Shown: positions 1-64,000, numbered from the stretch's first letter. The stretch is 64,000 nucleotides of DNA from Collinsella sp. (GCA_018363345.1 JAGZNZ010000002.1:13529-77528); one strand, 5' to 3'. Made by a program: numbers and translations. Notes: a model not told the origin generated them from the letters alone.

Positions 1-1617
1 ATGCTGCGGGCCTCGCGGATCTTGTAGCCGATCTTCTCGTCGCGATCGTCGCAGACCACGCGAATGCCGGCCTCCTCCAGCTTGGCGCACACCTCATGGG
101 CGTAGTCGCGGCTCTTCTCGGAAACCGGAAGTGCCTTGACCTGCACGGGAGCCAGCCAGGTGGGGAACTTGCCCGCAAAGTGCTCAATCAGAATACCAAT
201 AAAGCGCTCGATAGAGCCAAAGCACACGCGATGCAGCATGATGGGACGCTTCTTGGTGCCGTCGGCGTCCACGTACTCCAAGTCAAAGTTGAGCGGCATC
301 TGGAAGTCGAGCTGCACGGTACCGCACTGCCAGGTACGGCCGAGCGAGTCCTCCAGGTGGAAGTCGATCTTGGGGCCGTAGAAGGCGCCGTCGCCCTCGT
401 TGACCTCGTAGTCCATGCCCAGCTTCTCCAGAGCGGTGCGCAGGCCCTCCTCGGCGCGCGCCCAGTCCTCGTCCGAACCCATGGAGTCCTCGGGGCGGGT
501 GGAAAGCTCAACGTGGTACTTAAAGCCAAACTTCTGGTACACGGAGTCGATAAGGTTGACCACGCCCACGATCTCGTCGGTCAGCTGGTCGGGACGCACA
601 AACAGGTGGGCATCGTCCTGGTTAAAGCAGCGCACGCGGAACAGGCCGTGCAGGGCACCGCGCAGCTCGTGGCGGTGCACCAGGCCAATCTCACCGGCGC
701 GAATGGGCAGCTCGCGATAGGAGTGCGGCTTGGAGGCGTACACCAACACGCCGCCCGGGCAGTTCATGGGCTTAATGCAGTACTCTTCGTCGTCGATGAC
801 GGTGGAGTACATGTTGTCCTTGTAGTGGTCCCAGTGGCCCGAGGTCTTCCACAGCTGCTTGTTCATGATGAGCGGCGTGGAGATCTCCACGTAGCCGGCC
901 TTGTGGTGGATCTCTCGCCAGTAGTCCAGCAGCGTGTTCTTAAGGATCATGCCGTTGGGCAGGAAGAACGGGAAGCCGGGGGCCTCGTCGCGCATCATAA
1001 AGAGGTCCATCTCGCGGCCGATCTTGCGGTGATCGCGCTTCTTGGCCTCCTCCAGCATGTGCATGTGCTCATCGAGCTCTTCCTTGGTGGCAAAGGCGAC
1101 GCCGTTGATGCGGGTGAGCATCTTGTTGTCCTTGTCGCCCTTCCAGTAGGCGCCCGAAACGCCGGTGAGCTTAAAGGCCTTCAGCGCCTTGGTGTAGCAG
1201 ATGTGGGGGCCGACGCACATGTCGATGTAGTCGCCCTGCTGGTAGAAGGTGATGCGGGCGTCGTCGTCCAGGTCGCCGATGTGCTCGACCTTGTACTTCT
1301 CGCCGCGCTCCTCCATAAGGGCGATGGCCTCGGCGCGAGGCTTCTCGTACACGGTGAACTTGAGGTTCTCCTTGACGATCTTTTTCATCTCGGCCTCGAT
1401 CGCGGGGAAGTCGTCCTCGCTGATCTTGACGCCCTCGGGCAGGTCGACGTCGTAGTAGAAGCCGTTGTCGGTCGCGGGGCCGTATGCAAAGTCGGCCTGG
1501 GGGTACAGGCGCTTGATGGCCTGCGCCATGATGTGCGCGGCGGAGTGGCGGATGACGTGCGTGACCTCGTCCTGCGGGAGCTCGGCCACCGAACCGTCAT
1601 TGTAGAGTGCCTTCATG
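1..1617 (-). CDS. thrS: Threonyl-tRNA synthetase (ThrRS), N-terminal about 539 codons; the C-terminus lies beyond the window start.
   Basis: Minus-strand translation from the ATG at 1615-1617 gives MKALYNDGSVAELPQDEVT...HVIRHSAAHIMAQAIKRLYP, the ThrRS N-terminal TGS/editing signature. The ORF runs off the window edge; the long plus-strand ORF 96..2543 is its antisense artefact. Confidence 0.8.
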
Positions 1618-1714
1618 GGTATATTTTCTCCTCTCGGATGCCTGATGCAAGTGCGCGCGATGCGCTAGTCGTTTTAACTTGCATCATTATAGGCAGGTTG
1701 CCTTGGTATACAAG

Positions 1715-1745
1715 CGCCCGCCGCACCTTAATGGCACGGCGGGCG
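1715..1745. terminator. GC-rich hairpin (9-bp stem CGCCCGCCG/CGGCGGGCG) between the zinc-ribbon gene and thrS; possible terminator for the 1845..2276 gene.
   Basis: Perfect inverted repeat read directly, followed by ATTTTCT on the plus strand and only a weak T-run on the minus strand. Confidence 0.3.
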
Positions 1746-1844
1746 ATTTTCTACGCATGCTTCATCGTGTGGGGCGGGTTGCGCGTGTGGCTTGCGCGGG
1801 ACGCGCGGTGCCCGTGGCTTGCGACCGGCCCGGCGATGGATGCG

Positions 1845-2276
1845 TTACTGGATGCGAGTTCGGCAGTAGGGGCAGACCTTCCAGTGCGCATCGAGCGGGC
1901 GATGGCAGCTGGGGCATACGTTGCGAACCTGGGTATCGCACACCGGGCAGACGACGAAGTCCTTCTCGATGGGCGCGCCGCACTGCGGGCAGGTGCCGTA
2001 CTGGGCAAGCTGGCGCTCGCGCAGAGCCATGTCCAGCTCCTGCTCCTCGCGGTCGGAGGCGTAGGAGTGCGGACGCAGGACCAGGTAGGCAATGAGGCCC
2101 ACAAACGGGATGAGGGCGATGATGCCCCATGCCACGTAGGCGCTGGCGCCGCGGCGGCGAGCGTCGATGAACACATAGACGACCGACAGCACGTACAGGG
2201 CGATGATAAAGCCAACGAAGGCATAGACGACGCCCATAAGCTGCGGCGACATGAGCTCGGAGATGTACTTGGACAT
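1845..2276 (-). CDS. Small membrane protein with two N-terminal TM helices and a C-terminal double zinc ribbon (CPQCG...CPVCD...CPSCH...CPYC).
   Basis: 143-aa ORF with a hydrophobic N-terminal half and four CxxC pairs in the C-terminal 50 aa. No close named family recognised. Confidence 0.55.
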   Translation of the reverse strand: MSKYISELMSPQLMGVVYAFVGFIIALYVLSVVYVFIDARRRGASAYVAWGIIALIPFVGLIAYLVLRPHSYASDREEQELDMALRERQLAQYGTCPQCGAPIEKDFVVCPVCDTQVRNVCPSCHRPLDAHWKVCPYCRTRIQ

Positions 2277-2376
2277 TACGGGTACCTTTCGGAATATTTA
2301 CAGTACGGTCAAGTTTACCACGGGGTTTGTTTATATGGGACTACGGCTAGGGACGGGGCTGGTGCGGACACAAACA

Positions 2377-2714
2377 TCTCAATCTGTAACAGGTGGAGGC
2401 GAAATCCGGGTCTAGGTGTTACAGATCGAGACGAACGGAAGGGGCGCCAGACTAACGTCTCAATCTGTAACATCTGGAACCCAAATCCTCGTCTAACTGT
2501 TACAGATCGAGACATTCAAAATCCGCCGGAAGGTTTGTCTTGATCTGTAACATCTAGAACCCAAATCCTCAGCTAGCTGTTCCAGATCGAGACATACGAA
2601 TAACCCGACGGGCTAACGTCTCGATCTGTAACAGTAGGACCGCAATTCCCCTCCTACTGTTACAGATCGAGACGAACGTGCGCCCGTGGTCTCAACATCT
2701 CAATCTGTAACAGG
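2377..2714. repeat. Tandem array of 4.5 units with an exact 80-bp period. Each unit is a hairpin with conserved 16-nt arms GTCTC(A/G)ATCTGTAACA ... TGTTACAGATCGAGAC, a semi-conserved ~25-nt loop (GGAnC..AAATCC..GTCTA) and a ~24-nt variable inter-unit segment.
   Basis: Left arms at 2377, 2457, 2537, 2618 and 2697; right arms at 2417-2432, 2497-2513, 2577-2593 and 2657-2673; the fifth unit is truncated after its left arm. The arms are reverse complements of each other. Confidence 0.85.
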
Positions 2715-2870
2715 TAACGTCGACGACCGCGAGGTTGGGTGGGAAGATCTCGTGGCCTAACGTGGCCGGCATCCGTGCTGGGCGGCCCTCGTCTGCCGTT
2801 GGCGGGTGTTGCGGGGCTGTTCGCCGCATTGCCGCCGCACTAGGGGCGCGCAGACCGTAGGATGGTTTTA

Positions 2871-2885
2871 TTGACAGCCTGTCAA
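2871..2885. promoter_or_regulatory. Perfect palindrome TTGACAGCCTGTCAA 18 bp upstream of the first FAD-oxidoreductase gene; candidate operator and/or -35 element.
   Basis: Palindrome read directly; it begins with TTGACA. The RBS GGGAGG lies at 2893-2898 and the GTG start at 2903. Confidence 0.3.
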
Positions 2886-2902
2886 CTTATCTGGGAGGCA
2901 CC

Positions 2903-4357
2903 GTGGCAGAAACGTTTGATATCGCAATTGTGGGCGCGGGCATTACCGGGTGCGCCATCGCGAGGCAGCTCGCGCGGTTTGACCTATCCATTTGCGTAGT
3001 CGAGGCGGCTAACGATATTGCGCTGGGCGCGTCGAAGGCCAACGGCGGCCTGGTGCACGCTGGCTACGATCCGGCGGCGGAAACCGTAAAGGCACAGGTC
3101 AACGCCCGTGGCTGCGAGTTGTACGGTACATGGGCGCAGGAGCTGGGCTTTCTGTTCTGCCGCACCGGGTCGATGGTGTTGGGCTTTAACGACGAGGACC
3201 GCACGCATCTGGAGCAGCTGCGGTGCAACGGCCATGTCAACGGTGTTCCCGAGCTGTCGATCGTCGGACCCGACCGCATCCACGAATTAGAGCCGCGTGC
3301 CAGTGCCGATGCAACGTGCGCGTTGTGGTGCCCCTCGACTGGGTTTGTCGACCCGTTTGAGGTTGCCATCGCCGCGCTGGAGAACGCCGTGGCCAACGGG
3401 GTGACGTTTATGCGGTCTGCGCCGGTGGAAGCGATTGAAGTCGCGGGCTCGGGCGACGACGCGCACTTTACGTTGGCGACGCCCGCCGGAGACGTGCGCT
3501 GCCGCTACCTGATCAACGCCGCGGGCAACGGCGCCGCCGACATCTCGCATATGGTGGGCGCCGAGGAGTTCCAGATGGTCTGGCGTCAGGGCAACATCGT
3601 GGTGCTGGATAAGGAACCGCGCACGCTCATGCCGCTCTACCCTGTTCCCACGCCAGTGTCCAAGGGCGTTATCGTCACGGGTACCGTACATGGCAACACC
3701 GTGATTACCGCGACGGCTGCCGTGCGCGAGCCAGGCGACACGCAGACCTACGCGACCGATGTCAACGCGCTCCTGACCGGTGCGCACAAGCTGGTGCCCG
3801 ATCTGGACACGCGTCGCGTGGTGCGCGCGTTTGCCGGCGGTCGACCGGTCATTCAGGGAACGAACGACTTCTTTATTGGGCAGTCGGCCGTGGTGCCGGG
3901 GCTGTTCCAGGCGGCGGGCATCCAGTCGCCGGGCGTGGCGAGCGCACCGGCCATTGCCGAGCGCATGGAGCTTGTGATGCGTGAGGCGGGCGTGGAGCTG
4001 CACGAGCGGGCGGACTGGAACCCAATTCGCCGCGAGCCGGACGACTTTGACCGCGCACCGCTGGCGCGCAAGGAAGAACTCATTGAGTCCGATCCCGCGT
4101 GGGGGCAGATCGTCTGCCGCTGCGAAACGGTGCCCGAGGCCGAGATTGTGGCCGCGATCCGACGCCGTCCGGGCGCGATTTCGGTCGAGGGCGTCAAGCG
4201 CCGCTGCCGCGCCGGCATGGGTCGGTGCCAAAGCGGTTTTTGCCAGAGCCGCGTGGTGGCGATCCTGGCGCGCGAGCTGGGCTGCGACCCCAGCGAAGTG
4301 CTGTTGGAGGATGCCGGATCTTGGCTGGTCGAGGGACCTTTGAAGGGGGTGCGCTAG
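2903..4357 (+). CDS. FAD-dependent oxidoreductase (GlpA/L-2-hydroxyglutarate-oxidase-like) with a C-terminal BFD-like [2Fe-2S] Cys cluster.
   Basis: N-terminal IAIVGAGITGCAIARQL dinucleotide-binding motif; C-terminal CRCETV...CRAGMGRCQSGFC. First gene of the widely conserved three-gene unit FAD-oxidoreductase / FAD-NAD(P) oxidoreductase / DUF1667. Confidence 0.8.
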   Translation: MAETFDIAIVGAGITGCAIARQLARFDLSICVVEAANDIALGASKANGGLVHAGYDPAAETVKAQVNARGCELYGTWAQELGFLFCRTGSMVLGFNDEDRTHLEQLRCNGHVNGVPELSIVGPDRIHELEPRASADATCALWCPSTGFVDPFEVAIAALENAVANGVTFMRSAPVEAIEVAGSGDDAHFTLATPAGDVRCRYLINAAGNGAADISHMVGAEEFQMVWRQGNIVVLDKEPRTLMPLYPVPTPVSKGVIVTGTVHGNTVITATAAVREPGDTQTYATDVNALLTGAHKLVPDLDTRRVVRAFAGGRPVIQGTNDFFIGQSAVVPGLFQAAGIQSPGVASAPAIAERMELVMREAGVELHERADWNPIRREPDDFDRAPLARKEELIESDPAWGQIVCRCETVPEAEIVAAIRRRPGAISVEGVKRRCRAGMGRCQSGFCQSRVVAILARELGCDPSEVLLEDAGSWLVEGPLKGVR

Positions 4358-4358
4358 G

Positions 4359-5705
4359 ATGGCGGAATTCAAATCGAGTGCGATTGATTGCGGCGTCGTT
4401 GAGGCCGTGGCAACGCAGGCCTTCGACGTGGTCGTTATCGGCGGCGGACCTGCCGGCATGGCGGCCGCGCTGGCCGCGCATAAGGCAGGCGCACGCGTGG
4501 CCATCGTGGAGCGCGAGCAGCACCTGGGCGGCATCCTCCGCCAGTGCATCCACCCCGGCTTTGGCCTGTCGCACTTTAAACAGGAGCTCACCGGTCCCGA
4601 GTACGCGCAGCGCTTTATCGACCAGGTGCATGCAACCGATATTGCGCTGTTCCTGAACAGCATGGTGCTTGGGATTGATTCAGGCGAGCCTGCGGAAGAC
4701 ACCGCGGTCCACACCGTCACGCTCATGAGCCCTGCCGGCATGCTGCAGCTCACCGGTCGCGCGATCGTCCTTGCCATGGGCTGCCGTGAGCGCACCCGCA
4801 GCGAGATCAAGATCCCCGGCAGTCGTCCCGCCGGCGTGTTTACGGCCGGCCTGGCGCAGCGATACATCAATATCGAAAACCTCAAACCCGGCTCGCGCGC
4901 CGTCATTTTGGGTTCGGGCGACATCGGGCTGATCATGGCACGTCGCTGCACGCTCGAGGGGATTTCGGTCGAGGGCGTGTACGAGCTCATGCCATACGCC
5001 AACGGTCTGCGCCGCAATGTGAAGAACTGCCTGGATGACTTTGGCATTCCGCTACATCTATCCACCACGGTAACGCGCGTGATCGGGCACGACCGCGTGG
5101 AAGCCGTCGAGGTGAGCCAAGTCGACGAACGCCTAGCGCCCATTCAGGGGACCGAGCGCATTGTTCCGTGCGACACGTTGCTGCTTTCGGTGGGCCTGAT
5201 TCCCGAGAACGAGCTTTCGGTTGCCGCGGGTGTAGAGCTTGATCCGCGCACGCGCGGCGCCGTGGTGAACCAGAGCCTGCAGACGGGCGTACCGGGCATC
5301 TTTGCCTGCGGCAACGTGCTGCACGTGCACGACCTGGCCGACAACGTAACGACCGAGTCCGAGCGCGCCGGTGAGGCTGCGGCGGCATACGCGCTGGGGA
5401 GCGGCGGGGGCGCCGTTCCGGACTGCGAGCTCACCGTCTCCCCTGCCGGCATTGCAGGATACGCGCTGCCGGGACGCATTACGGCCGTGGCATTCACCAA
5501 GCTCAACTTCCGCGTGCGCCGACCCGTCGATGCCGCTCGCGTGAGGATCTTGGCCGACGGCGAGGAACTGTTCGCCGGCAAGGTCCGCGCGTTTAAGCCG
5601 AGCGTTATGGAGAGCTTCCCGCTACCGGCAAAGGTGATTCAGCATGCGCTCGACCTAGGTGCTAGCGAGATTATCCTATCTGTCGATCCCGTTGAGGAGG
5701 CGTAA
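4359..5705 (+). CDS. FAD/NAD(P)-binding pyridine-nucleotide-disulfide-type oxidoreductase.
   Basis: VVVIGGGPAGMAAA Rossmann motif plus a second GSGDIGL nucleotide-binding motif. The start lies 2 nt after the stop of the upstream gene (operon). Confidence 0.8.
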   Translation: MAEFKSSAIDCGVVEAVATQAFDVVVIGGGPAGMAAALAAHKAGARVAIVEREQHLGGILRQCIHPGFGLSHFKQELTGPEYAQRFIDQVHATDIALFLNSMVLGIDSGEPAEDTAVHTVTLMSPAGMLQLTGRAIVLAMGCRERTRSEIKIPGSRPAGVFTAGLAQRYINIENLKPGSRAVILGSGDIGLIMARRCTLEGISVEGVYELMPYANGLRRNVKNCLDDFGIPLHLSTTVTRVIGHDRVEAVEVSQVDERLAPIQGTERIVPCDTLLLSVGLIPENELSVAAGVELDPRTRGAVVNQSLQTGVPGIFACGNVLHVHDLADNVTTESERAGEAAAAYALGSGGGAVPDCELTVSPAGIAGYALPGRITAVAFTKLNFRVRRPVDAARVRILADGEELFAGKVRAFKPSVMESFPLPAKVIQHALDLGASEIILSVDPVEEA

Positions 5706-5709
5706 GGCC

Positions 5710-6108
5710 ATGAGCACGAATGTGACCGAGACATTGCAGTTCAACTGCACGACCTGCCCATCCGAATGCCTTCTGACCGTAGAGGTGGAGCGCGACGCCA
5801 ATGGCGTCGTGGTGGAAGTGCGCTCCGTGACCGGCAACAACTGCCCGCGCGGCGATAAGTTCGCACATCAGGAGCTCACCTGCCCCATGCGTGTGCTCAC
5901 GACGACCGTGGCCGTCTCCGGCGGCGACGAAGCCCTGCTCCCCGTGCGCACGGCCGAAGCCATCCCGCTGGCACTCCACGCCCAAGCCATGGACCTCATC
6001 CGAGGTCTAGTCGTCAACACCCCCATCCGCATGGGCGACGTCGTGCTGGAAAATCTTCTCGGCACCAACATTGACTTAGTCGCCAGCATGGACATCGACC
6101 GAGCCTAA
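5710..6108 (+). CDS. DUF1667-type small Cys-containing protein, third member of the oxidoreductase trio.
   Basis: ATG at 5710 preceded by GAGGAGG. Contains CTTCPSEC...CPRGDKF motifs typical of the DUF1667 partner. The longer track ORF beginning at 5659 is rejected because it lacks an RBS. Confidence 0.7.
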   Translation: MSTNVTETLQFNCTTCPSECLLTVEVERDANGVVVEVRSVTGNNCPRGDKFAHQELTCPMRVLTTTVAVSGGDEALLPVRTAEAIPLALHAQAMDLIRGLVVNTPIRMGDVVLENLLGTNIDLVASMDIDRA

Positions 6109-6236
6109 GTAGCTCATTTGGGACGGGCTCTTTTAGCTGCTTTTGCAAGGAGTGTCCCCAGGTGCCGGCATAAAAGGAACGTCCCTAACTGCCGGGCTTG
6201 GGATACCATGGTGGCAGCCTAGCGAAAGGATGTTTC

Positions 6237-7325
6237 ATGGCACATGTCGATGACCAGCGTGTGGCGCGCGTGCTCGATTCGCTCGAGGCTCAGCACCCCG
6301 GCGCGCAGCTCCTCGTAAACGACCCGTGGTCGATCTATTACCTGACCGGCTTTTATGCCGATATGTTCGAGCGTTTTTGTGGCGTGCTGCTCACGCGCGG
6401 CAGCGAGCCGGTAATCCTGGTCAACGCCCTGCACCAGCTGCCCGAGTATGACAATGCCCGCGTTGCCTACCACACCGACACCGATGTCGTGGCCAACGCC
6501 ATCGCGAGTGAGATCGACCCGACCAAACCGCTCGGCATCGACACCGTCATGCGCTCCGGCTTTTTGATGCCGCTTATGGAGTGCCACGCCGCCAGCAAGT
6601 TTTTCCTGGGTGACTTTGCCGTCACCGCCGCGCGCACCCACAAGGATGCCACCGAGCAGGAGCTCATGCGCGTGTCCTCCGCCGCCAACGACGCCGTGAT
6701 GGCCGACGCCATCAAACTCGTCCACGAAGGTGTGACGGAGCGCGAAATTGCTGACCAGATGCTCGGCCTGTATCGCAAGCACAGCTGCGAGGGCTTTAGC
6801 TTTCCGCCGATCGTGAGCTTTGGCGCCAACGCCGGCGACCCGCATCACGAACCCGACGATACCGTGCTCAAGCATGGCGACGTGGTGCTATTCGACATTG
6901 GCGGACGCCATCGCAACTACTGCTCGGACATGACACGCACGTTCTTTTGGGGCGAGCCGGACGAGGAGACCGCGCACGTCTACGACATCGTGCGCCGCGC
7001 CAACGAGGCCGCCGAGGCTCAAATCGCACCGGGCGTGCGCATGTGCGACCTGGACCGTGCCGCGCGCGAAGTGATTGAGGACGCAGGCTATGGCAAATAC
7101 TTTACACATCGCCTGGGCCACTCAATCGGCCTGCAGGACCACGAGCCGGGCGATGTCTCGCTGGTCAACGAGCAGGTCGTAGAGCCAGGCATGACGTTCT
7201 CCATTGAACCGGGCATCTACCTCCCCGGTCGCACCGGCGTCCGCATCGAGGACTTGGCCCTAGTTACCGAGTCCGGCGTCGAGATTCTCAACGCCTACCC
7301 CCACGATCCGGTCCGCCTAGACTAG
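6237..7325 (+). CDS. M24-family Xaa-Pro aminopeptidase/dipeptidase.
   Basis: Pita-bread metal ligands are present (FDIGGRHRNYCSDMTRTF, HRLGHSIGLQDHE, EPGIY...IEDL). The ATG at 6237 has an AAAGGA RBS. Confidence 0.8.
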   Translation: MAHVDDQRVARVLDSLEAQHPGAQLLVNDPWSIYYLTGFYADMFERFCGVLLTRGSEPVILVNALHQLPEYDNARVAYHTDTDVVANAIASEIDPTKPLGIDTVMRSGFLMPLMECHAASKFFLGDFAVTAARTHKDATEQELMRVSSAANDAVMADAIKLVHEGVTEREIADQMLGLYRKHSCEGFSFPPIVSFGANAGDPHHEPDDTVLKHGDVVLFDIGGRHRNYCSDMTRTFFWGEPDEETAHVYDIVRRANEAAEAQIAPGVRMCDLDRAAREVIEDAGYGKYFTHRLGHSIGLQDHEPGDVSLVNEQVVEPGMTFSIEPGIYLPGRTGVRIEDLALVTESGVEILNAYPHDPVRLD

Positions 7326-7330
7326 CCAAT

Positions 7331-7357
7331 GTGCCAAAGGGACAGTCCCTTTGGCAC
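7331..7357. repeat. Perfect 13-bp-arm palindrome GTGCCAAAGGGAC-AG-GTCCCTTTGGCAC immediately after the peptidase stop codon.
   Basis: Read directly. The GGACTGT motif is shared with the REP-like hairpin family at 7597..7661. Confidence 0.5.
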
Positions 7358-7373
7358 ATCCCGTTAACGCAGT

Positions 7374-7533
7374 GCCACGAAAACGGGCCATCTACTACGT
7401 TTAACCCGCATGGGTCGACCATGCGGGTCTTTTTTTAAAAATGGCAAGCCCTTTACCTGCGGTTTTGATTTCGCAATTCTCGGTATGGTCGAGGGTTACC
7501 GGTCAAACGTAGTAAATAGGCCCATTTCGTGGC
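7374..7533. mobile_element. MITE-like element, copy 1: 160 bp bounded by ~32-bp terminal inverted repeats GCCACGAAAACGGGCCATCTACTACGTTTAAC / GTCAAACGTAGTAAATAGGCCCATTTCGTGGC.
   Basis: The terminal inverted repeats (TIRs) are about 85% identical. A second 160-bp copy with the same TIRs but a different interior lies at 45406..45565. No transposase is encoded. Confidence 0.6.
7405..7437 (+). terminator. Intrinsic terminator (CCCGCATGG-loop-CCATGCGGG followed by TCTTTTTTT) carried inside MITE copy 1, 80 nt downstream of the peptidase gene.
   Basis: 9-bp GC-rich stem followed by a T7 run, read directly. Confidence 0.5.
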
Positions 7534-7596
7534 GAGCAAGTCAACTCGAGGCGCAGGGCAGCCAAAAAAGCCCCGTCCCAAATTGACTGCTTTTGA

Positions 7597-7661
7597 GTTG
7601 CGGTGATATACGGACTGTTTGAGGCTTCTGACTTGTACAACAGTCCGTATATCACCGCAAC
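7597..7661. repeat. REP-like hairpin element with a 23-bp perfect stem (GTTGCGGTGATATACGGACTGTT ... AACAGTCCGTATATCACCGCAAC) and a 19-nt loop, in the convergent gap between the peptidase gene and folC.
   Basis: Same family as 63820..63888 and the partial copies at 45293..45360 and 45695..45719 (core AGTTGCGGTGAAATAG...CTATTTCACCGCAACT). Confidence 0.6.
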
Positions 7662-7676
7662 TGATGAGGGGATGGG

Positions 7677-9017
7677 TTAACGGAGCAGCCCCGCTACTTC
7701 GCCGGCTAGGGTGATGGTACCGGCTGCTACGAAGGACTCGCCCGCGGTATCGAAGGCAGCGAGGGCCTCGGGTACGCTCGGATACACGCCCGCAAGCTTG
7801 TCGGCATCCACCAGGGCGGCAAGCTCCTGCGCGGGCAAGGCACGATCGGAATCGGTCTGCGTCACGACCACGCGTGGGAAGGCCGGGATCAGCACGTCGA
7901 CGATACCCGCCACGTCCTTATCGGCCAGCGCGGCGCACAGCAACGTGGGGCGGTTCTCCACGCACGGATCGATCTCGTCCAGCGCGCTCACAAAGTTCTC
8001 GCAGCTCTGGGGGTTATGACAGGCGTCGATCAGCTTGAGCGGATCGGTTCCCAGCACATCAAAGCGACCAGGCGTGGGACAGCCCATAAGCGACGCATCG
8101 AGCTTGTCATGATCGAGCTCGCGACCCAGATACCCCTCGCACAGCATGATCGCACACGCGGCATTCTGCGGCTGATACGCCGGCTTGACCATGCTCGACG
8201 TATAGATGGCACGCGGCGTGGTGCAGCTGAACTCCACCGTGTCGCCCACATGTGCCGGCACCTTGGTCGTGGCATGGTTCACCACCAGCGGCACTATGCC
8301 GCACTCGCGGCAACGTGCATCCATCACGCGCTGAACGCTCGCCTCGTGCGTGCCCTCGCCCAGCACAACCAGGCGTCCGGGCTTAATGACCGCAGCCTTC
8401 TCCCCCGCAATGGCCTCGAGCGTATCGCCCAAAATACGTGTGTGATCGAGCCCAATGCCCGTAATGGCGACGGCCACGGGATCGGTCGCGCTCGTGGCGT
8501 CCCAGCGTCCGCCCATGCCGACCTCGAGCACAGCAACATCAACCGCATCCTCGGCAAACACGACAAGTGCGGCAGCCGTCAGCAGGTCAAACGGTGTGAT
8601 GGCATAGGCACGCTCCCCCGCCGCCACACGACGGGCATTCACGCGATGTCCCGCCTCAACAGCGGCCGAAACGCCACGGGCGAATGCCTCATCGCTCACG
8701 ACGCATCCATCGACTTCCATGCGCTCGGGATAGCGTACCAGCTGTGGCGACGTATACAGCGCGGTCTTGAGCCCCTCACCATGAAGAATGGCAGCCGAAA
8801 AACGCGTAGTCGAAGTCTTGCCATTGGTACCGGCGACCTGAATGCAATCGAAATACTCGTCCGGACGTCCCAGCTCATCAAGCATATCGACAACCGTCTC
8901 AAGCAGAGGCCCAGCATCCCCAGAAATCCGCCCCGTATCAGCAGCAAGTCCCACAGCCTCATCAAACGAAAGCAGCTCAAACGAGAAAGGAACGACATAC
9001 GACCCCGAACGCTTAGC
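7677..9017 (-). CDS. folC: Folylpolyglutamate synthase / dihydrofolate synthase.
   Basis: Mur-ligase-type P-loop IQVAGTNGKTSTT, a DH motif (ITGIGLDHTRILG), and FolC-like length. Start chosen at MAKRSGSYVVPF; the track ORF extends upstream to 9077. Confidence 0.8.
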   Translation of the reverse strand, partial: AKRSGSYVVPFSFELLSFDEAVGLAADTGRISGDAGPLLETVVDMLDELGRPDEYFDCIQVAGTNGKTSTTRFSAAILHGEGLKTALYTSPQLVRYPERMEVDGCVVSDEAFARGVSAAVEAGHRVNARRVAAGERAYAITPFDLLTAAALVVFAEDAVDVAVLEVGMGGRWDATSATDPVAVAITGIGLDHTRILGDTLEAIAGEKAAVIKPGRLVVLGEGTHEASVQRVMDARCRECGIVPLVVNHATTKVPAHVGDTVEFSCTTPRAIYTSSMVKPAYQPQNAACAIMLCEGYLGRELDHDKLDASLMGCPTPGRFDVLGTDPLKLIDACHNPQSCENFVSALDEIDPCVENRPTLLCAALADKDVAGIVDVLIPAFPRVVVTQTDSDRALPAQELAALVDADKLAGVYPSVPEALAAFDTAGESFVAAGTITLAGEVAGLLR

Positions 9018-9180
9018 CATAACCCAAAGTCCCCCATAACAGAAAAAGAGGCCCATCAAAAAGAATGAGCCCCTCACGTTGACAATATCAGCCTTTACCC
9101 GCTTGCAGCGAGATCAAGGCCACAACCCAGTGGCCCTAACACGCCAGATGCAAACAACAACGTAAACGAACTAGGAGCGG

Positions 9181-9281
9181 CCCGATGCTTTGCTCGCCGC
9201 AAGTTCCGCACGCAAAGGACAGCACTTAATGTGCTGTCCGTCTTGCGCAGGACTGTCCGCAGCGGAGAGCAAAGCATCGGG
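9181..9281. repeat. About 100-nt composite hairpin: a 15-bp perfect outer stem (CCCGATGCTTTGCTC/GAGCAAAGCATCGGG) enclosing an inner 9-bp hairpin GGACAGCAC-TTAA-GTGCTGTCC, between valS and folC.
   Basis: Inverted repeats read directly. It lies immediately downstream of the valS stop (9301) on the minus strand and could act as a terminator or processing site. Confidence 0.5.
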
Positions 9282-9300
9282 ACGCGCCCCCGAGTGAACC

Positions 9301-11997
9301 TTACGAGAAGTCAGCAACCTGAGCAGTCAGCGCCGCCAGGATCTCCTTGAGCTCAGCTGCACGGTCCCTCTTCTTCTGGACCACCGCAGGCGCGGCCTTG
9401 GCAACAAAGCCCTCGTTAGCAAGGGTCTTCTCGCAGCCGGCGAGCTCCTTCTGCGCAGCGGCGATCTCCTTCTCCAGGCGCGCCTTCTCGGCCGAAAGAT
9501 CAACCTTGCCCTCGAGCACCACAAAGACCTCGACACCGCTGTCGACCACGGCGATGCTCGCAGCCGGCTTCTCGACGTCGGTACCCATGACCAGCGAAGC
9601 GGTGTTCGCCAGCGGCTCGATGGTCGAACGCAGGCTCTCGAGCTTCTCGGTGTCCTCGGCGCCGGCGCGCACGACCACGTCGAGCTCGGCCTTGGGGCTC
9701 AAGCGATAACGCGAACGCGTGGCGCGAGCGGCAGACACGACGGTGCGGCACAGCTCAAACGCGCGCTCGGCGTCCTCGTCAACATACTTGTCGTAGTCGG
9801 CGGGCTCGGGCCACTTGGCGATCATGAGCGCCTCGGCGCGGTTCACGTTGCCCTCGGCGTCCAGGTCAAGCACACTCGCCGGCATGTTGTCCCAGATCTC
9901 CTCGGTGACAAACGGCATGAGCGGATGCATCAGGCGAATGGAGGTGTCGAGCACAAAGATCAGGTTGCGCTGAGCCTGCAGACGGCCCTCGCCCTTCAGG
10001 CGGGCCTTGGTGACCTCGACGTACCAGTCGCAGACCTCGTTCCAGAAGAACTGCTGCACGCCGCGGGCCATGTCGCCAAAGGTGTACTGCTCGATACCCT
10101 CGGTGACCATCTTCACGGCCTTGGCCAGGCGGCTGAACATCCAAGCGTCGGCCGGCGTCTCCACGACGGGCTCGCCGGGCGTGTAGCCCTCCATGTTCAT
10201 GAGCAGGAAGCGGCTGGCGTTCCAGATCTTGGTCACAAACGACTTGGCCTGGTCGGTACGCGGGCTGTCGATAAGCTTCTTGGTCTTCTTATCGATGTTC
10301 GCGTCAAACTTGACGTCCTGGTTGTTGGTGCACAGCGTGAGCAGGTTATAGCGCATCGCGTCGGCGCCGTACATACCGATGAGGTCCATGGGGTCAACGC
10401 CGTTACCCTTGGACTTGGACATGCGGCTGCCGTCCTTGGCAAGGATCGTCGGGTAGATGACGACGTCCTTAAACGGTACCTCGTCCAAGAAGTACAACGA
10501 GCTCATGACCATGCGGGCGACCCACAACGCGATGATGTCGCGCGCGGTGACGAGCGCCGTCGTGGGGTGATGGCCCTCAAGCAGCTCCGGCTTTTGCGGC
10601 CAGCCCTGCGTGGCAAAGGTCCACAGCTGCGAGCTGAACCAGGTGTCCAGCACGTTCTCGTCCTGATGCACGTGATGGCCGCCGCACTTGGGGCACACGT
10701 CAGTGTCCTCGGTGAGGGCGTCCTCCCAGCCGCAGTCCTCGCAGTAGAACACAGGGATGCGGTGGCCCCACCACAGCTGGCGGCTGATGCACCAGTCCTT
10801 GAGGTTCTCCATCCAGGTGGTGTAGGTCTGCGTCCAGCGCGCGGGGTGGAAGGTGACCTTGCCGGAGTTAACGGCGTCGAGTGCCGGCCCCTTGAGCTTG
10901 TCGACGGCCACAAACCACTGCTCGGACAGCCACGGCTCCAGCGCGGAGTCGCAACGGTAGCAGTGCATGACGGAGTGGTCGAGCTCTTCGACGTGGTCGA
11001 GCAGGTCGTGCTCCTCGAACCACTTGATGACCGCCTCGCGGCACTCGTCGCGGTTCATGCCGGTGAACTCGCCATAGCCCTCGACGACCACCGCGTGCTC
11101 GTCGAAGATGTTGATCTGCGGCAGGTCGTGCGCCTGACCCATGGCGTAGTCGTTGGGGTCGTGGGCCGGGGTAACCTTGACAAAGCCGGAACCGAAGTTG
11201 GCGTCGACATGCCAATCCTCAAAGATGGGGATCTCGCGGTCGACGATGGGGAGCTTGACGGTCTTACCCACAAAGGCGGCCTTCTCGGGGTCCTTCGGGG
11301 AGACGGCAACGCCCGTGTCGCCGAGCATGGTCTCGGGGCGCGTGGTGGCGACGACGATGTAGTCCTGGCCGTTGACCGGCTCGGTCAGCGGGTAGCGCAG
11401 GTGCCACAGGTGGCCCTTCTCGTCCTTATACTCGGCCTCGTCGTCCGAGATGGCGGTGGTGCAGTTGGGGCACCAGTTGACGATACGCTTGCCACGGTAG
11501 ATCAGGCCGTCGTGGTACCAGTCGCAGAAGACCTTACGCACGGCCTGGGCGTAATCCTCGTCCATGGTGAAGCGCTCGTTGTCGAAGTCGACGGAGCAGC
11601 CCATGCGCTTGATCTGCTCGACGATGATGCCGCCGTACTCGTGGGTCCAGTCCCAGCAGGCGTCGACAAACTTGTCGCGACCGATCTCCAGGCGGCTGAT
11701 ACCCTCGCTCTTGAGCTTCTTGTCGACCTTGGTCTGCGTGGCGATACCGGCGTGATCGGTGCCCAGCACCCAGCGCGTGGACTTGCCGCGCATGCGGGCC
11801 ATACGGACGATGGCGTCCTGGATGGAGTCATCGGTGGCATGGCCCATGTGGAGCTTGCCAGTCACGTTGGGAGGCGGAATGGTGACGGTGCAGTCGCCCA
11901 CGCCCTCACGGCGCTTGTAGTAGCCGCCGTCAAGCCACTTCTGCAGGATCGCCGGCTCGTTGGTCGACGGATCGTAGTTCTTGGGCATTTCTTCCAT
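9301..11997 (-). CDS. valS: Valyl-tRNA synthetase.
   Basis: 898 aa. HMGH motif (PNVTGKLHMGHA), KMSKS motif (SRMSKSKGNGVDP), and a C-terminal coiled-coil typical of ValRS. Confidence 0.95.
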   Translation of the reverse strand: MEEMPKNYDPSTNEPAILQKWLDGGYYKRREGVGDCTVTIPPPNVTGKLHMGHATDDSIQDAIVRMARMRGKSTRWVLGTDHAGIATQTKVDKKLKSEGISRLEIGRDKFVDACWDWTHEYGGIIVEQIKRMGCSVDFDNERFTMDEDYAQAVRKVFCDWYHDGLIYRGKRIVNWCPNCTTAISDDEAEYKDEKGHLWHLRYPLTEPVNGQDYIVVATTRPETMLGDTGVAVSPKDPEKAAFVGKTVKLPIVDREIPIFEDWHVDANFGSGFVKVTPAHDPNDYAMGQAHDLPQINIFDEHAVVVEGYGEFTGMNRDECREAVIKWFEEHDLLDHVEELDHSVMHCYRCDSALEPWLSEQWFVAVDKLKGPALDAVNSGKVTFHPARWTQTYTTWMENLKDWCISRQLWWGHRIPVFYCEDCGWEDALTEDTDVCPKCGGHHVHQDENVLDTWFSSQLWTFATQGWPQKPELLEGHHPTTALVTARDIIALWVARMVMSSLYFLDEVPFKDVVIYPTILAKDGSRMSKSKGNGVDPMDLIGMYGADAMRYNLLTLCTNNQDVKFDANIDKKTKKLIDSPRTDQAKSFVTKIWNASRFLLMNMEGYTPGEPVVETPADAWMFSRLAKAVKMVTEGIEQYTFGDMARGVQQFFWNEVCDWYVEVTKARLKGEGRLQAQRNLIFVLDTSIRLMHPLMPFVTEEIWDNMPASVLDLDAEGNVNRAEALMIAKWPEPADYDKYVDEDAERAFELCRTVVSAARATRSRYRLSPKAELDVVVRAGAEDTEKLESLRSTIEPLANTASLVMGTDVEKPAASIAVVDSGVEVFVVLEGKVDLSAEKARLEKEIAAAQKELAGCEKTLANEGFVAKAAPAVVQKKRDRAAELKEILAALTAQVADFS

Positions 11998-12017
11998 ATA
12001 TCTCTCCCTGTCCCGCC

Positions 12018-12130
12018 GGCGTGTCCGCCTGCTTGGTTTTCGCTCGGTCAGGTCCTGGCTCGCACGAAGAGCACATTTAGTGCTCTTCGGCTCGTGCGGA
12101 ATCTACGAAAACCAAGCAGGCGGACACGCC
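12018..12130. repeat. 113-nt hairpin with a 25-bp perfect outer stem (GGCGTGTCCGCCTGCTTGGTTTTCG / CGAAAACCAAGCAGGCGGACACGCC) and an inner GAAGAGCAC-ATTTA-GTGCTCTTC hairpin, 20 nt upstream of the valS start.
   Basis: Read directly. Its architecture mirrors the 9181..9281 element on the other side of valS. Confidence 0.5.
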
Positions 12131-12216
12131 TTAGGTATCGATTACTTCAGTCTGATATGACTTCGCTGAGGCTTAAACAAACACACAGAATAACACAGGT
12201 AGTTGGGGTTATTGCG

Positions 12217-12260
12217 TATATATAAAATAGCCTCCGACCGCGGATGGTCGGAGGCTATTT
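12217..12260 (-). terminator. Intrinsic terminator of clpX (15-bp stem AAATAGCCTCCGACC/GGTCGGAGGCTATTT, then a T-rich run on the minus strand).
   Basis: Perfect stem with a 6-nt loop. The minus-strand transcript continues TTTTATATATA. Confidence 0.6.
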
Positions 12261-12281
12261 GCAAGCACGTTTTTGGCTGGT

Positions 12282-13688
12282 TTACCCGTAGATGCGTTGG
12301 GGCTGTTCTTCGCCCTTAACCGCCGCTTCGGTTACGACGACCTTGGCGACACCCTCCTCGCTGGGGAGGTCGAACATCGTCTGCTGAAGCACGTCTTCGC
12401 AGATGGCGCGCAGGCCGCGGGCGCCGGTCTTGCGAGCGAGCGCCATGCGGGCGATCTCGTGCAGGGCGGCGTCCTCAAACTCAAGCTCAACATCCTCGAG
12501 CTGGAACATCTTGCGGTACTGACGAACCACAGCGTTCTTGGGCTCGGTCAGGATCGACACCAGGTCGTCCTCGTCAAGCGCCTGCGTCTGGGTGACGACG
12601 GGCGTACGGCCCACGAACTCGGGGATCATGCCAAAGGCGTTGAGGTCCTGCGGGAGCACCTGACGCAGCAGGTCGTTCTCGTCGACCGAGGTGGGGCCGG
12701 CGATCTCGGAGTTAAAGCCCACGCCCTTGTTGCCCACGCGGTCGGCGATGATCTTGTCCAGGCCCACAAAGGCACCGCCGCAGATGAACAGGATGTTGGT
12801 CGTGTCGATCTGCAGCAGCTCCTGCTGGGGATGCTTGCGGCCGCCGGTGGGAGGAACGCTTGCCACCGTGCCCTCAAGAATCTTAAGCAGCGCCTGCTGA
12901 ACACCCTCGCCCGAGACATCGCGGGTAATGGAGAGGTTCTCGGCCTTGCGGGCGATCTTGTCAATCTCGTCCACATAGATAATGCCCACCTGAGCGCGCT
13001 CAATGTCGCCATCGGCAGCATTGATAAGCTTGAGCAGGATGTTCTCCACGTCCTCGCCCACATAGCCGGCCTCGGTGAGCGCGGTGGCATCGGCGATGGC
13101 AAACGGCACCTCGAGGATGCGCGCGAGCGTCTGGGCGAGCAGGGTCTTGCCGGTACCGGTGGGACCGAGCAGCAGGATGTTGGACTTGGCGAGCTCCACC
13201 TCGTCCATGTCATCGTCAAGCTGCGAGTCCAAACCGTCGTCAAAGGCCGAAAGCGCAGCACCGCCCTCGATGACGCGGCGGTAATGGTTGTACACGGCAA
13301 CCGACATGGCGCGCTTGGCGTCCTCTTGGCCCATGACATAAGCCGAAAGCTCGTCATAGATCTCGTGCGGCGTCGGCACGTGCGTGATGACCTGGCGGTC
13401 GTCCTCGAGCTCAAAGCCCTCGGCCTCGGGGTCCACGGCGGGCTGCCCAGCAGCCTGACCGTGATCGTTGAGGAAGCCCGGCAGCTTGCCGTTGCGGGCA
13501 GCGTCCATAAAGTCCGAAGCCAGCGACTCCTCCAAGATCTCAGAGCAAGCGGCGACGCACTCGTCACAGATAAAGATGTTGGTCGGACCCTTTACGAGGC
13601 GACGAACCTGGCCCTGCTCTTTTCCGCAGAAGGAGCAGCGGATGGGGTTGCCGTTCTCGTCAAAGTTGTCCTGCATGTTTCCTGCCAT
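12282..13688 (-). CDS. clpX: ATP-dependent Clp protease ATP-binding subunit ClpX.
   Basis: N-terminal zinc finger CSFCGK...CDEC, Walker [12 protein letters not shown], and the GYVG pore motif (GYVGEDVEN). Confidence 0.95.
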
Positions 13689-13689
13689 C

Positions 13690-14340
13690 CTAGGCGTCCT
13701 TCGCGGCGAGGTCGCGCGAGGTAACGATACGGTCGATCAGGCCGTAGTCGAGGGCCTCGGCAGCGGTCAGGTAGTTGTCGCGCTCGGTATCGGCCTGGAC
13801 CTTCTCGATGGGCTGGCCCGAGGCGTCGGACAGGATCTGGTTGAGCTCGCGACGGGTCTTCTTGATCTCCTCGGCAACGATCTCGATCTCGGTCTGCTGG
13901 CCCTGGGCACCGCCGCTGGGCTGGTGAATCATGACCTTGGAGTGCGGCAGGCAGAAGCGCTTGCCCTTGGCGCCGGCCGAAAGCAGCACGGCGGCCATAG
14001 ACGCGGCCATACCGACGCAGATGGTAGAGACCTGCGGCTTGATAAAGTTCATGGTGTCAAGAATCGCCAGGCCGGAGTAGACCTCGCCACCGGGCGAATT
14101 GATGTAGAGCGAGATATCCTTCTCGGCATCCTGGCTCTCAAGATGCAGCAGCTGGGCAACGACCAGGTTGGCGCTGACGGAGTTGATCTCCTCGCCCAAG
14201 AAGATGATGCGGTCGTTGAGCAGGCGCGAATAGATATCGTAGCTGCGCTCGCCGCGCGGTGTCTGCTCGATAACGTATGGCACGAGGGCGGAATCGAACT
14301 TAGCGATCATACGCATCTCCATTTCTCTCTTGCGGACCAA
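13690..14340 (-). CDS. clpP: ATP-dependent Clp protease proteolytic subunit ClpP (exact start uncertain: several in-frame Met codons in the first 12 codons).
   Basis: Catalytic region [11 protein letters not shown] (Ser) and HQPSGG (His). Sits in the canonical tig-clpP-clpX order. Confidence 0.9.
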
Positions 14341-14350
14341 ATTGGTTCTA

Positions 14351-14392
14351 GATAAACGTACGGTGCCCGCATGCTATGCATTGGCTGGCACC
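14351..14392 (-). terminator. Hairpin (11-bp stem CGTACGGTGCC/GGCACCGTACG, 20-nt loop) between tig and clpP; possible partial terminator.
   Basis: Read directly. Only a short T-run (TTTATCT) follows on the minus strand. Confidence 0.3.
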
Positions 14393-14473
14393 GTACGAAG
14401 CAACCGGATAACCGGTGTATAACTTTACCCCATCACGGGCACACGCATGCGCTCGTGGGCAATGTGGCGAGAA

Positions 14474-15786
14474 TTACTCGGCGTCCTTGGCGGTCTCGTC
14501 GACCTCGGTCACCTTGGCGTTCTCGACCAGGTGGTCGACGGCCTTGGAGCGACGGATGGACTCGCGGACGGCAGGCATGCGGCCATCGGCGATGAACTCG
14601 GCCTTGGAAGCCTCGACGTCCTTGACGCCAGCCTTCTCGAACTCGGCGTTGATGTCGTCCTCGGTGACCTCGATCTTGAGCTCGCGGGCGAGGGCGTCGA
14701 GAGCCAGGGACTCGCGGGCGACGTCGTTGGCCTGCTTGTGCAGGTCGCCGATGAACTGCTCCATGGTCAGGCCGGAAGCGGGCAGCCAGGTGTCCAGCGT
14801 CATGCCACGGGCAGCGAGGTTGGACAGGAAGTTCTGGCCAAGCTCCTCAAAGACGGACTGCTCGTAGTCGGCGTCCATCTCGTCGAGCTGCAGGCGCTCG
14901 GCGAGAGCGGAGACGCAACGGTTCTCCTTCTCGGCCGGGAGGCGGGAAGCCTTGTCCTGCTCGATCTCGATCTTGATAGCGTCGCGCATGGCGTCGATGC
15001 TATCGAAACCAAAATCGGACTTGACGAGCTCGTCGGTGAGCTCGGGGGTGTTGCGGACCTTGATGCCCTTGACGGCGACCTCGACGGTGTGGGTCTCGGC
15101 CTCCTCGCCCTCCTCGACCTCGTCGGTCCAGGTAACGGTCTTGACGTCGTCAACGTTAGCGCCGATCAGGGCCTCGTTGAACTCCTTGGGGTTGCTGTCG
15201 CTACCGGCGATGAGCATGCGGCCCTCGGCGGCAAAGTTGTCGGCGTTCTCGACGGCCTTGAGGTCGACGGTGACGTAGTCCTCGGCCTCGACGGCGCGAC
15301 CCTCGACGTCCTCGAAGGTGGCACGGTAGTTGAGGAGCATCTCGACCTGATTGTTGATCTCGGACTCGGTGACCTCCGCAGGGGGCATCTCGATCTCGAC
15401 AGCGTCGAAGGAGGAGAGCTCAGCGGCGGGACGCAGGGAGAACTCGACGGTGTAGGTGTAGTCCTCGTGATCCTTGGCGAGGTCGAGCTCCTTGTAGTCA
15501 CCGCTCTTGGTGGGGACGATGTCCAGCTCGTTGAGGACGGCGGGCTCGTTGGCGGCGATCAGGTCGTTGGTGGCCTGAGCGAGGGTAGCCTCGGCGCCAA
15601 GAGCAGAGTCGATGACCGGACGGGGAGCCTTACCGGCGCGGAAGCCCGGGAAGCGGTACTTCTTGGCGGTGTCCTTGTAGGCCTTCTTGATCGCGGCGTC
15701 GACGTCGGCGGCCGGGATGGTGACCGTAGCGGTGAGCTTGGCGTCCTTGACGTCAGAAGCGGTGATGTTCAACACGTTCCTCCTCA
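14474..15786 (-). CDS. tig: Trigger factor (ribosome-associated PPIase chaperone).
   Basis: Typical length and acidic composition, with the N-terminal ribosome-binding region. Start chosen at MRRNVLNITA; the longer track ORF (to 16000) would read through the tRNA-Leu gene and is rejected. Confidence 0.85.
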
Positions 15787-15862
15787 TACTGCCCAGCTTA
15801 TCTGAGGTGCTGGTACCTTTATGCAACAAGCGTCGCGAGGGCATAAGCCGACGCGGGTGCGT

Positions 15863-15946
15863 TGGTGCGGGCGAAAGGACTCGAACCTTCACGGGAATCC
15901 CACCAGAACCTAAATCTGGCGCGTCTACCAATTCCGCCACGCCCGC
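15863..15946 (-). tRNA. tRNA-Leu (anticodon UAG), long variable arm, CCA encoded.
   Basis: Hand-folded: acceptor GCGGGCG/CGCCCGC, anticodon stem CCAGA/TCTGG, loop TTTAGGT, T-loop GGTTCGAGTCC, 3' CGCCCGCACCA. Confidence 0.85.
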
Positions 15947-16029
15947 ATGAGCGCACAGATTAGGAATGATAGCAGATACGAGCGGCAAGCGCACGCACAC
16001 GTTTTACAGGCTCACGACCTCACCACGAG

Positions 16030-16057
16030 TGCAAAAGGCGGGGCGAGTTGCCCCGCC
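16030..16057 (-). terminator. Intrinsic terminator downstream of the aldehyde-oxidoreductase operon (stem GGCGGGGC/GCCCCGCC followed by TTTTGC on the minus strand).
   Basis: Read directly. Confidence 0.5.
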
Positions 16058-16086
16058 CCGCCAATTACGGCTTGTTCGCCGACCTG

Positions 16087-18918
16087 CTACTCCCCCAGCA
16101 GGGCCTTCTCGGGCGTGATGGGCAGCGAGCGAACCTGGTGACCGGTGGCGTGCGCCACGGCCGAGGCAACGGCGGCGAGCGGCGTGTTGATGACGACCTC
16201 GCCGATCGACTTGGCGCCAAACGGACCCGTCGGCTCGTAGCTCGGCTCAAAGGCCACGCGAATGCTGCCGATATCCAGGCGCGTGGGCAGCTTGTAGCTC
16301 ATAAAGTTGCCGGTGCGCAGGCGACCGCGGTCGTCATGCTCGACGATCTCGTAGAGCGCGTGGCCGATGCCCTGGGCAATGCCGCCCTCGGCCTGGACGC
16401 GCGCGAGCGCCTCGTTGATCACGGTGCCGCAGTCCACGGCCGCCGCGTAATCCACCACAGTCACCTTGCCGGTGGCCTTGTCGACCTCGACCTCGGCAAT
16501 GCCGGCCATAAACGGTGGAGGCGAAACGGGCAGGCAGGCAGAGGCATGCGAGGTGAGCGCGTCGCCGCCCGCGATGTTCTTGACGCACAGGTTGGCAAAG
16601 TCGCGCAGCGTGAGGTAGCGGCCGCGCTCGCGGGCGGCGCGCTCGTCGGACAGACGCACGTACTGGCCATCGAAGACCACGTCGGTGGCGTCCACGTCCC
16701 ACATCTGGGCGGCCTTGGCGCAAATCCTCTCGCGCAGCTCGGTCGCGGCGTTCTTGGCAGCAAGGCCCGTCACATACGTGCCCGAGCTCGCATACGAGCC
16801 GGCGTCGAACGGCGACACGTCGGTGTCTACGCCGCGCACCACGATCTGCGAGCTCTCCACGCCCAGCTCCTCGGCGGCAATCTGCGCCAAGATCGTGTCG
16901 ACGCCCATGCCGTTATCGGTAGCGCCGGTGCCGATGGTAATGAAGCCGTCCTCTTCCAGGCGCATGTCGATACCGGCGATATCCACGTTGGAAATGCCCG
17001 AGCCCTGCATGGTGAGCGCGCAGCCCAGAGCACGCACGCGGTCGCCCAGGTCGACGGCCAGCGGCTTGTCGCGCCAACCGATCATGTCCATCGCGCGCAG
17101 CAGGCAGCGGTCGAGCGCGCAGGCGTTGAGCTTCTCGTTGTAGTACTGCGGCATGATCTCGCCCTCGCGCACGATGTTCTTAAGGCGCAGGTCGGCGGGG
17201 TCCATGTGCAGCATGTCGGCGAGCTCGTTGACGGCGCTCTCCACGGCAAACTGGCCCTGGGTGGCACCGTAGCCGCGATACGCGCCGCCGCGGTTGGTGT
17301 TGGTGTAGACGGCGTCCCAGCTAAAGCGGCTCGCCTTCACATGGTTGTAGATAGGCAGGCTCTTGTGGCCCGAAAGGCCGATCGTCGTGGTGGCGTGCTC
17401 GCCGTAAGCGCCGGCGTTGGACAACGTGTGCAGATCGATGGCCGTGATGGTGCCGTCGTTCATGGCGCCCAGCTTGACGGTCATCTGCATCTGGTGGCGC
17501 GAGTTGCCCGCGGTGATGGTCTCCTCGCGGGTGTAGCAGCAATAGCTCGGACGGCCGGTCTGCTGGGTCACAAACGCCACGAAGATCTCGCAGCAGCCCG
17601 TCTGCTTGGAGCCAAAGCCGCCACCAATGCGCGGCTTAATAACCTGCACCTGCGACTGCGGAATGTCGAGCGACTGCGCGACCATGCGGCGCACGTGGAA
17701 GGGCACCTGCGTGGAGGAGGTCACCGAGATGCGGCCGAACGCGTCGGTCGTCGCGAAGGCACGGAAGGTCTCCATGGGCGCGGTCTGCGTGGCCTGGCTG
17801 GTGTAGGTGCGCTCAAAGACGATGTCGCTCTGGGCGAAGGCCTCGTCCAGGTCGCCAAAATCGCTGGTACCGCTGCACACCAGGTTGCGCGGGACATCGC
17901 CGCCCTGCGGGAACATAAAGGTCACGTCGCCCTCGGGGTGGACCACGATGTCGTTATCGAGTGCCTTGGTAAAGTCGAGCAGCGGCTCGAGCACCTCGTA
18001 GTCGACCTTGATGAGCTTGAGTGCCTTGTCGGCGGCCTCCTCGGTTTCGGCGGCAACGATCGCCACCTCCTCGTTTTGGTAACGCACGAGGTTCTCGAGG
18101 ATCAGACGGTCGTAGGGACTCGGCTGCGGATAGCTCTGACCGGCGATGGTAAAGCGGCGCTTGGGCACGTCCTCGTAAGTGTAAACGCCCACGACGCCGG
18201 GCACCTTCAGGGCGCGCGACGTATCGATGGAGCGGATCTTGGCGCGGGCATAGGGGCTGCGCTTGAGTTTGACGATCAGGGCGCCGGCGGGCACCATATC
18301 GCCCGTGTAAACGGGACGGCCCTCGAGCAGCGCCTTCGAGTCCTTCTTGGGCTGCTTATGGGTGATCTGCTTGTACGAGACACCGTCGCAGCTGGTGTCG
18401 TTGACCGGCAGCTCGGGCATCTCAAAGCCCACCTGCACGCCGGACTCGTTGAGGAAGCGGACAATGGCGCGCAGCTGGCTCTCGTAGCCGCTGCAGCGGC
18501 AGAGGTTGCCGGCGAGCTGGCGCGAGAGCTCCTCGCGCGTGGCGACGAGCGTCGGGTCCTCCTTGGCGGCGCGGGCGAGCGCCAGCACGTTCATGATGAG
18601 GCCGGGAGCGCAAAAACCGCACTGCTCGGCGCCTTCGGCAGCCATTGCGCGGGCAAGCGCCTCGGACTCGGCCTTGAGGCCCTCGAGCGTGGTGATGGAG
18701 CGGCCCTCGACGCGCGCGGCGGGAACCGAGCAGCTCAGCACCGGGTCGCCGTCGAGCCACACCGTGCACAGGCCGCAGTTGGTGGTTTCGCAGGCACAGC
18801 GCACCGACGCGCAACCCTGCTCGCGCAGCAGCGCAAAGAGCATGGTATCGGGGGCAATCTGAACCTTGACCTTGCGGCCGTTGAGTGTAAAGGAAAGATC
18901 GATGAGTTTGGCAGCCAT
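16087..18918 (-). CDS. Xanthine-dehydrogenase-family molybdoenzyme with a fused N-terminal 2x[2Fe-2S] domain (aldehyde-oxidoreductase / MOP-like architecture, 943 aa).
   Basis: N-terminal ferredoxin-like CGLCTV and CGFCAPG...CRCSGY motifs. Large C-terminal molybdopterin-binding domain (GGGFGSK motif). Length and domain order match Desulfovibrio-type aldehyde oxidoreductase. Confidence 0.85.
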   Translation of the reverse strand: MAAKLIDLSFTLNGRKVKVQIAPDTMLFALLREQGCASVRCACETTNCGLCTVWLDGDPVLSCSVPAARVEGRSITTLEGLKAESEALARAMAAEGAEQCGFCAPGLIMNVLALARAAKEDPTLVATREELSRQLAGNLCRCSGYESQLRAIVRFLNESGVQVGFEMPELPVNDTSCDGVSYKQITHKQPKKDSKALLEGRPVYTGDMVPAGALIVKLKRSPYARAKIRSIDTSRALKVPGVVGVYTYEDVPKRRFTIAGQSYPQPSPYDRLILENLVRYQNEEVAIVAAETEEAADKALKLIKVDYEVLEPLLDFTKALDNDIVVHPEGDVTFMFPQGGDVPRNLVCSGTSDFGDLDEAFAQSDIVFERTYTSQATQTAPMETFRAFATTDAFGRISVTSSTQVPFHVRRMVAQSLDIPQSQVQVIKPRIGGGFGSKQTGCCEIFVAFVTQQTGRPSYCCYTREETITAGNSRHQMQMTVKLGAMNDGTITAIDLHTLSNAGAYGEHATTTIGLSGHKSLPIYNHVKASRFSWDAVYTNTNRGGAYRGYGATQGQFAVESAVNELADMLHMDPADLRLKNIVREGEIMPQYYNEKLNACALDRCLLRAMDMIGWRDKPLAVDLGDRVRALGCALTMQGSGISNVDIAGIDMRLEEDGFITIGTGATDNGMGVDTILAQIAAEELGVESSQIVVRGVDTDVSPFDAGSYASSGTYVTGLAAKNAATELRERICAKAAQMWDVDATDVVFDGQYVRLSDERAARERGRYLTLRDFANLCVKNIAGGDALTSHASACLPVSPPPFMAGIAEVEVDKATGKVTVVDYAAAVDCGTVINEALARVQAEGGIAQGIGHALYEIVEHDDRGRLRTGNFMSYKLPTRLDIGSIRVAFEPSYEPTGPFGAKSIGEVVINTPLAAVASAVAHATGHQVRSLPITPEKALLGE

Positions 18919-19832
18919 TAGCGCACCTCGCTAGAATCGACGCCGGGCACGCGGCGGCAGGAATACTCGTCCGTGGCGAACTTGGGGATCTGCACGCCCT
19001 CGAGCTCGCGGGCAAGCGCGGCAGAAAGCTCGATGCCGGCGGCACGGCGCACGGCCTGGATGGCGAGCGGGGCCGAGATGCGGCGGCGGTAGTCGGCCGA
19101 GCCCCACAGGTTGGTTCCGTAGCTCAGGGCACGCACGGATGCAGCAAGGGCGCGAAGCTCGTCCTCGGAAGGCTGCTCGTTGGTAAGGCCGCACGCCACG
19201 CCCTGCAGCTGGGTCGCGCGCAGCGGGCGGGCGCCCACGGTGACGTGCCAGGAGCCGTCCCACCAGGCGGCGGTGACGTTCAGCGAGGGGAAGTCGGTCG
19301 CGGCCTTGCGCACGGCCTCGTAACTCGCACGGTAATCGTGCTTGACGACCACGACGTGCTCGATCACGTCGCGCACGTAGCCCATGTCCACGAACTCGGC
19401 GAGCGGCACGCGACCGGCGCCCGTCAGCTCAACATAGGAATCGAGCGCGAGAAAAGCCGAAAGCACGTCCGAAAAACCAAAGCGGCCGTAGATGCTGCCG
19501 CCCACCGTGGCGGTATTGCGCAGCTGCACGCCCACGATATCGTGGACGGCGAACTCAAAGACGTGGTTGACAAGCGCGTTGAGCCCGGCATGGCGCTCGA
19601 GCTGGCGCAGGGTGCACATGGCACCGATGCGAAACTCGGTCTCGGTCTCCTCGATCTGATCGAGTCCGCAGGCCGAAAGGTCAATCGCCGTCGCCACACG
19701 ACGCGATCCCAGGCGCATCCAGATGCCGCCGCCCACAATCTTGTTGTTGCGGTTCTTCTGTAAGAGCTCATAGGCTTCGGCCGCGTTTCCAACACGGACG
19801 TAGGTACCGAACTTGAGCACGTTCTCCCCCAT
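18918..19832 (-). CDS. FAD-binding subunit (CoxM/XdhB-like) of the molybdenum hydroxylase.
   Basis: FAD-binding PCMH-type domain (GGGIWMRLG...ATVGGSIYG). Its stop overlaps the start of the Mo subunit by 1 nt. Confidence 0.8.
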   Translation of the reverse strand: MGENVLKFGTYVRVGNAAEAYELLQKNRNNKIVGGGIWMRLGSRRVATAIDLSACGLDQIEETETEFRIGAMCTLRQLERHAGLNALVNHVFEFAVHDIVGVQLRNTATVGGSIYGRFGFSDVLSAFLALDSYVELTGAGRVPLAEFVDMGYVRDVIEHVVVVKHDYRASYEAVRKAATDFPSLNVTAAWWDGSWHVTVGARPLRATQLQGVACGLTNEQPSEDELRALAASVRALSYGTNLWGSADYRRRISAPLAIQAVRRAAGIELSAALARELEGVQIPKFATDEYSCRRVPGVDSSEVR

Positions 19833-19927
19833 CTCTTCACTTGTCCAGTACCTTTAAGTGTACCAAACGAGGGGGCACAGCTCGTGTCGGGACAAAATGA
19901 ACCGTTTTCCTCCGTCGCATGCGGATC

Positions 19928-19958
19928 AAAAAAGCTCCCAGCCATGGTGACTGGGAGC
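19928..19958 (-). terminator. Intrinsic terminator of gdhA (stem GCTCCCAG/CTGGGAGC followed by a U6 run on the minus strand).
   Basis: Read directly; A6 run on the plus strand at 19928-19933. Confidence 0.6.
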
Positions 19959-19986
19959 CTTCTGCGATGCTATATCGAGCGAAGAT

Positions 19987-21342
19987 TTAGCAGACGCCCT
20001 GGGCGAGCATGGCATCGGCAACCTTCAGGAAGCCGGCAATGTTGGCGCCCATGACGAAGTTGCCCTCCTCGCCGTACTCCTTGGCGGTGTCGTCCACGTT
20101 GTGGAACATGCCGCGCATGAGCTGTTCGAGCTTGCCGTCGACCTCCTCGAAGGTCCAGGACAGGTGCTCGGCGTTCTGGCTCATCTCCAGGCCGGACACG
20201 AGCACGCCGCCGGCGTTGGCAGCCTTACCGGGCATAAAGGCGACGCCGTTCTCCTGGAAGTAGGTCGTGGCCTCGATGGTCGTGGGCATGTTCGCGCCCT
20301 CGCCGACCACCTTGCAGCCGTTGGCGACGAGCGCCTGGGCGTCCTCGAGCAGCAGCGTGTTCTCGCGAGCGCAGGGCAGCGCGATGTCGCAGGGAAGCTG
20401 CCACACGCCGCGGCCGTCTCCCTCGTGCCACACGGCATTGGGCTTCTCGTCAACATACATGGCGAGCGTAACGCCCTTGTCGTGGCCGGAGCGCTTCTTG
20501 TTGTAGACGTGCTCGAGCACGGTGTAGTCGATGCCGTCGGGATCCTCGACCCAACCGTGGGTGTCGGAGCAGGCCAGCACCTTGCCACCGAGCTGGGAGA
20601 CCTTCTGGACTGCGTAGATAGCGACGTTACCGGAGCCGTGAACGACGACGTTCTTGTCCTCGAAGGAGTCGCCGCGGCTCTTGAGGTACTCGTCCACAAA
20701 GTAGACCAAGCCGTAGCCGGTGGCCTCGGTACGGGCGAGCGAGCCGCCAAAGGAGAGGCCCTTGCCGGTAAGGACGCCGGTCCACTCGTTGGTCAGGCGC
20801 TTGTACTGACCGAACATGTAGGCAACCTCGCGGCCGCCAACGCCCAGGTCACCGGCGGGAACGTCGGTGTTGGGGCCAATGTGGCGATAGAGTTCGGTCA
20901 TGAAGGACTGGCAGAAGTGCATGATCTCGTTGTTGGACTTGCCCTTGGGGTCAAAGTCGGAGCCGCCCTTGCCGCCGCCCATGGGAAGGGTGGTCAGGCT
21001 GTTCTTGAGGATCTGCTCCAGGCCCAGGAATTTGAGCATGCCCAGGGTGACCGTCGGGTTAAAGCGCAGGCCGCCCTTGTAGGGTCCAATGGCAGAGTTG
21101 AACTCGACGCGGTAGCCGCGGTTGACCTGAACCTTGCCCTGGTCGTCGACCCAGGGAACACGGAACATGACGATGCGCTCGGGCTCGACGAGGCGCTCCA
21201 GTAGGGCGGCCTCCTCGTACTCGGGGTGGGCGTCGAGCGCCGGCTGGATGGTGCCGAGGATCTCGGTCGCGGCCTGGATGAACTCAGGCTGCTCGGGATA
21301 GCGGGCCTTGAGCTCGTCGAGAACTTTCTGCGTGTAGCTCAT
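19987..21342 (-). CDS. gdhA: NADP-specific glutamate dehydrogenase.
   Basis: GDH active-site Lys motif GGGKGGSDFDPKGKS and Rossmann motif GSGNVA; about 450 aa. Start at MSYTQKVLDELK. Confidence 0.9.
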   Translation of the reverse strand: MSYTQKVLDELKARYPEQPEFIQAATEILGTIQPALDAHPEYEEAALLERLVEPERIVMFRVPWVDDQGKVQVNRGYRVEFNSAIGPYKGGLRFNPTVTLGMLKFLGLEQILKNSLTTLPMGGGKGGSDFDPKGKSNNEIMHFCQSFMTELYRHIGPNTDVPAGDLGVGGREVAYMFGQYKRLTNEWTGVLTGKGLSFGGSLARTEATGYGLVYFVDEYLKSRGDSFEDKNVVVHGSGNVAIYAVQKVSQLGGKVLACSDTHGWVEDPDGIDYTVLEHVYNKKRSGHDKGVTLAMYVDEKPNAVWHEGDGRGVWQLPCDIALPCARENTLLLEDAQALVANGCKVVGEGANMPTTIEATTYFQENGVAFMPGKAANAGGVLVSGLEMSQNAEHLSWTFEEVDGKLEQLMRGMFHNVDDTAKEYGEEGNFVMGANIAGFLKVADAMLAQGVC

Positions 21343-21594
21343 GCTTCCTCCAATGATGGGAAACGAAAAATGTTGGTCGCGGCACCCCATGCGCCGCGAA
21401 CGTTATCGAGTATGGATAATATCGCACTGTTGCAGCAAAGTTTCGCATAAGCCGACGAGCGGATGTTTCGTTTTGATTACGATGCAGGTAGAAGCGTTTC
21501 TGAGCGCCCGACGTGCAAAACCCGTGTTTCAAACCTGTTTCGTCCACGTGTTCCAAACCACCACATTGGGGACAGCACCTTTGTGGTGTGGTAG

Positions 21595-21990
21595 TTAGAG
21601 GACGAGCTGATGGTAGTCGGCGGGGGTTATGCGGCCCTCGGTGGCAGCGCGAAAGGCGGCGAGCGCATCGCCCGAGAACGGCATGGCCCAGCACAGACCG
21701 CAGCCTGCGGTAATGGAGCCGGGCAAAGGCATAATGCGCCCGGGCACGCCGGCATCCAGGCACAGCTGCTCGCATTCCATCACATCGAACGTGCTGTCGA
21801 ACGATACGATGATCTTGCGTTCGTGGTCGAGGGCATCACCGGACGGGCCTTCGCGGTGTGCCTCACGATACGCCGCGGCGGTCGCTTCCTCTTCCGCGGT
21901 ATGCCCGCAGCCTCCGCAGCCGCAGGTACAGGGTTCGGACCCGTCGCAAGTGCAAGGTTCTCCCGTGTCGGGACAAATATCGTGAGACAT
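21595..21990 (-). CDS. DUF3343 (putative Se/S-carrier-like) protein with a Cys-rich N-terminal extension (CPDTGEPCTCDGSEPCTCGCGGCGH).
   Basis: The C-terminal 70 aa (IIVSFDSTFDVMECEQLCLDAGVPGRIMPLPGSITAGCGLCWAMP) resemble the DUF3343 fold and the paralogue at 48636..48887. ATG at 21990 has a GGGAG RBS. Confidence 0.65.
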   Translation of the reverse strand: MSHDICPDTGEPCTCDGSEPCTCGCGGCGHTAEEEATAAAYREAHREGPSGDALDHERKIIVSFDSTFDVMECEQLCLDAGVPGRIMPLPGSITAGCGLCWAMPFSGDALAAFRAATEGRITPADYHQLVL

Positions 21991-22005
21991 GGCAACTCCC
22001 ATCGT

Positions 22006-22638
22006 CTAGGCAAGCAGCTCGGCTGCCGCAAACTCTTCGGGTGTATTGACGTTTTCGAAGCAGAGCGTGGAGCCCGCGGCCTTAACGATCTGCGACTCAT
22101 CCATATAACCGGCCTGAACGCGATTGATCAGGCAGCGAATGCGCTGGCGGTCGCAGGCGAGCAGCTCTTGGGCAACCGGCGCGCACGCGTCACGGCGCCA
22201 GACGGCGCAAAGCGGCTCAATTCCCCGCTCCTCGCGCGGCACGCACACGTCAAGCGCCTCGGCCTCAACACGATCGGCAAGCGCGTCGATGAGTTCCGAC
22301 GAGACAAACGGCATGTCGCAGGCGACGATAGCCACGAGCGGCAATCGGGCCGCGGCCAACGAGCTCGCGATGCCGCGCATGGCGCCGGCGGGACCGTCGA
22401 CGTCCATGACTACGCGGGGGCGCAGGCCATCAAACATAAGCTTCTCAAGGTAGGCCAGCTCGCTGGGACGCGAAGTCGTCACGACCAACTCGCCGGCAAC
22501 TGGCGCCAGCCGACCCAGCACGCGCTCGATGAGCGGCTCGCCGCAAAACGCCATGCGCGCCTTATCGCAGCCCATGCGCGAGGACAGCCCGCCCGCCTGG
22601 ACGACACAAGAAAGATCGGCACGTCTTACGGTAGTCAT
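22006..22638 (-). CDS. Molybdenum cofactor nucleotidyltransferase (MobA/MocA family); MocA (cytidylyltransferase) is favoured by the XDH-family neighbour.
   Basis: N-terminal LSCVVQAGGLSSRMG nucleotide-binding motif and a mid-protein VACDMPFV motif. About 210 aa. Confidence 0.75.
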   Translation of the reverse strand: MTTVRRADLSCVVQAGGLSSRMGCDKARMAFCGEPLIERVLGRLAPVAGELVVTTSRPSELAYLEKLMFDGLRPRVVMDVDGPAGAMRGIASSLAAARLPLVAIVACDMPFVSSELIDALADRVEAEALDVCVPREERGIEPLCAVWRRDACAPVAQELLACDRQRIRCLINRVQAGYMDESQIVKAAGSTLCFENVNTPEEFAAAELLA

Positions 22639-22792
22639 ACGGCAAAACACCTCCATCGGCATGCTCGAAACCCGGTGCACGAAGCTAAATACAGCCGCCA
22701 AAATAGCGGCGCTACAAAAAGCTCGTGCAAAAACAAGACAGCGCCTTTGCGGCACGCAGCAAGACCGCGAGCACAAAAGCGCTGGTAGCGTA

Positions 22793-22889
22793 TGGCGGGA
22801 ACGTATGTGAATCGAACACATCCAAGACGTTTTGCACGCCTCGCAACGGTTTTGAGGACCGCGGAGCCCACCGGAGCCCATCCGTTCCC
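22793..22889 (-). tRNA. selC: Candidate tRNA-Sec (selC), 97 nt, anticodon UCA.
   Basis: Hand-folded from the minus strand: GGGAACGG acceptor (7 bp plus a G.A mismatch), 6-bp D-stem with a CGGT loop, 5-bp anticodon stem with loop CCUCAAA, a ~7-bp long variable arm, 5-bp T-stem with loop TTCGATT, discriminator G, CCA. Sits between selB and the mobA/mocA gene, the classic selAB-selC context. C33 in place of U33 is atypical. Confidence 0.65.
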
Positions 22890-22925
22890 AAGTGCGCCGG
22901 TATTTTACCAAACCGAGCAGCCAAC

Positions 22926-24893
22926 CTAGCGCAGGGAGCGCAGGCCGCCGGCTTCCTTGTCGAGCACCGTAAAGCGCACGGCATCCAGGTGCTCCAAGAT
23001 GCTGATGGCACGCTTGCGCGACACACCCAGGGCTTCGCGCAACACACTCGTGGTGGCAGCGCCACCGGCTGCCTCAATGGCGGCGGCAACGAGCTCGCGC
23101 GCATGGGCCTCGGCGGCAGCGGACAGGGCAACGTCGCGCTCGACCTTCACGATGGAACGGTTGAGCGAAAGCTCGCGCAGGGCACGCGTCATGGTGTCGC
23201 GATCGAGCTGCAACTGCTCGCCCACCTCGGGCAACGTCGGCGCATCGAGGCCAGCTTCGTCCAGCAAGGAAACGATGCGCTCGCAAGCCTCTCGCACCAC
23301 GCGTGCCGCCGCGGTGGCCGAATGCGGATCGAATACCTCGGCGCCCTCGGCGGCGCACACGCCGCGCGAGCAGCCCTCGTAAATCAGGGCCGCGGCAACG
23401 CCTTCATCAGCGGCAGGCCACGCAGCATGGGCAACGGCGCCGGGCGTAAAGCCTGTCTCCTTGGGAGCCGCCGCGTGCATGGCTGACAGGGTCGCCGCCA
23501 GTGCATCCATCGCAGCGTCGAGCACCACGGCGTCCGCCAAGAGGTCCGCATCACCCACGGCAAGCTTGCGAACGGAGCCCTGCGCCACCAACCCGCGCAG
23601 TGCGGCATCGACCTCGCCGACACCAAGATCCAAAGCCTCGGCAACATCAACCGGCGTAACCGGCAGCGTCTGCAGCGCCAGCCAAGCGCCCACACCGCCC
23701 GCGATATCGCCGGACTCGAGTGCCGCAAACAGCGCGCGCTCGCCGGCCGAAAGCTCGCGCGAGCGACGGCAGCGCGATAGCAGCACGCGCCCGCCGCCGA
23801 TGAGCATCACGGGCGAATAGGACAGCACCACGGCATGGTCGCCGGCGCGCAGCGGCAGCGAGTTTTCCAAGCGCACCTGAACAATACGGGTCTCGCCCAC
23901 CGCCATGGGGGCCTCGCCCTCCATGAACATGATGCGACCGACAACCTCGGCCGTACCCGCCATCACATGCACGCGCGCGCCCGACTCGAGCACGCGCGGC
24001 TTGGCACCCTCGCGGCCCAGGTAAGTGAACACCATCATAAAGCGCATCGTCTGGCCAAAGCGACCCTGCACGCCGAGCATCTCTCCGCGATCGAGCGCGG
24101 CGACGGCATCGCCCACCAAGTTGAGCGCCACACGCTGACCGGGCAATGCCCGCGGCGTATCGCCATGCACCTGAATCCCGCGCACGCGACAGACCGTACG
24201 CGACGGCAGCGCGACGAGCTCATCGCCCACCGCAACCGGCGCATCGTGCAGCGTTCCCGTCACCACGGTACCGGCGCCCTTGATCGTAAAGCAGCGGTCG
24301 ATGGGCAGCCGCGGCGCGGCATCGGTGGTCTCGGCACGGGCACGGCAGGCATCCCAGCAAGCGGCAACCTGCTCGTCGAGTGCAGCAAGCAGGTCATCGA
24401 TCCCCGCGCCGGTCTTGGACGACACGGGCACGATCGACGCGTCGGCAAACACGGTATCCGAAAGAAAATCGTCCACGTCGAGCTCGGCCAGCTCAATCAT
24501 TTCGTTATCGGCCAGGTCGCACATCGTCAGCGCGACCACCATATGCGTAACGCCCAGCAGCTCCAGCACACGCACGTGCTCGCGGGTCTGCGGCATCACG
24601 CCCTCGACGGCCGAAACCACCAGCACGGCCACGTCGATACCCGTGGCGCCCTGCACCATGGCACGCAAGTAATGCGCATGGCCCGGCACGTCGACCAGGC
24701 CAACGATCTTGCCACTCGGCAGCGCCAGCTCACCAAAGCCAAGCTCAACGGTCATGCCGCGACGACGTTCAACTTCCAGGCGGTCGGGGTTTTTACCCGT
24801 CAGCGCCTCGATGAGCGCCGACTTACCGTGGTCAACGTGGCCCGCCGTGCCAACGATAACGGGACACTCCACCAGCGCCTGAACCTCACTCAT
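22926..24893 (-). CDS. selB: Selenocysteine-specific elongation factor SelB.
   Basis: N-terminal GTPase motifs (GHVDHGKS, DVPGH, the NKxD-equivalent LTMCDL), followed by about 400 aa of winged-helix domains; 655 aa. Its start overlaps the selA stop (ATGA). Confidence 0.9.
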   Translation of the reverse strand: MSEVQALVECPVIVGTAGHVDHGKSALIEALTGKNPDRLEVERRRGMTVELGFGELALPSGKIVGLVDVPGHAHYLRAMVQGATGIDVAVLVVSAVEGVMPQTREHVRVLELLGVTHMVVALTMCDLADNEMIELAELDVDDFLSDTVFADASIVPVSSKTGAGIDDLLAALDEQVAACWDACRARAETTDAAPRLPIDRCFTIKGAGTVVTGTLHDAPVAVGDELVALPSRTVCRVRGIQVHGDTPRALPGQRVALNLVGDAVAALDRGEMLGVQGRFGQTMRFMMVFTYLGREGAKPRVLESGARVHVMAGTAEVVGRIMFMEGEAPMAVGETRIVQVRLENSLPLRAGDHAVVLSYSPVMLIGGGRVLLSRCRRSRELSAGERALFAALESGDIAGGVGAWLALQTLPVTPVDVAEALDLGVGEVDAALRGLVAQGSVRKLAVGDADLLADAVVLDAAMDALAATLSAMHAAAPKETGFTPGAVAHAAWPAADEGVAAALIYEGCSRGVCAAEGAEVFDPHSATAAARVVREACERIVSLLDEAGLDAPTLPEVGEQLQLDRDTMTRALRELSLNRSIVKVERDVALSAAAEAHARELVAAAIEAAGGAATTSVLREALGVSRKRAISILEHLDAVRFTVLDKEAGGLRSLR

Positions 24894-26347
24894 CGAACAA
24901 TCGCCTTCTCAACGCACGCGACGAGCGTCGATGCCGCCGTCTCGATATCGCGGTCGCCCACGAGCGTGCGCACATCAAACAGAATGCGGTCGTGCGAGGC
25001 GCGCGTGACGACCGGCGTATCGGAGTCTTGAACGAGCGAGCGTTTGAGCGCGTCGACCGTCAGGCGCTCGTCAACAAGACACACGGCAACGCACATCGTG
25101 GGCAGCTCCACGGTAGGCAGCGAGCCGCCACCGGGGGTCGACGATTCCTCGACAATCTCCAACTCAACGGCACAAGGGCAACCGGCCTTATCGAGCCCGG
25201 CGACCATACGATCGCGAAGCTTGCGGGCACGTCGCTCCAAATGGGCCTGCGGCAGCGTAAGCATGCTGAGTACCGGAATATCGCGATGGGCAACATCGGC
25301 GCCGTCCATGTAGATACGCAGCGTGGCCTCGAGCGCCGACAGAGCCAGCTTGCCAGGACGCAGGGCACGCATAAGCGGATGCGACCCGCAGGCCTGGACC
25401 AGCTCGCGGCGGCCCATGATAATGCCCGCCTGTGCGGCACCGAGCAGCTTATCGCCCGAGCATGATACGATATCGAGCCCCGCCGCGACCGAAGCCGGCG
25501 TGGGCTCCTCACCGCCGCGCACCAGGATGTCGTCGGGCAACAGCGCGCCCGAGCCCTGGTCCTCGTAGAACAGCAGACCATGCTTGTGGGCCAGGGCGGC
25601 AAGCTCCCGAGAGCCCACCTCCTCGTGAAAGCCCTCGATGCGATAGTTGGAAGGATGGACCTTGAGGATCATGGCCGTATCGGGCGTGATGGCGCGCTCG
25701 TAGTCCGACAGGTGCGTGCGGTTGGTGGCCCCGACCTCGACGAGTTTGGCGCCCGAAGCCGCCATGACATCGGGGATGCGGAAGCTGCCGCCGATCTCGA
25801 CAAGCTCGCCGCGACTGACGATGACCTCCCTGCCTGCGGCATGGGTCGCCAGCACCAGCAGCACAGCGGCGGCGTTGTTATTAACGACCAGCGCGTCCTC
25901 GGCACCGGTAAGCGAGCGGATCAGCTGCGCGGCATGTTCCTTGCGCGACCCACGCGAGCAGGTGTCCACACTGTACTCGAGCGTGCTGTACCCACGCGCG
26001 ACCTCGGCCACGGCCTTTGCCGCCGACTCCGCGAGCGGGGCGCGACCCAAGTTGGTATGGATGACCACACCCGTGGCGTTGACGGCAGGACGCAGGCTCG
26101 GCAGTGCGGATCGATGCGCACGCCACTCGATGGCCGAGGCCATGTCGCGCTTAGAGCGCGGGGCGGCACCGGCGCGAATGGCGGCGCGCTCCTCGTCGAG
26201 CTCGGCCGTCACGGCAACATGCACCACCGCGTCGCAGGTCTCCCCCGCCGCCTTCACAACCGGCCACTCTGCGAGCATCTCGTTGACGGAAGGAATAGCG
26301 CGAAGGCGGGCGCGTACCTCATCGGACATGTTCTGGCTATCGCTCAT
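24890..26347 (-). CDS. selA: L-seryl-tRNA(Sec) selenium transferase SelA.
   Basis: PLP-fold enzyme with the characteristic SelA N-terminal segment. 485 aa, coupled to selB. Confidence 0.9.
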   Translation of the reverse strand: MSDSQNMSDEVRARLRAIPSVNEMLAEWPVVKAAGETCDAVVHVAVTAELDEERAAIRAGAAPRSKRDMASAIEWRAHRSALPSLRPAVNATGVVIHTNLGRAPLAESAAKAVAEVARGYSTLEYSVDTCSRGSRKEHAAQLIRSLTGAEDALVVNNNAAAVLLVLATHAAGREVIVSRGELVEIGGSFRIPDVMAASGAKLVEVGATNRTHLSDYERAITPDTAMILKVHPSNYRIEGFHEEVGSRELAALAHKHGLLFYEDQGSGALLPDDILVRGGEEPTPASVAAGLDIVSCSGDKLLGAAQAGIIMGRRELVQACGSHPLMRALRPGKLALSALEATLRIYMDGADVAHRDIPVLSMLTLPQAHLERRARKLRDRMVAGLDKAGCPCAVELEIVEESSTPGGGSLPTVELPTMCVAVCLVDERLTVDALKRSLVQDSDTPVVTRASHDRILFDVRTLVGDRDIETAASTLVACVEKAIVR

Positions 26348-26423
26348 GTGCGGCCTTTCAAAACCAAAGGTGAATCAATCGTTCGGACATCAAACTATCA
26401 GCCAATTCGATCGGCTGAGTCAA

Positions 26424-28541
26424 TCAATCACTATTATCCTCGCGCGCCGCGACCTTTTCCACGCGAACGGCGTTTTCCTGGGTGAGCGCGGCGCCCGTCA
26501 ACGGGTCCCAACGCAAAGGTGTATGGTCGAGTGGGCCGACGCCCAAGGCTTGAACGCCGCCGGCATCAGCGCCAAACGAACGTCCGCCGGGGGCGGCCGA
26601 GGTGAAGATGCACGCCGGATGCAGATACGGCGTCGTCTCCACGCGCACGCGGTCGCGGCCCATATCACTCGCGAGTTCGACGATCTCGCCGTCGGCGATG
26701 CCCATGTGCGCAGCAGCATCGGCATTCATCTGCACGGCATCCAGGTCCGATCCAGCCTCGGCGGCACCTTGGGCCGCAAGCCTGCGCGAGGTGTGCGACT
26801 CAAAGGGACGGTTGCCGCTAATGAGGCGAAACATCCCCAGACCCGGCTCCACCATGGGGGCGATCCAGTTGGGTACACGACCCAGGCCGGCTCGTTCCCA
26901 TACGTCGCTTGCCAGCGCAATTTTGCCGCCATCCAAGGGAATCGCCGGCTCGCCCGTACGCGACGGCAACGCAACGCCCGTGTCGGCCCAGCCGCGCTCC
27001 TTGAGCTCGTCCAGATTGATCCCAAAAGGCGCCACCTGGGCAGCCGCCAGATCGTCAGACGTAAACTGGAAGTACTCGCCCACGCCACACGCCTGCGCCA
27101 GACCGGTAAAAATCTCCCGACCGGGACGCGTGTCGTCATGCTGCACGGGCAACACGGCATTGCGGTAGAACAGGCGCGCGTCGTTGCGGCCCACGACCGT
27201 ACCCACGCCGCGGTCGGCCTCCAGATACGTCACGTCGGGCAGCACGAAGTCAGAAGCACGCGCCGTCTCGGACCAGCGAATATCAATCGTCACGAGCAGG
27301 TCAAGTTGTTCCAGAATCGATAGCCACGCCCCGGCGTTACCATAGCCCGCACCGGGGTTACTGGCATAGACGATGAGCCCGCGCAAATCGCCGGCAAGAA
27401 TCGACTGACCGATGGTCGTACACAGGCCGCGCACCGAATCGACCAGTGGATAGCGCTCGGACCCCAACTTAGGCTCACGCGGCACCGACGGCATCGCGAA
27501 GCGCGCAGGGTCCAAGTCGCCCAGCGCAAGCGGCGTGGGCGGATTGAGCGCGCCGCCCGCATGTCCAATACAGCCCAGCAGCACATCGACCAAACAAATC
27601 GCGCGCGCAGTCTGGGTGCTGTTGGCATACGCAATGCCAATGCCGCCATGAAAGCCGGCGTCCACCACGGCAGCGGGCGCGGCGGCAGCTAGATCGCGCG
27701 CCGTGGCGGCGATCTCTGCGGCCGGCACGTCGCACATCGACTCGGCCCACTCGGGCGTCCAAGCACGGGCCGCCTGCACCAGCTCGTCAAAACCCGTGGT
27801 ATAGCGGGTCACGAACTCGTGATCATACAGGTCCTCGGCAATCAACACATGTGCGATACCCAGCAGCAAGGCCAGGTCGCAGCCCGGGCGCACGCGCAGC
27901 CAGCGGTCGGCAATAGCAGCTGAACCGCTGCGCCGGGGGTCGACCACGATAATCTTCGCCCCACGGCGACGGGCATCGTTGAGCGCATCAACGGCACTCA
28001 TCGTCGACGAATCCACCAGCGAACGCCCGAGGTACATGATGCAATCGGTATGCGCCAGGTCGGAGGCGGGGCTATAGCCCAGGCTGTGTTCCCAACCGGT
28101 AAGTCGGCTTACCTCGCAGGCACCGTCAGCTCCGTACACGTTGGGCGAACCAAGCGCATGCATAAAGCGATACGCCCAGTAACGGTCGAACGAGGGCACG
28201 CCGAGCGTCATGCCCAGCGCACGGGGCCCGCGTTCGTCAACAATCCCCAAAAGACGCTCGGCAATCTGGGCAAACGCCTCGTCCCAGGTAATCGCATCGA
28301 ACCCCGAGCCATCAGCTCGTCGGCGCATGGGGTGCACAATGCGATCGTGCTCGTCAAACGGCATGTCCAGGCGATGGCGCCCGCGGGCGCACAGGGCACG
28401 CGCCGCGCACGGATGCCCCGGCACCGGCAACTCGGCCACCACGCGACCGTCCTCAACGCGTGCCGCAAAGGCGCAATCGGCATAGCATCCCCCGCATGTG
28501 GTCACCACGGCGCGACCGTCACGCTTCACAGCAGATGCCAT
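26424..28541 (-). CDS. Cytoplasmic molybdopterin (bis-MGD, DMSO-reductase-family) oxidoreductase of unknown substrate.
   Basis: N-terminal CGGCYADC...CAARALC Fe-S motif and no twin-arginine signal; about 705 aa with MopB-like organisation. Start at MASAVKRDG. Confidence 0.8.
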   Translation of the reverse strand: MASAVKRDGRAVVTTCGGCYADCAFAARVEDGRVVAELPVPGHPCAARALCARGRHRLDMPFDEHDRIVHPMRRRADGSGFDAITWDEAFAQIAERLLGIVDERGPRALGMTLGVPSFDRYWAYRFMHALGSPNVYGADGACEVSRLTGWEHSLGYSPASDLAHTDCIMYLGRSLVDSSTMSAVDALNDARRRGAKIIVVDPRRSGSAAIADRWLRVRPGCDLALLLGIAHVLIAEDLYDHEFVTRYTTGFDELVQAARAWTPEWAESMCDVPAAEIAATARDLAAAAPAAVVDAGFHGGIGIAYANSTQTARAICLVDVLLGCIGHAGGALNPPTPLALGDLDPARFAMPSVPREPKLGSERYPLVDSVRGLCTTIGQSILAGDLRGLIVYASNPGAGYGNAGAWLSILEQLDLLVTIDIRWSETARASDFVLPDVTYLEADRGVGTVVGRNDARLFYRNAVLPVQHDDTRPGREIFTGLAQACGVGEYFQFTSDDLAAAQVAPFGINLDELKERGWADTGVALPSRTGEPAIPLDGGKIALASDVWERAGLGRVPNWIAPMVEPGLGMFRLISGNRPFESHTSRRLAAQGAAEAGSDLDAVQMNADAAAHMGIADGEIVELASDMGRDRVRVETTPYLHPACIFTSAAPGGRSFGADAGGVQALGVGPLDHTPLRWDPLTGAALTQENAVRVEKVAAREDNSD

Positions 28542-28604
28542 CTCGATTACCCCTTTCATCAGCCAAACACAACAGGCCAAAAGCCCGGCAACGGGCCCCA
28601 GGCC

Positions 28605-28641
28605 CAAAAAGCCTCCCGCACGGCAACGCCCCGCGGGAGGC
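28605..28641 (-). terminator. Intrinsic terminator downstream of focA (stem GCCTCCCGC/GCGGGAGGC followed by a U5 run on the minus strand).
   Basis: Read directly. Confidence 0.55.
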
Positions 28642-28663
28642 CTAACGTCAAACAGACGATACC

Positions 28664-29503
28664 TTACGCCTCGGACTTCTTGGCGTAGATAAACCAGTAG
28701 CCGAGCGCGACCAGAACCGCACCGCCCACGATGTTGCCCAGCGTGGCGGCGGTCAGGTTAAACGCAATGCCCGCGGCGTTGAGTGCATCGGCGCCGACGA
28801 CGTCGGCACCGTAGCCGCACGCGTGCATCACGGCCCCCATGGGCAAAAAGTACATGTTGGCGACGCAGTGCTCAAAACCGCAGGCCACAAAGGCGGCGAT
28901 GGGCAGCAGAATGCCCACAACCTTATCGACCACGGTCTTGCCGGCGGTACCGATCCACACGGCCAGGCACACAAAGATGTTGCACAGGATACCGCGGAAG
29001 AAGATCGTCACCCAGTCGATCGTCACCTTGCCGGCGGCGACGCTCACCATGGAATTGGCAACCGCCTCGCCGTTAAGCTTATAGATGCCGGCCATGTACA
29101 CCAAAAAGACGATGAACAGGGCACCGACAAAATTGCCGACCCACACGACGACCCAGGCCTTGAGCATCTGAGCCAGGGTGATCTTTTTGCTCTTGAGCGC
29201 ACAGACCATAAGCGAATTGCCGGTAAACAGCTCGGCGCCGCACACCAGTACCAGCACCAGGCCCAGGCAAAAGCACAGGCCGCCCACGACGCGCTGAGCA
29301 CCCCAGCCCAGCGTGTTGTCGCTCAAAAACACCGTAAAGAACAGACCGCCGAAGGCAATGAACGCACCGGCGAACATTGCCAACAGAAAGGCCTTAGCGA
29401 CCGGCAGGTTAGCCTTGGTCACGCCGGCGGCCTCGGTCTTGGCCTCGATCGCGGCGGGCGCCAGGCAATCGGGAGCGGGATACTCCACCTTGGAATCTGC
29501 CAT
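28664..29503 (-). CDS. focA: Formate/nitrite transporter family channel (FocA/FocB-like).
   Basis: Six TM segments. FNT-family features such as CGFEHCVANM and the conserved His region. Adjacent to the FHL operon, as for E. coli focB next to hyf. Confidence 0.85.
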   Translation of the reverse strand: MADSKVEYPAPDCLAPAAIEAKTEAAGVTKANLPVAKAFLLAMFAGAFIAFGGLFFTVFLSDNTLGWGAQRVVGGLCFCLGLVLVLVCGAELFTGNSLMVCALKSKKITLAQMLKAWVVVWVGNFVGALFIVFLVYMAGIYKLNGEAVANSMVSVAAGKVTIDWVTIFFRGILCNIFVCLAVWIGTAGKTVVDKVVGILLPIAAFVACGFEHCVANMYFLPMGAVMHACGYGADVVGADALNAAGIAFNLTAATLGNIVGGAVLVALGYWFIYAKKSEA

Positions 29504-29542
29504 GTCAATCACTTCTTTCCTAACAAAATGGAACAAGTGCTC

Positions 29543-30046
29543 CTACTGCTCTTGCCCCAAGCGGACAAAGTGGGAAAAGTCGTTGGCGGCCACGGCGTCG
29601 TACACGGCGTCGACGGCGTCAAAGACTTCCGGGGACATGGGGTTGTAGAACTCCGTGTCGCCCGGCTGAATCCCGACGAAGACGATATCATCGCACGATT
29701 GCTCAATCTCTTCGATCAGAATCGACAAAGGAAGCGAATGCGTGGTGAACATCGACTTGCGGGCCACATCGCACTTGTCGAGCAAACGGATGGACCCAAC
29801 GGGCAGCGCCATGTCGGCGGCATCGACCAAGACCAGACGCGGCGGACGCTCGCGCTTGACCTCGATGATGTCATCCTCGGGCGTTTGGCCGCCGTCGATG
29901 GTGTACCAACCGGCGATGGGCGCGTCCTCCATCTTTTTGGAGAGCACGGGGCCGGCGGCATCGTCGGCACGCAGCACGCTTCCCGCCGTGAGCACGATGC
30001 CCGCAAACGGGGCGCCGTTCACACGTCCATCCACAACGCAACCCAT
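29543..30046 (-). CDS. hycI: Hydrogenase-3-type maturation endopeptidase HycI.
   Basis: Start MGCVVDGR with a GGGAGG RBS. Similar to HycI/HybD proteases with the conserved Asp residues (VLRADDAAGP). Confidence 0.8.
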   Translation of the reverse strand: MGCVVDGRVNGAPFAGIVLTAGSVLRADDAAGPVLSKKMEDAPIAGWYTIDGGQTPEDDIIEVKRERPPRLVLVDAADMALPVGSIRLLDKCDVARKSMFTTHSLPLSILIEEIEQSCDDIVFVGIQPGDTEFYNPMSPEVFDAVDAVYDAVAANDFSHFVRLGQEQ

Positions 30047-30627
30047 TACTGCAACCTCCCCGTCAGATACACGCCCGACACATCGCGCACGCGCTCCACC
30101 AGATCGCGAAACTTCATTAAAAACGCGACCTGCTGGGCATGCAGGCCAAAGTCGTCGTCGAACACCGAGATGCCGGCCTTGGCCGACCCGCGAAAACCGC
30201 GCTCGTCGAGCAACGCATCGCAGGCCTCGAGCAGCGACGGCACCGCCGCCTTGTCGAGCTGGCACTCGCCAAAGGAGCGGATGGCCTCGAACTTGGTCTT
30301 GGCCTCCCCCTCCGGCAGCGCGTCGATAAGCGCATAGAACACATCCACCGGCACCGACAGGCGCGGCTCAAAGCAGTCGAGCACGCCGGTGTGGTGGCCC
30401 ACGGCGAGCGTGTAGTAAAGCACGTCGCAGGCCTCCTGGGGAACGTCTTCCTCGGTCTCCACAAACTTACGCGTGAGCTCGTAAAAGACCACCTGGTCGG
30501 GCGCATGGCCCAGGGAGGGGTCGACGACGCCCTCGGCGGCCTCGTCGCTTGCGCGCGAGGCATCGCCAAAGGAGCCGCCGAGCATACCGGGGCCCGCAAA
30601 GTAACCAGAGCGGTCCGTGAGTTCCAT
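30046..30627 (-). CDS. hycH: Formate hydrogenlyase maturation protein HycH/HyfJ (longer than the E. coli proteins).
   Basis: Position between hyfI/hycG and hycI and weak HycH-like similarity. 193 aa versus about 137 in E. coli. Confidence 0.65.
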   Translation of the reverse strand: MELTDRSGYFAGPGMLGGSFGDASRASDEAAEGVVDPSLGHAPDQVVFYELTRKFVETEEDVPQEACDVLYYTLAVGHHTGVLDCFEPRLSVPVDVFYALIDALPEGEAKTKFEAIRSFGECQLDKAAVPSLLEACDALLDERGFRGSAKAGISVFDDDFGLHAQQVAFLMKFRDLVERVRDVSGVYLTGRLQ

Positions 30628-31410
30628 CTAGCGACCTCCGGCCAGCACCAGATCCTGCAGCGCCGAGTACACCTCGACGCGGCGCGGATCGTCCTGCTTG
30701 TCGATGAGCAGCGCCATGGCACCGCGGATATCGCCCTTGGGCGCGCCCTCGAGCGTATCCATAAACTCGTTAGCCAGGTCGCGGCCATAACGGTAGCCGC
30801 TCATGGCGCGAGCCTCGCGCTCGATGGCAACGCGCAGCTTGTACGGCACGCCGGGGTGCAGGATATCGGCCTGCTCGCCGGCGGCCTCCACCGTGGTCTC
30901 GGCATGGAGCTTTTGGTCCAGCAGACCAAGCGCCATGGCAAAGCCGTAGATGGTCTGCGCGGGGCTGGGCGGGCAGCCGGGGATGTAGACATCGACCGGC
31001 AGAATCTTGTCCGTGCCGCCCCAGACGCAGTAGTTGTCGTAGAAGATGCCGCCGGTGCAGCCGCACGCACCATAGGACACCACAATCTTGGGATCGGGTG
31101 CGGCCTCAAAGGCGCGCAGGGCCGGCATGCGCATGGCACGTGTCACGGCACCGGTGTACAGCAGCACGTCGGCGTGGCGGGGCGAGGGCACGACCTTGAT
31201 GCCAAAGCGCTCGACGTCAAAGACGGGCGTGATGGAACCGAAGATCTCGATCTCGCAGCCGTTGCAGCCGCCGCAGTCGACACGGTAGACGTACACCGAG
31301 CGCTTGATCTTCTTAAGAAGGGTCGCCTTGGCCTTCTCGATGCTCTCGTCGAGCTCGATCTTGGTCGGGCGGTACTGAAGCCGCTCGGGCAAAAGCGTGG
31401 GTTCGGCCAT
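30628..31410 (-). CDS. hyfI: [NiFe] hydrogenase small subunit of FHL (HycG/HyfI, NuoB-like).
   Basis: CxxC motifs (DCGGCNGCE...GACGCTGG...GCPP) for the proximal [4Fe-4S] cluster. Confidence 0.9.
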   Translation of the reverse strand: MAEPTLLPERLQYRPTKIELDESIEKAKATLLKKIKRSVYVYRVDCGGCNGCEIEIFGSITPVFDVERFGIKVVPSPRHADVLLYTGAVTRAMRMPALRAFEAAPDPKIVVSYGACGCTGGIFYDNYCVWGGTDKILPVDVYIPGCPPSPAQTIYGFAMALGLLDQKLHAETTVEAAGEQADILHPGVPYKLRVAIEREARAMSGYRYGRDLANEFMDTLEGAPKGDIRGAMALLIDKQDDPRRVEVYSALQDLVLAGGR

Positions 31411-31412
31411 GG

Positions 31413-32129
31413 TTACTCCTCCTTCGTATCAAAATCCATGATGATGCCCTCGACCGGTGCAGGACCGGCGGGAATCTCGGGCGCATCGGGGTTGAGCTCG
31501 CGGTCGACATACTCCGGGTTCACGCCGTGGCCGCCCAGATACTCCATGCCGGGGCCCTGGGGCTCACCGGACGCAAGCGTCTCGTTGGCAGCCATGCCGC
31601 GCGCGTTGCCGGTCTTGACGGCCGAGGCGGCGCGCAGGGCGTCGAGCTCGCGCTTGCACTCCTGGCACATGCCGACGGTACGGGCGGCCTGCTCGGCCTC
31701 CATGCCGCCGGCCTTTTGCAGCAGGCGCTTGGCGTAGTCGATCTCCTTGTGCGGGGCAAACGGCTTGCCGCAACGCGAGCAGTGCTCGAGCGTATAGACG
31801 CTCTTACTGGTGAGATCGTCCTTGCTCATAACAGCCAGCTCAAACTCCTCGGTGAGCTTGATGGCCTCCATGGGGCAGGCCTCCTCGCAGCGGCCGCAAA
31901 AGATGCAGCGACCGTAGTCGATCGACCAGGTGATGGTATCGGCCGCAAGGTCGGTGTCCATGCGAATGGCATCGGCCGGGCACGCCACGCCGCAGGCACC
32001 GCAGGCGATGCAGAGCTCCGCGTTGTGCTCGGGCTTGCCGCGCATATCCTTGTTGGTGGGAAACGGCGCAAACGGGTACTTGACCGTCGCGTCGCCGGCC
32101 TTGGCGTTAACCTTCCAAAGCTTCAGCAT
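31413..32129 (-). CDS. hyfH: FHL 2x[4Fe-4S] ferredoxin subunit (HycF/HyfH, NuoI-like) with a ~60-aa acidic/Pro-rich C-terminal extension.
   Basis: Two CxxCxxCxxxCP motifs (CIACGACGVACP, CIFCGRCEEACP). 238 aa versus about 180 for E. coli HycF/HyfH. Confidence 0.85.
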   Translation of the reverse strand: MLKLWKVNAKAGDATVKYPFAPFPTNKDMRGKPEHNAELCIACGACGVACPADAIRMDTDLAADTITWSIDYGRCIFCGRCEEACPMEAIKLTEEFELAVMSKDDLTSKSVYTLEHCSRCGKPFAPHKEIDYAKRLLQKAGGMEAEQAARTVGMCQECKRELDALRAASAVKTGNARGMAANETLASGEPQGPGMEYLGGHGVNPEYVDRELNPDAPEIPAGPAPVEGIIMDFDTKEE

Positions 32130-32130
32130 A

Positions 32131-33903
32131 TTAGAGCGCCTCCTCATCGAGCGGAGCGGCCATGGTGCCCTCGCCCGCAAGCGGCGACTTGTCGCGCCAG
32201 ACGTTCTCGAACTGCTCCTTGTCGAGCACGTGGTCGCGCTTGGCGGCGACATCGGTCACCGTCACGCGGTCGGTGCAGGAGTAGCACGGGTCGAGCGAGC
32301 CGACGATCAGCGCCGCGTCGCCCACGGTGTTGCCGCGGAACATGTAGCGCAGGACCGGCCAGTTGCTGTACGTGGCGGCCTTGGCGCGCCAGCGGTAGCA
32401 CTTCTGGTTGTTGCCGAGCATGGCCCAATGCACGTCCTCGCCGCGCGGCGCCTCGGTGGCGCCGATGGCGTACTTGTGCGGGGTGTACTCCCAATCCGTG
32501 GTGAGGATGGGGCCCGACGGGCAGTTCTCGAGCATGGTCTCGATCATGTCGATCGAATCGTAGACCTCCTGGATGCGAACGGCGGTACGGCCGAAGGCAT
32601 CGCAGGTGTCTGCCGTGGCGGCGTGCATCTTTTGGATGTCCGGATCGGCGTAGCCGTCGAAGGGATGGTCAAAGCGCACGTCGCGGGCATAGCCCGAGCC
32701 ACGCATGAGCGGGCCGACCGGCGAGAAGTCGCGTGCGATCTTGCGGTCCAAGATGCCGATACCGCTCGTACGCTCAATAAAGTTGGGCGTGGAGAGCAGC
32801 ACGTCGACGAGCTCTTGAACCTCGGAGCGCAGCTGGTGGATGGTCGTGAGCGTGGAGAGCTTCTGCTCGGCCAAAATGTCGCGACGCACGCCGCCGATCA
32901 CGTTGAGACCGTAGGTCTTGCGGTGACCGGAGAGCTTCTCGGCCAGGTCCATGGACTTCTCGCGGACGCGGAAGAACTGCTGGAAGCCGGAGTCGAAGCC
33001 CGTGTAGTGCGACGCCAGGCCAATGTTGAGCAGATGCGAGTGCAGGCGCTCGACCTCAAGCATGATAGCGCGGATGTATTGGGCGCGCGGCGGGACATGA
33101 ATGCCCTGGGCGCGCTCGACGGCTTCGGCATAGGCAACCGAGTGGGCGCAGCCGCAGATGCCGCAGATGCGGTCGGCGAGGAACGTCACGGCGTCATAGT
33201 TCAGGCGCGTCTCGGCGACCTTCTCCATACCGCGGTGCACGTAGAACAGACGGTAGTCGGCGTCGACGATCGTCTCGCCCTCAACGAACAGGCGGAAGTG
33301 GCCGGGCTCGTCGGAGGTAATGTGCAACGGGCCCATGGGGACGAGTGTGGTCTCCTTGCCCTTGGTGTCGGCCAAGAACTCGTAGTTTTCCATATCGCTC
33401 GCGGGAGCGGGACGGAAGCGGTAGTCCATGGAGTCCTTGCGCAGCGGATACAGACCGCTGGGCCAGTCATCGGGAAGCACCAGGCGGCGACGGTCGGGCA
33501 GACCTTCGGGAATCAGGCCGAACATGTCGCGCAGCTCGCGCTCGCCCCACACGCAGGCGGGGACGAACGGCGTCACGGACGGGAACGTCATCTTGGCGGG
33601 ATCGACCTCGGTGCGCACGGTCACCCAGCCGGGGTCCTCCCCCTCCATGGAGATGACGTAGTACACGGCGTAACGGCCGCACAGGCTGCGCTCGTCGTTG
33701 CCGATGATCACGGGAATCCAGCCGTAGCGCTCGTAATACAGATAGTGGACGGCCTCGGGCAGCTTGTCCTGCTCGACGGTAATCGTCAGCTGGTCCTCGC
33801 ACTGCCACTCGACCTTCTCGATGCAGCCCGGAACGGCGCGACGCAGGGCCTCGACATGGCTCTCGCAGCGACGGGCATACACCTTGTTCTCAGTTTCAAT
33901 CAT
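32131..33903 (-). CDS. hyfG: [NiFe] hydrogenase large subunit of FHL (HycE/HyfG, fused NuoC-NuoD-like).
   Basis: N-terminal RICGICGCAH and C-terminal DPCYSCTDR Ni-Fe ligand motifs; 590 aa. Confidence 0.9.
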   Translation of the reverse strand: MIETENKVYARRCESHVEALRRAVPGCIEKVEWQCEDQLTITVEQDKLPEAVHYLYYERYGWIPVIIGNDERSLCGRYAVYYVISMEGEDPGWVTVRTEVDPAKMTFPSVTPFVPACVWGERELRDMFGLIPEGLPDRRRLVLPDDWPSGLYPLRKDSMDYRFRPAPASDMENYEFLADTKGKETTLVPMGPLHITSDEPGHFRLFVEGETIVDADYRLFYVHRGMEKVAETRLNYDAVTFLADRICGICGCAHSVAYAEAVERAQGIHVPPRAQYIRAIMLEVERLHSHLLNIGLASHYTGFDSGFQQFFRVREKSMDLAEKLSGHRKTYGLNVIGGVRRDILAEQKLSTLTTIHQLRSEVQELVDVLLSTPNFIERTSGIGILDRKIARDFSPVGPLMRGSGYARDVRFDHPFDGYADPDIQKMHAATADTCDAFGRTAVRIQEVYDSIDMIETMLENCPSGPILTTDWEYTPHKYAIGATEAPRGEDVHWAMLGNNQKCYRWRAKAATYSNWPVLRYMFRGNTVGDAALIVGSLDPCYSCTDRVTVTDVAAKRDHVLDKEQFENVWRDKSPLAGEGTMAAPLDEEAL

Positions 33904-33906
33904 TCG

Positions 33907-35466
33907 TTACTCCACCTCGCTCTGAGCGGTCTCGGTACCGAACACAGCGCGGTACATCGGCGTCGCGTGAAGTTCCTCGGTGCTCTGCTCGAGCACGATG
34001 TCGGTCGCGGTCTCCACACCGTGCACGAGAGGCAGCGGGGCGGCGATGCCAAACCACAAGATCATGACAGCCAGGATGATTTCGGGGATAAGCATGAGCG
34101 CCGGGGCCTCATGCTTGCCCATGCCCTGGGGCGCATGGCCGAATACCGACCTGAGTGCGATGCGGGTGAGCGCGGAGATGGCCACGGTAAGACCGAGGGC
34201 GACCACGACGACCAGCCACATGGGACCGGCGGTAACACCGGCAACAAAAGTCAGGAACTCGGAGATAAACATGCCAAAGGGCGGGAAGGCGGCAAGGCCG
34301 AGCAGCGCCAGGATGGCGAGCGCGGCGGTTGCGGGAGCAACCTCGACGACGCCCTGGATCTTGGCCAGGCTACGCGTGCCAAAGGCGTGCTGGATGTTGC
34401 CGGACACGCAGAAGGCAAGCGTCTTGGTAAAGCCGTGGAACACGCAGTGCAGCAGGGCCGCGGCGATACCCAGCGGGCCACCGATACCCAGGCACAGGGC
34501 GATAACGCCCACGTTCTCCACAGACGAGTACGCAAAGCGGCGCTTGAGGTCGTCCTGGCGAAACATCGAAAGTGCCGCCACCAAAATGGACAGCGTGCCG
34601 ACGATCAGCAGCAAAAGTTGCGGATACTCGGCGCCCACGGCTTGGATAGCAAAGCCGTAGAAGCGCATGATCACAAGCATGGCGCACTTAAGCAGCACGC
34701 CCGAGAGCAGGGCCGAGACAGGGCTCGGGGCCTGGGAGTGGGCATCGGGCAGCCAAGTGTGCATGGGGAACAGGCCGGCCTTGGTGCCAAAGCCGATCAC
34801 GATAAACGCAAAGGCGAGGCGCATGAGCGTCGGGTCGAACTGGTCGGCATACGGCAGCACGCACGACAGGAATGCGGCCTCGTGGGCGTTGGGAATCACG
34901 TCGGCGGCGTTGGCGTAGATCAGCAGCGTACCGAACAGGCCGAAGGCCACGCCGGCGGTACAGACCATCGCATACTTCCAAGAAGCCTCGAGGGCCGTCT
35001 TGTTCTTGTAGATACCCACGAGGAACACGGTGGAAAGCGTGGTTGCCTCCACGGCGGCCCACGTAAGGATCATGTTGTTGGACAGGCACGCGAGCAGCAT
35101 GGTGAACACGAACAGGCTAAACAGCGCAAAATACTGCTTGGCGCGCTCGGCGGGCATGGAGCCCTCCTCGATATCGGCCTTTACATAGGGCAGCGAGAAC
35201 AGCCCCGTAAGAAAACCGATAAAGCCGATGAGCAGCACAAAGATCGCGCCCAGCGAATCGAGGTGGAACCACAGGCCAAGAGCGCTCGCGGTGTCGCCGC
35301 TCATAAGGACGTCACCGGCCGTCACAATCGACAGCACCAGGACGGCTGCGACGGAGACCAGGTTGAGACCGGCAAACACGTTATAGGACGTGTTCTTGGG
35401 CAAAAACGCCATGACCAGCGAGAACACCAAAGGAGTCGCGAGCAGGGCGAGAATCAACGTTTCCAT
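33907..35466 (-). CDS. hyfF: Antiporter-like membrane subunit HyfF (NuoN/MrpD-like).
   Basis: About 14 TM segments with the conserved WLPDAH motif; 519 aa. Confidence 0.8.
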   Translation of the reverse strand: METLILALLATPLVFSLVMAFLPKNTSYNVFAGLNLVSVAAVLVLSIVTAGDVLMSGDTASALGLWFHLDSLGAIFVLLIGFIGFLTGLFSLPYVKADIEEGSMPAERAKQYFALFSLFVFTMLLACLSNNMILTWAAVEATTLSTVFLVGIYKNKTALEASWKYAMVCTAGVAFGLFGTLLIYANAADVIPNAHEAAFLSCVLPYADQFDPTLMRLAFAFIVIGFGTKAGLFPMHTWLPDAHSQAPSPVSALLSGVLLKCAMLVIMRFYGFAIQAVGAEYPQLLLLIVGTLSILVAALSMFRQDDLKRRFAYSSVENVGVIALCLGIGGPLGIAAALLHCVFHGFTKTLAFCVSGNIQHAFGTRSLAKIQGVVEVAPATAALAILALLGLAAFPPFGMFISEFLTFVAGVTAGPMWLVVVVALGLTVAISALTRIALRSVFGHAPQGMGKHEAPALMLIPEIILAVMILWFGIAAPLPLVHGVETATDIVLEQSTEELHATPMYRAVFGTETAQSEVE

Positions 35467-35469
35467 GGA

Positions 35470-36123
35470 CTACCCCCTCAGCTCGGACAGGTCGCGCGCA
35501 TCGAGCGAGTGGGAGTCGTCCCAAATGCGACGCACGACGATGGACATGATGATGACGGCAAAGATGGCGTCGGTGGCGATGCCGATCTCGATGATCTCGG
35601 GAGCGGTGGGGGCCAAAAGCGCGAGCGTCACATGGCTGCCGTTTTCCATAAGGCAGTATCCAAAGATCTGCTTCATGATGTTGCGCTGCGAAATGATGCA
35701 GGTGAGGCCCACAAAGAAGTGAGCGAAGCTAATAGCGAGCGCAGGCGTTGCGACCTCGGCCGTGGGCAGGCTGATCTGCGTCACGACGGCAAAGCAGATC
35801 GCGACCTCCACAGCGATGATGCAAATGGCCCACGCGGGCTTAAGGCCGGCCTTGAGCGATGCGTCGCTCGGCTCACCCATCTTCTTGTATGCGCGGTTGA
35901 GGATATAAGGGACCAGGACGACCTTGGTGATAAAAGCGGATCCTGCCCACATGAGCAGCTCCTGCGCACCGGTGGTGACACCGAGCGTGGCGAGTAGTCC
36001 CACGAGCACCAGCGACTGAACCGCATACCAACTGATGGCATGTTTGATGTTCTTGGAGACAACCACCATGGTGGACGTGACGATCAGAAGGCCGCCAAGG
36101 ATGTTGACGATCGAATAACCCAT
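35470..36123 (-). CDS. hyfE: Small membrane subunit HyfE (NuoK-like).
   Basis: 217-aa polytopic membrane protein at the hyfE position. Confidence 0.75.
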   Translation of the reverse strand: MGYSIVNILGGLLIVTSTMVVVSKNIKHAISWYAVQSLVLVGLLATLGVTTGAQELLMWAGSAFITKVVLVPYILNRAYKKMGEPSDASLKAGLKPAWAICIIAVEVAICFAVVTQISLPTAEVATPALAISFAHFFVGLTCIISQRNIMKQIFGYCLMENGSHVTLALLAPTAPEIIEIGIATDAIFAVIIMSIVVRRIWDDSHSLDARDLSELRG

Positions 36124-36136
36124 GTCGTTCTACCTC

Positions 36137-37594
36137 CTAACCGATCCAGCTGGCCGAAAGCGGGCCGCTGACGACGACCATGATGATGAGCACGATGAAC
36201 ACGAACGCCATAGCGCGGGGAAGCGGAGCTCCCGCAGCGACCTCTTCGCTCGGCTCGCCGGGCAGGCAATAGCCCATCCACTTAAGGAACCAGGCAAAGG
36301 TGGCGACGGTCTCGGCGACCATGATGCACACGAGCACCAGGATTGCGACGTTGCCGGCACCCACAGAAAAGCCGCCGGCGATGATCTGGAACTTCGAGAA
36401 GAACGTGTTCATGGGCGGCACGCCGGCAATGGCGAGCGCCGCGACACCAAAGCCCACGCCCGAAATCGGGTACTTCTTTACGATGCCGCGAAGCTTGGGC
36501 AGCATACGCGTGCCGAGGGTAAAGGAGAACGAACCGGCGATCAGGAAGAACAGGGTCTTGGCGAAAGCGTGGTTAAAGATGTGGCACACGGCACCGTCAA
36601 AGGCCAGCTGGCTGCCAAAGACCGAAAGGCCCAGGCCAAAGAACACATAGGAGAGCTGGGCGATCGTTGAGAAGGCCAGCAGGCGCTTCATGTCCTTTTG
36701 CGGCAGGTACATAAGGAAACCAAAGAGCATGGTGACCATGGCGTCGATAATGGCGACCCAGCCCACGATCTCGGGAACCTCTCCGGCAGAGACGAGCGCA
36801 CGCGCGAACACGCACACGCCGACCTTGACCATCGAGGCGCCATGCAGGTAGGCCGAAACGGGCGTCGGCGCCTCCATGGCCGAAGGTAGCCACATGTACA
36901 TGGGAACCTGTGCGGACTTGGCCCAGGCCGCAAACAGCACGAGCAAAAGGACGATAGCCTTGAGCTTGGCATCGAGGCCGGCAATCGCGGTAATGGCGAA
37001 GGTGCCGGTGTGGGCAAACACGATGGCGGCGCCCAGATACAGGCCGAGCGCACCGATATGCGTGATGATCAGGGCCTTCATGCCGGCCTTCTTGGCCGTA
37101 GGCGACATGTAGTAGCTAATGAGGCCCCAAGAGCACGCGCCCGTGATCTCAAAGAACACGAGCTGGCCCAAAAGGGTCGAGCTGTACACGAGGCCGGCCA
37201 TGGCGCCGATGAAGGTCGCGAGGTACGCGTAGAAGCGACGACGCGGCGCATCGGGATGCTCACGGTTATTCTCGCTCATATAGGGAATCGAATAGATCAC
37301 GACAAGCAGGCCGATACCCACAAAGGCGGGCGCGAGCAGCGTGCTCATGCGATCGAAGGTGAATCCCATGACGAGGGTCTGCCCAAACGAGATCAGGGGG
37401 ACCTGCGTGTCGGGCATGCCGGCGCCGGCGAAATTCGCGGCGAGGGCGATGGTGCAGACCGTCGAGACGGCGGCACCCAAAACGCTGAACCACTTGGCGT
37501 ACGGACGGGGGAACAGGGCGACGAGCACCGAGGCCACCATCGGGGCCGCGATAGCGACCAAGCCGAGAAGGGACAGACTGACTGAAAATGACAT
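36137..37594 (-). CDS. hyfD: Antiporter-like membrane subunit HyfD (NuoM/NuoN-like).
   Basis: 485-aa polytopic membrane protein with the WLPSAMEAPTPVSA motif. Confidence 0.8.
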   Translation of the reverse strand: MSFSVSLSLLGLVAIAAPMVASVLVALFPRPYAKWFSVLGAAVSTVCTIALAANFAGAGMPDTQVPLISFGQTLVMGFTFDRMSTLLAPAFVGIGLLVVIYSIPYMSENNREHPDAPRRRFYAYLATFIGAMAGLVYSSTLLGQLVFFEITGACSWGLISYYMSPTAKKAGMKALIITHIGALGLYLGAAIVFAHTGTFAITAIAGLDAKLKAIVLLLVLFAAWAKSAQVPMYMWLPSAMEAPTPVSAYLHGASMVKVGVCVFARALVSAGEVPEIVGWVAIIDAMVTMLFGFLMYLPQKDMKRLLAFSTIAQLSYVFFGLGLSVFGSQLAFDGAVCHIFNHAFAKTLFFLIAGSFSFTLGTRMLPKLRGIVKKYPISGVGFGVAALAIAGVPPMNTFFSKFQIIAGGFSVGAGNVAILVLVCIMVAETVATFAWFLKWMGYCLPGEPSEEVAAGAPLPRAMAFVFIVLIIMVVVSGPLSASWIG

Positions 37595-37609
37595 TGTTTC
37601 TCCCTTCTC

Positions 37610-38536
37610 CTACACGCCGACGACCACGAAGACAAACGCCAGAACGGCGATGCCCACGACGGCCCAGGTCTGATTGCCGAGCACCTTAAAACGCGAGCGC
37701 GAGCAGGAGTTCTCGATCACGCCGCATACGACAAAGTCGATCAGGCACTTCACCAGGAAGATGACCGCGCCCAGAACGGCGGCGGCGCCCACGGTCGCGG
37801 GCTCGCCCCAGGGGACGAAGATCGCGCAGAACCAGGCGACGACCAGGACCTGCTTCATGGACATGGCGAGCTTGGCCATCGCAAGCGACGGGCCGGAAAG
37901 CTCGGCGAGCGGGCCTTCCTGAAGCTCTTGCTCGGCCTCGGCCTGATCAAACGGCAGCTTGCCGAGTTCCATGTAGCAGGCAATCGCAAAGGCGATGCCG
38001 GCGAGGATCACGGCGACCGGCGCGTCGATGGCGCCCGTCATGATGTGCTGACCCATGGTGGCGATGTCGGTGGAACCGCACACCAGGGCGGCGGCAAACA
38101 GCGCCAGTAGCATGGACGGCTCGATGAGAACGCTCATGAGCAGCTCGCGAACGCCACCGACACCGGCGTAGGCGTTGGACGAATCCACGCCGCAGAGGGC
38201 GAAGAAGAAGCGGGCGAGCGCCAGGCTGTACATGATGGTGATGGCGTCACCAAAGACCGGGATGGGACTTTGTGCCGTAAAGAGCGGCAGGCCCATAGCG
38301 AGCATAAAGGCGACGGCGAAGAACAGCGGCGGCATAATGCGCAGCGCAAAGCTCGCGTCCTCGCTCTGGGACTCGGGGCGCGCAAAGAGCTTGGCCAGGT
38401 CGCGGTAGTCCTGCATGATGCTGGGGCCGCGACGGTTGTGCATCTTGGCGCGAATCACGCGACCGAGACCGGAGAAGAACGGCGCGACGGCCATGACGAC
38501 CACGCCCTGCAGAACGGCAAGTACGATGTTGTTCAT
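37610..38536 (-). CDS. hyfC: Membrane subunit HycD/HyfC (NuoH-like).
   Basis: 308-aa polytopic membrane protein. Confidence 0.85.
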   Translation of the reverse strand: MNNIVLAVLQGVVVMAVAPFFSGLGRVIRAKMHNRRGPSIMQDYRDLAKLFARPESQSEDASFALRIMPPLFFAVAFMLAMGLPLFTAQSPIPVFGDAITIMYSLALARFFFALCGVDSSNAYAGVGGVRELLMSVLIEPSMLLALFAAALVCGSTDIATMGQHIMTGAIDAPVAVILAGIAFAIACYMELGKLPFDQAEAEQELQEGPLAELSGPSLAMAKLAMSMKQVLVVAWFCAIFVPWGEPATVGAAAVLGAVIFLVKCLIDFVVCGVIENSCSRSRFKVLGNQTWAVVGIAVLAFVFVVVGV

Positions 38537-38548
38537 GCTCTCCCCTCC

Positions 38549-40567
38549 TTAACCCATTTGCACGGCGAGCACGAGGAACACCACGAGTGCCGCGACGATG
38601 TAGCAGATATAGATGCTGTAGTTGCCGCCCTCGAGCTTAGTCGCGAGGTCGGCGAGCTTCTCGACACCCTTATGCGGGGCATCGACGAGAACCTTGTCGG
38701 GTACGGGCTCCACAGCCTCGGCCACACCGGTGAGCTTCTGGAAGAAGTGCGCGATGGACCAGCAGACGGCCGTGCAGCGGTCGCGCAGCGTGTAGAGCGG
38801 CTGCATAAACCAGGAAACCTCGGAGGCAAAGGTCGTGGCCACGACGGGCATATGCTCGTTGGGAGCATAGCCGCATGCCCACGGCTGGGACTTCTGCACC
38901 TTGCCGACGGTCTTGAGCTTGCGATAACCGCAGGCAAGGCCGACAAGCACCACGAGCGCAATGGCGATCGCAGGCGTGGAGGTGGCAGCGCCGGAGTATT
39001 GGTTCATGAGCTCCATGCCCTCGGTGGCAAACACGCCACCGTACGGATGCAGCACGGACGCGGCGACATCGACCAGCACGGGCGCGATCACGGGAGCGCC
39101 AATGCCCAGCACGACACAGATGGCCGCGAGCAGGCCCTGCGCAAACACCATGGGGGCGGGAACCTCCTTGGCATTGGCCGCGGCCTCGGAACGGGGCGCG
39201 GAGGCAAAGGAGACACCATAGGCCTTGACGAAGCACGTGACGGCCAGCGCGCCGGTAATGGCAAGCGCGACGGCAGCGAACACCGCCACGATCATGACGG
39301 CCTTGTCGCCCTGCATGGCGGCATTAAAGAGCGACTGGTAGGTAAACCACTCGGACACAAAGCCGTTGAAGGGCGGGATGGCCGAGATGGCAAGCGCGCC
39401 AACGAGGAAGCAGATGGCCGTTGCCGGCATACGACGGAACAGGCCGCCCATCTTCTCCATATTGCGCGTACCCGTGGAGTACAGCAGCGCACCGGCGCCC
39501 AGGAACAGCTCGCCCTTAAACATCGCGTGGTTGAACGTGTGGTAGAGGGCGGCCATCAGAGCCAGGACGGCGATGCCGACCGAGTTGAGCGCCATGGCGG
39601 CCATGGAGGCGCCGACGCCGAGCAAAATGATGCCGATGTTCTCGACGGAGTGATAGGCCAGCAGGCGCTTGATGTCATGCTCCTGCAGGGCGAAAGCCAC
39701 GCCGAGGACCGACGAGATCGCACCGAAGACCATGACCATAAGGCCCCACCAGACCTGAACGCCCGAGGCGGAGAGCAGGTCGAGGCCCACCTTGAGGATG
39801 CCGAAGATACCGATCTTGATCATGCCGCCGGACATAAGAGCCGACACGTTAGACGGCGCCTCGGGATGTGCCTTGGGCAGCCAGCCGTGCAGCGGGATGA
39901 TACCGGCCTTGGCGCCAAAGCCAAAGAAGGCGAGCACGAAGCACACGGATGCGACCGCGGGGCTAAACTGCGTGGCGCGGAAATCCGCAAAGGCAAACGA
40001 GCCGCCGGCGAAGTTGGTCATGGTGAGGAAGCTCGCCATGATGAGCACAAAGCCCACGTGCGCGATCACAAAGTAGAGCCAACCGCCATGGATGGAGTTC
40101 TCGTTCTCCTCGATCACGACCAGGAAGTAAGAGGTCAGCGACATGAGCTCAAAGGCGACCAGGAACCAAAACACGTTGTCGGCGGTGATGACGAGCATCA
40201 TGGACGCCACGAAGGTGTTAAAGAAGAAGCCGGCGCGGCCCTTTTTGCCCGGGTACTCATCAAAGTAGTTGAGACCGTAGATCGAACCGGCAAACGCGAG
40301 CACCGAGATGAGTGCCACGAACAGACCGGACAGCTGATTGAGCAGCAGCTGGAAATGGGCAAACGGGAAGAACACGATGGTGTCGACCGACGCGACATTG
40401 CCCAGCACGGCCTGGATACCGGCCACAAACGAAAGCACCGCGGCGACGGCGCCGACAAGGCAGCCGGCGTTCTTGGCGGCGTTATCGGCTTTGATCAGCA
40501 GAACCGAGGCGAGCGCACCGATGCACGAGACGGCAAGCGATGCGATAAACAGCGTCATGCTATCCAT
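38549..40567 (-). CDS. hyfB: Antiporter-like membrane subunit HycC/HyfB (NuoL-like).
   Basis: 672 aa (the E. coli HyfB length) with the WLPKAHPEAPS motif. Its start overlaps the hyfA stop by 8 nt. Confidence 0.85.
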   Translation of the reverse strand: MDSMTLFIASLAVSCIGALASVLLIKADNAAKNAGCLVGAVAAVLSFVAGIQAVLGNVASVDTIVFFPFAHFQLLLNQLSGLFVALISVLAFAGSIYGLNYFDEYPGKKGRAGFFFNTFVASMMLVITADNVFWFLVAFELMSLTSYFLVVIEENENSIHGGWLYFVIAHVGFVLIMASFLTMTNFAGGSFAFADFRATQFSPAVASVCFVLAFFGFGAKAGIIPLHGWLPKAHPEAPSNVSALMSGGMIKIGIFGILKVGLDLLSASGVQVWWGLMVMVFGAISSVLGVAFALQEHDIKRLLAYHSVENIGIILLGVGASMAAMALNSVGIAVLALMAALYHTFNHAMFKGELFLGAGALLYSTGTRNMEKMGGLFRRMPATAICFLVGALAISAIPPFNGFVSEWFTYQSLFNAAMQGDKAVMIVAVFAAVALAITGALAVTCFVKAYGVSFASAPRSEAAANAKEVPAPMVFAQGLLAAICVVLGIGAPVIAPVLVDVAASVLHPYGGVFATEGMELMNQYSGAATSTPAIAIALVVLVGLACGYRKLKTVGKVQKSQPWACGYAPNEHMPVVATTFASEVSWFMQPLYTLRDRCTAVCWSIAHFFQKLTGVAEAVEPVPDKVLVDAPHKGVEKLADLATKLEGGNYSIYICYIVAALVVFLVLAVQMG

Positions 40568-41177
40568 TGTTTACGCTCCCTTCTGCTTTCTCGGACAGGC
40601 CCTGGGCCACAGCGGTGACGTCGACGGCCGGACCGTTTTCGATCGAGCGCAGGCGCTTGGCCTCGTCGAGCTCGCGATCGGCCGCGCCGCCCATGACGGT
40701 CAGCGCCTTGGTGGGGCACGCCGCCACACAATGCGGGCCGTCCGGATCGAAGGCGCACAGGTCGCACTTGACAGCGCAGGTGTACTGGCCGGGAGCCCAT
40801 GTAAGCAGGCTGCTCAGGGACTTAGGATACGAAGGCGTCGGGTCGCACATGCCTGCGACACCGGCGATAGACGTGCCATCGGGATGGATGGCTCCGAAGG
40901 GGCACGCGATGGCGCACAACCTGCACCCGATGCACTCCTGCTCCTTGACGTGGATGCGGTCGCCATCGTGCTCGATGGCATTCACCGGGCAGACCTCGGC
41001 GCAGGGGGCACCCTCGCAATGGTGGCAGGCAAGGGCGGCCGAAATACCGCCGGTCTTCACGAGCGCCAGGCGCGGCGTATCCTGAAGACCCTGCATCCGG
41101 TGGGCGTCGGCACAGGCGGACTGACATGTTCCGCAGCCGATGCACCTCTCCGGGTTGATGTCGATGAAGCGGTTCAT
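40560..41177 (-). CDS. hyfA: Electron-transfer ferredoxin HycB/HyfA with 4x[4Fe-4S] motifs.
   Basis: CIGCGTCQSAC, CHHCEGAPCAEVCP, CIGCRLCAIACP and CDLC...CVAACP motifs. ATG at 41177 has an AAGGAAG RBS. Confidence 0.85.
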   Translation of the reverse strand: MNRFIDINPERCIGCGTCQSACADAHRMQGLQDTPRLALVKTGGISAALACHHCEGAPCAEVCPVNAIEHDGDRIHVKEQECIGCRLCAIACPFGAIHPDGTSIAGVAGMCDPTPSYPKSLSSLLTWAPGQYTCAVKCDLCAFDPDGPHCVAACPTKALTVMGGAADRELDEAKRLRSIENGPAVDVTAVAQGLSEKAEGSVNNG

Positions 41178-41189
41178 CCCCACTTCCTT

Positions 41190-41239
41190 TCAAAATAACG
41201 GGCCGGGCTCCCGAACGTACGGGACGCCCGGCCCAAAAA
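41190..41239 (-). terminator. GC-rich hairpin (stem GGGCCGGGC/GCCCGGCCC) followed by GTTATTTTG on the minus strand, between fdhF and hyfA; possible partial terminator or attenuator.
   Basis: Read directly. Confidence 0.4.
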
Positions 41240-41255
41240 GCCAACGAGAACGGGA

Positions 41256-43478
41256 CTACACGATTTGATTCACGTGCGTCTCGTCGTCGAACTTGGCGGC
41301 GCCGGGCTCAACGTCCTGGGGAGCGGCGGCGTCGACCAGAGCCTGCTTGAGCTCGGTGTACTGACGCTCGACTTCGCCCTCGGCCCAGACCTGGTCGGCG
41401 ATTGGATCGACCTGACAGGCGGAGAACTTGTCCTCGGGCGTATGCGAGACCGGGTCGACCTTGTGCATGGTCAGCTCGTTGCACTTGCCGATCCACCACT
41501 GGTAGGTCATATAGACCGTGCCCTTGTTGATACGGTCGCTCACGTCGGCGCGGCTGTATACCTGGCCGCGGCGGCTGTGAATCGAGACGATGTCGCCGTT
41601 CTTGATACCGCGCGCCTGGGCATCCGCGGGATTCATGCGGACAAAGCCGGGCTCGTCGGCGAGCAGCGCCAGCGTCTTGCAGTTGCCAGTCATCGAGCGG
41701 CAGCTGTAGTGGCCGACCTCACGGACGGTGCACAGGATGAGCGGGTACTCATCGTCGGGAAGCTCGGAGGGCGCCTCCCAGTCGTGCGCCATCAGGTTGG
41801 CGCGGCCGTCCTTGGTGGTGAACTTGCCACCAGCGAACATGTCGGGCGTACCGTGGTCGTTCACATCGGTGCTCTTGACGGGCCACTGGGCGTAGCCGCC
41901 CTCGGGAGCCATCTTCTCGTAGGTCGCGCCCACAAAGTTGGGGCACAGGCTAATGCACTCGTTCCAGATCTGCTCGGTGTTGTCGTAGTGCATGGGATAG
42001 CCCATACGCGTGGACAGGTCCGCGAAGATCTCCCAGTCGTGACGGCACTCGCCCTTGGGCGGAACGGCCGCGTCAAAGTGCTGGAAGCTACGGTCGGATG
42101 CAGTAAAGACACCCTCGTGCTCGCCCCAAGAGGTAGCGGGCAGGATGACGTCGGCGAGCATGGTCGTCTGCGTCATAAAGATGTCCTGGCAAATGAACAG
42201 ATCCAGCTCGGAGAGCGTCTTGCGCATACCGGCCGAATCGGGCTCGGTCTGCACCGGGTCCTCGCCGTAGTTGTAGAAGCAGTGCACCTTGCCCTCGTCG
42301 ACCAGGTGACCCAGGTCGGTGAGCTTGTAGCCCTCCTCCAAGGGGAGCTTTTCCTCGGGCACGCCCCAAGCCTTGGCAAACTTGGCGCGAGCGGCGGGGT
42401 CGGTGACTTTCTGGTAGCCAGGGTACAGGTTGGGCAGCATGCCCATATCGCAGGAGCCCTGGACGTTGTTCTGGCCACGCACGGGCGCGAGGCCGGAGTT
42501 GGGTTTGCCGATCTGGCCGGCAACGCAGGCGATGGAGGCGATGGTGTGCACCGTCTTCAGGTTCTGCTTCTGCTGGCATACGCCCATGCCCCAGCCAATG
42601 ATGGCAGAAGGCTTCGCCGTGGCGTACATCTCGGCAGCTTGGTGGATCAGCGCGGGATCGACACCCGTGATGTCCTGTACGGATTCGGGAGTGTAGTTCT
42701 TGATGGTCTCCCACCACTCGTCAAAGCCGTTCGTGTGCTCGGCGACGAATTCCTTGTCGTAGAGGCCATCGTTGACCAGACAGTTGGCAAAGGCGTTGAG
42801 GAACGCGACATTGCAACCGTTCTTGATCGGAAGGTAGATATCGGCGATACGCGCAGTTTCGATATGGCGCGGGTCGGCGACGATGATCTTGCAACCCTTT
42901 TCTTTGGCTCGCACGATACGCCTTGCGACGATGGGGTGCGAATCGGCAGGGTTATAGCCGAAGAGGAAAATGCAGCCCGCATCCTCCATACCGGGGATGG
43001 AGCATGACATGCAACCTGAACCAACCGTGTCCATCAGACCGAGGACAGTAGGGCCGTGTCAAGTACGGGCGCAGTTGTCCACGCTGTGGGTGCCGATGCA
43101 CGCACGCGTAAACTTCTGCATGACGTAGTTCGCCTCATTGCCGCCGCCTCGCGAAGAGCCGGTGGTCATGACAGCGTTAGGACCATATTCGTCAATTATG
43201 GCCTGCATCTTAGATGCGGTGAAATCCAGTGCCTCGTCCCAGCTTACGCGCTCAAGATCCGCGCCCTTGGTGCGGCGGATCATCGGGTGCAGTACGCGAG
43301 GAGTCAAGATCTTGGTGTCGTTGATGAAGTCGTAGCCGCTCATGCCCTTAAGGCACAGCTCGCCCTGATTGGTGATGCCGTTGAGCGGTTCGGTACCCAC
43401 GACCTGGCCGTTTTGGACCAAGAGGTTAAACTGGCAACCGGCACCGCAGTACGGGCAGATCACTTTATGCTTCTCCAT
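41256..43478 (-). CDS. fdhF: Formate dehydrogenase H (FdhF) selenoprotein: a single ~740-codon frame with an in-frame UGA (selenocysteine) at 43059-43061.
   Basis: The two track ORFs 43059..43586 and 41256..43034 are one frame: ...VDNCART-U-HGPTVLGLMDTVGSGC..., matching E. coli FdhF VDNCARVUHGPSVA. N-terminal CPYCGAGC [4Fe-4S] motif. ATG at 43478 has an AAGGAGG RBS. Confidence 0.9.
43021..43052 (-). promoter_or_regulatory. Candidate bacterial SECIS hairpin starting 6 nt 3' of the fdhF UGA (mRNA CCCUACUGUCCUCGGUCUGAUGGACACGGUUGG; apical GGUCUG as in the E. coli fdhF SECIS).
   Basis: Hand-folded; imperfect stem with GGUCUG in the apical region. Position and motif resemble the E. coli element. 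Confidence 0.4.
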
Positions 43479-43501
43479 GACACCCTCCTTCCTTTCTCTG
43501 C

Positions 43502-43517
43502 TACCGATTAATCGGTA
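43502..43517. promoter_or_regulatory. Perfect 16-bp palindrome TACCGATTAATCGGTA in the fdhF leader, 24 nt upstream of its start codon.
   Basis: Read directly; candidate operator. Confidence 0.3.
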
Positions 43518-43554
43518 CGTATTTGACAATCGTCGGGCCTGTATGGCCGCCCGC

Positions 43555-44073
43555 CTACGCCTCGTTTTCGATGGTGGCGCGGGCACGCTCGGCAGTCAGC
43601 TCCGCCAGGCGCTCCTCGTCTACCAAGGTGAGGCCCTTGGTCGGGCACGCCTCGGCACACGCCGGACCGCCGGGACGGTCCACGCACAGGTCGCACTTGA
43701 GCACGAAGCTCTTAGTCTGCGAACCCACGCGCACGTCGCCCATCAAGACGGGGACCTGCGTGGTCGCCACGCTCACGGCACCAAAGGGGCACGCCATGAC
43801 GCAGCTCTTGCAGCCGATGCAGTTGTCCTCGTTAACGCCGATGCGATGGTTCTTTGGATCAAAGAACAAGGCACCCGTGGGGCAGGCCTTAGCGCACGGG
43901 GCATCCTCGCAGTGATGGCAAGCCACCGGTGCGGAGATCTCGTACGTACGCGTCACGCGCAGGCGCGGCGCGGCGATGTTGCCGGGGATGTCGTGCGCCT
44001 CGATGCACGCCGCCATGCAGGTTTGGCACCCAATGCAGCGTGAGGAATCGGCTACGACTCGTTTATTGCCCAT
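43555..44073 (-). CDS. HycB-like 4x[4Fe-4S] ferredoxin (electron-transfer subunit upstream of fdhF).
   Basis: CIGCQTCMAAC, CHHCEDAPCAKACP, CIGCKSCVMACP and CDLC...CAEACP motifs. ATG at 44073 has an AGGAGGGAG RBS. Confidence 0.8.
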   Translation of the reverse strand: MGNKRVVADSSRCIGCQTCMAACIEAHDIPGNIAAPRLRVTRTYEISAPVACHHCEDAPCAKACPTGALFFDPKNHRIGVNEDNCIGCKSCVMACPFGAVSVATTQVPVLMGDVRVGSQTKSFVLKCDLCVDRPGGPACAEACPTKGLTLVDEERLAELTAERARATIENEA

Positions 44074-44224
44074 GTTGTTCACTCCCTCCTGAATCCCATG
44101 CCGGAGAGACCCTGTCGACGTTGTCCCAAGCCGCCCGTGACCTGGCATCGGCGTATCGAATGCATGCGGCGAAACAGGCACTCGGTAGAATTTCTCCAAC
44201 GGTATACAGGTTGAATATACGCAG

Positions 44225-44277
44225 TTGCAGGGGGTAAACTTGAGCGTAACCCCTGCAATACGTGTGTATTGCAGGGG
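44225..44277. promoter_or_regulatory. Two overlapping, mutually exclusive hairpins sharing a central arm: TTGCAGGGGG-N15-CCCCTGCAA-N10-TTGCAGGGG, in the divergent promoter region between the FHL operon and the toxin-antitoxin pair.
   Basis: Three copies of the 9-mer TTGCAGGGG or its complement, read directly. The second hairpin is followed by TTTGGG. Confidence 0.4.
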
Positions 44278-44500
44278 TTTGGGCTGGTTAGGATTATTCT
44301 TGGGTAGCTATAAAGATAAGTGTATTACACGCGTACGCCAAGAAAGATTTCGCGCTCGTTTATGCAGGATGTAGTACGTTTGTAATGTTGATCGCGCTCA
44401 ATTACTCTAGTGCAATAAAGTAGTAGTTATAAGATTGGCTATTACTAGCCGAAACTGTATGTGACTATTCATACTGCACGCTCATTAAGGGAGGCCAGTG

Positions 44501-44824
44501 ATGTCATCGACTCAAAAACGAGCCATCCTGCAGGTGCGCATTCGCGAGGAAGACAAGCAGCATGCCGAGCGTCTCTACGACGCCATGGGCACATCGCTCG
44601 CCGAGGCTGTCCGTCTATTTGTCGCGCAGAGCATTTTGATGCGCAAGCTCCCCTTTCAGCCGGTCGCCGTGCGCTCAAAGGACGGCACCGCCGCCTATGG
44701 AACGCTCAAAGCATATGGGGACCCCAATCGCCGCTCCAAGGAGCGCAATGCCTGGATTGAATACCTTGCTACAGAAAGCGACGATTCGATTTTGGGTCCC
44801 GAGGAAGTAGATATCCATGAGTAG
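44501..44824 (+). CDS. RelB/DinJ-family type II antitoxin.
   Basis: N-terminal ribbon-helix-helix-like QVRIREEDKQHAERLYDAMGTSLAEAVRLFVAQSI. GGGAGG RBS; 8-nt overlap (ATGAGTAG) with the downstream toxin gene. Confidence 0.65.
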   Translation: MSSTQKRAILQVRIREEDKQHAERLYDAMGTSLAEAVRLFVAQSILMRKLPFQPVAVRSKDGTAAYGTLKAYGDPNRRSKERNAWIEYLATESDDSILGPEEVDIHE

Positions 44825-45272
44825 CACCATCATCGACGAGACCGTCATCCTGCGCTATCTGCTCGACGACGACGAGGTCCTGTCGCCGCGCGCCGCCAAG
44901 GTCATCGCCACGCGCACCGCTCGTGTCTACCCCGAGATCATCACGCGCGTCGTGGTCACGCTGCGCGACGTCTATAAGGTTCCACGCGTTGAGATTGCTG
45001 CGGCCATGAAAAGGCTGATCGATGACGTCATGGTCGACGAGCCCACCGTTGTCGCCCTTGCCGTCAAACTCTTTGGCAAGACCCATATGGACTTTACCGA
45101 CTGCCTCCTCGCAGCCCGAACAGCCATCTACAACGATGATGTCGTGAGCTTTGGCAAGCCCATCATCCAAGGCATGATCGATTACCGCCGCAAGCGCCAA
45201 ACCGCAGCCGAAGCCCGCAGCCGCAGCATCGACTCCACCATCGACAAGCTCCGCCACCGCCCCCGCAGCTAA
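44817..45272 (+). CDS. PIN-domain (VapC-like) toxin candidate.
   Basis: N-terminal IIDETVIL...DDD and later DFTDCLLAARTA resemble the PIN acidic motifs. Translationally coupled to the antitoxin. Confidence 0.5.
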   Translation: MSSTIIDETVILRYLLDDDEVLSPRAAKVIATRTARVYPEIITRVVVTLRDVYKVPRVEIAAAMKRLIDDVMVDEPTVVALAVKLFGKTHMDFTDCLLAARTAIYNDDVVSFGKPIIQGMIDYRRKRQTAAEARSRSIDSTIDKLRHRPRS

Positions 45273-45292
45273 CCCCATCCCCTCCTAAGTTG

Positions 45293-45360
45293 CGGTGAAA
45301 TAGTTCCTAGATTAGGCTTATTCGCGCTTTTCAGAAATTAATTAACCGCAACTTCCAGGT
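45293..45360. repeat. Partial or disrupted copy of the AGTTGCGGTGAAATAG REP-like hairpin (intact left arm, truncated right arm AACCGCAACTT).
   Basis: Starts 20 nt after the PIN gene stop. Same terminal motif CCTAAGTTGCGGTGAAATAG as at 63813. Confidence 0.5.
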
Positions 45361-45405
45361 TGGCCATCCGAAACTGGCAGCCTTGGACCGCGAATCCTAC
45401 TGTTC

Positions 45406-45565
45406 GCCACAAAATGGGCCTATCTACTACGTTTAACCGATTACCCTCGACCATACAGAAATCCGAAATATCAAAACAGCTGGTAGACGGCTTGCCGATT
45501 TTCCGAAACTGCTGCTATGGTCGTCCCCTGCGGGCCAAACGTAGTAGATGGGCCGCTTTCGTGGC
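45406..45565. mobile_element. MITE-like element, copy 2 (160 bp; TIRs GCCACAAAATGGGCCTATCTACTACGTTTAACC / GGCCAAACGTAGTAGATGGGCCGCTTTCGTGGC).
   Basis: Same TIR family and identical length as copy 1 (7374..7533), with an unrelated interior. Confidence 0.6.
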
Positions 45566-45694
45566 TCAACACCAGACCAGTCATTTTGGGGCAGGGCTTT
45601 TTTTGACCACATTTCCCAGCCGATCGCCAGAGCAGTCAAAAAGCCCGCTCCAAATTAGCTACCCCGGCCTTTAATGGGCCCGCAAAAGCCAAAA

Positions 45695-45719
45695 GACAGT
45701 CCGTATTTAACCGCAACTT
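45695..45719. repeat. Right-arm-only copy of the REP-like hairpin (ACAGTCCGTATTTAACCGCAACTT), preceded by CAAAAAGCCCGCTCCAAATTAGCT, which matches the sequence preceding copy 7597..7661.
   Basis: Read directly. Confidence 0.45.
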
Positions 45720-45732
45720 AGGTGGGCGCGGA

Positions 45733-45755
45733 GCGGGTTCGATTCCCGTCGCCCG
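45733..45755 (+). other. 23-nt fragment identical to the 3' T-arm/acceptor portion of tRNA-Gly, in inverted orientation 62 bp from the intact gene.
   Basis: GCGGGTTCGATTCCCGTCGCCCG is the exact reverse complement of 45821..45843 within the intact tRNA-Gly. Confidence 0.6.
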
Positions 45756-45816
45756 GCGCGTAAACGAAAACAGCTCTGATCCCCAAAGGAAACCAAAGCC
45801 GTTAAAACAATTCTTG

Positions 45817-45890
45817 TGGAGCGGGCGACGGGAATCGAACCCGCGTCATCAGCTTGGAAGGCTGGGGTTCTACCATTGAACTACGCCCGC
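45817..45890 (-). tRNA. tRNA-Gly (anticodon UCC), CCA encoded.
   Basis: Hand-folded: acceptor GCGGGCG, D-loop AATGGTA, anticodon loop CTTCCAA, T-loop TTCGATT, 3' CGCCCGCTCCA. Confidence 0.9.
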
Positions 45891-45896
45891 AAGATA

Positions 45897-45973
45897 TGGT
45901 CGGGACGACAGGATTTGAACCTGCGACATCCTGCTCCCAAAGCAGGCGCGCTACCAAACTGCGCCACGTCCCG
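45897..45973 (-). tRNA. tRNA-Pro (anticodon UGG), CCA encoded.
   Basis: Hand-folded: acceptor CGGGACG/CGTCCCG, anticodon stem CCTGC/GCAGG, loop TTTGGGA, T-loop TTCAAAT. Confidence 0.9.
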
Positions 45974-46064
45974 AAGGTGTTGAGCAGCTAAGGTCTAAAC
46001 CTTGCGTGTCCCAAAGCGAAGGAAATTATAGGGGAGACTCCCCGCCTGTGCAAGCGCAGAAACC

Positions 46065-47423
46065 CTAGCTCCTCGAATGTGCGACAAACTTGCTGTGGAG
46101 CAGACCGATCACAAACGCCACCACGGCGACTGGCGCCCACGCGGCACCGATATCCGCCAGGGGCAATGCATCGAACGGCAGCCACGCGCCCGCAAAGAAC
46201 GCATCGCGGACCGAAGTGATCACACTCTGCACCGCGACAACGCCGCCGACCCAGACCCACACCTGCGGATGAGAGTCGCAAAAGCCGTGCACCAGGCCCA
46301 TCAGTACCAGCACGATGGCAACGGGATACAAGGCGTTGAGCATGGGCACCGAGAACATAAGAATCACGTCGAGGCCCACATTGGAGAGCACGCACGAAAA
46401 CGCTGCGAACACAAAGGCGAGAACCGCAAAGGGACGGCGCATGGCCTCCTCAGAGGCCTCCGCTCCCCCTTCGACCACATACGTCTCGCAGAAGTAACGC
46501 GAGCAGCAGCTGATGAGGCCGATGCACACGTTCATGCAGGCGAGGAAGAAGATGGCGAAGACCACGACCGTGCCGGCAAGCCCAAAATGCATGGAGGCCG
46601 AACGGGCGAGGATGGCGGCGCCGTTGGTAGCGTCGGGCATCACGGTGCCGAGCTGCATACCGGCAAGTCCCAAGCCGCAGTAGATGATGGCCATGAGCAC
46701 GCCGGCGATCACGCCGGAGCGCGAAATCTCGAAGGCCACGCGCTTGTCATCGGTAACGCCCAGCTCGTGGATGGTCTCGGCGATGATGATGCCAAAGGCG
46801 AGCGACGCGAGCAGGTCCATGGTCTGGTAGCCGGTCAAAAAGCCCTGCACGGCAGCACCGGCATCATAGGGAGCCTGCGGCGCGGCGGCGGGGCCCAGCG
46901 GCGAGACCATGGCGGCACCCACGACCAATACGATAAGGGCAATGAGAGCGGGGCCCGTAATGCGGCCGAGCACGCGTGTGATGACGCCCGGGCGCAGCGT
47001 GAGCGCAAACGCGACGACAAAGAAGCCGACGGCAAACACCAGGCGCGCCGTGCCGAGCGAGACGCCCTCGGGCAACAGCGGCACCAGCATCTCGAAGGCC
47101 GTAGAGCTTGTGCGCGGAATGGCCAGGCACGGACCGATGGCCAGGTAGACCGCCGCAACGAAGAATTCGCCAAACTTAGGATGCACACGCCCGGCCAGCT
47201 CTCGGGCCGTGCCAGCGAGCGCGACGGCGATAAATCCCATAACGGGCAGACCGATAGCGGCAATCAAAAAGCCGATCATGGCAACCGGCGTGGCAGAACC
47301 TGCCTGCAGCGCCAGCAGCGGCGGAATAATGAGGTTACCGGCGCCAAAGAGCATCGAGAACAGCGCAATGCCGACGGTAACGACATGGTCGGAACGCAGA
47401 CCGCGCGGGGCGGATGAAGCCAT
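46065..47423 (-). CDS. brnQ: Branched-chain amino acid transport system II carrier (LIVCS family, BrnQ).
   Basis: About 12 TM segments and the N-terminal FGAGNLIIPP signature. ATG at 47423 has a GAAAGG RBS. Confidence 0.85.
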   Translation of the reverse strand: MASSAPRGLRSDHVVTVGIALFSMLFGAGNLIIPPLLALQAGSATPVAMIGFLIAAIGLPVMGFIAVALAGTARELAGRVHPKFGEFFVAAVYLAIGPCLAIPRTSSTAFEMLVPLLPEGVSLGTARLVFAVGFFVVAFALTLRPGVITRVLGRITGPALIALIVLVVGAAMVSPLGPAAAPQAPYDAGAAVQGFLTGYQTMDLLASLAFGIIIAETIHELGVTDDKRVAFEISRSGVIAGVLMAIIYCGLGLAGMQLGTVMPDATNGAAILARSASMHFGLAGTVVVFAIFFLACMNVCIGLISCCSRYFCETYVVEGGAEASEEAMRRPFAVLAFVFAAFSCVLSNVGLDVILMFSVPMLNALYPVAIVLVLMGLVHGFCDSHPQVWVWVGGVVAVQSVITSVRDAFFAGAWLPFDALPLADIGAAWAPVAVVAFVIGLLHSKFVAHSRS

Positions 47424-47499
47424 AGGCACACCTTTCGGGTCGAAACAAAAACGGGACGGGCAAAATACCCGTCCCGCAAGTATAAACGGTCCAGCAGCT

Positions 47500-48639
47500 T
47501 TAGCAGACTAAATTGCGCAGAGCATCGATAGCCGTATCGACTTCTTCGGTCGTGTTGAAATACCCAAACGAGAAGCGGACGACACCCTGGCGCTCGGTAT
47601 CTAACGCACGGTGCATGAGCGGAGCGCAATGGGCACCGGGGCGCGTCGCAATCCCCCACCCTTGCATGAGCGCGTCCGAGATCTCGGCCGAGTCGATATC
47701 ACCCACGTTGAGTGAGACGATCGCCGAGCGCACGGGCTGGTCAAACGCACCGTAGAGCGCAATGCCGGGGATTTCGCGAGCACCGGCGAGGAAGCGCTCT
47801 GCAAGCGAGCGCTCATGCGCCGCAATCGCCTCGACCCCACCTTGCGCCTCGATAAAGTCGAGACCGGCAGAAAGTCCCGCGATGCCGTGGCCGTTGAGCG
47901 TGCCCGCCTCAAGACGCGTGGGCCACTCAAGTGGCTGCAGCGGGTCAAAGCTGTGCACGCCCGTGCCGCCCATGGCCCACGGAGACACGTCAATGCCCTC
48001 CGCCACGGCCAGGCCGCCGGTGCCTTGGGGTCCCATGAGCCCCTTGTGGCCGGTAAAGCACACAATGTCGAGCCCCATGGCATGCATATCGATACGCGCC
48101 GTGCCGGCAGACTGAGAGGCATCGACGATCACCAGCGCACCTGCCGCATGGGCCATGGCCGCCACGCGCGCAATGTCGACCGCGTTGCCGGTCACATTAG
48201 AGGCATGCGTCACCACCACGGCACGCGTACCGGGCGTGACTAGCCGCTCGAGCTCGTCGTAGTCGAGCGCGCCGTTCGCGTCGCAACCCGCATGCTCAAC
48301 CGTCACACCCTGCTCTGCCGCCAAGCGATTGAGCGGACGTAGCACGGAGTTGTGCTCGAGCACCGTCGTGACCACGCGGTCGCCGGGGCGCACCACGCCA
48401 CAGATGGCGGTGTTGAGCGCCGCCGTAGAGTTGGGCGTAAAGCACACATGGTCCGCCCTCGGGCAACCTAAAAGGCGCGCGAGCTTGGCACGGCAACCGT
48501 GAATCGTACGAGCGGCATCGAGGGCACCCGACGTGGCGCCGCGCCCGGCATTGCCGAGCGAGCACATCGCCTGCGTCACGGCATCGATGACCGTCTGCGG
48601 CTTGTGCATGGTCGTCGCCGCGTTATCCAGGTAGATCAT
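47500..48639 (-). CDS. Class-V aminotransferase-fold cysteine desulfurase / selenocysteine-lyase-like enzyme.
   Basis: PLP-lysine motif FTGHKGLMGP and C-terminal active-site Cys in RPGAHCAP. ATGA overlap with the upstream DUF3343 gene. Confidence 0.8.
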   Translation of the reverse strand: MIYLDNAATTMHKPQTVIDAVTQAMCSLGNAGRGATSGALDAARTIHGCRAKLARLLGCPRADHVCFTPNSTAALNTAICGVVRPGDRVVTTVLEHNSVLRPLNRLAAEQGVTVEHAGCDANGALDYDELERLVTPGTRAVVVTHASNVTGNAVDIARVAAMAHAAGALVIVDASQSAGTARIDMHAMGLDIVCFTGHKGLMGPQGTGGLAVAEGIDVSPWAMGGTGVHSFDPLQPLEWPTRLEAGTLNGHGIAGLSAGLDFIEAQGGVEAIAAHERSLAERFLAGAREIPGIALYGAFDQPVRSAIVSLNVGDIDSAEISDALMQGWGIATRPGAHCAPLMHRALDTERQGVVRFSFGYFNTTEEVDTAIDALRNLVC

Positions 48640-48887
48640 CGCACGACCTCCCACATATCAATCACGGTATAGCCCTCGGTGGGAACGCCCGCCGCGGCGA
48701 GTTCACCGCGCAGCAGCTCCTCATCGGCAGGCAACGCTTTCCACGCCAGACCACAGCCGGCAGCGACCTCCCCGGGCACGGGAATCGTTCGCCCGGGAAG
48801 GCCACGCTCAACGCACAGGGACTCGCAGCCCATGGCGGCCGCCGTGGTGGGAAACGTGATGACAAGCGCCGGGCGCTTTTCCCTCAT
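48636..48887 (-). CDS. DUF3343 (putative Se/S-carrier-like) small protein, second paralogue.
   Basis: ALVITFPTTAAAMGCESLCVERGLPGRTIPVPGEVAAGCGLAWKA parallels the C-terminal domain of the protein at 21595..21990. Confidence 0.65.
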   Translation of the reverse strand: MREKRPALVITFPTTAAAMGCESLCVERGLPGRTIPVPGEVAAGCGLAWKALPADEELLRGELAAAGVPTEGYTVIDMWEVVR

Positions 48888-48906
48888 GGCAACTCCAACC
48901 AATACG

Positions 48907-49533
48907 CTACGGGCGCACGACGCGCACGGCCTGCTCCATCTTCTCCACGATCACGTACATGTTGGTGACCTCGCCCACCGCAAGCTGGTCTTTAATGCCA
49001 TAGTGGTCGAGGCAGGTACCACAGGTGAGAATCTCGACACCCTGCTCGGCCAGGCCCTTCAGGTCGTCGAGCACCGGCGAGCCCTCAACGGTGAGCTTGG
49101 CGCCGCCGTTGTAGAACAGCATGGTCGCGGGCAGCTCCTCCTGCTGCGTCACGGCAAAGATAAACGCCTTCATGAGCTTGTGGCCCAGCTCGTCGTCGCC
49201 GCGGCCCATGCAGTCGGTGTAGACGGAAATGACGAGCCTGCCCTTGCCGGCGCTGGCATCACAGAAGGCAGCGCCATCCTGCTCGGGATCGGCCATGGCA
49301 ACGGCGCCAGAGGTCGCCACGGTCACGTGCCACTCGGCGTCAGAAACCTTCTCGACCGAGGCCGTGCAGCCCTTCTCCTGCGCCATCTTGGAGATGTTCT
49401 TGACGGCGGTCTCGTTGTCGACCGAGGTCACGACGGCGCCCTCGCCATCGAGCTGCTTCAGAGCTTTGAGCGTCTTGACGACGGGCAGCGGGCAGGCATC
49501 GCCCATGGCATTGACTTCAATCTTGGTAGACAT
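48907..49533 (-). CDS. yedF: YedF-like selenium-metabolism protein (TusA/SirA-like N-terminal domain with CPxP, fused to a DsrE-like C-terminal domain).
   Basis: N-terminal AMGDACPLPVVKT (TusA CPxP motif) and C-terminal LTCGTCLDHYG (DsrE-like). About 208 aa. Confidence 0.75.
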   Translation of the reverse strand: MSTKIEVNAMGDACPLPVVKTLKALKQLDGEGAVVTSVDNETAVKNISKMAQEKGCTASVEKVSDAEWHVTVATSGAVAMADPEQDGAAFCDASAGKGRLVISVYTDCMGRGDDELGHKLMKAFIFAVTQQEELPATMLFYNGGAKLTVEGSPVLDDLKGLAEQGVEILTCGTCLDHYGIKDQLAVGEVTNMYVIVEKMEQAVRVVRP

Positions 49534-49594
49534 AGCAAATTCCTTTCGAAAGAGCCGTTCTAGAGAACGGCAAACAGTTACATAAACGTGCGGG

Positions 49595-50644
49595 CTAGCG
49601 AACAACGCGGACGGCAGGACCGCCCGGCTCCGCCTCGCACACGCGCCCGACAACGGCCGCGATGCGCCCCTCGGCATGCAGGCGACGCGCAAGCTCATCC
49701 ACATCGGCAGCAGGCGCCGCGATGAGCAAACCGCCCGAGGTCTGCGGATCGTACAGCGCATCCAACATGCCCGGCCCCAGGTCATCGTCGGCCGCCACGC
49801 GCGGGCCAAAGAAGTCCTGGTTGCGGTAGGCACCGGCAGGAATAATGCCCAGACGCGCCATGTCGAGCACCTGATCAAAGAGCGGCACCGCCCCCGACAC
49901 AAGCTCAATCTGCACGCCCGAGCCCTCGGCCATCTCGCACGCGTGCCCGATCAGGCCAAAGCCCGTGACATCGGTGCAGCCGTGAAGCTCAAGTCCCTCG
50001 GCCAGACGAATCGGGGCCTCGTTGAGGGCGCGCATCGAGTCGAACATCGGGCTGGCGTCATCCTGTTCGATAAGCTCGCCCTTAATGGCCGTGGTGATGA
50101 CGCCCGAGCCGATTGCCTTGGTCAGCAACAGGACATCGCCAACGCGCGCGCCGCTGTTGGCGAGCATGCGGTCGAGCGAGACAAAGCCGCTCACGGACAG
50201 GCCGTACTTGGGCTCGTCGTCGTTGATGGTGTGGCCGCCTGCGATGGAGCAACCCGCCTCGACGCACTTATCGGCGCCGCCCGCCAGAATCTGACCGGCA
50301 ACCTCAACGCCCAGGCAACTGGGTATGCAAAGCAGGTTCATGGCATGGCTCGGCCGCCCGCCCATGGCGTAGATGTCCGACAGCGAGTTGGCCGCAGCGA
50401 TCTGGCCAAACAGGAACGGGTCATCGACCATCGGTGGGAAGAAGTCGATGGACTGCACGAGCCCCAGGTTCTCCCCTACGCGGAAGACGCTCGCATCGTC
50501 GGAGGTATCGAACCCCACGAGCAAGTTGTCGTTATGCACATTGGGTAAGTCGCCCAGGACCTGGGCGAGGGCTCCGGGAGCCAACTTAGCGGCTCAACCG
50601 CTCGCGGCTGTCATGGACGTGAGCCTCATGGTGTCCTTAGCCAT
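49595..50644 (-). CDS. selD: Selenide, water dikinase SelD encoded as a selenoprotein (in-frame UGA at 50594-50596, equivalent to Cys17 of E. coli SelD).
   Basis: Reading upstream of the track ORF (which starts at a TTG) in the same frame gives MAKDTMRLTSMTAASG-U-AAKLAPGALAQVLGD...NLLVGFDTSDDA. This aligns with E. coli SelD [23 protein letters not shown]...NLLVGNETRDDA. ATG at 50642-50644 with a GGAAGGGGG RBS. Confidence 0.85.
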
Positions 50645-51854
50645 ACGAACCCCCTTCCAACAAATCAACGACTTTAAGTATACGCGCCAGGCACGCTTCC
50701 CAAGAGACCGCCGACGGCTCGAACGTCGAAAGCGGCGCCGCAAGCGCCTGCGCGATAGCATCTGCCAGTGCGCGCTCAAACAACGGAAGGTCGGCCGCCA
50801 CGGGCGTGTCGACATCCGTCACACGCGGCGACGCCGCCCACGTCACGGGAGCACCGGGAAGCATCGCCTCCATCCAGGGACGAACGCCGGGCAAATCGGT
50901 CGCCACAACTTTGCAGCCGCACGCGAGGGCCTCGATCGTCACGAGCGGCAGACCCTCGTAAAACGAAGGCAGCACAAAGACGTCGGAACTGCGGTAGGCA
51001 CGCACGAGCCCATCGCTATCCAGGCGCCCCGCCAGCGTCACCGGCACATCCGAGGCCGCGGTCAAGCGCTCGATACGCGCGTACTCGGCATCGTCCCCGC
51101 GGCCGCCCACAAGTACCAAGCCAGATGGGCGGACGCCATCGTCAATCGGCAATGACACAGCTCGAACCAGCGACTCGACGCCCTTTTTAAAGCAAATCTT
51201 GCCCACGTACACAAGCGATCCCGGCTGCCTCGCCACGCTTGCATCGCGGCAGAAGACGCGATGGTCGTAGCCCGTCCCAATCACGTGGATACGATCGGCA
51301 TCGACGCCGCACACCAGGCCAATCTGCTCAGCCTGCTCAGCATGGAGCGCAAAGACGGCATCGAGCCGACGAACCGCACTTACAATGCGATCGCGTTCGA
51401 GCGTATGCGAACGCAGCTGGCGCAGGTCGGTCGAATGACACACGGCAACAACCGGCACGCCTCGGACGCACTCGCGCGCCAATGCGGTCACCAGATACAG
51501 GTGATGGCAGAGCACCAGATCGGGCCGAAACTCAGCCACCGCTCGATCGATTGCAGCAGCAAATGCCCGCTCAAATGCCTTGAGCATCGAAGGCGTCAGA
51601 TCACGATAGCGTGTGGAGGGATAGGGCATGACATCGGACATGCCACAGATGGGAAACGGCAGCTCGGGCGACTCGAACGGTACGGCAAACACGGCAGCAC
51701 GCCGGTCCAGCTCGCCTTGGGTATCACCCGGTGCCGCGCCGCAAAGCACGGCGGCGCGATGCCCCGTCTCGATCTGCTCGCGTACGAGCGCGGCAAGGTA
51801 GGTGCCGCTGCCAGTGCTATCTGGTTTTTGTGCCGAGATATTGAGGATGCGCAT
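50637..51854 (-). CDS. GT4-family (GT-B, retaining) glycosyltransferase whose stop overlaps the selD start by 8 nt.
   Basis: EX7E motif FYEGLPLVTIEALACGCKVVATD and overall RfaG-like organisation; about 405 aa. Stop TAA at 50637-50639, inside the selD start ATGGCTAA. Confidence 0.75.
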   Translation of the reverse strand: MRILNISAQKPDSTGSGTYLAALVREQIETGHRAAVLCGAAPGDTQGELDRRAAVFAVPFESPELPFPICGMSDVMPYPSTRYRDLTPSMLKAFERAFAAAIDRAVAEFRPDLVLCHHLYLVTALARECVRGVPVVAVCHSTDLRQLRSHTLERDRIVSAVRRLDAVFALHAEQAEQIGLVCGVDADRIHVIGTGYDHRVFCRDASVARQPGSLVYVGKICFKKGVESLVRAVSLPIDDGVRPSGLVLVGGRGDDAEYARIERLTAASDVPVTLAGRLDSDGLVRAYRSSDVFVLPSFYEGLPLVTIEALACGCKVVATDLPGVRPWMEAMLPGAPVTWAASPRVTDVDTPVAADLPLFERALADAIAQALAAPLSTFEPSAVSWEACLARILKVVDLLEGGSYG

Positions 51855-51868
51855 GTCGCGGTACACCC

Positions 51869-52633
51869 CTAGGCCAAGGCGGCGGCGCGGACAGCCGCGC
51901 CGATCGCTCCGGCAAAGCGAGCCTGGGGCGAGGTGGTCACCGGCGACCCCAGTAGCTCGCCCAACCGCTCCACCACGAAGGCGTTCTCGCACAGGCCACC
52001 GGTCAGGTAGTACGGGGCGCCCGCGGCCTGCCCGGCCATGGTCGCCACGCGCGAGACCACACTGTCGATCACGCCACGCGCAATGTTCTCGCGCGGCTCA
52101 CCGCGACCGATCAGGCTGATGACCTCGCTTTCGGCAAACACCGTGCACATGCTGCTGATCTTGGTGGGCTCGCCGGAACGCGCCAGGTCGGCCATCTGCT
52201 GCTGGGAAATGCCCAGGCGGTCGGCCATGATCTCCAGAAAGCGCCCCGTGCCTGCGGCGCACTTGTCGTTCATGGCGAACTTTGCCACGCGGCCGCCCTT
52301 GAGTTGGATGACCTTGGTATCCTGGCCGCCCACGTCGATCACCGTGCCCTGCTCGCCAAACAGGCGGACCGCACCGGCACCATGGCAGGTGATCTCGGTC
52401 ACTACCTTGTTGGCATAGGGCACCGCGACACGGCCGTAGCCAGTCGCGACCACGCGAACATCGTCGCCCGTCACGTCATAGCCGGCTGCGGCGAGTTCAC
52501 CGCGTAGGCGCTCGGCCGCATCGACCGACGAATACCCCGTCGGCATGACGCAGGTCCACGCAATGGCGTTGTCCGTCTCCACCACCGCAGCCTTCGCGGC
52601 CGTCGAGCCTATGTCGATACCAATGCCAACCAC
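51869..52633 (-). CDS. BadF/BadG/BcrA/BcrD-type ATPase; HgdC-like activase of 2-hydroxyacyl-CoA-dehydratase-family enzymes.
   Basis: N-terminal GIDIGSTAAKAAV, the VIDVGGQDTK acetate/sugar-kinase-fold motif, and Cys residues for a bridging [4Fe-4S]. About 254 aa. Confidence 0.8.
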   Translation of the reverse strand: MVGIGIDIGSTAAKAAVVETDNAIAWTCVMPTGYSSVDAAERLRGELAAAGYDVTGDDVRVVATGYGRVAVPYANKVVTEITCHGAGAVRLFGEQGTVIDVGGQDTKVIQLKGGRVAKFAMNDKCAAGTGRFLEIMADRLGISQQQMADLARSGEPTKISSMCTVFAESEVISLIGRGEPRENIARGVIDSVVSRVATMAGQAAGAPYYLTGGLCENAFVVERLGELLGSPVTTSPQARFAGAIGAAVRAAALA

Positions 52634-52683
52634 GGCATCCTCCTTCTATGCGGCAAAGCAGCTATCCCTTTGCCGCATTTGTC

Positions 52684-53847
52684 CTACAGGGTCTCGATAA
52701 AGGCAGCGATGCGCGTCTCGATCTGGCCCATGTCACCGTTGCTGTAGTCGGTCTCGATCTTCATATACGGAATACCCGCACCCTCGACAACCTCCTGCAT
52801 GCGCGCACTCTCCACGTTAAAGGTGTGGCAGGCCTGCAGCACGCTCTCCACCACGCCATCGACGTGGTACTTCTCGCACATGGCCAGCGTGTTTTCCATA
52901 CGACCGTCGTTGGGCGTCATGACCGAGCAGTTGATGACCAGGTAGCGGTCGGCGATGGCACGCAGGATGTCGGGAGCCTCCGGATCGATCATCATGGCCG
53001 CCGTGCGCTCGCCCGAGCAATCGTCCATGCACACGACCACGCCGCCATTGGACTCGATGGTGCGACCGATCTTGTTGATCACGCCGCCCACCGGGCAACC
53101 AGTGATCAGAATGCGCTTGGCATCCGCCGCAACCGGGCGCTCGCCTGCGTCGTAGGCCTCGCGCAGCTTGGCAACCTTTTGCTCCAGTTGCTGCGTATAG
53201 GCCTCGATATCAAAGCTGAACGTAACGGCAAACATGGTGCTCATCAGGTCGACGCCGCTCATGGCCGCCGGCTGGTTAGCCTGCAGCGCAAACATCTCGA
53301 GCTGGGCCGCACGCAAGCGGTTGCGACGACGGACGGCAGCGCGCAGGTCATCGTCGGTAATCGTGATGCCGTAGAAGCCCTCGAGCTCCTCCTTGAGCAG
53401 GCGGCACTCCTCGTACCAGCCTTCACGCTCGTAGGCACGATCGCGACCCTGCGGAAGATGCAGAATGTGCGTGCGCTTGAGCTCGTTGAGTAGCTCGTAC
53501 ATCTTCTTCTTGCCGTCGCAGGTGGTCTCACCGATGATCATGTCGCTAAAGTACGTAAACGGACACTTTTGCGAATAGGCAAAACCATACGTAGACTTGA
53601 TGAGCGGGCACAGGTTTGCCGGCAGCACCTTCTCGGCCTCGGGAATCACCTCGTCGGACGTACCACACAGAGCCACGCTCGAGGCGCCCGCGGCATCGAT
53701 AATCTCGAGCGGCGTATAGCTGCACAGATAACCGACAAGACGATTGCCCGCCTGCTTGTAATCCTTAACGCGAATAAACGCGGCCTTGCGCTGCTCGTTG
53801 AACTCCTCAAACGTGGACGGCAACGACTGCTCAATATTTTCCGACAT
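52684..53847 (-). CDS. 2-hydroxyacyl-CoA dehydratase family subunit (HgdA/HgdB-like, D-component family).
   Basis: Conserved Cys ligands (CSYTP..., [16 protein letters not shown]); about 388 aa. Confidence 0.7.
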
Positions 53848-54001
53848 ATAACTCCTTAACAAACCTTTTAACCAACCAAGGAAACGGCTTTCCCAGGTGC
53901 CCGAGGTTGCCGTGAAAGAGGAGCGTCGCGTACTTTGGTACGCAAGCGACGGTTTGAACAGCAAGATCGGGTGCCTGGGGAAGCCGCCGGGACGAATAGT
54001 C

Positions 54002-55285
54002 CTAAATGGTTTCCAAGAAAGCCTCAATCCTGGTTTGCAGTTGGCCTGCATCCTCGCCGGCGTAGTCGGTCGTGATGTGCATAAACGGAATGCCGGCCTC
54101 CTCGGCAGCCTTCTCCACGGCAAACGACTCCATCTCGTAGAGCGTGCAGAACTGCAGGGCCACGTCGACAATGCCGTCGGCATGCAGGTCCTTGGCCATC
54201 TGGACAATGTCCTTCATACGCTGGTCGTTGGGCGTAAAGACGGCACAGTTGATCTTAAAGTAGCGCTCGGCGATAGCATCGAGCATCTCGTCAACCGTCT
54301 CACCGGACTCATCGACCAAGTCCTTGTAATAGCGCGAACCCGTGCAGGACTCCTCGCCCACCACAACGCCGCCGGCCTTCTCGATGAGGTTGAACAGCTT
54401 CCAGTTGGGCACGGCCATGGGCGTGCCGGTGTACAGAATGCGCTTGGTCCCCTTGGGCGCCACGCCCTCTCCGGCCTCGACACGCTGCTCACACTCGGCC
54501 GCCATATCGTTGATGGCTCCGGTCAGACGCGGCGTGTCGTCCATAAAGGCGGCCTGAACGGTCAGCAGGCTGTCGAGACCGCTAATGGGCGCTGGGTCGG
54601 CAGCGCGCGTGGCAGCGAGGCGCTGCAGGGCACGGCGCTTCTCATTGACGGCGTGGATGGCGGCTTTCAGACGCTCAGGCGTAATCGTGACGCCGCACTC
54701 TTCCTCGATCTTGGCGGCGAGCTTCTTGACCTCGGCCTTCCAGGTCACAAGCGTCGACTCGTCGTGTACGTTGGGAATATCCATGACGTACATGTTCTTT
54801 TGCGTGGCAAAGAACTCGTAGGCTTTCTTCTTGCCGTCGCAGGTGTTCTCGCCTACCACCAAGTCACTCGACTCAATGTAGGGGCAGACCTCGCCCAGCT
54901 TAAAGCCGGCAAAGCTCTTGATGAGCGGACAAGTGTTGCGCGGCAAGTGCTCCTCGACCTTGTCGGTCGCCCAATCGGCACCCGAGCACAGACCCACGGG
55001 GATACCGTCGCAGGCGAGCACAATCTCCTCGGGCACGTAGACGCAGAAGCTGCCCACGATCTTGGTGGCCTCGCCGGCCTCCTTCTTGTCGAGCATCTCC
55101 TTAATACGGCCGCTGTGGATGTTGGTGGCGACAAAATCCAGGTAGGACGTGGACTTGGGGCGATTATTCTGCGACAGGAACATGTCCCCGTACATCTGGC
55201 CCACGGCGCCCAGCAGCATATCGTGGTCGGCAAGATTCATGCCGAGGCTCTCCCACATCGGATGGAAATCGAATTCTTCAGCCAT
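54002..55285 (-). CDS. 2-hydroxyacyl-CoA dehydratase family subunit (second HgdA/HgdB-like paralogue).
   Basis: Paralogous to 52684..53847 ([23 protein letters not shown]). GAGAGGGGAA RBS. Confidence 0.7.
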
Positions 55286-55716
55286 GACGGTTCCCCTCTC
55301 GAACCAAAAACGGATAACAGCGGTATCGATGCACGACGGACGGCGATTGCCCGACCGTGCTCAAACCCGGAATTTTAGGGAACCTGCTTTGCGGTCGATT
55401 ATTTAGTTGTGCGTCGCCTCTCCCGGAGCCGTGAACATACCTGCTCATATGCGACTCCGAGCCATATACAGGGCGCGCGCGGCAACGCGGCGAATATATG
55501 TCGTCTGCGGCATGTGCGCACCCTCCTTTACAAGTTGAGGTCAACTATATCAACGGTCATCGACCATGCGAACACCGTTGACATTCGTACGACAGCGTCG
55601 TGTGCCGTCGTTTAATAAATAATTATCTTGATTGATAAGAGTTTGTCATTCCTCATTCGGCGAACGGCAAAAACAAAGCCGCCGAGGCTTATATTCCCCG
55701 ACGGCATTACCCGGCG

Positions 55717-56787
55717 CTATCGACAAACCAAATGGATCCTGCTGGCATCAAAATGCATGCGCAGCGTCTCGCCTGCTTGCGGCAGCTCGTCGACAGGCAT
55801 GCGCACTTTGTTGACCTTCCACTGCAGGCGCGTCGGCGCGTCGGCGCGCGGCACGTCCAGCAGCACCAGGCGCTCAAAACGTGAATCGCTCACGCGGGCC
55901 ACATGCAGGTCGTAGCTGTTGCGACCCCGCTCAGCACGGTTGTCCACATGGAAGTAGCTCGCACGAATACCCAGGTACGCCACGTTATCGGGAACCTCAC
56001 GGCCCACGTTGAAGGTCATGCCCCAGTCGAGGGCCTCAACTTCTTCGTCGCCGATCTTGCGCGCGCGGCTCGTATTCTTGCAGCCCGTCAAGCGCAGCGC
56101 GGCCAACGTCTGCGGATGACGGACCACGTCCTCGACGGAGCCGATCTCCTCAACATGCCCGTTGTGCATCACGCAGATGCGCTCGCACAGACGGCACGCT
56201 TCGTCGATGTCGTGGCTCACGTAGAGCACGGTTCGGTTGCATACATCGAACAGATCGAGCATGTTTTGCTCAAGCGCGCTCTTGAGATACGCGTCGAGCG
56301 CGCTCATGGGCTCATCGAACATAAAGATGCCCGGATGCGCCGCCACCATGCGCGCAAGCGCCACGCGTTGCTGCTGACCGCCCGAGAGGCGCACGGGGTA
56401 GCGGTCGACAAAATCGGCCAGACCGAAAATGCCCAGATAACGCTCGGCGAGCTTTTTGCGCGCGGCGGCGTCGCCCGCATCCTTTACGCCGGCGCACACG
56501 TTATCGGCCACCGTCATGTTGGGAAACAACTGATAGTTTTGGAACAGTAGGGCGCATTTTCGCTCCTGGGGCGACAGGTCGATGCCCGCGGCCGAGTCAA
56601 AAAAGGTCACGCCGTTGACGACGATCTTGCCCTCGTCGGGCGTCTCCACACCGGCAATGCAGCGCAGCGTGCAGCTCTTGCCGCAACCCGAGGCGCCCAG
56701 CAGTGCCACGCGCTCCTCGCCGGCCTCAAGCTGCATGTCGAGCACAAACCCGGGATAACGTTTCTTAATATCCAAAACGAGCGACAT
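55717..56787 (-). CDS. modC: Molybdate ABC transporter ATP-binding protein with C-terminal TOBE domains.
   Basis: Walker A GASGCGKS, signature LSGGQQQRV, Walker B IFMFDEP. The C-terminal about 120 aa is TOBE-like. Confidence 0.85.
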   Translation of the reverse strand: MSLVLDIKKRYPGFVLDMQLEAGEERVALLGASGCGKSCTLRCIAGVETPDEGKIVVNGVTFFDSAAGIDLSPQERKCALLFQNYQLFPNMTVADNVCAGVKDAGDAAARKKLAERYLGIFGLADFVDRYPVRLSGGQQQRVALARMVAAHPGIFMFDEPMSALDAYLKSALEQNMLDLFDVCNRTVLYVSHDIDEACRLCERICVMHNGHVEEIGSVEDVVRHPQTLAALRLTGCKNTSRARKIGDEEVEALDWGMTFNVGREVPDNVAYLGIRASYFHVDNRAERGRNSYDLHVARVSDSRFERLVLLDVPRADAPTRLQWKVNKVRMPVDELPQAGETLRMHFDASRIHLVCR

Positions 56788-56790
56788 GGC

Positions 56791-58215
56791 CTATCGACCT
56801 CCCGTCGAGACGGCGTCATCGCGCATGAGCTCGGCCAGCGCCTCGCGATCGATACGCAGCGCATCGCCGCCGACCGGGTCGAGCGAATCGCCCTGTCCGG
56901 CGAATTCTTTGGCCTGCCTGCGCTCCGCACGGGAAAGGCCCCGTTCGCGATACTTTTGCGAATGCGCCGTGTACATGTTGATGAACAGGATGACCAGGAA
57001 ACTGAACACGATTACGACAATGACCCAAAAGAGAGCTACCGACGTGTTGCCGCCCATCCACTCAAAGTAGATGGCGATGGGAATGGTCTGCGTAATGCCG
57101 GCATAGTTGCCCGCAAAGAACAGCGTGCAGCCAAACTCTCCCATGGCGCGGGCAAAGGCGAGCACCGTACCGGCGGCAATCGAGGGCCAGCCGAGCGGCA
57201 TCATAAGCTTGGTAAAGATGCGACGTTCGGACCACCCCAAGGTTCGCGCGGCGTCGAGCATCTGCGTGTCGAGGCTCTCGAAGGCTCCGAGCGCCGTGCG
57301 GTAGACCAGCGGAAACGACACAACGACGGCCGAAATGACCGCCGCGGGCCAGGTAAAGACGATCGAGATACCGTGCGCGATGAGCCACTGGCCCACCCCG
57401 GTCGAGCGGCCAAACAGCATGAGGAGCAGAAAGCCGCAGACCGTGGGCGGCAGCACCATAGGAATCGTAAAGACCGAATCGAGCAGGCCCTTGATGCGAC
57501 TCGAGGTACCCATAGTCTTCCACGCGGCAAACAGGCCCAGTGCAAAGGCAATCAGCAGGGCAAGGCCGCTCGTTTTGATAGACACCCAAAACGGGCGGTA
57601 GTCGATGCCGCCTAAAAAGGAGGCCAAAGAGGTCAAGGGCCCCTGCTCATTCCGCAACACGACTGACGATGCTTCTACCATTTGAGCGCTATCAAGCCAA
57701 CGCGCGCCGCCCTTGGCATCACCCGAGGCCGATGCAATCACCACATAGCGGTCCCCATCCGCACCGCGTTCGTCAAAGCCATAGGTATACCCGCCGGCAT
57801 CAAACGTTGTTTCCGCCGTGACATACCAAGGAAGATCCACGTCCCCCAGCTGCGCACCTCCCATGCAGTTTGCGCTGTCGAGCTCACAGACGAGGGTCTT
57901 GAGGCCCGATACGCACTCGTTGTCCTGCGGATCCAATCCATACTTCTCGACCGCCTTGGGCGATATCCACACCACAACGCGATCGGCAGCAGGCGCCACT
58001 ACAAGGTCCACGTCCTCGTCAACGGGAAACCGGTAGCCCTCAGGCTGGCCCTCCATGGCACGAGCGGTCCCCTTGGCCAACCGCTCAAAACCCTCGATCC
58101 CATAGGAAAGCCCATGAGCGGTCGCAGCAACCTGGGCCCCGTCCTCGGCGTCCCCAGCAAACGCAAATCCCGGCACCCAGCAAAGCGCGAAGGTCAAAGC
58201 ACAGGCGACAAGCAT
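56791..58215 (-). CDS. modB: Molybdate ABC permease ModB fused to a ~220-aa N-terminal signal-peptide-bearing extracytoplasmic domain of unknown function.
   Basis: The C-terminal half has the ABC permease EAA-loop region (ARTLGWSERRIFTKLMMPL). The N-terminal MLVACALTFALCWVPGFAFA looks like a signal or anchor peptide, followed by a novel domain. One continuous ORF. Confidence 0.7.
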   Translation of the reverse strand: MLVACALTFALCWVPGFAFAGDAEDGAQVAATAHGLSYGIEGFERLAKGTARAMEGQPEGYRFPVDEDVDLVVAPAADRVVVWISPKAVEKYGLDPQDNECVSGLKTLVCELDSANCMGGAQLGDVDLPWYVTAETTFDAGGYTYGFDERGADGDRYVVIASASGDAKGGARWLDSAQMVEASSVVLRNEQGPLTSLASFLGGIDYRPFWVSIKTSGLALLIAFALGLFAAWKTMGTSSRIKGLLDSVFTIPMVLPPTVCGFLLLMLFGRSTGVGQWLIAHGISIVFTWPAAVISAVVVSFPLVYRTALGAFESLDTQMLDAARTLGWSERRIFTKLMMPLGWPSIAAGTVLAFARAMGEFGCTLFFAGNYAGITQTIPIAIYFEWMGGNTSVALFWVIVVIVFSFLVILFINMYTAHSQKYRERGLSRAERRQAKEFAGQGDSLDPVGGDALRIDREALAELMRDDAVSTGGR

Positions 58216-58301
58216 GCGGAATCTATTAAGCACAAAAAGCTCCAAGAGAATACAAGGACGGAGTTAAACACAAAACGATGGAATTATCGCGCCAAGCCGC
58301 A

Positions 58302-59174
58302 CTACGCGGAAAGCTCAAAGCCGTATTTGGCCCAAATCTTCTGGGCCTTCTTGTTGGACAGGCAAAAGTCGATAAACGCCTTGGCCTCGTCGGCATGTTC
58401 GGAGCCATCGGCGACAGCGCCCGGATACACGATGGGCTTATGCGAGTCCTCGGGACACACAAAGGCCTCCTCGATGCCGTCGTAGCGGTAGATGTCGGAG
58501 CTGTAGACAAAGCCAGCCACGCAGTCGCCCGTAGAGACGTAAGACGCAGCCGTGCCGACCTTGTCGGCCAGGGCCACCTTGTTGGCGATCTCGGGGGCGT
58601 ACTCGCCGTCGTCGCCCTCGGTGCCGGTGTAGAGGCCCACGGAGGCCAGGGCCTGGTTGGCGTACTTGCCGGCGGGAACGGTCTTGGCGTCGCCAATGGC
58701 GATCTTGCCGTCCAGATTCGCGACGTCGGCGATGGCCTCGACCTTGGTGTCGGAGCCCTCAGCGCGAATGATCACGAGGTCGTTGACGAACATATCCTCA
58801 CGGGTGTCGGCGTCGACGAGCTCGGCGGCCTCGGCGTCATCCATGGTGCCCTTGGAGGCTGTGATGAGCACGTCGACGGCGGCACCGGCGCGCATCTGCT
58901 CGACAAGGTCGCCGGACGCTTTGAACTGCGTGTCGGCAAACGTGGTGCCGGTCTGCTCGGTGTAGAGCTCCTGGACCTCGGGCAGAGCCTTCTCGAGAGA
59001 GTTAGCAGCGAAGACCTGAAGCTCGACAGCCTTCTTGGACGAAGTCTTGGCGGAACCGGCATCGGAGCCAGTCGACTCAGGTGCCTTATTGTCGGAGCAG
59101 CCGGCAAGGCCAAGGCCAGCAGCGGCGACAGCAGAAAGCGAGACGAATCCGCGGCGAGAAACCATATCGAACAT
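58302..59174 (-). CDS. modA: Molybdate ABC transporter substrate-binding lipoprotein.
   Basis: N-terminal SRRGFVSLSAVAAAGLGLAGC (RR motif plus lipobox) and a ModA-type periplasmic binding fold. ATG at 59174 has a GAAAGGG RBS. Confidence 0.8.
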   Translation of the reverse strand: MFDMVSRRGFVSLSAVAAAGLGLAGCSDNKAPESTGSDAGSAKTSSKKAVELQVFAANSLEKALPEVQELYTEQTGTTFADTQFKASGDLVEQMRAGAAVDVLITASKGTMDDAEAAELVDADTREDMFVNDLVIIRAEGSDTKVEAIADVANLDGKIAIGDAKTVPAGKYANQALASVGLYTGTEGDDGEYAPEIANKVALADKVGTAASYVSTGDCVAGFVYSSDIYRYDGIEEAFVCPEDSHKPIVYPGAVADGSEHADEAKAFIDFCLSNKKAQKIWAKYGFELSA

Positions 59175-59330
59175 GTTCAACCCTTTCGAAGACTACACCC
59201 GGGCGCCCCGCCGCGAGCTTTGTTCTGTTACTAGATTATACTTTCACGCGAATAATGTTTCTGATGAATAGCTCTCGCCCGATAATTTTCTTTTACCAAT
59301 AACCGCGAGACGGCCCGCACCGTCACTGCA

Positions 59331-59365
59331 TAAAAAGGCGGAGCAGCCCGTAGGGTTACTCCGCC
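59331..59365 (-). terminator. Intrinsic terminator after mogA (stem GGCGGAG/CTCCGCC, 15-nt loop, then UUUUUA on the minus strand).
   Basis: Read directly. Confidence 0.55.
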
Positions 59366-59378
59366 GCAGGTAGTGCGC

Positions 59379-59858
59379 TTATTTGGCATGCCCGCCGCCC
59401 GCCGTCATTTGGGCCGCATGCTCCAGCTGATCGCTCACGGCCTCCCAGCTTTCGCGGGCCGCTTTCGTGGATCCCGGAAAGTTGATGACAAGCGTATGCC
59501 CACGTTGCATGCACACGGCGCGCGAGAGCATGGCGCGGCGCGTCTTGGTCATGGAGTACGCACGGATTGCCTCTGCAATACCCGGCACATCGCGCTCGCA
59601 GACGGCACGCGTCGCCTCGGGCGTCACATCGCGCATCGAAAGCCCCGTGCCGCCGCAGGTGAGCACGACATTGGCGTGGCACTCATCGGCGGCTTCCACA
59701 ATGGCATCACCGATCTCGCTGACGTCGTCGCGCACGACCACATGCGAGGCGACCGTCCAGCCCTGCGCCTCGATAAGTTCCTCGAGTGCGGCTCCAGCCT
59801 CGTCCTGGGCTAGATCGCGCGTATCCGAGCACGTCACGATCGATATCTTCAGCTCCAT
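59379..59858 (-). CDS. mogA: Molybdenum cofactor biosynthesis protein MogA/MoaB.
   Basis: MoCF-biosynthesis fold with the GGTG motif (LTCGGTGLSMRD). About 159 aa. Confidence 0.8.
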   Translation of the reverse strand: MELKISIVTCSDTRDLAQDEAGAALEELIEAQGWTVASHVVVRDDVSEIGDAIVEAADECHANVVLTCGGTGLSMRDVTPEATRAVCERDVPGIAEAIRAYSMTKTRRAMLSRAVCMQRGHTLVINFPGSTKAARESWEAVSDQLEHAAQMTAGGGHAK

Positions 59859-59868
59859 AGCATTCCTC

Positions 59869-61131
59869 CTACAACACGGCGCCCTCGGGCAGATCGACGC
59901 GAACAACGTCCACGACGTCGCCCGCCTTGAGGTCGCACGGCCCTTCTTCAATACGCAGTAGGCAGTTGGCCCGCTGCATCGTGCCGAGCAACGCCGAATT
60001 CTGCGTCTTGGCCTCGGTCACCAACAGCTCACCGGTCTCGGGGTCGCGCAAAACCGTGGCGCGATCGAAGAAGCGGCGATGCTGTCGCTTTTTCACGCCG
60101 TGAGTGAGCGTCGCCTGCTGCACGGGACGCGCACCCTCGGCAAAGCCGCGCATCTTGCGGATCGCCGGACGCGCAAGCATCTCAAAGCCTACATACGCCG
60201 CGGCCGGATTGCCTGAAAGTCCCAGGCAGGGCTTACCCCCGAGCAAGCCAAACGTGATGGCCTTGCCCGGACGCATCGAGATGCGATCGAACAGCACCTC
60301 GCCCTCGCGCCGGACGAGCGCCGTCACGTAGTCGTAGTCGCCTGCCGAGGCGCCACCGCTCGTAATGACAAAATCGCACTCCAGCACGGCGCGATGCACC
60401 AGCTCGGCAATCGTCTGCTCATCATCGGGCGCAATGCCGTAGAACACGGGCTCGGCTCCTGCATCGAGCGCTTCGGCCATCAACGCCGACGAGTTGGAGT
60501 CGCGAATCTGCCCGCGCGCCGGCACGTTGCTCGGTGCAACCAGTTCCGTGCCCAGCGAGATGATGCCCACACGCGGGGCAGCGTGCGCCTTCACGCTCGC
60601 GTATCCGGCGCTTGCCAGCAGACCCGCGCCCGCCGGAGCCACGACCTCGCCGGCGTGCATCACAACGTCGCCGGCATGGGCCTCTTCGGCGGCAGAGCGA
60701 ACGTTCTCCCCTACCTTGGCAGGCGCCGAGAACCTCACACGCGAGCCCTCGTTGCCGTCACCGTCGAGCACGTCGACGATCTCGTATTTCACCACGGCAT
60801 CGACACCTTCGGGTACCGGCGCGCCCGTCATGATGCGAACCGTCTCACCCGCGCCGATTGCGCCCTCAAACACATGGCCCGCGGCCTCGTGTCCGATAAC
60901 GTCGAGCGTCACCGGCGCCTCGCCAGATGCCTGCGCCAAGTCCGACGAGCGCACGGCATATCCGTCCATAGCGCTGTTGGCAAACGGCGAGATGTCGATA
61001 TCGGCCACCGCGTCCTCGGCCAAGGGAAGACCGACGGCCTGCCACACGGGAATCTCGACAACTTCGGTGCGATTCACGTGCGACAAGACGATCGCCTGCG
61101 CGTCCTCCAACGGAATGAGTTTCTCAGCCAT
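59869..61131 (-). CDS. moeA: Molybdopterin molybdenumtransferase MoeA.
   Basis: MoeA N-terminal and MoCF domains with the GGVSMG-type motif (SGGASAGDYDY). About 420 aa; AGAGGTG RBS. Confidence 0.85.
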   Translation of the reverse strand: MAEKLIPLEDAQAIVLSHVNRTEVVEIPVWQAVGLPLAEDAVADIDISPFANSAMDGYAVRSSDLAQASGEAPVTLDVIGHEAAGHVFEGAIGAGETVRIMTGAPVPEGVDAVVKYEIVDVLDGDGNEGSRVRFSAPAKVGENVRSAAEEAHAGDVVMHAGEVVAPAGAGLLASAGYASVKAHAAPRVGIISLGTELVAPSNVPARGQIRDSNSSALMAEALDAGAEPVFYGIAPDDEQTIAELVHRAVLECDFVITSGGASAGDYDYVTALVRREGEVLFDRISMRPGKAITFGLLGGKPCLGLSGNPAAAYVGFEMLARPAIRKMRGFAEGARPVQQATLTHGVKKRQHRRFFDRATVLRDPETGELLVTEAKTQNSALLGTMQRANCLLRIEEGPCDLKAGDVVDVVRVDLPEGAVL

Positions 61132-61341
61132 ATACACCTCTAGCATGCAGCGGCGCGCAACAAAAGCGCCGATTCTTTATGTTTCTCTCAGTATAATCCC
61201 CGCCGCACGACGGCGACTTGGCCTGTACCCGCAAATACATCTGTCGGCCGCAAGCCGCGAAACAAAACCAAAACCAACCCACCGGCTCGTCGCGTTTACC
61301 GCGTTTTATAATGCTCGTGTTGCAACCCAAAAGAGGAACGT

Positions 61342-62763
61342 ATGACTTTTACCGACAAACCCGAAAGCGCAAACGAAGCGCAGGATCATTCTCAGTCGCT
61401 CGACGATGGCGGTTTTTTCTCCCTGAACGACGTCATCATGGCCGGCAGGCATCAGCTCACCCGCTCCGAGCATCTCTTGGCCGCCGACACGCGCCGCAAC
61501 GCCCGCAACCTACTCGCGAGCGCCAAGTTGCTCACACTCGTCGTCATCGTCTCGCTCGCCATGGGCGTTGCCGCCTGGGCGTTTTTGACCTCGCTGAATA
61601 TCGCAACCGACTATCGCGAGCACCATGCATGGGTCTACGCCTTGCTTCCCGTTGTGGGCGTTGCCACCGCATGGGTGTACAAAAACCACGGCCTTGCCGC
61701 CAAACGCGGTAACAACCTGGTCATCGACTCCGCTCTGGGCACACGCCTCATCCATATGCGTATGGCCGTTCTCACCTTCGTCTGCTCCACGCTCACGCAC
61801 CTAACGGGCGGATCTGCCGGTCGCGAGGGGGCCGCGGTGCAGATTGGCGGCACCATCGCCAGCAACATCTCGAACCTCGCCCACCTCAAAAAACATGACC
61901 ACCACGACCTCATGCTCGCAGGCATCTCGTCGGCCTTTGGCGCCGTATTCGGCTCGCCCCTTGCTGGAGCTTTCTTTGGCATGGAGATGTGCTTTATCGG
62001 CAAAATCGACTACACCGCGGGCATCTACTGCCTGGTCGCCTCGTTTACCGGCTACTTTACGTCACTTGCCTTGGGAACCGAGTACGAGGCGAATGTCATC
62101 GCCAGCGTTCCCAACATGACACCACGGACGGTTGTCATCGTTGTTATCAGCGCAATTATCTTCGGTCTGACGGCACGCCTCTTTGCCTGGTCGGTTCGAA
62201 CCGTCAAAAGCCTTTACGGTCGCTTTATCACCAATTACCTTACTCGCGCACTCGTGGGCGCACTCGTGGTTTTGGCCGCCTATGCCCTCCTTGACGCCTG
62301 GGACTACGCCGGCCTTTCCACGTGGCTTTCCGGCGCCGGATTTGCAGGCAACACCACCTTGGCGGACGCAGCCATCAAGTTGGTCGTCACAGCGCTTACC
62401 CTGGGCGCGGGCTTCCAAGGTGGCGAGGTCACGCCCCTGTTTGGCATCGGTGCGGCACTCGGTGGCTGGATCGGTTGCCTTACCGGGCTTGACCCCAGTT
62501 TTCTGGCGGCTCTCGGCATGCTCGGCGTGTTCTGCGCCGGCCTCAACGTGCCCATCACCACCTGCATGATGGCCATCGACCTGTTCCACGGCACGGCCGC
62601 CGGGTTCTTTGTCATCGTGGCCTTTATCAGCTACCTAACCGGCGGACACCGCGGCGTGTACCCCGCCCAGCGCATCATCTCACCCAAGCGCCGTTCGCTT
62701 ATTGTGGATGAGGGCGGTACGGTAGCGGATGCTATCGAGCGCCACAACGACCTGATAGAGTAG
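61342..62763 (+). CDS. CLC-family anion channel / antiporter.
   Basis: GSAGREGA (gating-Glu motif) and GGEVTPLFG (GxFxP-equivalent), with about 10-12 TM segments. Variant selectivity-filter motifs (GNNLV in place of GSGIP). Confidence 0.85.
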   Translation: MTFTDKPESANEAQDHSQSLDDGGFFSLNDVIMAGRHQLTRSEHLLAADTRRNARNLLASAKLLTLVVIVSLAMGVAAWAFLTSLNIATDYREHHAWVYALLPVVGVATAWVYKNHGLAAKRGNNLVIDSALGTRLIHMRMAVLTFVCSTLTHLTGGSAGREGAAVQIGGTIASNISNLAHLKKHDHHDLMLAGISSAFGAVFGSPLAGAFFGMEMCFIGKIDYTAGIYCLVASFTGYFTSLALGTEYEANVIASVPNMTPRTVVIVVISAIIFGLTARLFAWSVRTVKSLYGRFITNYLTRALVGALVVLAAYALLDAWDYAGLSTWLSGAGFAGNTTLADAAIKLVVTALTLGAGFQGGEVTPLFGIGAALGGWIGCLTGLDPSFLAALGMLGVFCAGLNVPITTCMMAIDLFHGTAAGFFVIVAFISYLTGGHRGVYPAQRIISPKRRSLIVDEGGTVADAIERHNDLIE

Positions 62764-62848
62764 ATGTAATAATCGCCGTGCAGCCACAATCGGGGCAACG
62801 TAACCCGAGCGCGACCGCACCGTCATGTCACACGCCGGGAGTCGCCCC

Positions 62849-63811
62849 ATGCACGCAACTGATTTTGGTCGCACGCTCATCATCGCCAACCCAGCCGCCC
62901 AGTCGGGTGCGGCACGCGAAGTTGCCGAGCGCCTACAACGCTTTTTGGACATGACTGCACGCGCATCCCAGTTTGACCTGGTGTTGACCGAGCGTATGGG
63001 ACACGCCAAGGAGCTGGCCGCACAGGCTCAGGGCTATCGCACCGTTATCGCACTCGGCGGCGATGGCGTGATTCACGAGGTCGTCAACGGGCTTATGACG
63101 CAAAAGGAGGACGCCCGCCCCGCTCTTGCCGTCCTGCCCGTGGGCTCCGGCAACGATTTTGCCCAGACGCTCGGCATCGACGATTTCTCCGGCAAGGATT
63201 TTGGCGCGCTGCTCACCTGCGAGCTGCAGCGTCAGGATATCGGGCGCATTCGCTCGTGGAGCCCTTCGAGCGGCAGCGGCGAGGCTACCGTTGAGTACTA
63301 CGACCAGACGCTCTCGGTCGGCATCGATGCTGCCATCGGCCTTAGCACCACCGAGCTGCGCAAAAAGACCGGCTTGACGGGCGCGCCGCTCTACACCTTC
63401 TCGGGACTTGAGCAGTTTGGCCTACGCTATCGCAACTATCCTATGACAGTCAGCTTTGACGGCGCGCCCACAGAGCGCGTGAGGGCGATCATCATGGCGA
63501 TACAGCTGGGCCCCACGTATGGCTCGGGCTATCGCATCTGCCCCGATGCCGACCCCTGCGACGGCATACTCGACGTCTGCTACGCCTGCGGCCCCGTCCC
63601 CCGTGCGGTCGCCCTACCCATGTTCCTTTCGGCCAAGGACGGTCACCACACCAAGCTGCCGCCGGTACGCATGCGCCGCTGCCGCCATGCCGAGTTCACC
63701 TTTGAGGAGCCCGACTACCCCATCCAGGCCGACGGCGAGCCCGTTGTCGCCTCGCGCATCGAGGTCGACATCCTTCCCGCCGTCCTCGAGGTCTGGCACC
63801 CAACCCGCTAA
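62849..63811 (+). CDS. Diacylglycerol-kinase-catalytic-domain lipid kinase (YegS/DagK-like).
   Basis: IANPAAQSG, ALGGDGVIHEVVNG and PVGSGNDFA motifs. ATG at 62849 has a GGGAG RBS. Confidence 0.75.
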   Translation: MHATDFGRTLIIANPAAQSGAAREVAERLQRFLDMTARASQFDLVLTERMGHAKELAAQAQGYRTVIALGGDGVIHEVVNGLMTQKEDARPALAVLPVGSGNDFAQTLGIDDFSGKDFGALLTCELQRQDIGRIRSWSPSSGSGEATVEYYDQTLSVGIDAAIGLSTTELRKKTGLTGAPLYTFSGLEQFGLRYRNYPMTVSFDGAPTERVRAIIMAIQLGPTYGSGYRICPDADPCDGILDVCYACGPVPRAVALPMFLSAKDGHHTKLPPVRMRRCRHAEFTFEEPDYPIQADGEPVVASRIEVDILPAVLEVWHPTR

Positions 63812-63819
63812 CCCCACCT

Positions 63820-63888
63820 AAGTTGCGGTGAAATAGGGACTGTTTATGCAGCTAAAGCCGCAAAACAGTCCCTATTTCACCGCAACTT
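63820..63888. repeat. REP-like hairpin, full copy (24-bp stem AAGTTGCGGTGAAATAGGGACTGTT ... AACAGTCCCTATTTCACCGCAACTT, 19-nt loop), 9 nt after the lipid-kinase stop.
   Basis: Same family as 7597..7661, with the same CCTAAGTTGCGGTG junction as at 45286. Confidence 0.6.
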
Positions 63889-63898
63889 ATTGAGAAGG

Positions 63899-64000
63899 TC
63901 ATTCCTCCCCGCCCGGTTTGCGGCGGTTGGCCTTTTTAATCGCGTTGAAGTGCTTGTCATTGAGCCTGCGCTGGCGAGAGCGCAGAGGCACCTTAGTCTT
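63899..64000 (-). CDS. C-terminal 33 codons of a minus-strand gene continuing beyond the window (...KTKVPLRSRQRRLNDKHFNAIKKANRRKPGGEE*); product unknown.
   Basis: Open frame on the minus strand with stop TGA (plus 63899-63901). Basic C-terminal tail. Too short to assign. Confidence 0.3.
   Translation of the reverse strand, partial: KTKVPLRSRQRRLNDKHFNAIKKANRRKPGGEE

Follow-up and report, generated by a model that had tools for sequence, protein, structure and literature searches.

What does an ATPase activator, together with two proteins of the HGD-D family, do next to the gene for selenophosphate synthetase? The question is raised by three adjacent genes in a genome of Collinsella sp. (GCA_018363345.1), in a window of 64,000 nucleotides. 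A preliminary description of this DNA had placed the three genes in the same orientation between modABC and a glycosyltransferase gene followed by selD. The coordinates bear this out: we confirmed the positions and the minus strand of the trio (activase, D2, and D1), which has modC on one side and a GT4 glycosyltransferase gene on the other, all in the same orientation. The genes are listed below in their order along the minus strand. (DCCP stands for double-cubane cluster protein and DCCP-R for its cognate ATPase.)

59869-61146, minus strand: moeA, a neighbour outside the DCCP-selenium unit
59379-59870, minus strand: MoCF_biosynth-domain (mog/moaB-like) gene, outside the unit
58302-59180, minus strand: modA, outside the unit
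56791-58245, minus strand: modB, outside the unit
55717-56787, minus strand: modC, outside the unit
54002-55285, minus strand: D1, HGD-D protein 1, 427 aa (PF06050, E 1e-121)
52684-53847, minus strand: D2, HGD-D protein 2, 387 aa (PF06050, E 1.1e-110)
51869-52633, minus strand: activase, DCCP-R / archerase-type ATPase, 254 aa (PF01869, E 6.6e-55; TIGR00241)
50637-51854, minus strand: GT4 glycosyltransferase, 405 aa (Pfam GT4/GT1 domains)
49595-50644, minus strand: selD, selenophosphate synthetase (TIGR00476, 335.2 bits, cutoff 125)
48907-49530, minus strand: yedF, selenium-metabolism sulfurtransferase-like, with TusA and DsrE domains (TIGR03527, 213.4 bits, cutoff 110)
48636-48887, minus strand: DUF3343 / Se_S_carrier small protein, 83 aa (PF11823, E 1.4e-18, 66.5 bits, cutoff 25)
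47500-48639, minus strand: sclA-like gene, cysteine desulfurase / selenocysteine-lyase-like, EF2568 family (TIGR01977, 410.9 bits, cutoff 377)

The true start of D2 is the ATG at 53847, and the mechanical reading frame that reaches 54207 is an over-extension. In the selenium-utilisation set, SelD, YedF, the TIGR01977 desulfurase, and the PF11823 protein all exceed curated cutoffs. (The sclA-like protein scores 344 bits with the SclA model NF040779, under its cutoff of 525.) selD has an in-frame TGA (Sec17) at 50596-50594, in the translation TAASG*AAKLAPG; the preliminary description included neither this codon nor the DUF3343 gene. The window as a whole is a dense island of anaerobic selenium and molybdenum functions, with selA, selB, tRNA-Sec, fdhH(Sec), hyc, XDH, and mod. 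The XDH-family gene is at 16087-18930, and its protein does not pass the cutoff of any SDMH model.

We examined the family membership of D1 and D2 with the NCBIfam model NF040772, whose curated cutoff for DCCPs is 350 bits. Both proteins exceed it (492.0 bits for D1 and 494.6 bits for D2). Alignment to solved proteins separates the two. Residues 6-427 of D1 align to the DCCP of Carboxydothermus hydrogenoformans (PDB:6ENO and 7YYL; E ~1e-125), and the alignment to 6ENO starts at residue 3-4, so the N-terminal extension is present. D2 aligns to residues 63-420 only of 6ENO (E 1.5e-78), so the extension is absent. In the solved DCCP this extension closes the CoA funnel, and a protein that lacks it could admit larger substrates (Jeoung and Dobbek). 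The DCCP motif has seven cysteines, six of them cluster ligands and one beside the cluster (PMC7317905). These are C81, C100, C119, C149, C314, C347, and C380 in D1 and Cys 42, 61, 80, 110, 273, 307, and 340 in D2; all seven are invariant in an 11-sequence alignment, with spacings in D1 and D2 that are one to two residues off the published motif. D1 and D2 are 37% identical to each other, and D2 shares 47% identity with YjiM from E. coli along its whole length. By these comparisons, D1 is a long class I DCCP and D2 a short, YjiM-like class II DCCP, and the two are full paralogues instead of an alpha/beta pair.

The activase scores 235.7 bits with TIGR00241 (cutoff 125.4). Its best match in the PDB is MbdQ (3.5e-49), followed by HgdC (1HUX; 1.8e-47) and DCCP-R (7YYL_E; 1.3e-43). 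Two cysteine-containing segments are conserved, MNDKCAAGTGRF and SSMCTVFAESE. The gene begins 50 nt 3' of D2, so that, as judged by homology, a cognate ASKHA/archerase ATPase (DCCP-R) gene lies alongside the DCCP genes, as in C. hydrogenoformans (CHY_0487/0488). There are differences from that system: a single ATPase gene serves two paralogues that have diverged from each other, a long one and a short one, and the Collinsella genes are predicted to share one transcript with selD, yedF, the DUF3343 gene, and sclA. The E. coli module is another useful comparison. Its gene order is yjiM-yjiL-ytiA, where ytiA encodes a DUF3343 protein (PF11823) and overlaps the stop of yjiL. Like D2, YjiM has the short class II architecture, with the activase gene directly after it and a DUF3343 gene in the module. 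But E. coli encodes only one DCCP, the neighbourhood lacks selD, yedF, and any gene of the selenocysteine-lyase type, and ytiA directly follows the activase gene, whereas the Collinsella DUF3343 gene follows yedF. (An RNA-seq table groups yjiM and yjiL with hyc, hyp, hyb, and ynfG genes; PMC9068703.)

The preliminary description had called the trio an activase plus two HgdA/B-like subunits. The trio and its activase stand, but the HgdA/B-type pair does not, and the comparison of domains and cluster ligands that it proposed puts D1 and D2 with the YjiM-like and double-cubane proteins, not with HgdAB, HadBC, or FldBC. If the trio nevertheless acted on a CoA thioester, as a genuine 2-hydroxyacyl-CoA dehydratase or an enzyme of the benzoyl-CoA reductase type, this would account for the Pfam domains (HGD-D and BcrAD_BadFG) and, perhaps, for the lack of a channel-closing extension in D2. 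HgdAB-HgdC, HadBC-HadI, and FldBC-FldI do share the fold of the PF06050 superfamily and the type of ATP-dependent, electron-injecting activator. However, these dehydratases are alpha/beta heterodimers with a CoA funnel and one 3-Cys [4Fe-4S] cluster per subunit, whereas D1 and D2 each keep the seven DCCP cysteines, and the 3-Cys pattern was found in neither. The HadC model (cutoff 700) gives 105.9 bits for D1 and 87.9 bits for D2, and the HadB model (cutoff 750) gives 24.2 bits for D2 and does not match D1. The dehydratases also occur with CoA-transferase and pathway genes. As the preliminary description had stated, there are no such genes nearby: the window genes scanned include neither a CoA-transferase nor an acyl-CoA dehydrogenase gene, nor any gene of a 2-hydroxyacid pathway, and there is no ferredoxin partner near the trio. 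Nor are CoA-transferase, 2-hydroxyacid dehydrogenase, or acyl-CoA dehydrogenase genes recurrent in 65 related DCCP loci (described below). As for the class I benzoyl-CoA reductases (BzdNOPQ/MbdNOPQ), BzdN carries an [8Fe-9S] cluster and their ATPase module is homologous to the activase. But their double cubane is an electron store beside a catalytic [4Fe-4S]-OH2 subunit, and they have two different ATPase subunits, where the Collinsella locus has one ATPase gene (143.9 bits with the BzdQ model, cutoff 380). The BzdN model gives 75-87 bits (cutoff 453.8) and the BcrC model about 64 bits (cutoff 421). An enzyme acting on CoA thioesters is hardly credible here, and the suggestion that these genes are non-canonical holds up.

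We then asked which genes the trio may be transcribed with. A consensus scan found a terminator-like hairpin directly 3' of modC (55678-55705, minus strand; a 10-bp stem with 8 G-C pairs and a T-run). In the 431-bp gap 5' of D1, the same kind of scan found two sigma-70-like matches on the minus strand, ATGACA-16-GATAAT at 55649-55622 (10/12) and TTCGCA-17-TATAGT at 55572-55544; nothing else in 47400-61400 matched a promoter. Because of this hairpin and these promoter-like sites, the trio is set apart from the mod operon. The next strong terminator-like site comes only after the sclA-like gene (47451-47477, minus strand; a 12-bp stem with 8 G-C pairs and a T-run, again by consensus scan only). 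From D2 onwards, the intergenic gaps and overlaps include 50, 14, -8, 64, and -4 nt: the GT4 gene starts 14 nt past the activase stop, its own stop overlaps the start of selD by 8 nt, and the stop of the DUF3343 gene overlaps the start of the sclA-like gene (ATGA). There appears to be a predicted unit of eight genes, D1-D2-activase-GT4-selD(Sec)-yedF-DUF3343-sclA-like, with the trio proximal to the promoter.

Within this unit, the GT4 gene is a strain-variable insert. It is present in 22 of the 62 Collinsella loci; in the other 40 the activase gene directly precedes selD, so the GT-selD pair of the preliminary description is not a fixed one. Its GC3 is 0.69, as compared to about 0.8 in the neighbouring genes, and homologues occur in selenium clusters of other Coriobacteriia. 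A GT-B gene that is directly upstream of selD and overlaps it is reminiscent of SenB-SenC, the selenosugar synthase and SelD homologue of selenoneine biosynthesis. But the glycosyltransferase here is of the GT4 type and is missing from most Collinsella loci, and there is no senA among the eight genes of the operon, all of which are otherwise identified. We also rejected SenB itself as a candidate: TIGR04348 gives 20 bits (cutoff 300) and covers only the C-terminal nucleotide-sugar domain, and no SenB chain is among the PDB matches of the GT4 protein. Among solved structures, the closest to it are MshA, BshA, GlgM, and SPS-like enzymes, and no NCBIfam model scores above its cutoff.

Is the linkage to selenium genes conserved? 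Across 80 GTDB loci (all but one of them Collinsella-type), the core order is D1-D2-act-selD-yedF-DUF3343-sclA wherever the contig is long enough; D2 or the activase is missing in one or two of them. Parolsenella has D1-D2-act-selD-yedF-DUF3343-desulfurase-...-yqeC-yqeB-xdhC, Thermophilibacter has yedE-TusA-DUF3343-D1-D2-ABC-act, and in UMGS609 selD-yedF-sclA is immediately 3' of D1. Other D1 orthologues are beside grd genes or within a cluster for Se-dependent XDH and YgfK. Collinsella conserves the linkage to selenium genes, and other Coriobacteriia retain it in rearranged form. selD is directly adjacent to the DCCP module in three genera, although this adjacency is confined to Coriobacteriaceae and Atopobiaceae. 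Adjacency to mod and moeA is found only in Collinsella and, loosely, in Parolsenella.

As an unbiased test, we took a census of 65 diverse non-Collinsella metagenomic DCCP loci (29-70% GC), using all-versus-all clustering of their reading frames. The most recurrent neighbour is the activase family (44 loci). After it come YedF (13), DUF3343 (8), the TIGR01977 desulfurase (7), and TusA, YedE, and LysR_Se (4 each). A generic ABC ATPase family also recurs (11 loci), but the only specific recurrent neighbours besides the activase are YedF, DUF3343, the SclA-like desulfurase, YedE/TusA, and LysR_Se; no substrate-pathway genes recur around these DCCPs, and neither do the mod, moe, yqeB, or yqeC families. 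At least one selenium-trafficking gene is adjacent in 24 of the 65 loci, mostly on the same strand, and in 13 of the 27 loci of at least 10 kb. The 24 linked loci span 14 of the 25 DCCP clusters (at 70% identity). Representatives of the neighbours exceed the cutoffs of selenium-specific models (YedE TIGR04112, YedF TIGR03527, and LysR_Sec_metab NF040786), and the YedE representative has 503 bits with TIGR04112 as against 28-31 bits for the thiosulfate transporter TsuA. The remaining 41 loci have no adjacent selenium gene, and many of these are on short contigs. In two cases on long contigs, Thermoleophilia L087 and Coriobacteriia L088, no selenium gene lies within 10 kb.

The co-occurrence of DCCPs and SelD was already published by Haft & Gwadz: 955 of 970 NF040772 proteins are in assemblies that encode SelD (bioRxiv 10.1101/2022.07.06.499078). 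In Slackia, the activase and HGD subunits are STRING partners of YedE, YedF, or DUF3343 (PMC5322559, Table 1). The trio gives a sharpened, testable hypothesis about a known association. DCCPs were found in 4.7% of the genomes of Haft's calibration set, as compared to 38% of representative genomes for SelD, so selenide supply cannot generally depend on a DCCP. The physiological function of DCCPs was stated to be unknown in the literature of 2022 and of 2025. Acetylene, hydrazine, and azide are substrates of the solved DCCP (6ENO), whose model has a sulfide bridge and in which selenium plays no part. Neither dithionite nor Ti(III) citrate reduces its double-cubane cluster (PMC9351452).

We propose that the trio is an ATP-driven, low-potential reductase in selenium trafficking, which most likely makes selenide for SelD; we put the probability of this at about 50%. 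Sequence analysis shows the assignment to the family, the ligands of the cluster, the signals of an operon, and the recurrence of the gene linkage, and gene context suggests the substrate. A dimer of the activase, of the DCCP-R type, would take an electron from ferredoxin or flavodoxin and, on ATP hydrolysis, inject it into the predicted [8Fe-9S] cluster of D1 and D2. These would most likely reduce a form of selenium on which the usual reductants of the cell act poorly. Candidate substrates are elemental or carrier-bound Se(0), such as a perselenide on SclA, YedF, or DUF3343; selenite or a small organoselenium compound would also be possible. The product would be selenide, which SelD would convert to selenophosphate for the synthesis of selenoproteins and selenium cofactors. 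The standard potential of Se/H2Se is about -0.40 V, and the pKa1 is about 3.9. From these values we calculated a potential for Se(0)/HSe- of about -0.72 V at pH 7 under standard conditions, or about -0.55 V at micromolar selenide, which is where ATP-energised electrons are used. Of the preliminary suggestion of reductive chemistry on a selenium or molybdenum cofactor intermediate, we keep the selenium part, which we infer from linkage that other genomes retain through repeated rearrangement, while the molybdenum part is not supported. The analysis of neighbourhoods that it proposed gave the same split, with selD linked in three genera and mod linked in Collinsella and loosely in Parolsenella.

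The gene order, in which selD lies downstream, would suit a DCCP that consumes selenium just as well as one that supplies it. The cluster or a nearby residue might need selenium (for instance, as a selenide-bridged [8Fe-8S-Se] cluster) while the enzyme reduces an unrelated small molecule; selD, yedF, DUF3343, and sclA would then be maturation factors for the DCCP. Haft listed this as a formal possibility given the co-occurrence with SelD. But a catabolic enzyme should have recurrent substrate-pathway genes, and only selenium-trafficking genes and LysR_Se recurred. Also, reviews of the 6ENO structure give a mu2-sulfido bridge for this acetylene-reducing enzyme, and we found no DCCP variants with cysteine replaced by selenocysteine (TGA) in about 170 loci, so we consider a selenium-requiring DCCP unlikely. 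A related caveat is that YedF, YedE, DUF3343, and LysR_Se are called selenium genes mostly from comparative genomics, and DUF3343 is also present in organisms without SelD (PMC5322559); therefore, the substrate could be a sulfur species. The trio would then release sulfide reductively from persulfide, polysulfide, or thiosulfate-derived sulfane sulfur on carriers of the TusA, DsrE, or DUF3343 type, and the selenium label of the neighbours would be annotation by association. TusA, DsrE, and NifS-like folds are indeed sulfur-trafficking folds, PF11823 is named "Se/S carrier", and the Thermophilibacter locus includes an SsuA-like ABC cassette. A role in sulfur metabolism is quite unlikely, though, given the scores of the neighbours with TIGR04112, TIGR03527, and NF040786, the direct adjacency of selD in three genera, and the near confinement of DCCPs to SelD-positive genomes. 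Sulfane sulfur is also easy to reduce in thermodynamic terms, and ATP-energised electrons should not be needed for it.

The position beside moeA, the mog-like gene, and modABC would be explained if the reductase matured or reactivated the Se-Mo cofactor of selenium-dependent molybdenum hydroxylases. The mod and moeA genes upstream in Collinsella, the yqeB, yqeC, xdhC, and modAB genes that adjoin the Parolsenella locus, a D1 orthologue flanked by Se-dependent XDH and ygeX and close to YgfK, and the XDH-family gene in the window all fit. But the terminator-like site between modC and D1 separates the two groups of genes, the molybdenum-related families do not recur in the census, and the window's XDH-like protein is under every SDMH cutoff. 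Furthermore, D1 orthologues are also beside glycine reductase, which is a Sec enzyme without molybdenum, and yjiML-ytiA in E. coli is distant from the ygf/xdh region. The molybdenum link is lineage-specific, and a molybdenum cofactor as the target is very unlikely. Finally, the DCCP might be an anaerobic reductase for some small molecule that has regulation, or an "anaerobe island", in common with the selenium genes but no direct function with them. The density of anaerobic functions in the window and the DCCP loci without selenium neighbours are consistent with this. However, chance adjacency should be roughly 1% (a rough estimate, from a few genes and a few kb in a 2-4 Mb genome), as against the 37-48% observed. 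At least six gene orders put the DCCP or activase immediately by YedF, DUF3343, SclA, or YedE; the adjacency spans 29-69% GC and 14 DCCP clusters; and DUF3343 is between the DCCP and the activase in some loci, while the E. coli genes overlap. Linkage without a shared function also seems quite improbable.

The generation of selenide from refractory selenium species is a step to which no dedicated enzyme has been assigned so far. More tentatively, DCCP/DCCP-R (YjiM/YjiL in E. coli) with DUF3343 and YedF may be the reductase that anaerobes dedicate to this step, driven by ATP and turning Se(0), carrier-bound perselenide, or another refractory selenium species into selenide for SelD; we view this as possible but doubtful. 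The [8Fe-9S] double-cubane cofactor would then have its first physiological substrate, and the near confinement of DCCPs to genomes with SelD would be explained. A further consequence would be that the GT4 protein in selenium clusters of Coriobacteriia makes a selenium-linked sugar or low-molecular-weight carrier. The linkage to selenium genes is found again in numerous anaerobes, E. coli among them, and offers a testable clue to the job of the DCCP family.

The two HGD-D proteins of the trio, D1 and D2, are double-cubane cluster proteins (DCCPs). Both exceed the cutoff of 350 for the NCBIfam model of this family (NF040772; 492 bits for D1 and 494.6 bits for D2), whereas they score just 24-106 bits against the HadB and HadC models (cutoffs 700-750) and 64-87 bits against the BzdN and BcrC models (cutoffs 421-454). 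The preliminary description read the trio as dehydratase-like and suspected a non-canonical role, and comparison with known dehydratases agrees that it is non-canonical: HMM cutoffs, cysteine pattern, and gene context rule out a canonical dehydratase or a benzoyl-CoA reductase. Both D1 and D2 keep the seven DCCP-motif cysteines, which do not vary in the alignment. The alignment of D1 with the DCCP from C. hydrogenoformans (PDB:6ENO and 7YYL; E about 1e-125) runs the full length, whereas that of D2 starts only at residue 63 of the solved protein. D2 is 47% identical to E. coli YjiM over its whole length. Because of the extent of these alignments, we assign D1 to the long class I and D2 to the short class II (terms of Jeoung and Dobbek; PMC7317905). 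D1 shares 37% identity with D2, and the two are paralogues of one kind instead of an alpha/beta dehydratase pair.

The activase is an ordinary ATPase of the archerase type; it matches MbdQ, HgdC, and the DCCP reductase 7YYL_E best, and both of its cysteine-bearing segments are conserved. (We rejected activase-glycosyltransferase "fusions" of 600-670 amino acids from Collinsella MAGs, P0121-P0133, as Rosetta-stone evidence. Their junctions are frameshifts into the open upstream glycosyltransferase frame, or an internal deletion, and they are probably assembly errors or pseudogenes, not domain fusions.)

The source genome belongs to the C. aerofaciens group of Collinsella, and the G+C content of the window is about 62%. 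The minus-strand gene order bears out the position and orientation of the trio in the preliminary description, as well as its statement that no CoA-pathway genes lie nearby:

59869-61146, minus strand, moeA
59379-59870, minus strand, MoCF_biosynth-domain gene (mog/moaB-like)
58302-59180, minus strand, modA
56791-58245, minus strand, modB
55717-56787, minus strand, modC
54002-55285, minus strand, D1 (427 amino acids)
52684-53847, minus strand, D2 (387 amino acids)
51869-52633, minus strand, activase (254 amino acids)
50637-51854, minus strand, GT4 glycosyltransferase (405 amino acids)
49595-50644, minus strand, selD, with an in-frame TGA (50596-50594, Sec17)
48907-49530, minus strand, yedF
48636-48887, minus strand, DUF3343 / Se_S_carrier gene (83 amino acids; PF11823, E 1.4e-18)
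47500-48639, minus strand, SclA-like desulfurase (TIGR01977)
46065-47429, minus strand, brnQ-like gene

The DUF3343 gene, which separates yedF from the sclA-like gene, was absent from the preliminary description; its stop overlaps the start of the sclA-like gene. As a separate observation, ModB has an N-terminal extension of about 215 amino acids that starts like a signal sequence and matches no Pfam family. It precedes the permease domain (residues ~220-425) and is kept in Collinsella gene calls (480 amino acids).

A simple consensus scan of 47400-61400 for promoters and terminators found a strong terminator-like hairpin directly 3' of modC (55705-55678). Sigma-70-like matches number just two, both in the 431-bp gap before D1, and the next comparably strong terminator is just past the sclA-like gene (47477-47451). 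The spacer between D1 and D2 measures 154 nt, and from D2 on, the gaps or overlaps are 50, 14, -8, 64, and -4 nt. These consensus patterns predict a single unit, D1-D2-activase-GT-selD-yedF-DUF3343-sclA, apart from modABC. The preliminary description suggested possible reductive chemistry on a selenium or molybdenum cofactor intermediate; the link of the trio to selenium is supported and that to molybdenum is not, and the reductive chemistry itself is a possibility. No riboswitch or other known RNA was found in the 431-bp leader (no Rfam match above the gathering score).

Seen more widely, the window forms an island of genes for selenium, molybdenum, and anaerobic functions:

41256-43595, minus strand, formate dehydrogenase-H-like gene, with an in-frame TGA (43059-43061) in the motif CART-U-HGPTV
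26424-28607, minus strand, second molybdopterin oxidoreductase gene, adjoining focA, hycI, and the hyc-type hydrogenase set
24890-26374, minus strand, selA
22926-24908, minus strand, selB
22797-22889, minus strand, tRNA-Sec (Rfam RF01852, 64.6 bits)
16087-19853, minus strand, xanthine dehydrogenase (XDH)-family fused Fe-S/Mo protein (947 amino acids) and FAD subunit

The hyc-type hydrogenase genes are at about 29.5-40.6 kb, and selA, selB, and tRNA-Sec are about 21 kb from selD. The TGA in selD (50594-50596) is at the catalytic Cys/Sec position, so SelD is itself a selenoprotein. In a check for a SECIS element after this TGA, hairpins are present, with fold energy indistinguishable from that of shuffled sequences (z = -1.37).

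We then asked which genes recur near DCCPs outside of Collinsella. A metagenome search with a 61%-identical homologue as the lead gave 80 loci, of which 65 were not from Collinsella (G+C 29-70%). We clustered all ORFs of these 65 loci all-against-all, ignoring antisense shadow ORFs, and ordered the resulting families by how many loci contain them:

DCCP, 65 of 65 loci
Activase, 44 of 65
YedF, 13 of 65
Generic ABC ATPase, 11 of 65
DUF3343, 8 of 65
TIGR01977 desulfurase, 7 of 65
Small TusA, 4 of 65
YedE, 4 of 65
LysR-type regulator, 4 of 65

No further family recurred in more than 3 of the 65 loci. Apart from the activase, the only specific neighbours that recur with DCCPs are carriers of selenium, one transporter, one lyase-like enzyme, and one regulator. 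Family representatives exceed the cutoffs of curated, selenium-specific models (YedF: TIGR03527, 209 bits, cutoff 110; desulfurase: TIGR01977, 448 bits, cutoff 377; LysR: LysR_Sec_metab NF040786, 262.9 bits, cutoff 250), and the DUF3343 representative scores 71 bits against PF11823. At least one selenium gene is directly beside the DCCP or the activase in 24 of 65 loci, mostly on the same strand. By locus size, this adjacency is seen in 13 of 27 loci of at least 10 kb, 8 of 21 of 5-10 kb, and 3 of 17 shorter ones. (In two loci, L138 at 4405-5325 and L157 at 1-786, a LysR gene that passes NF040786 diverges from DCCP-activase-YedF.)

A search of genome contigs with D1 as the lead also gave 80 loci. 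Identity is 98-100% for all but one of them, and these are labelled Collinsella, with a few labelled Coriobacteriaceae or "uncultured bacterium"; the remaining one is a Coriobacteriaceae MAG at 89% identity. The near-restriction to Collinsella arises because GTDB splits the genus finely, and this search therefore informs us about strain variation, not deep conservation; diversity came from the metagenome search with its different lead. Wherever the Collinsella contig is long enough, the core order moeA-modABC-D1-D2-activase-selD-yedF-DUF3343-sclA-brnQ is kept. Eight of 62 Collinsella loci, all of them with the glycosyltransferase, have a five-gene Opp/Nik-type ABC cassette between D1 and D2 (for example, L001 at 11469-16722, which corresponds to the spacer at 53848-54001 in the window). 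In Thermophilibacter, the ABC cassette is of another, SsuA-like kind and sits between D2 and the activase. Insertion of transporter genes into DCCP operons is a recurring event.

Outside Collinsella, the link with selenium genes that the preliminary description had noted persists in changed order; Parolsenella massiliensis and the MAG with ygeX, both described below, are two such cases. Thermophilibacter immobilis has yedE-TusA-DUF3343-D1-D2-(SsuA-like ABC)-activase, after which come genes for a C_GCAxxG (seleno)protein and a TehA-like protein. In a related Coriobacteriaceae MAG, selD-yedF-sclA comes directly after D1, and in an Atopobiaceae MAG, a glycine reductase operon adjoins D1. (Genes for a C_GCAxxG_C_C "(seleno)protein" and a TehA/SLAC1-like anion channel adjoin DCCP genes in two Atopobiaceae genomes, at L084, 16243-17720, and L085, 8198-9698. 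They may be another chalcogen-anion link.)

The glycosyltransferase is an accessory gene, yet it is associated with selenium genes. It is present in 22 of 62 informative Collinsella loci; otherwise, selD directly follows the activase. Its GC3 is 0.69, versus about 0.8 in neighbouring genes. It is not SenB (20 bits, cutoff 300, and no SenB chain among its PDB matches). Its closest solved relatives are retaining GT4 enzymes (SPS-like Tll1590, GlgM, MshA, and BshA), most of which use small soluble acceptors. Homologues with 50-60% identity lie inside or beside selenium clusters in four other lineages: T. immobilis (within yedF-DUF3343-GT-sclA), Arabiibacter (selB-selA<>GT-sclA-yedF-DUF3343), and Slackia faecicanis and an Eggerthellaceae MAG (both selB-selA<>GT). 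One Olsenella homologue has no selenium gene cluster there. Counting the window gene (50637-51854, minus strand) and loci L089, L090, L091, and L173, this GT4 family is in or near selenium clusters in at least five genera of Coriobacteriia. In S. heliotrinireducens, a glycosyltransferase adjoins YedE, according to Lin et al. (PMC5322559).

E. coli K-12 carries yjiM (a class II DCCP), yjiL (the activase), and ytiA, in that order (NC_000913.3, 4563668-4565850; 11669-13851 in our locus L174). The start of ytiA (b4715; 85 amino acids) overlaps the stop of yjiL by 4 nt. It is annotated only as "uncharacterized protein YtiA", and its product is a Se_S_carrier/DUF3343 protein (PF11823, 48.9 bits, cutoff 25). 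The DCCP-activase-DUF3343 module is therefore present in a model organism. Our literature search found no functional work linking yjiM, yjiL, or ytiA to selenium. In an RNA-seq table for a ygfI deletion, yjiM (log2 -6.9) and yjiL (-5.3) are among the most decreased genes, alongside hycB-F, hypB/C, hybB, pflB, dmsA, and ynfG (PMC9068703). This circumstantial pattern fits an anaerobic role for yjiM and yjiL that is tied to formate hydrogenlyase.

How might the DCCP system act? As predicted from sequence, the ATPase dimer, with its bridging [4Fe-4S] cluster, would deliver ATP-energised electrons to the [8Fe-9S] clusters of D1 and D2. The substrate may be a selenium species and the product selenide for SelD. 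YedF and DUF3343 as carriers, the SclA-like enzyme, and YedE as a putative importer would be natural upstream partners; by analogy with its relatives, the SclA-like enzyme may release selenium from selenocysteine. E0(Se/H2Se) is about -0.40 V, and pKa1 is about 3.9. From these values we calculate a potential for Se(0)/HSe- of about -0.72 V at pH 7, and still about -0.55 V at micromolar selenide. At potentials this low, ATP-coupled electron injection would make sense. The double-cubane cluster of the solved enzyme is not reducible by dithionite or Ti(III) citrate (PMC9351452).

The DCCP might instead be a client enzyme that depends on selenium. Haft and Gwadz proposed selenium-compound processing or, formally, a selenium-bridged cluster (bioRxiv 10.1101/2022.07.06.499078). 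We found no selenocysteine-containing variants of DCCP, activase, or YedF: in-frame stops were few, and all were at non-cysteine positions. The substrate could also be a sulfur species rather than selenium. Against this, the YedE representative passes its selenium-specific model (TIGR04112, 503 bits, cutoff 200) and is not the thiosulfate transporter TsuA. Another alternative is maturation of a selenium-molybdenum cofactor. In one MAG, D1 lies between a selenium-dependent xanthine dehydrogenase and ygeX, with ygfK adjoining, and in Parolsenella massiliensis, D1-D2-activase-selD-yedF-DUF3343-desulfurase is followed by yqeC, yqeB, xdhC, and modAB. The XDH-family protein of the window passes no NCBIfam cutoff, including those for selenium-dependent molybdenum hydroxylases (XdhA, 607 versus 780; Se_dep_XDH, 377 versus 830).

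Or the DCCP could be a mere co-regulated neighbour of selenium genes. The long contigs of a Thermoleophilia MAG and a Coriobacteriia MAG have just the DCCP plus activase, and selenium genes are absent within 10 kb of them. Against this reading, the 24 selenium-adjacent loci span 14 of 25 DCCP clusters (at 70% identity), and we roughly estimate that such adjacency would be expected by chance on the order of 1%. Gene orders differ as well (DCCP-act-YedF; YedE-TusA-DCCP-act; SclA-DCCP-DUF3343-act; DCCP-DUF3343-act; DCCP-DUF3343-YedF-SclA-act-DCCP). Overall, we consider it quite probable that the DCCP system is functionally part of selenium (chalcogen) trafficking. That it catalyzes the specific selenide-generating reaction is a tentative proposal. 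For the combined reading, in which the trio acts within selenium trafficking and makes selenide, we give a probability of roughly 0.5. (Separately, we rejected a role in the published anaerobic urate/purine pathways: two 2025 preprints mention no activase or HGD-type enzyme.)

DCCPs were structurally defined in 2018, and enzymology papers from 2022 and 2025 call their physiological function unknown. Haft and Gwadz built NF040772 and reported that 955 of 970 strong matches are in SelD-encoding assemblies; their preprint does not mention YedF (bioRxiv 10.1101/2022.07.06.499078). In S. heliotrinireducens, an activase, HGD subunits, and a glycosyltransferase appear as STRING partners of YedE, YedF, or DUF3343 in Lin et al. 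2015, and the passages of its text that we examined do not discuss them (PMC5322559). In a 2023 preprint about mlp clusters, DCCP and DCCP-R (the activase) are marked as "putative selenium metabolism" genes (PMC10418091), and a 2022 review of prokaryotic selenium metabolism mentions neither. Given the SelD statistic and these listings, the association of DCCP with selenium is not new. We know of no mechanism or experimental handle for it so far.

D1, D2, and the activase are new members of a known family. What is new here is the physical linkage to selD, at the level of the operon, in a genus abundant in the human gut, the unbiased neighbour result, and the observation, from ytiA, that the same module occurs in E. 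coli K-12. Together, the Collinsella locus and the E. coli module make the question of DCCP function directly testable. If our reading is true, it would close a gap in our understanding of how selenide is acquired by strict anaerobes that lack glutathione, and it would bear on the competition of gut Collinsella for selenium, too.
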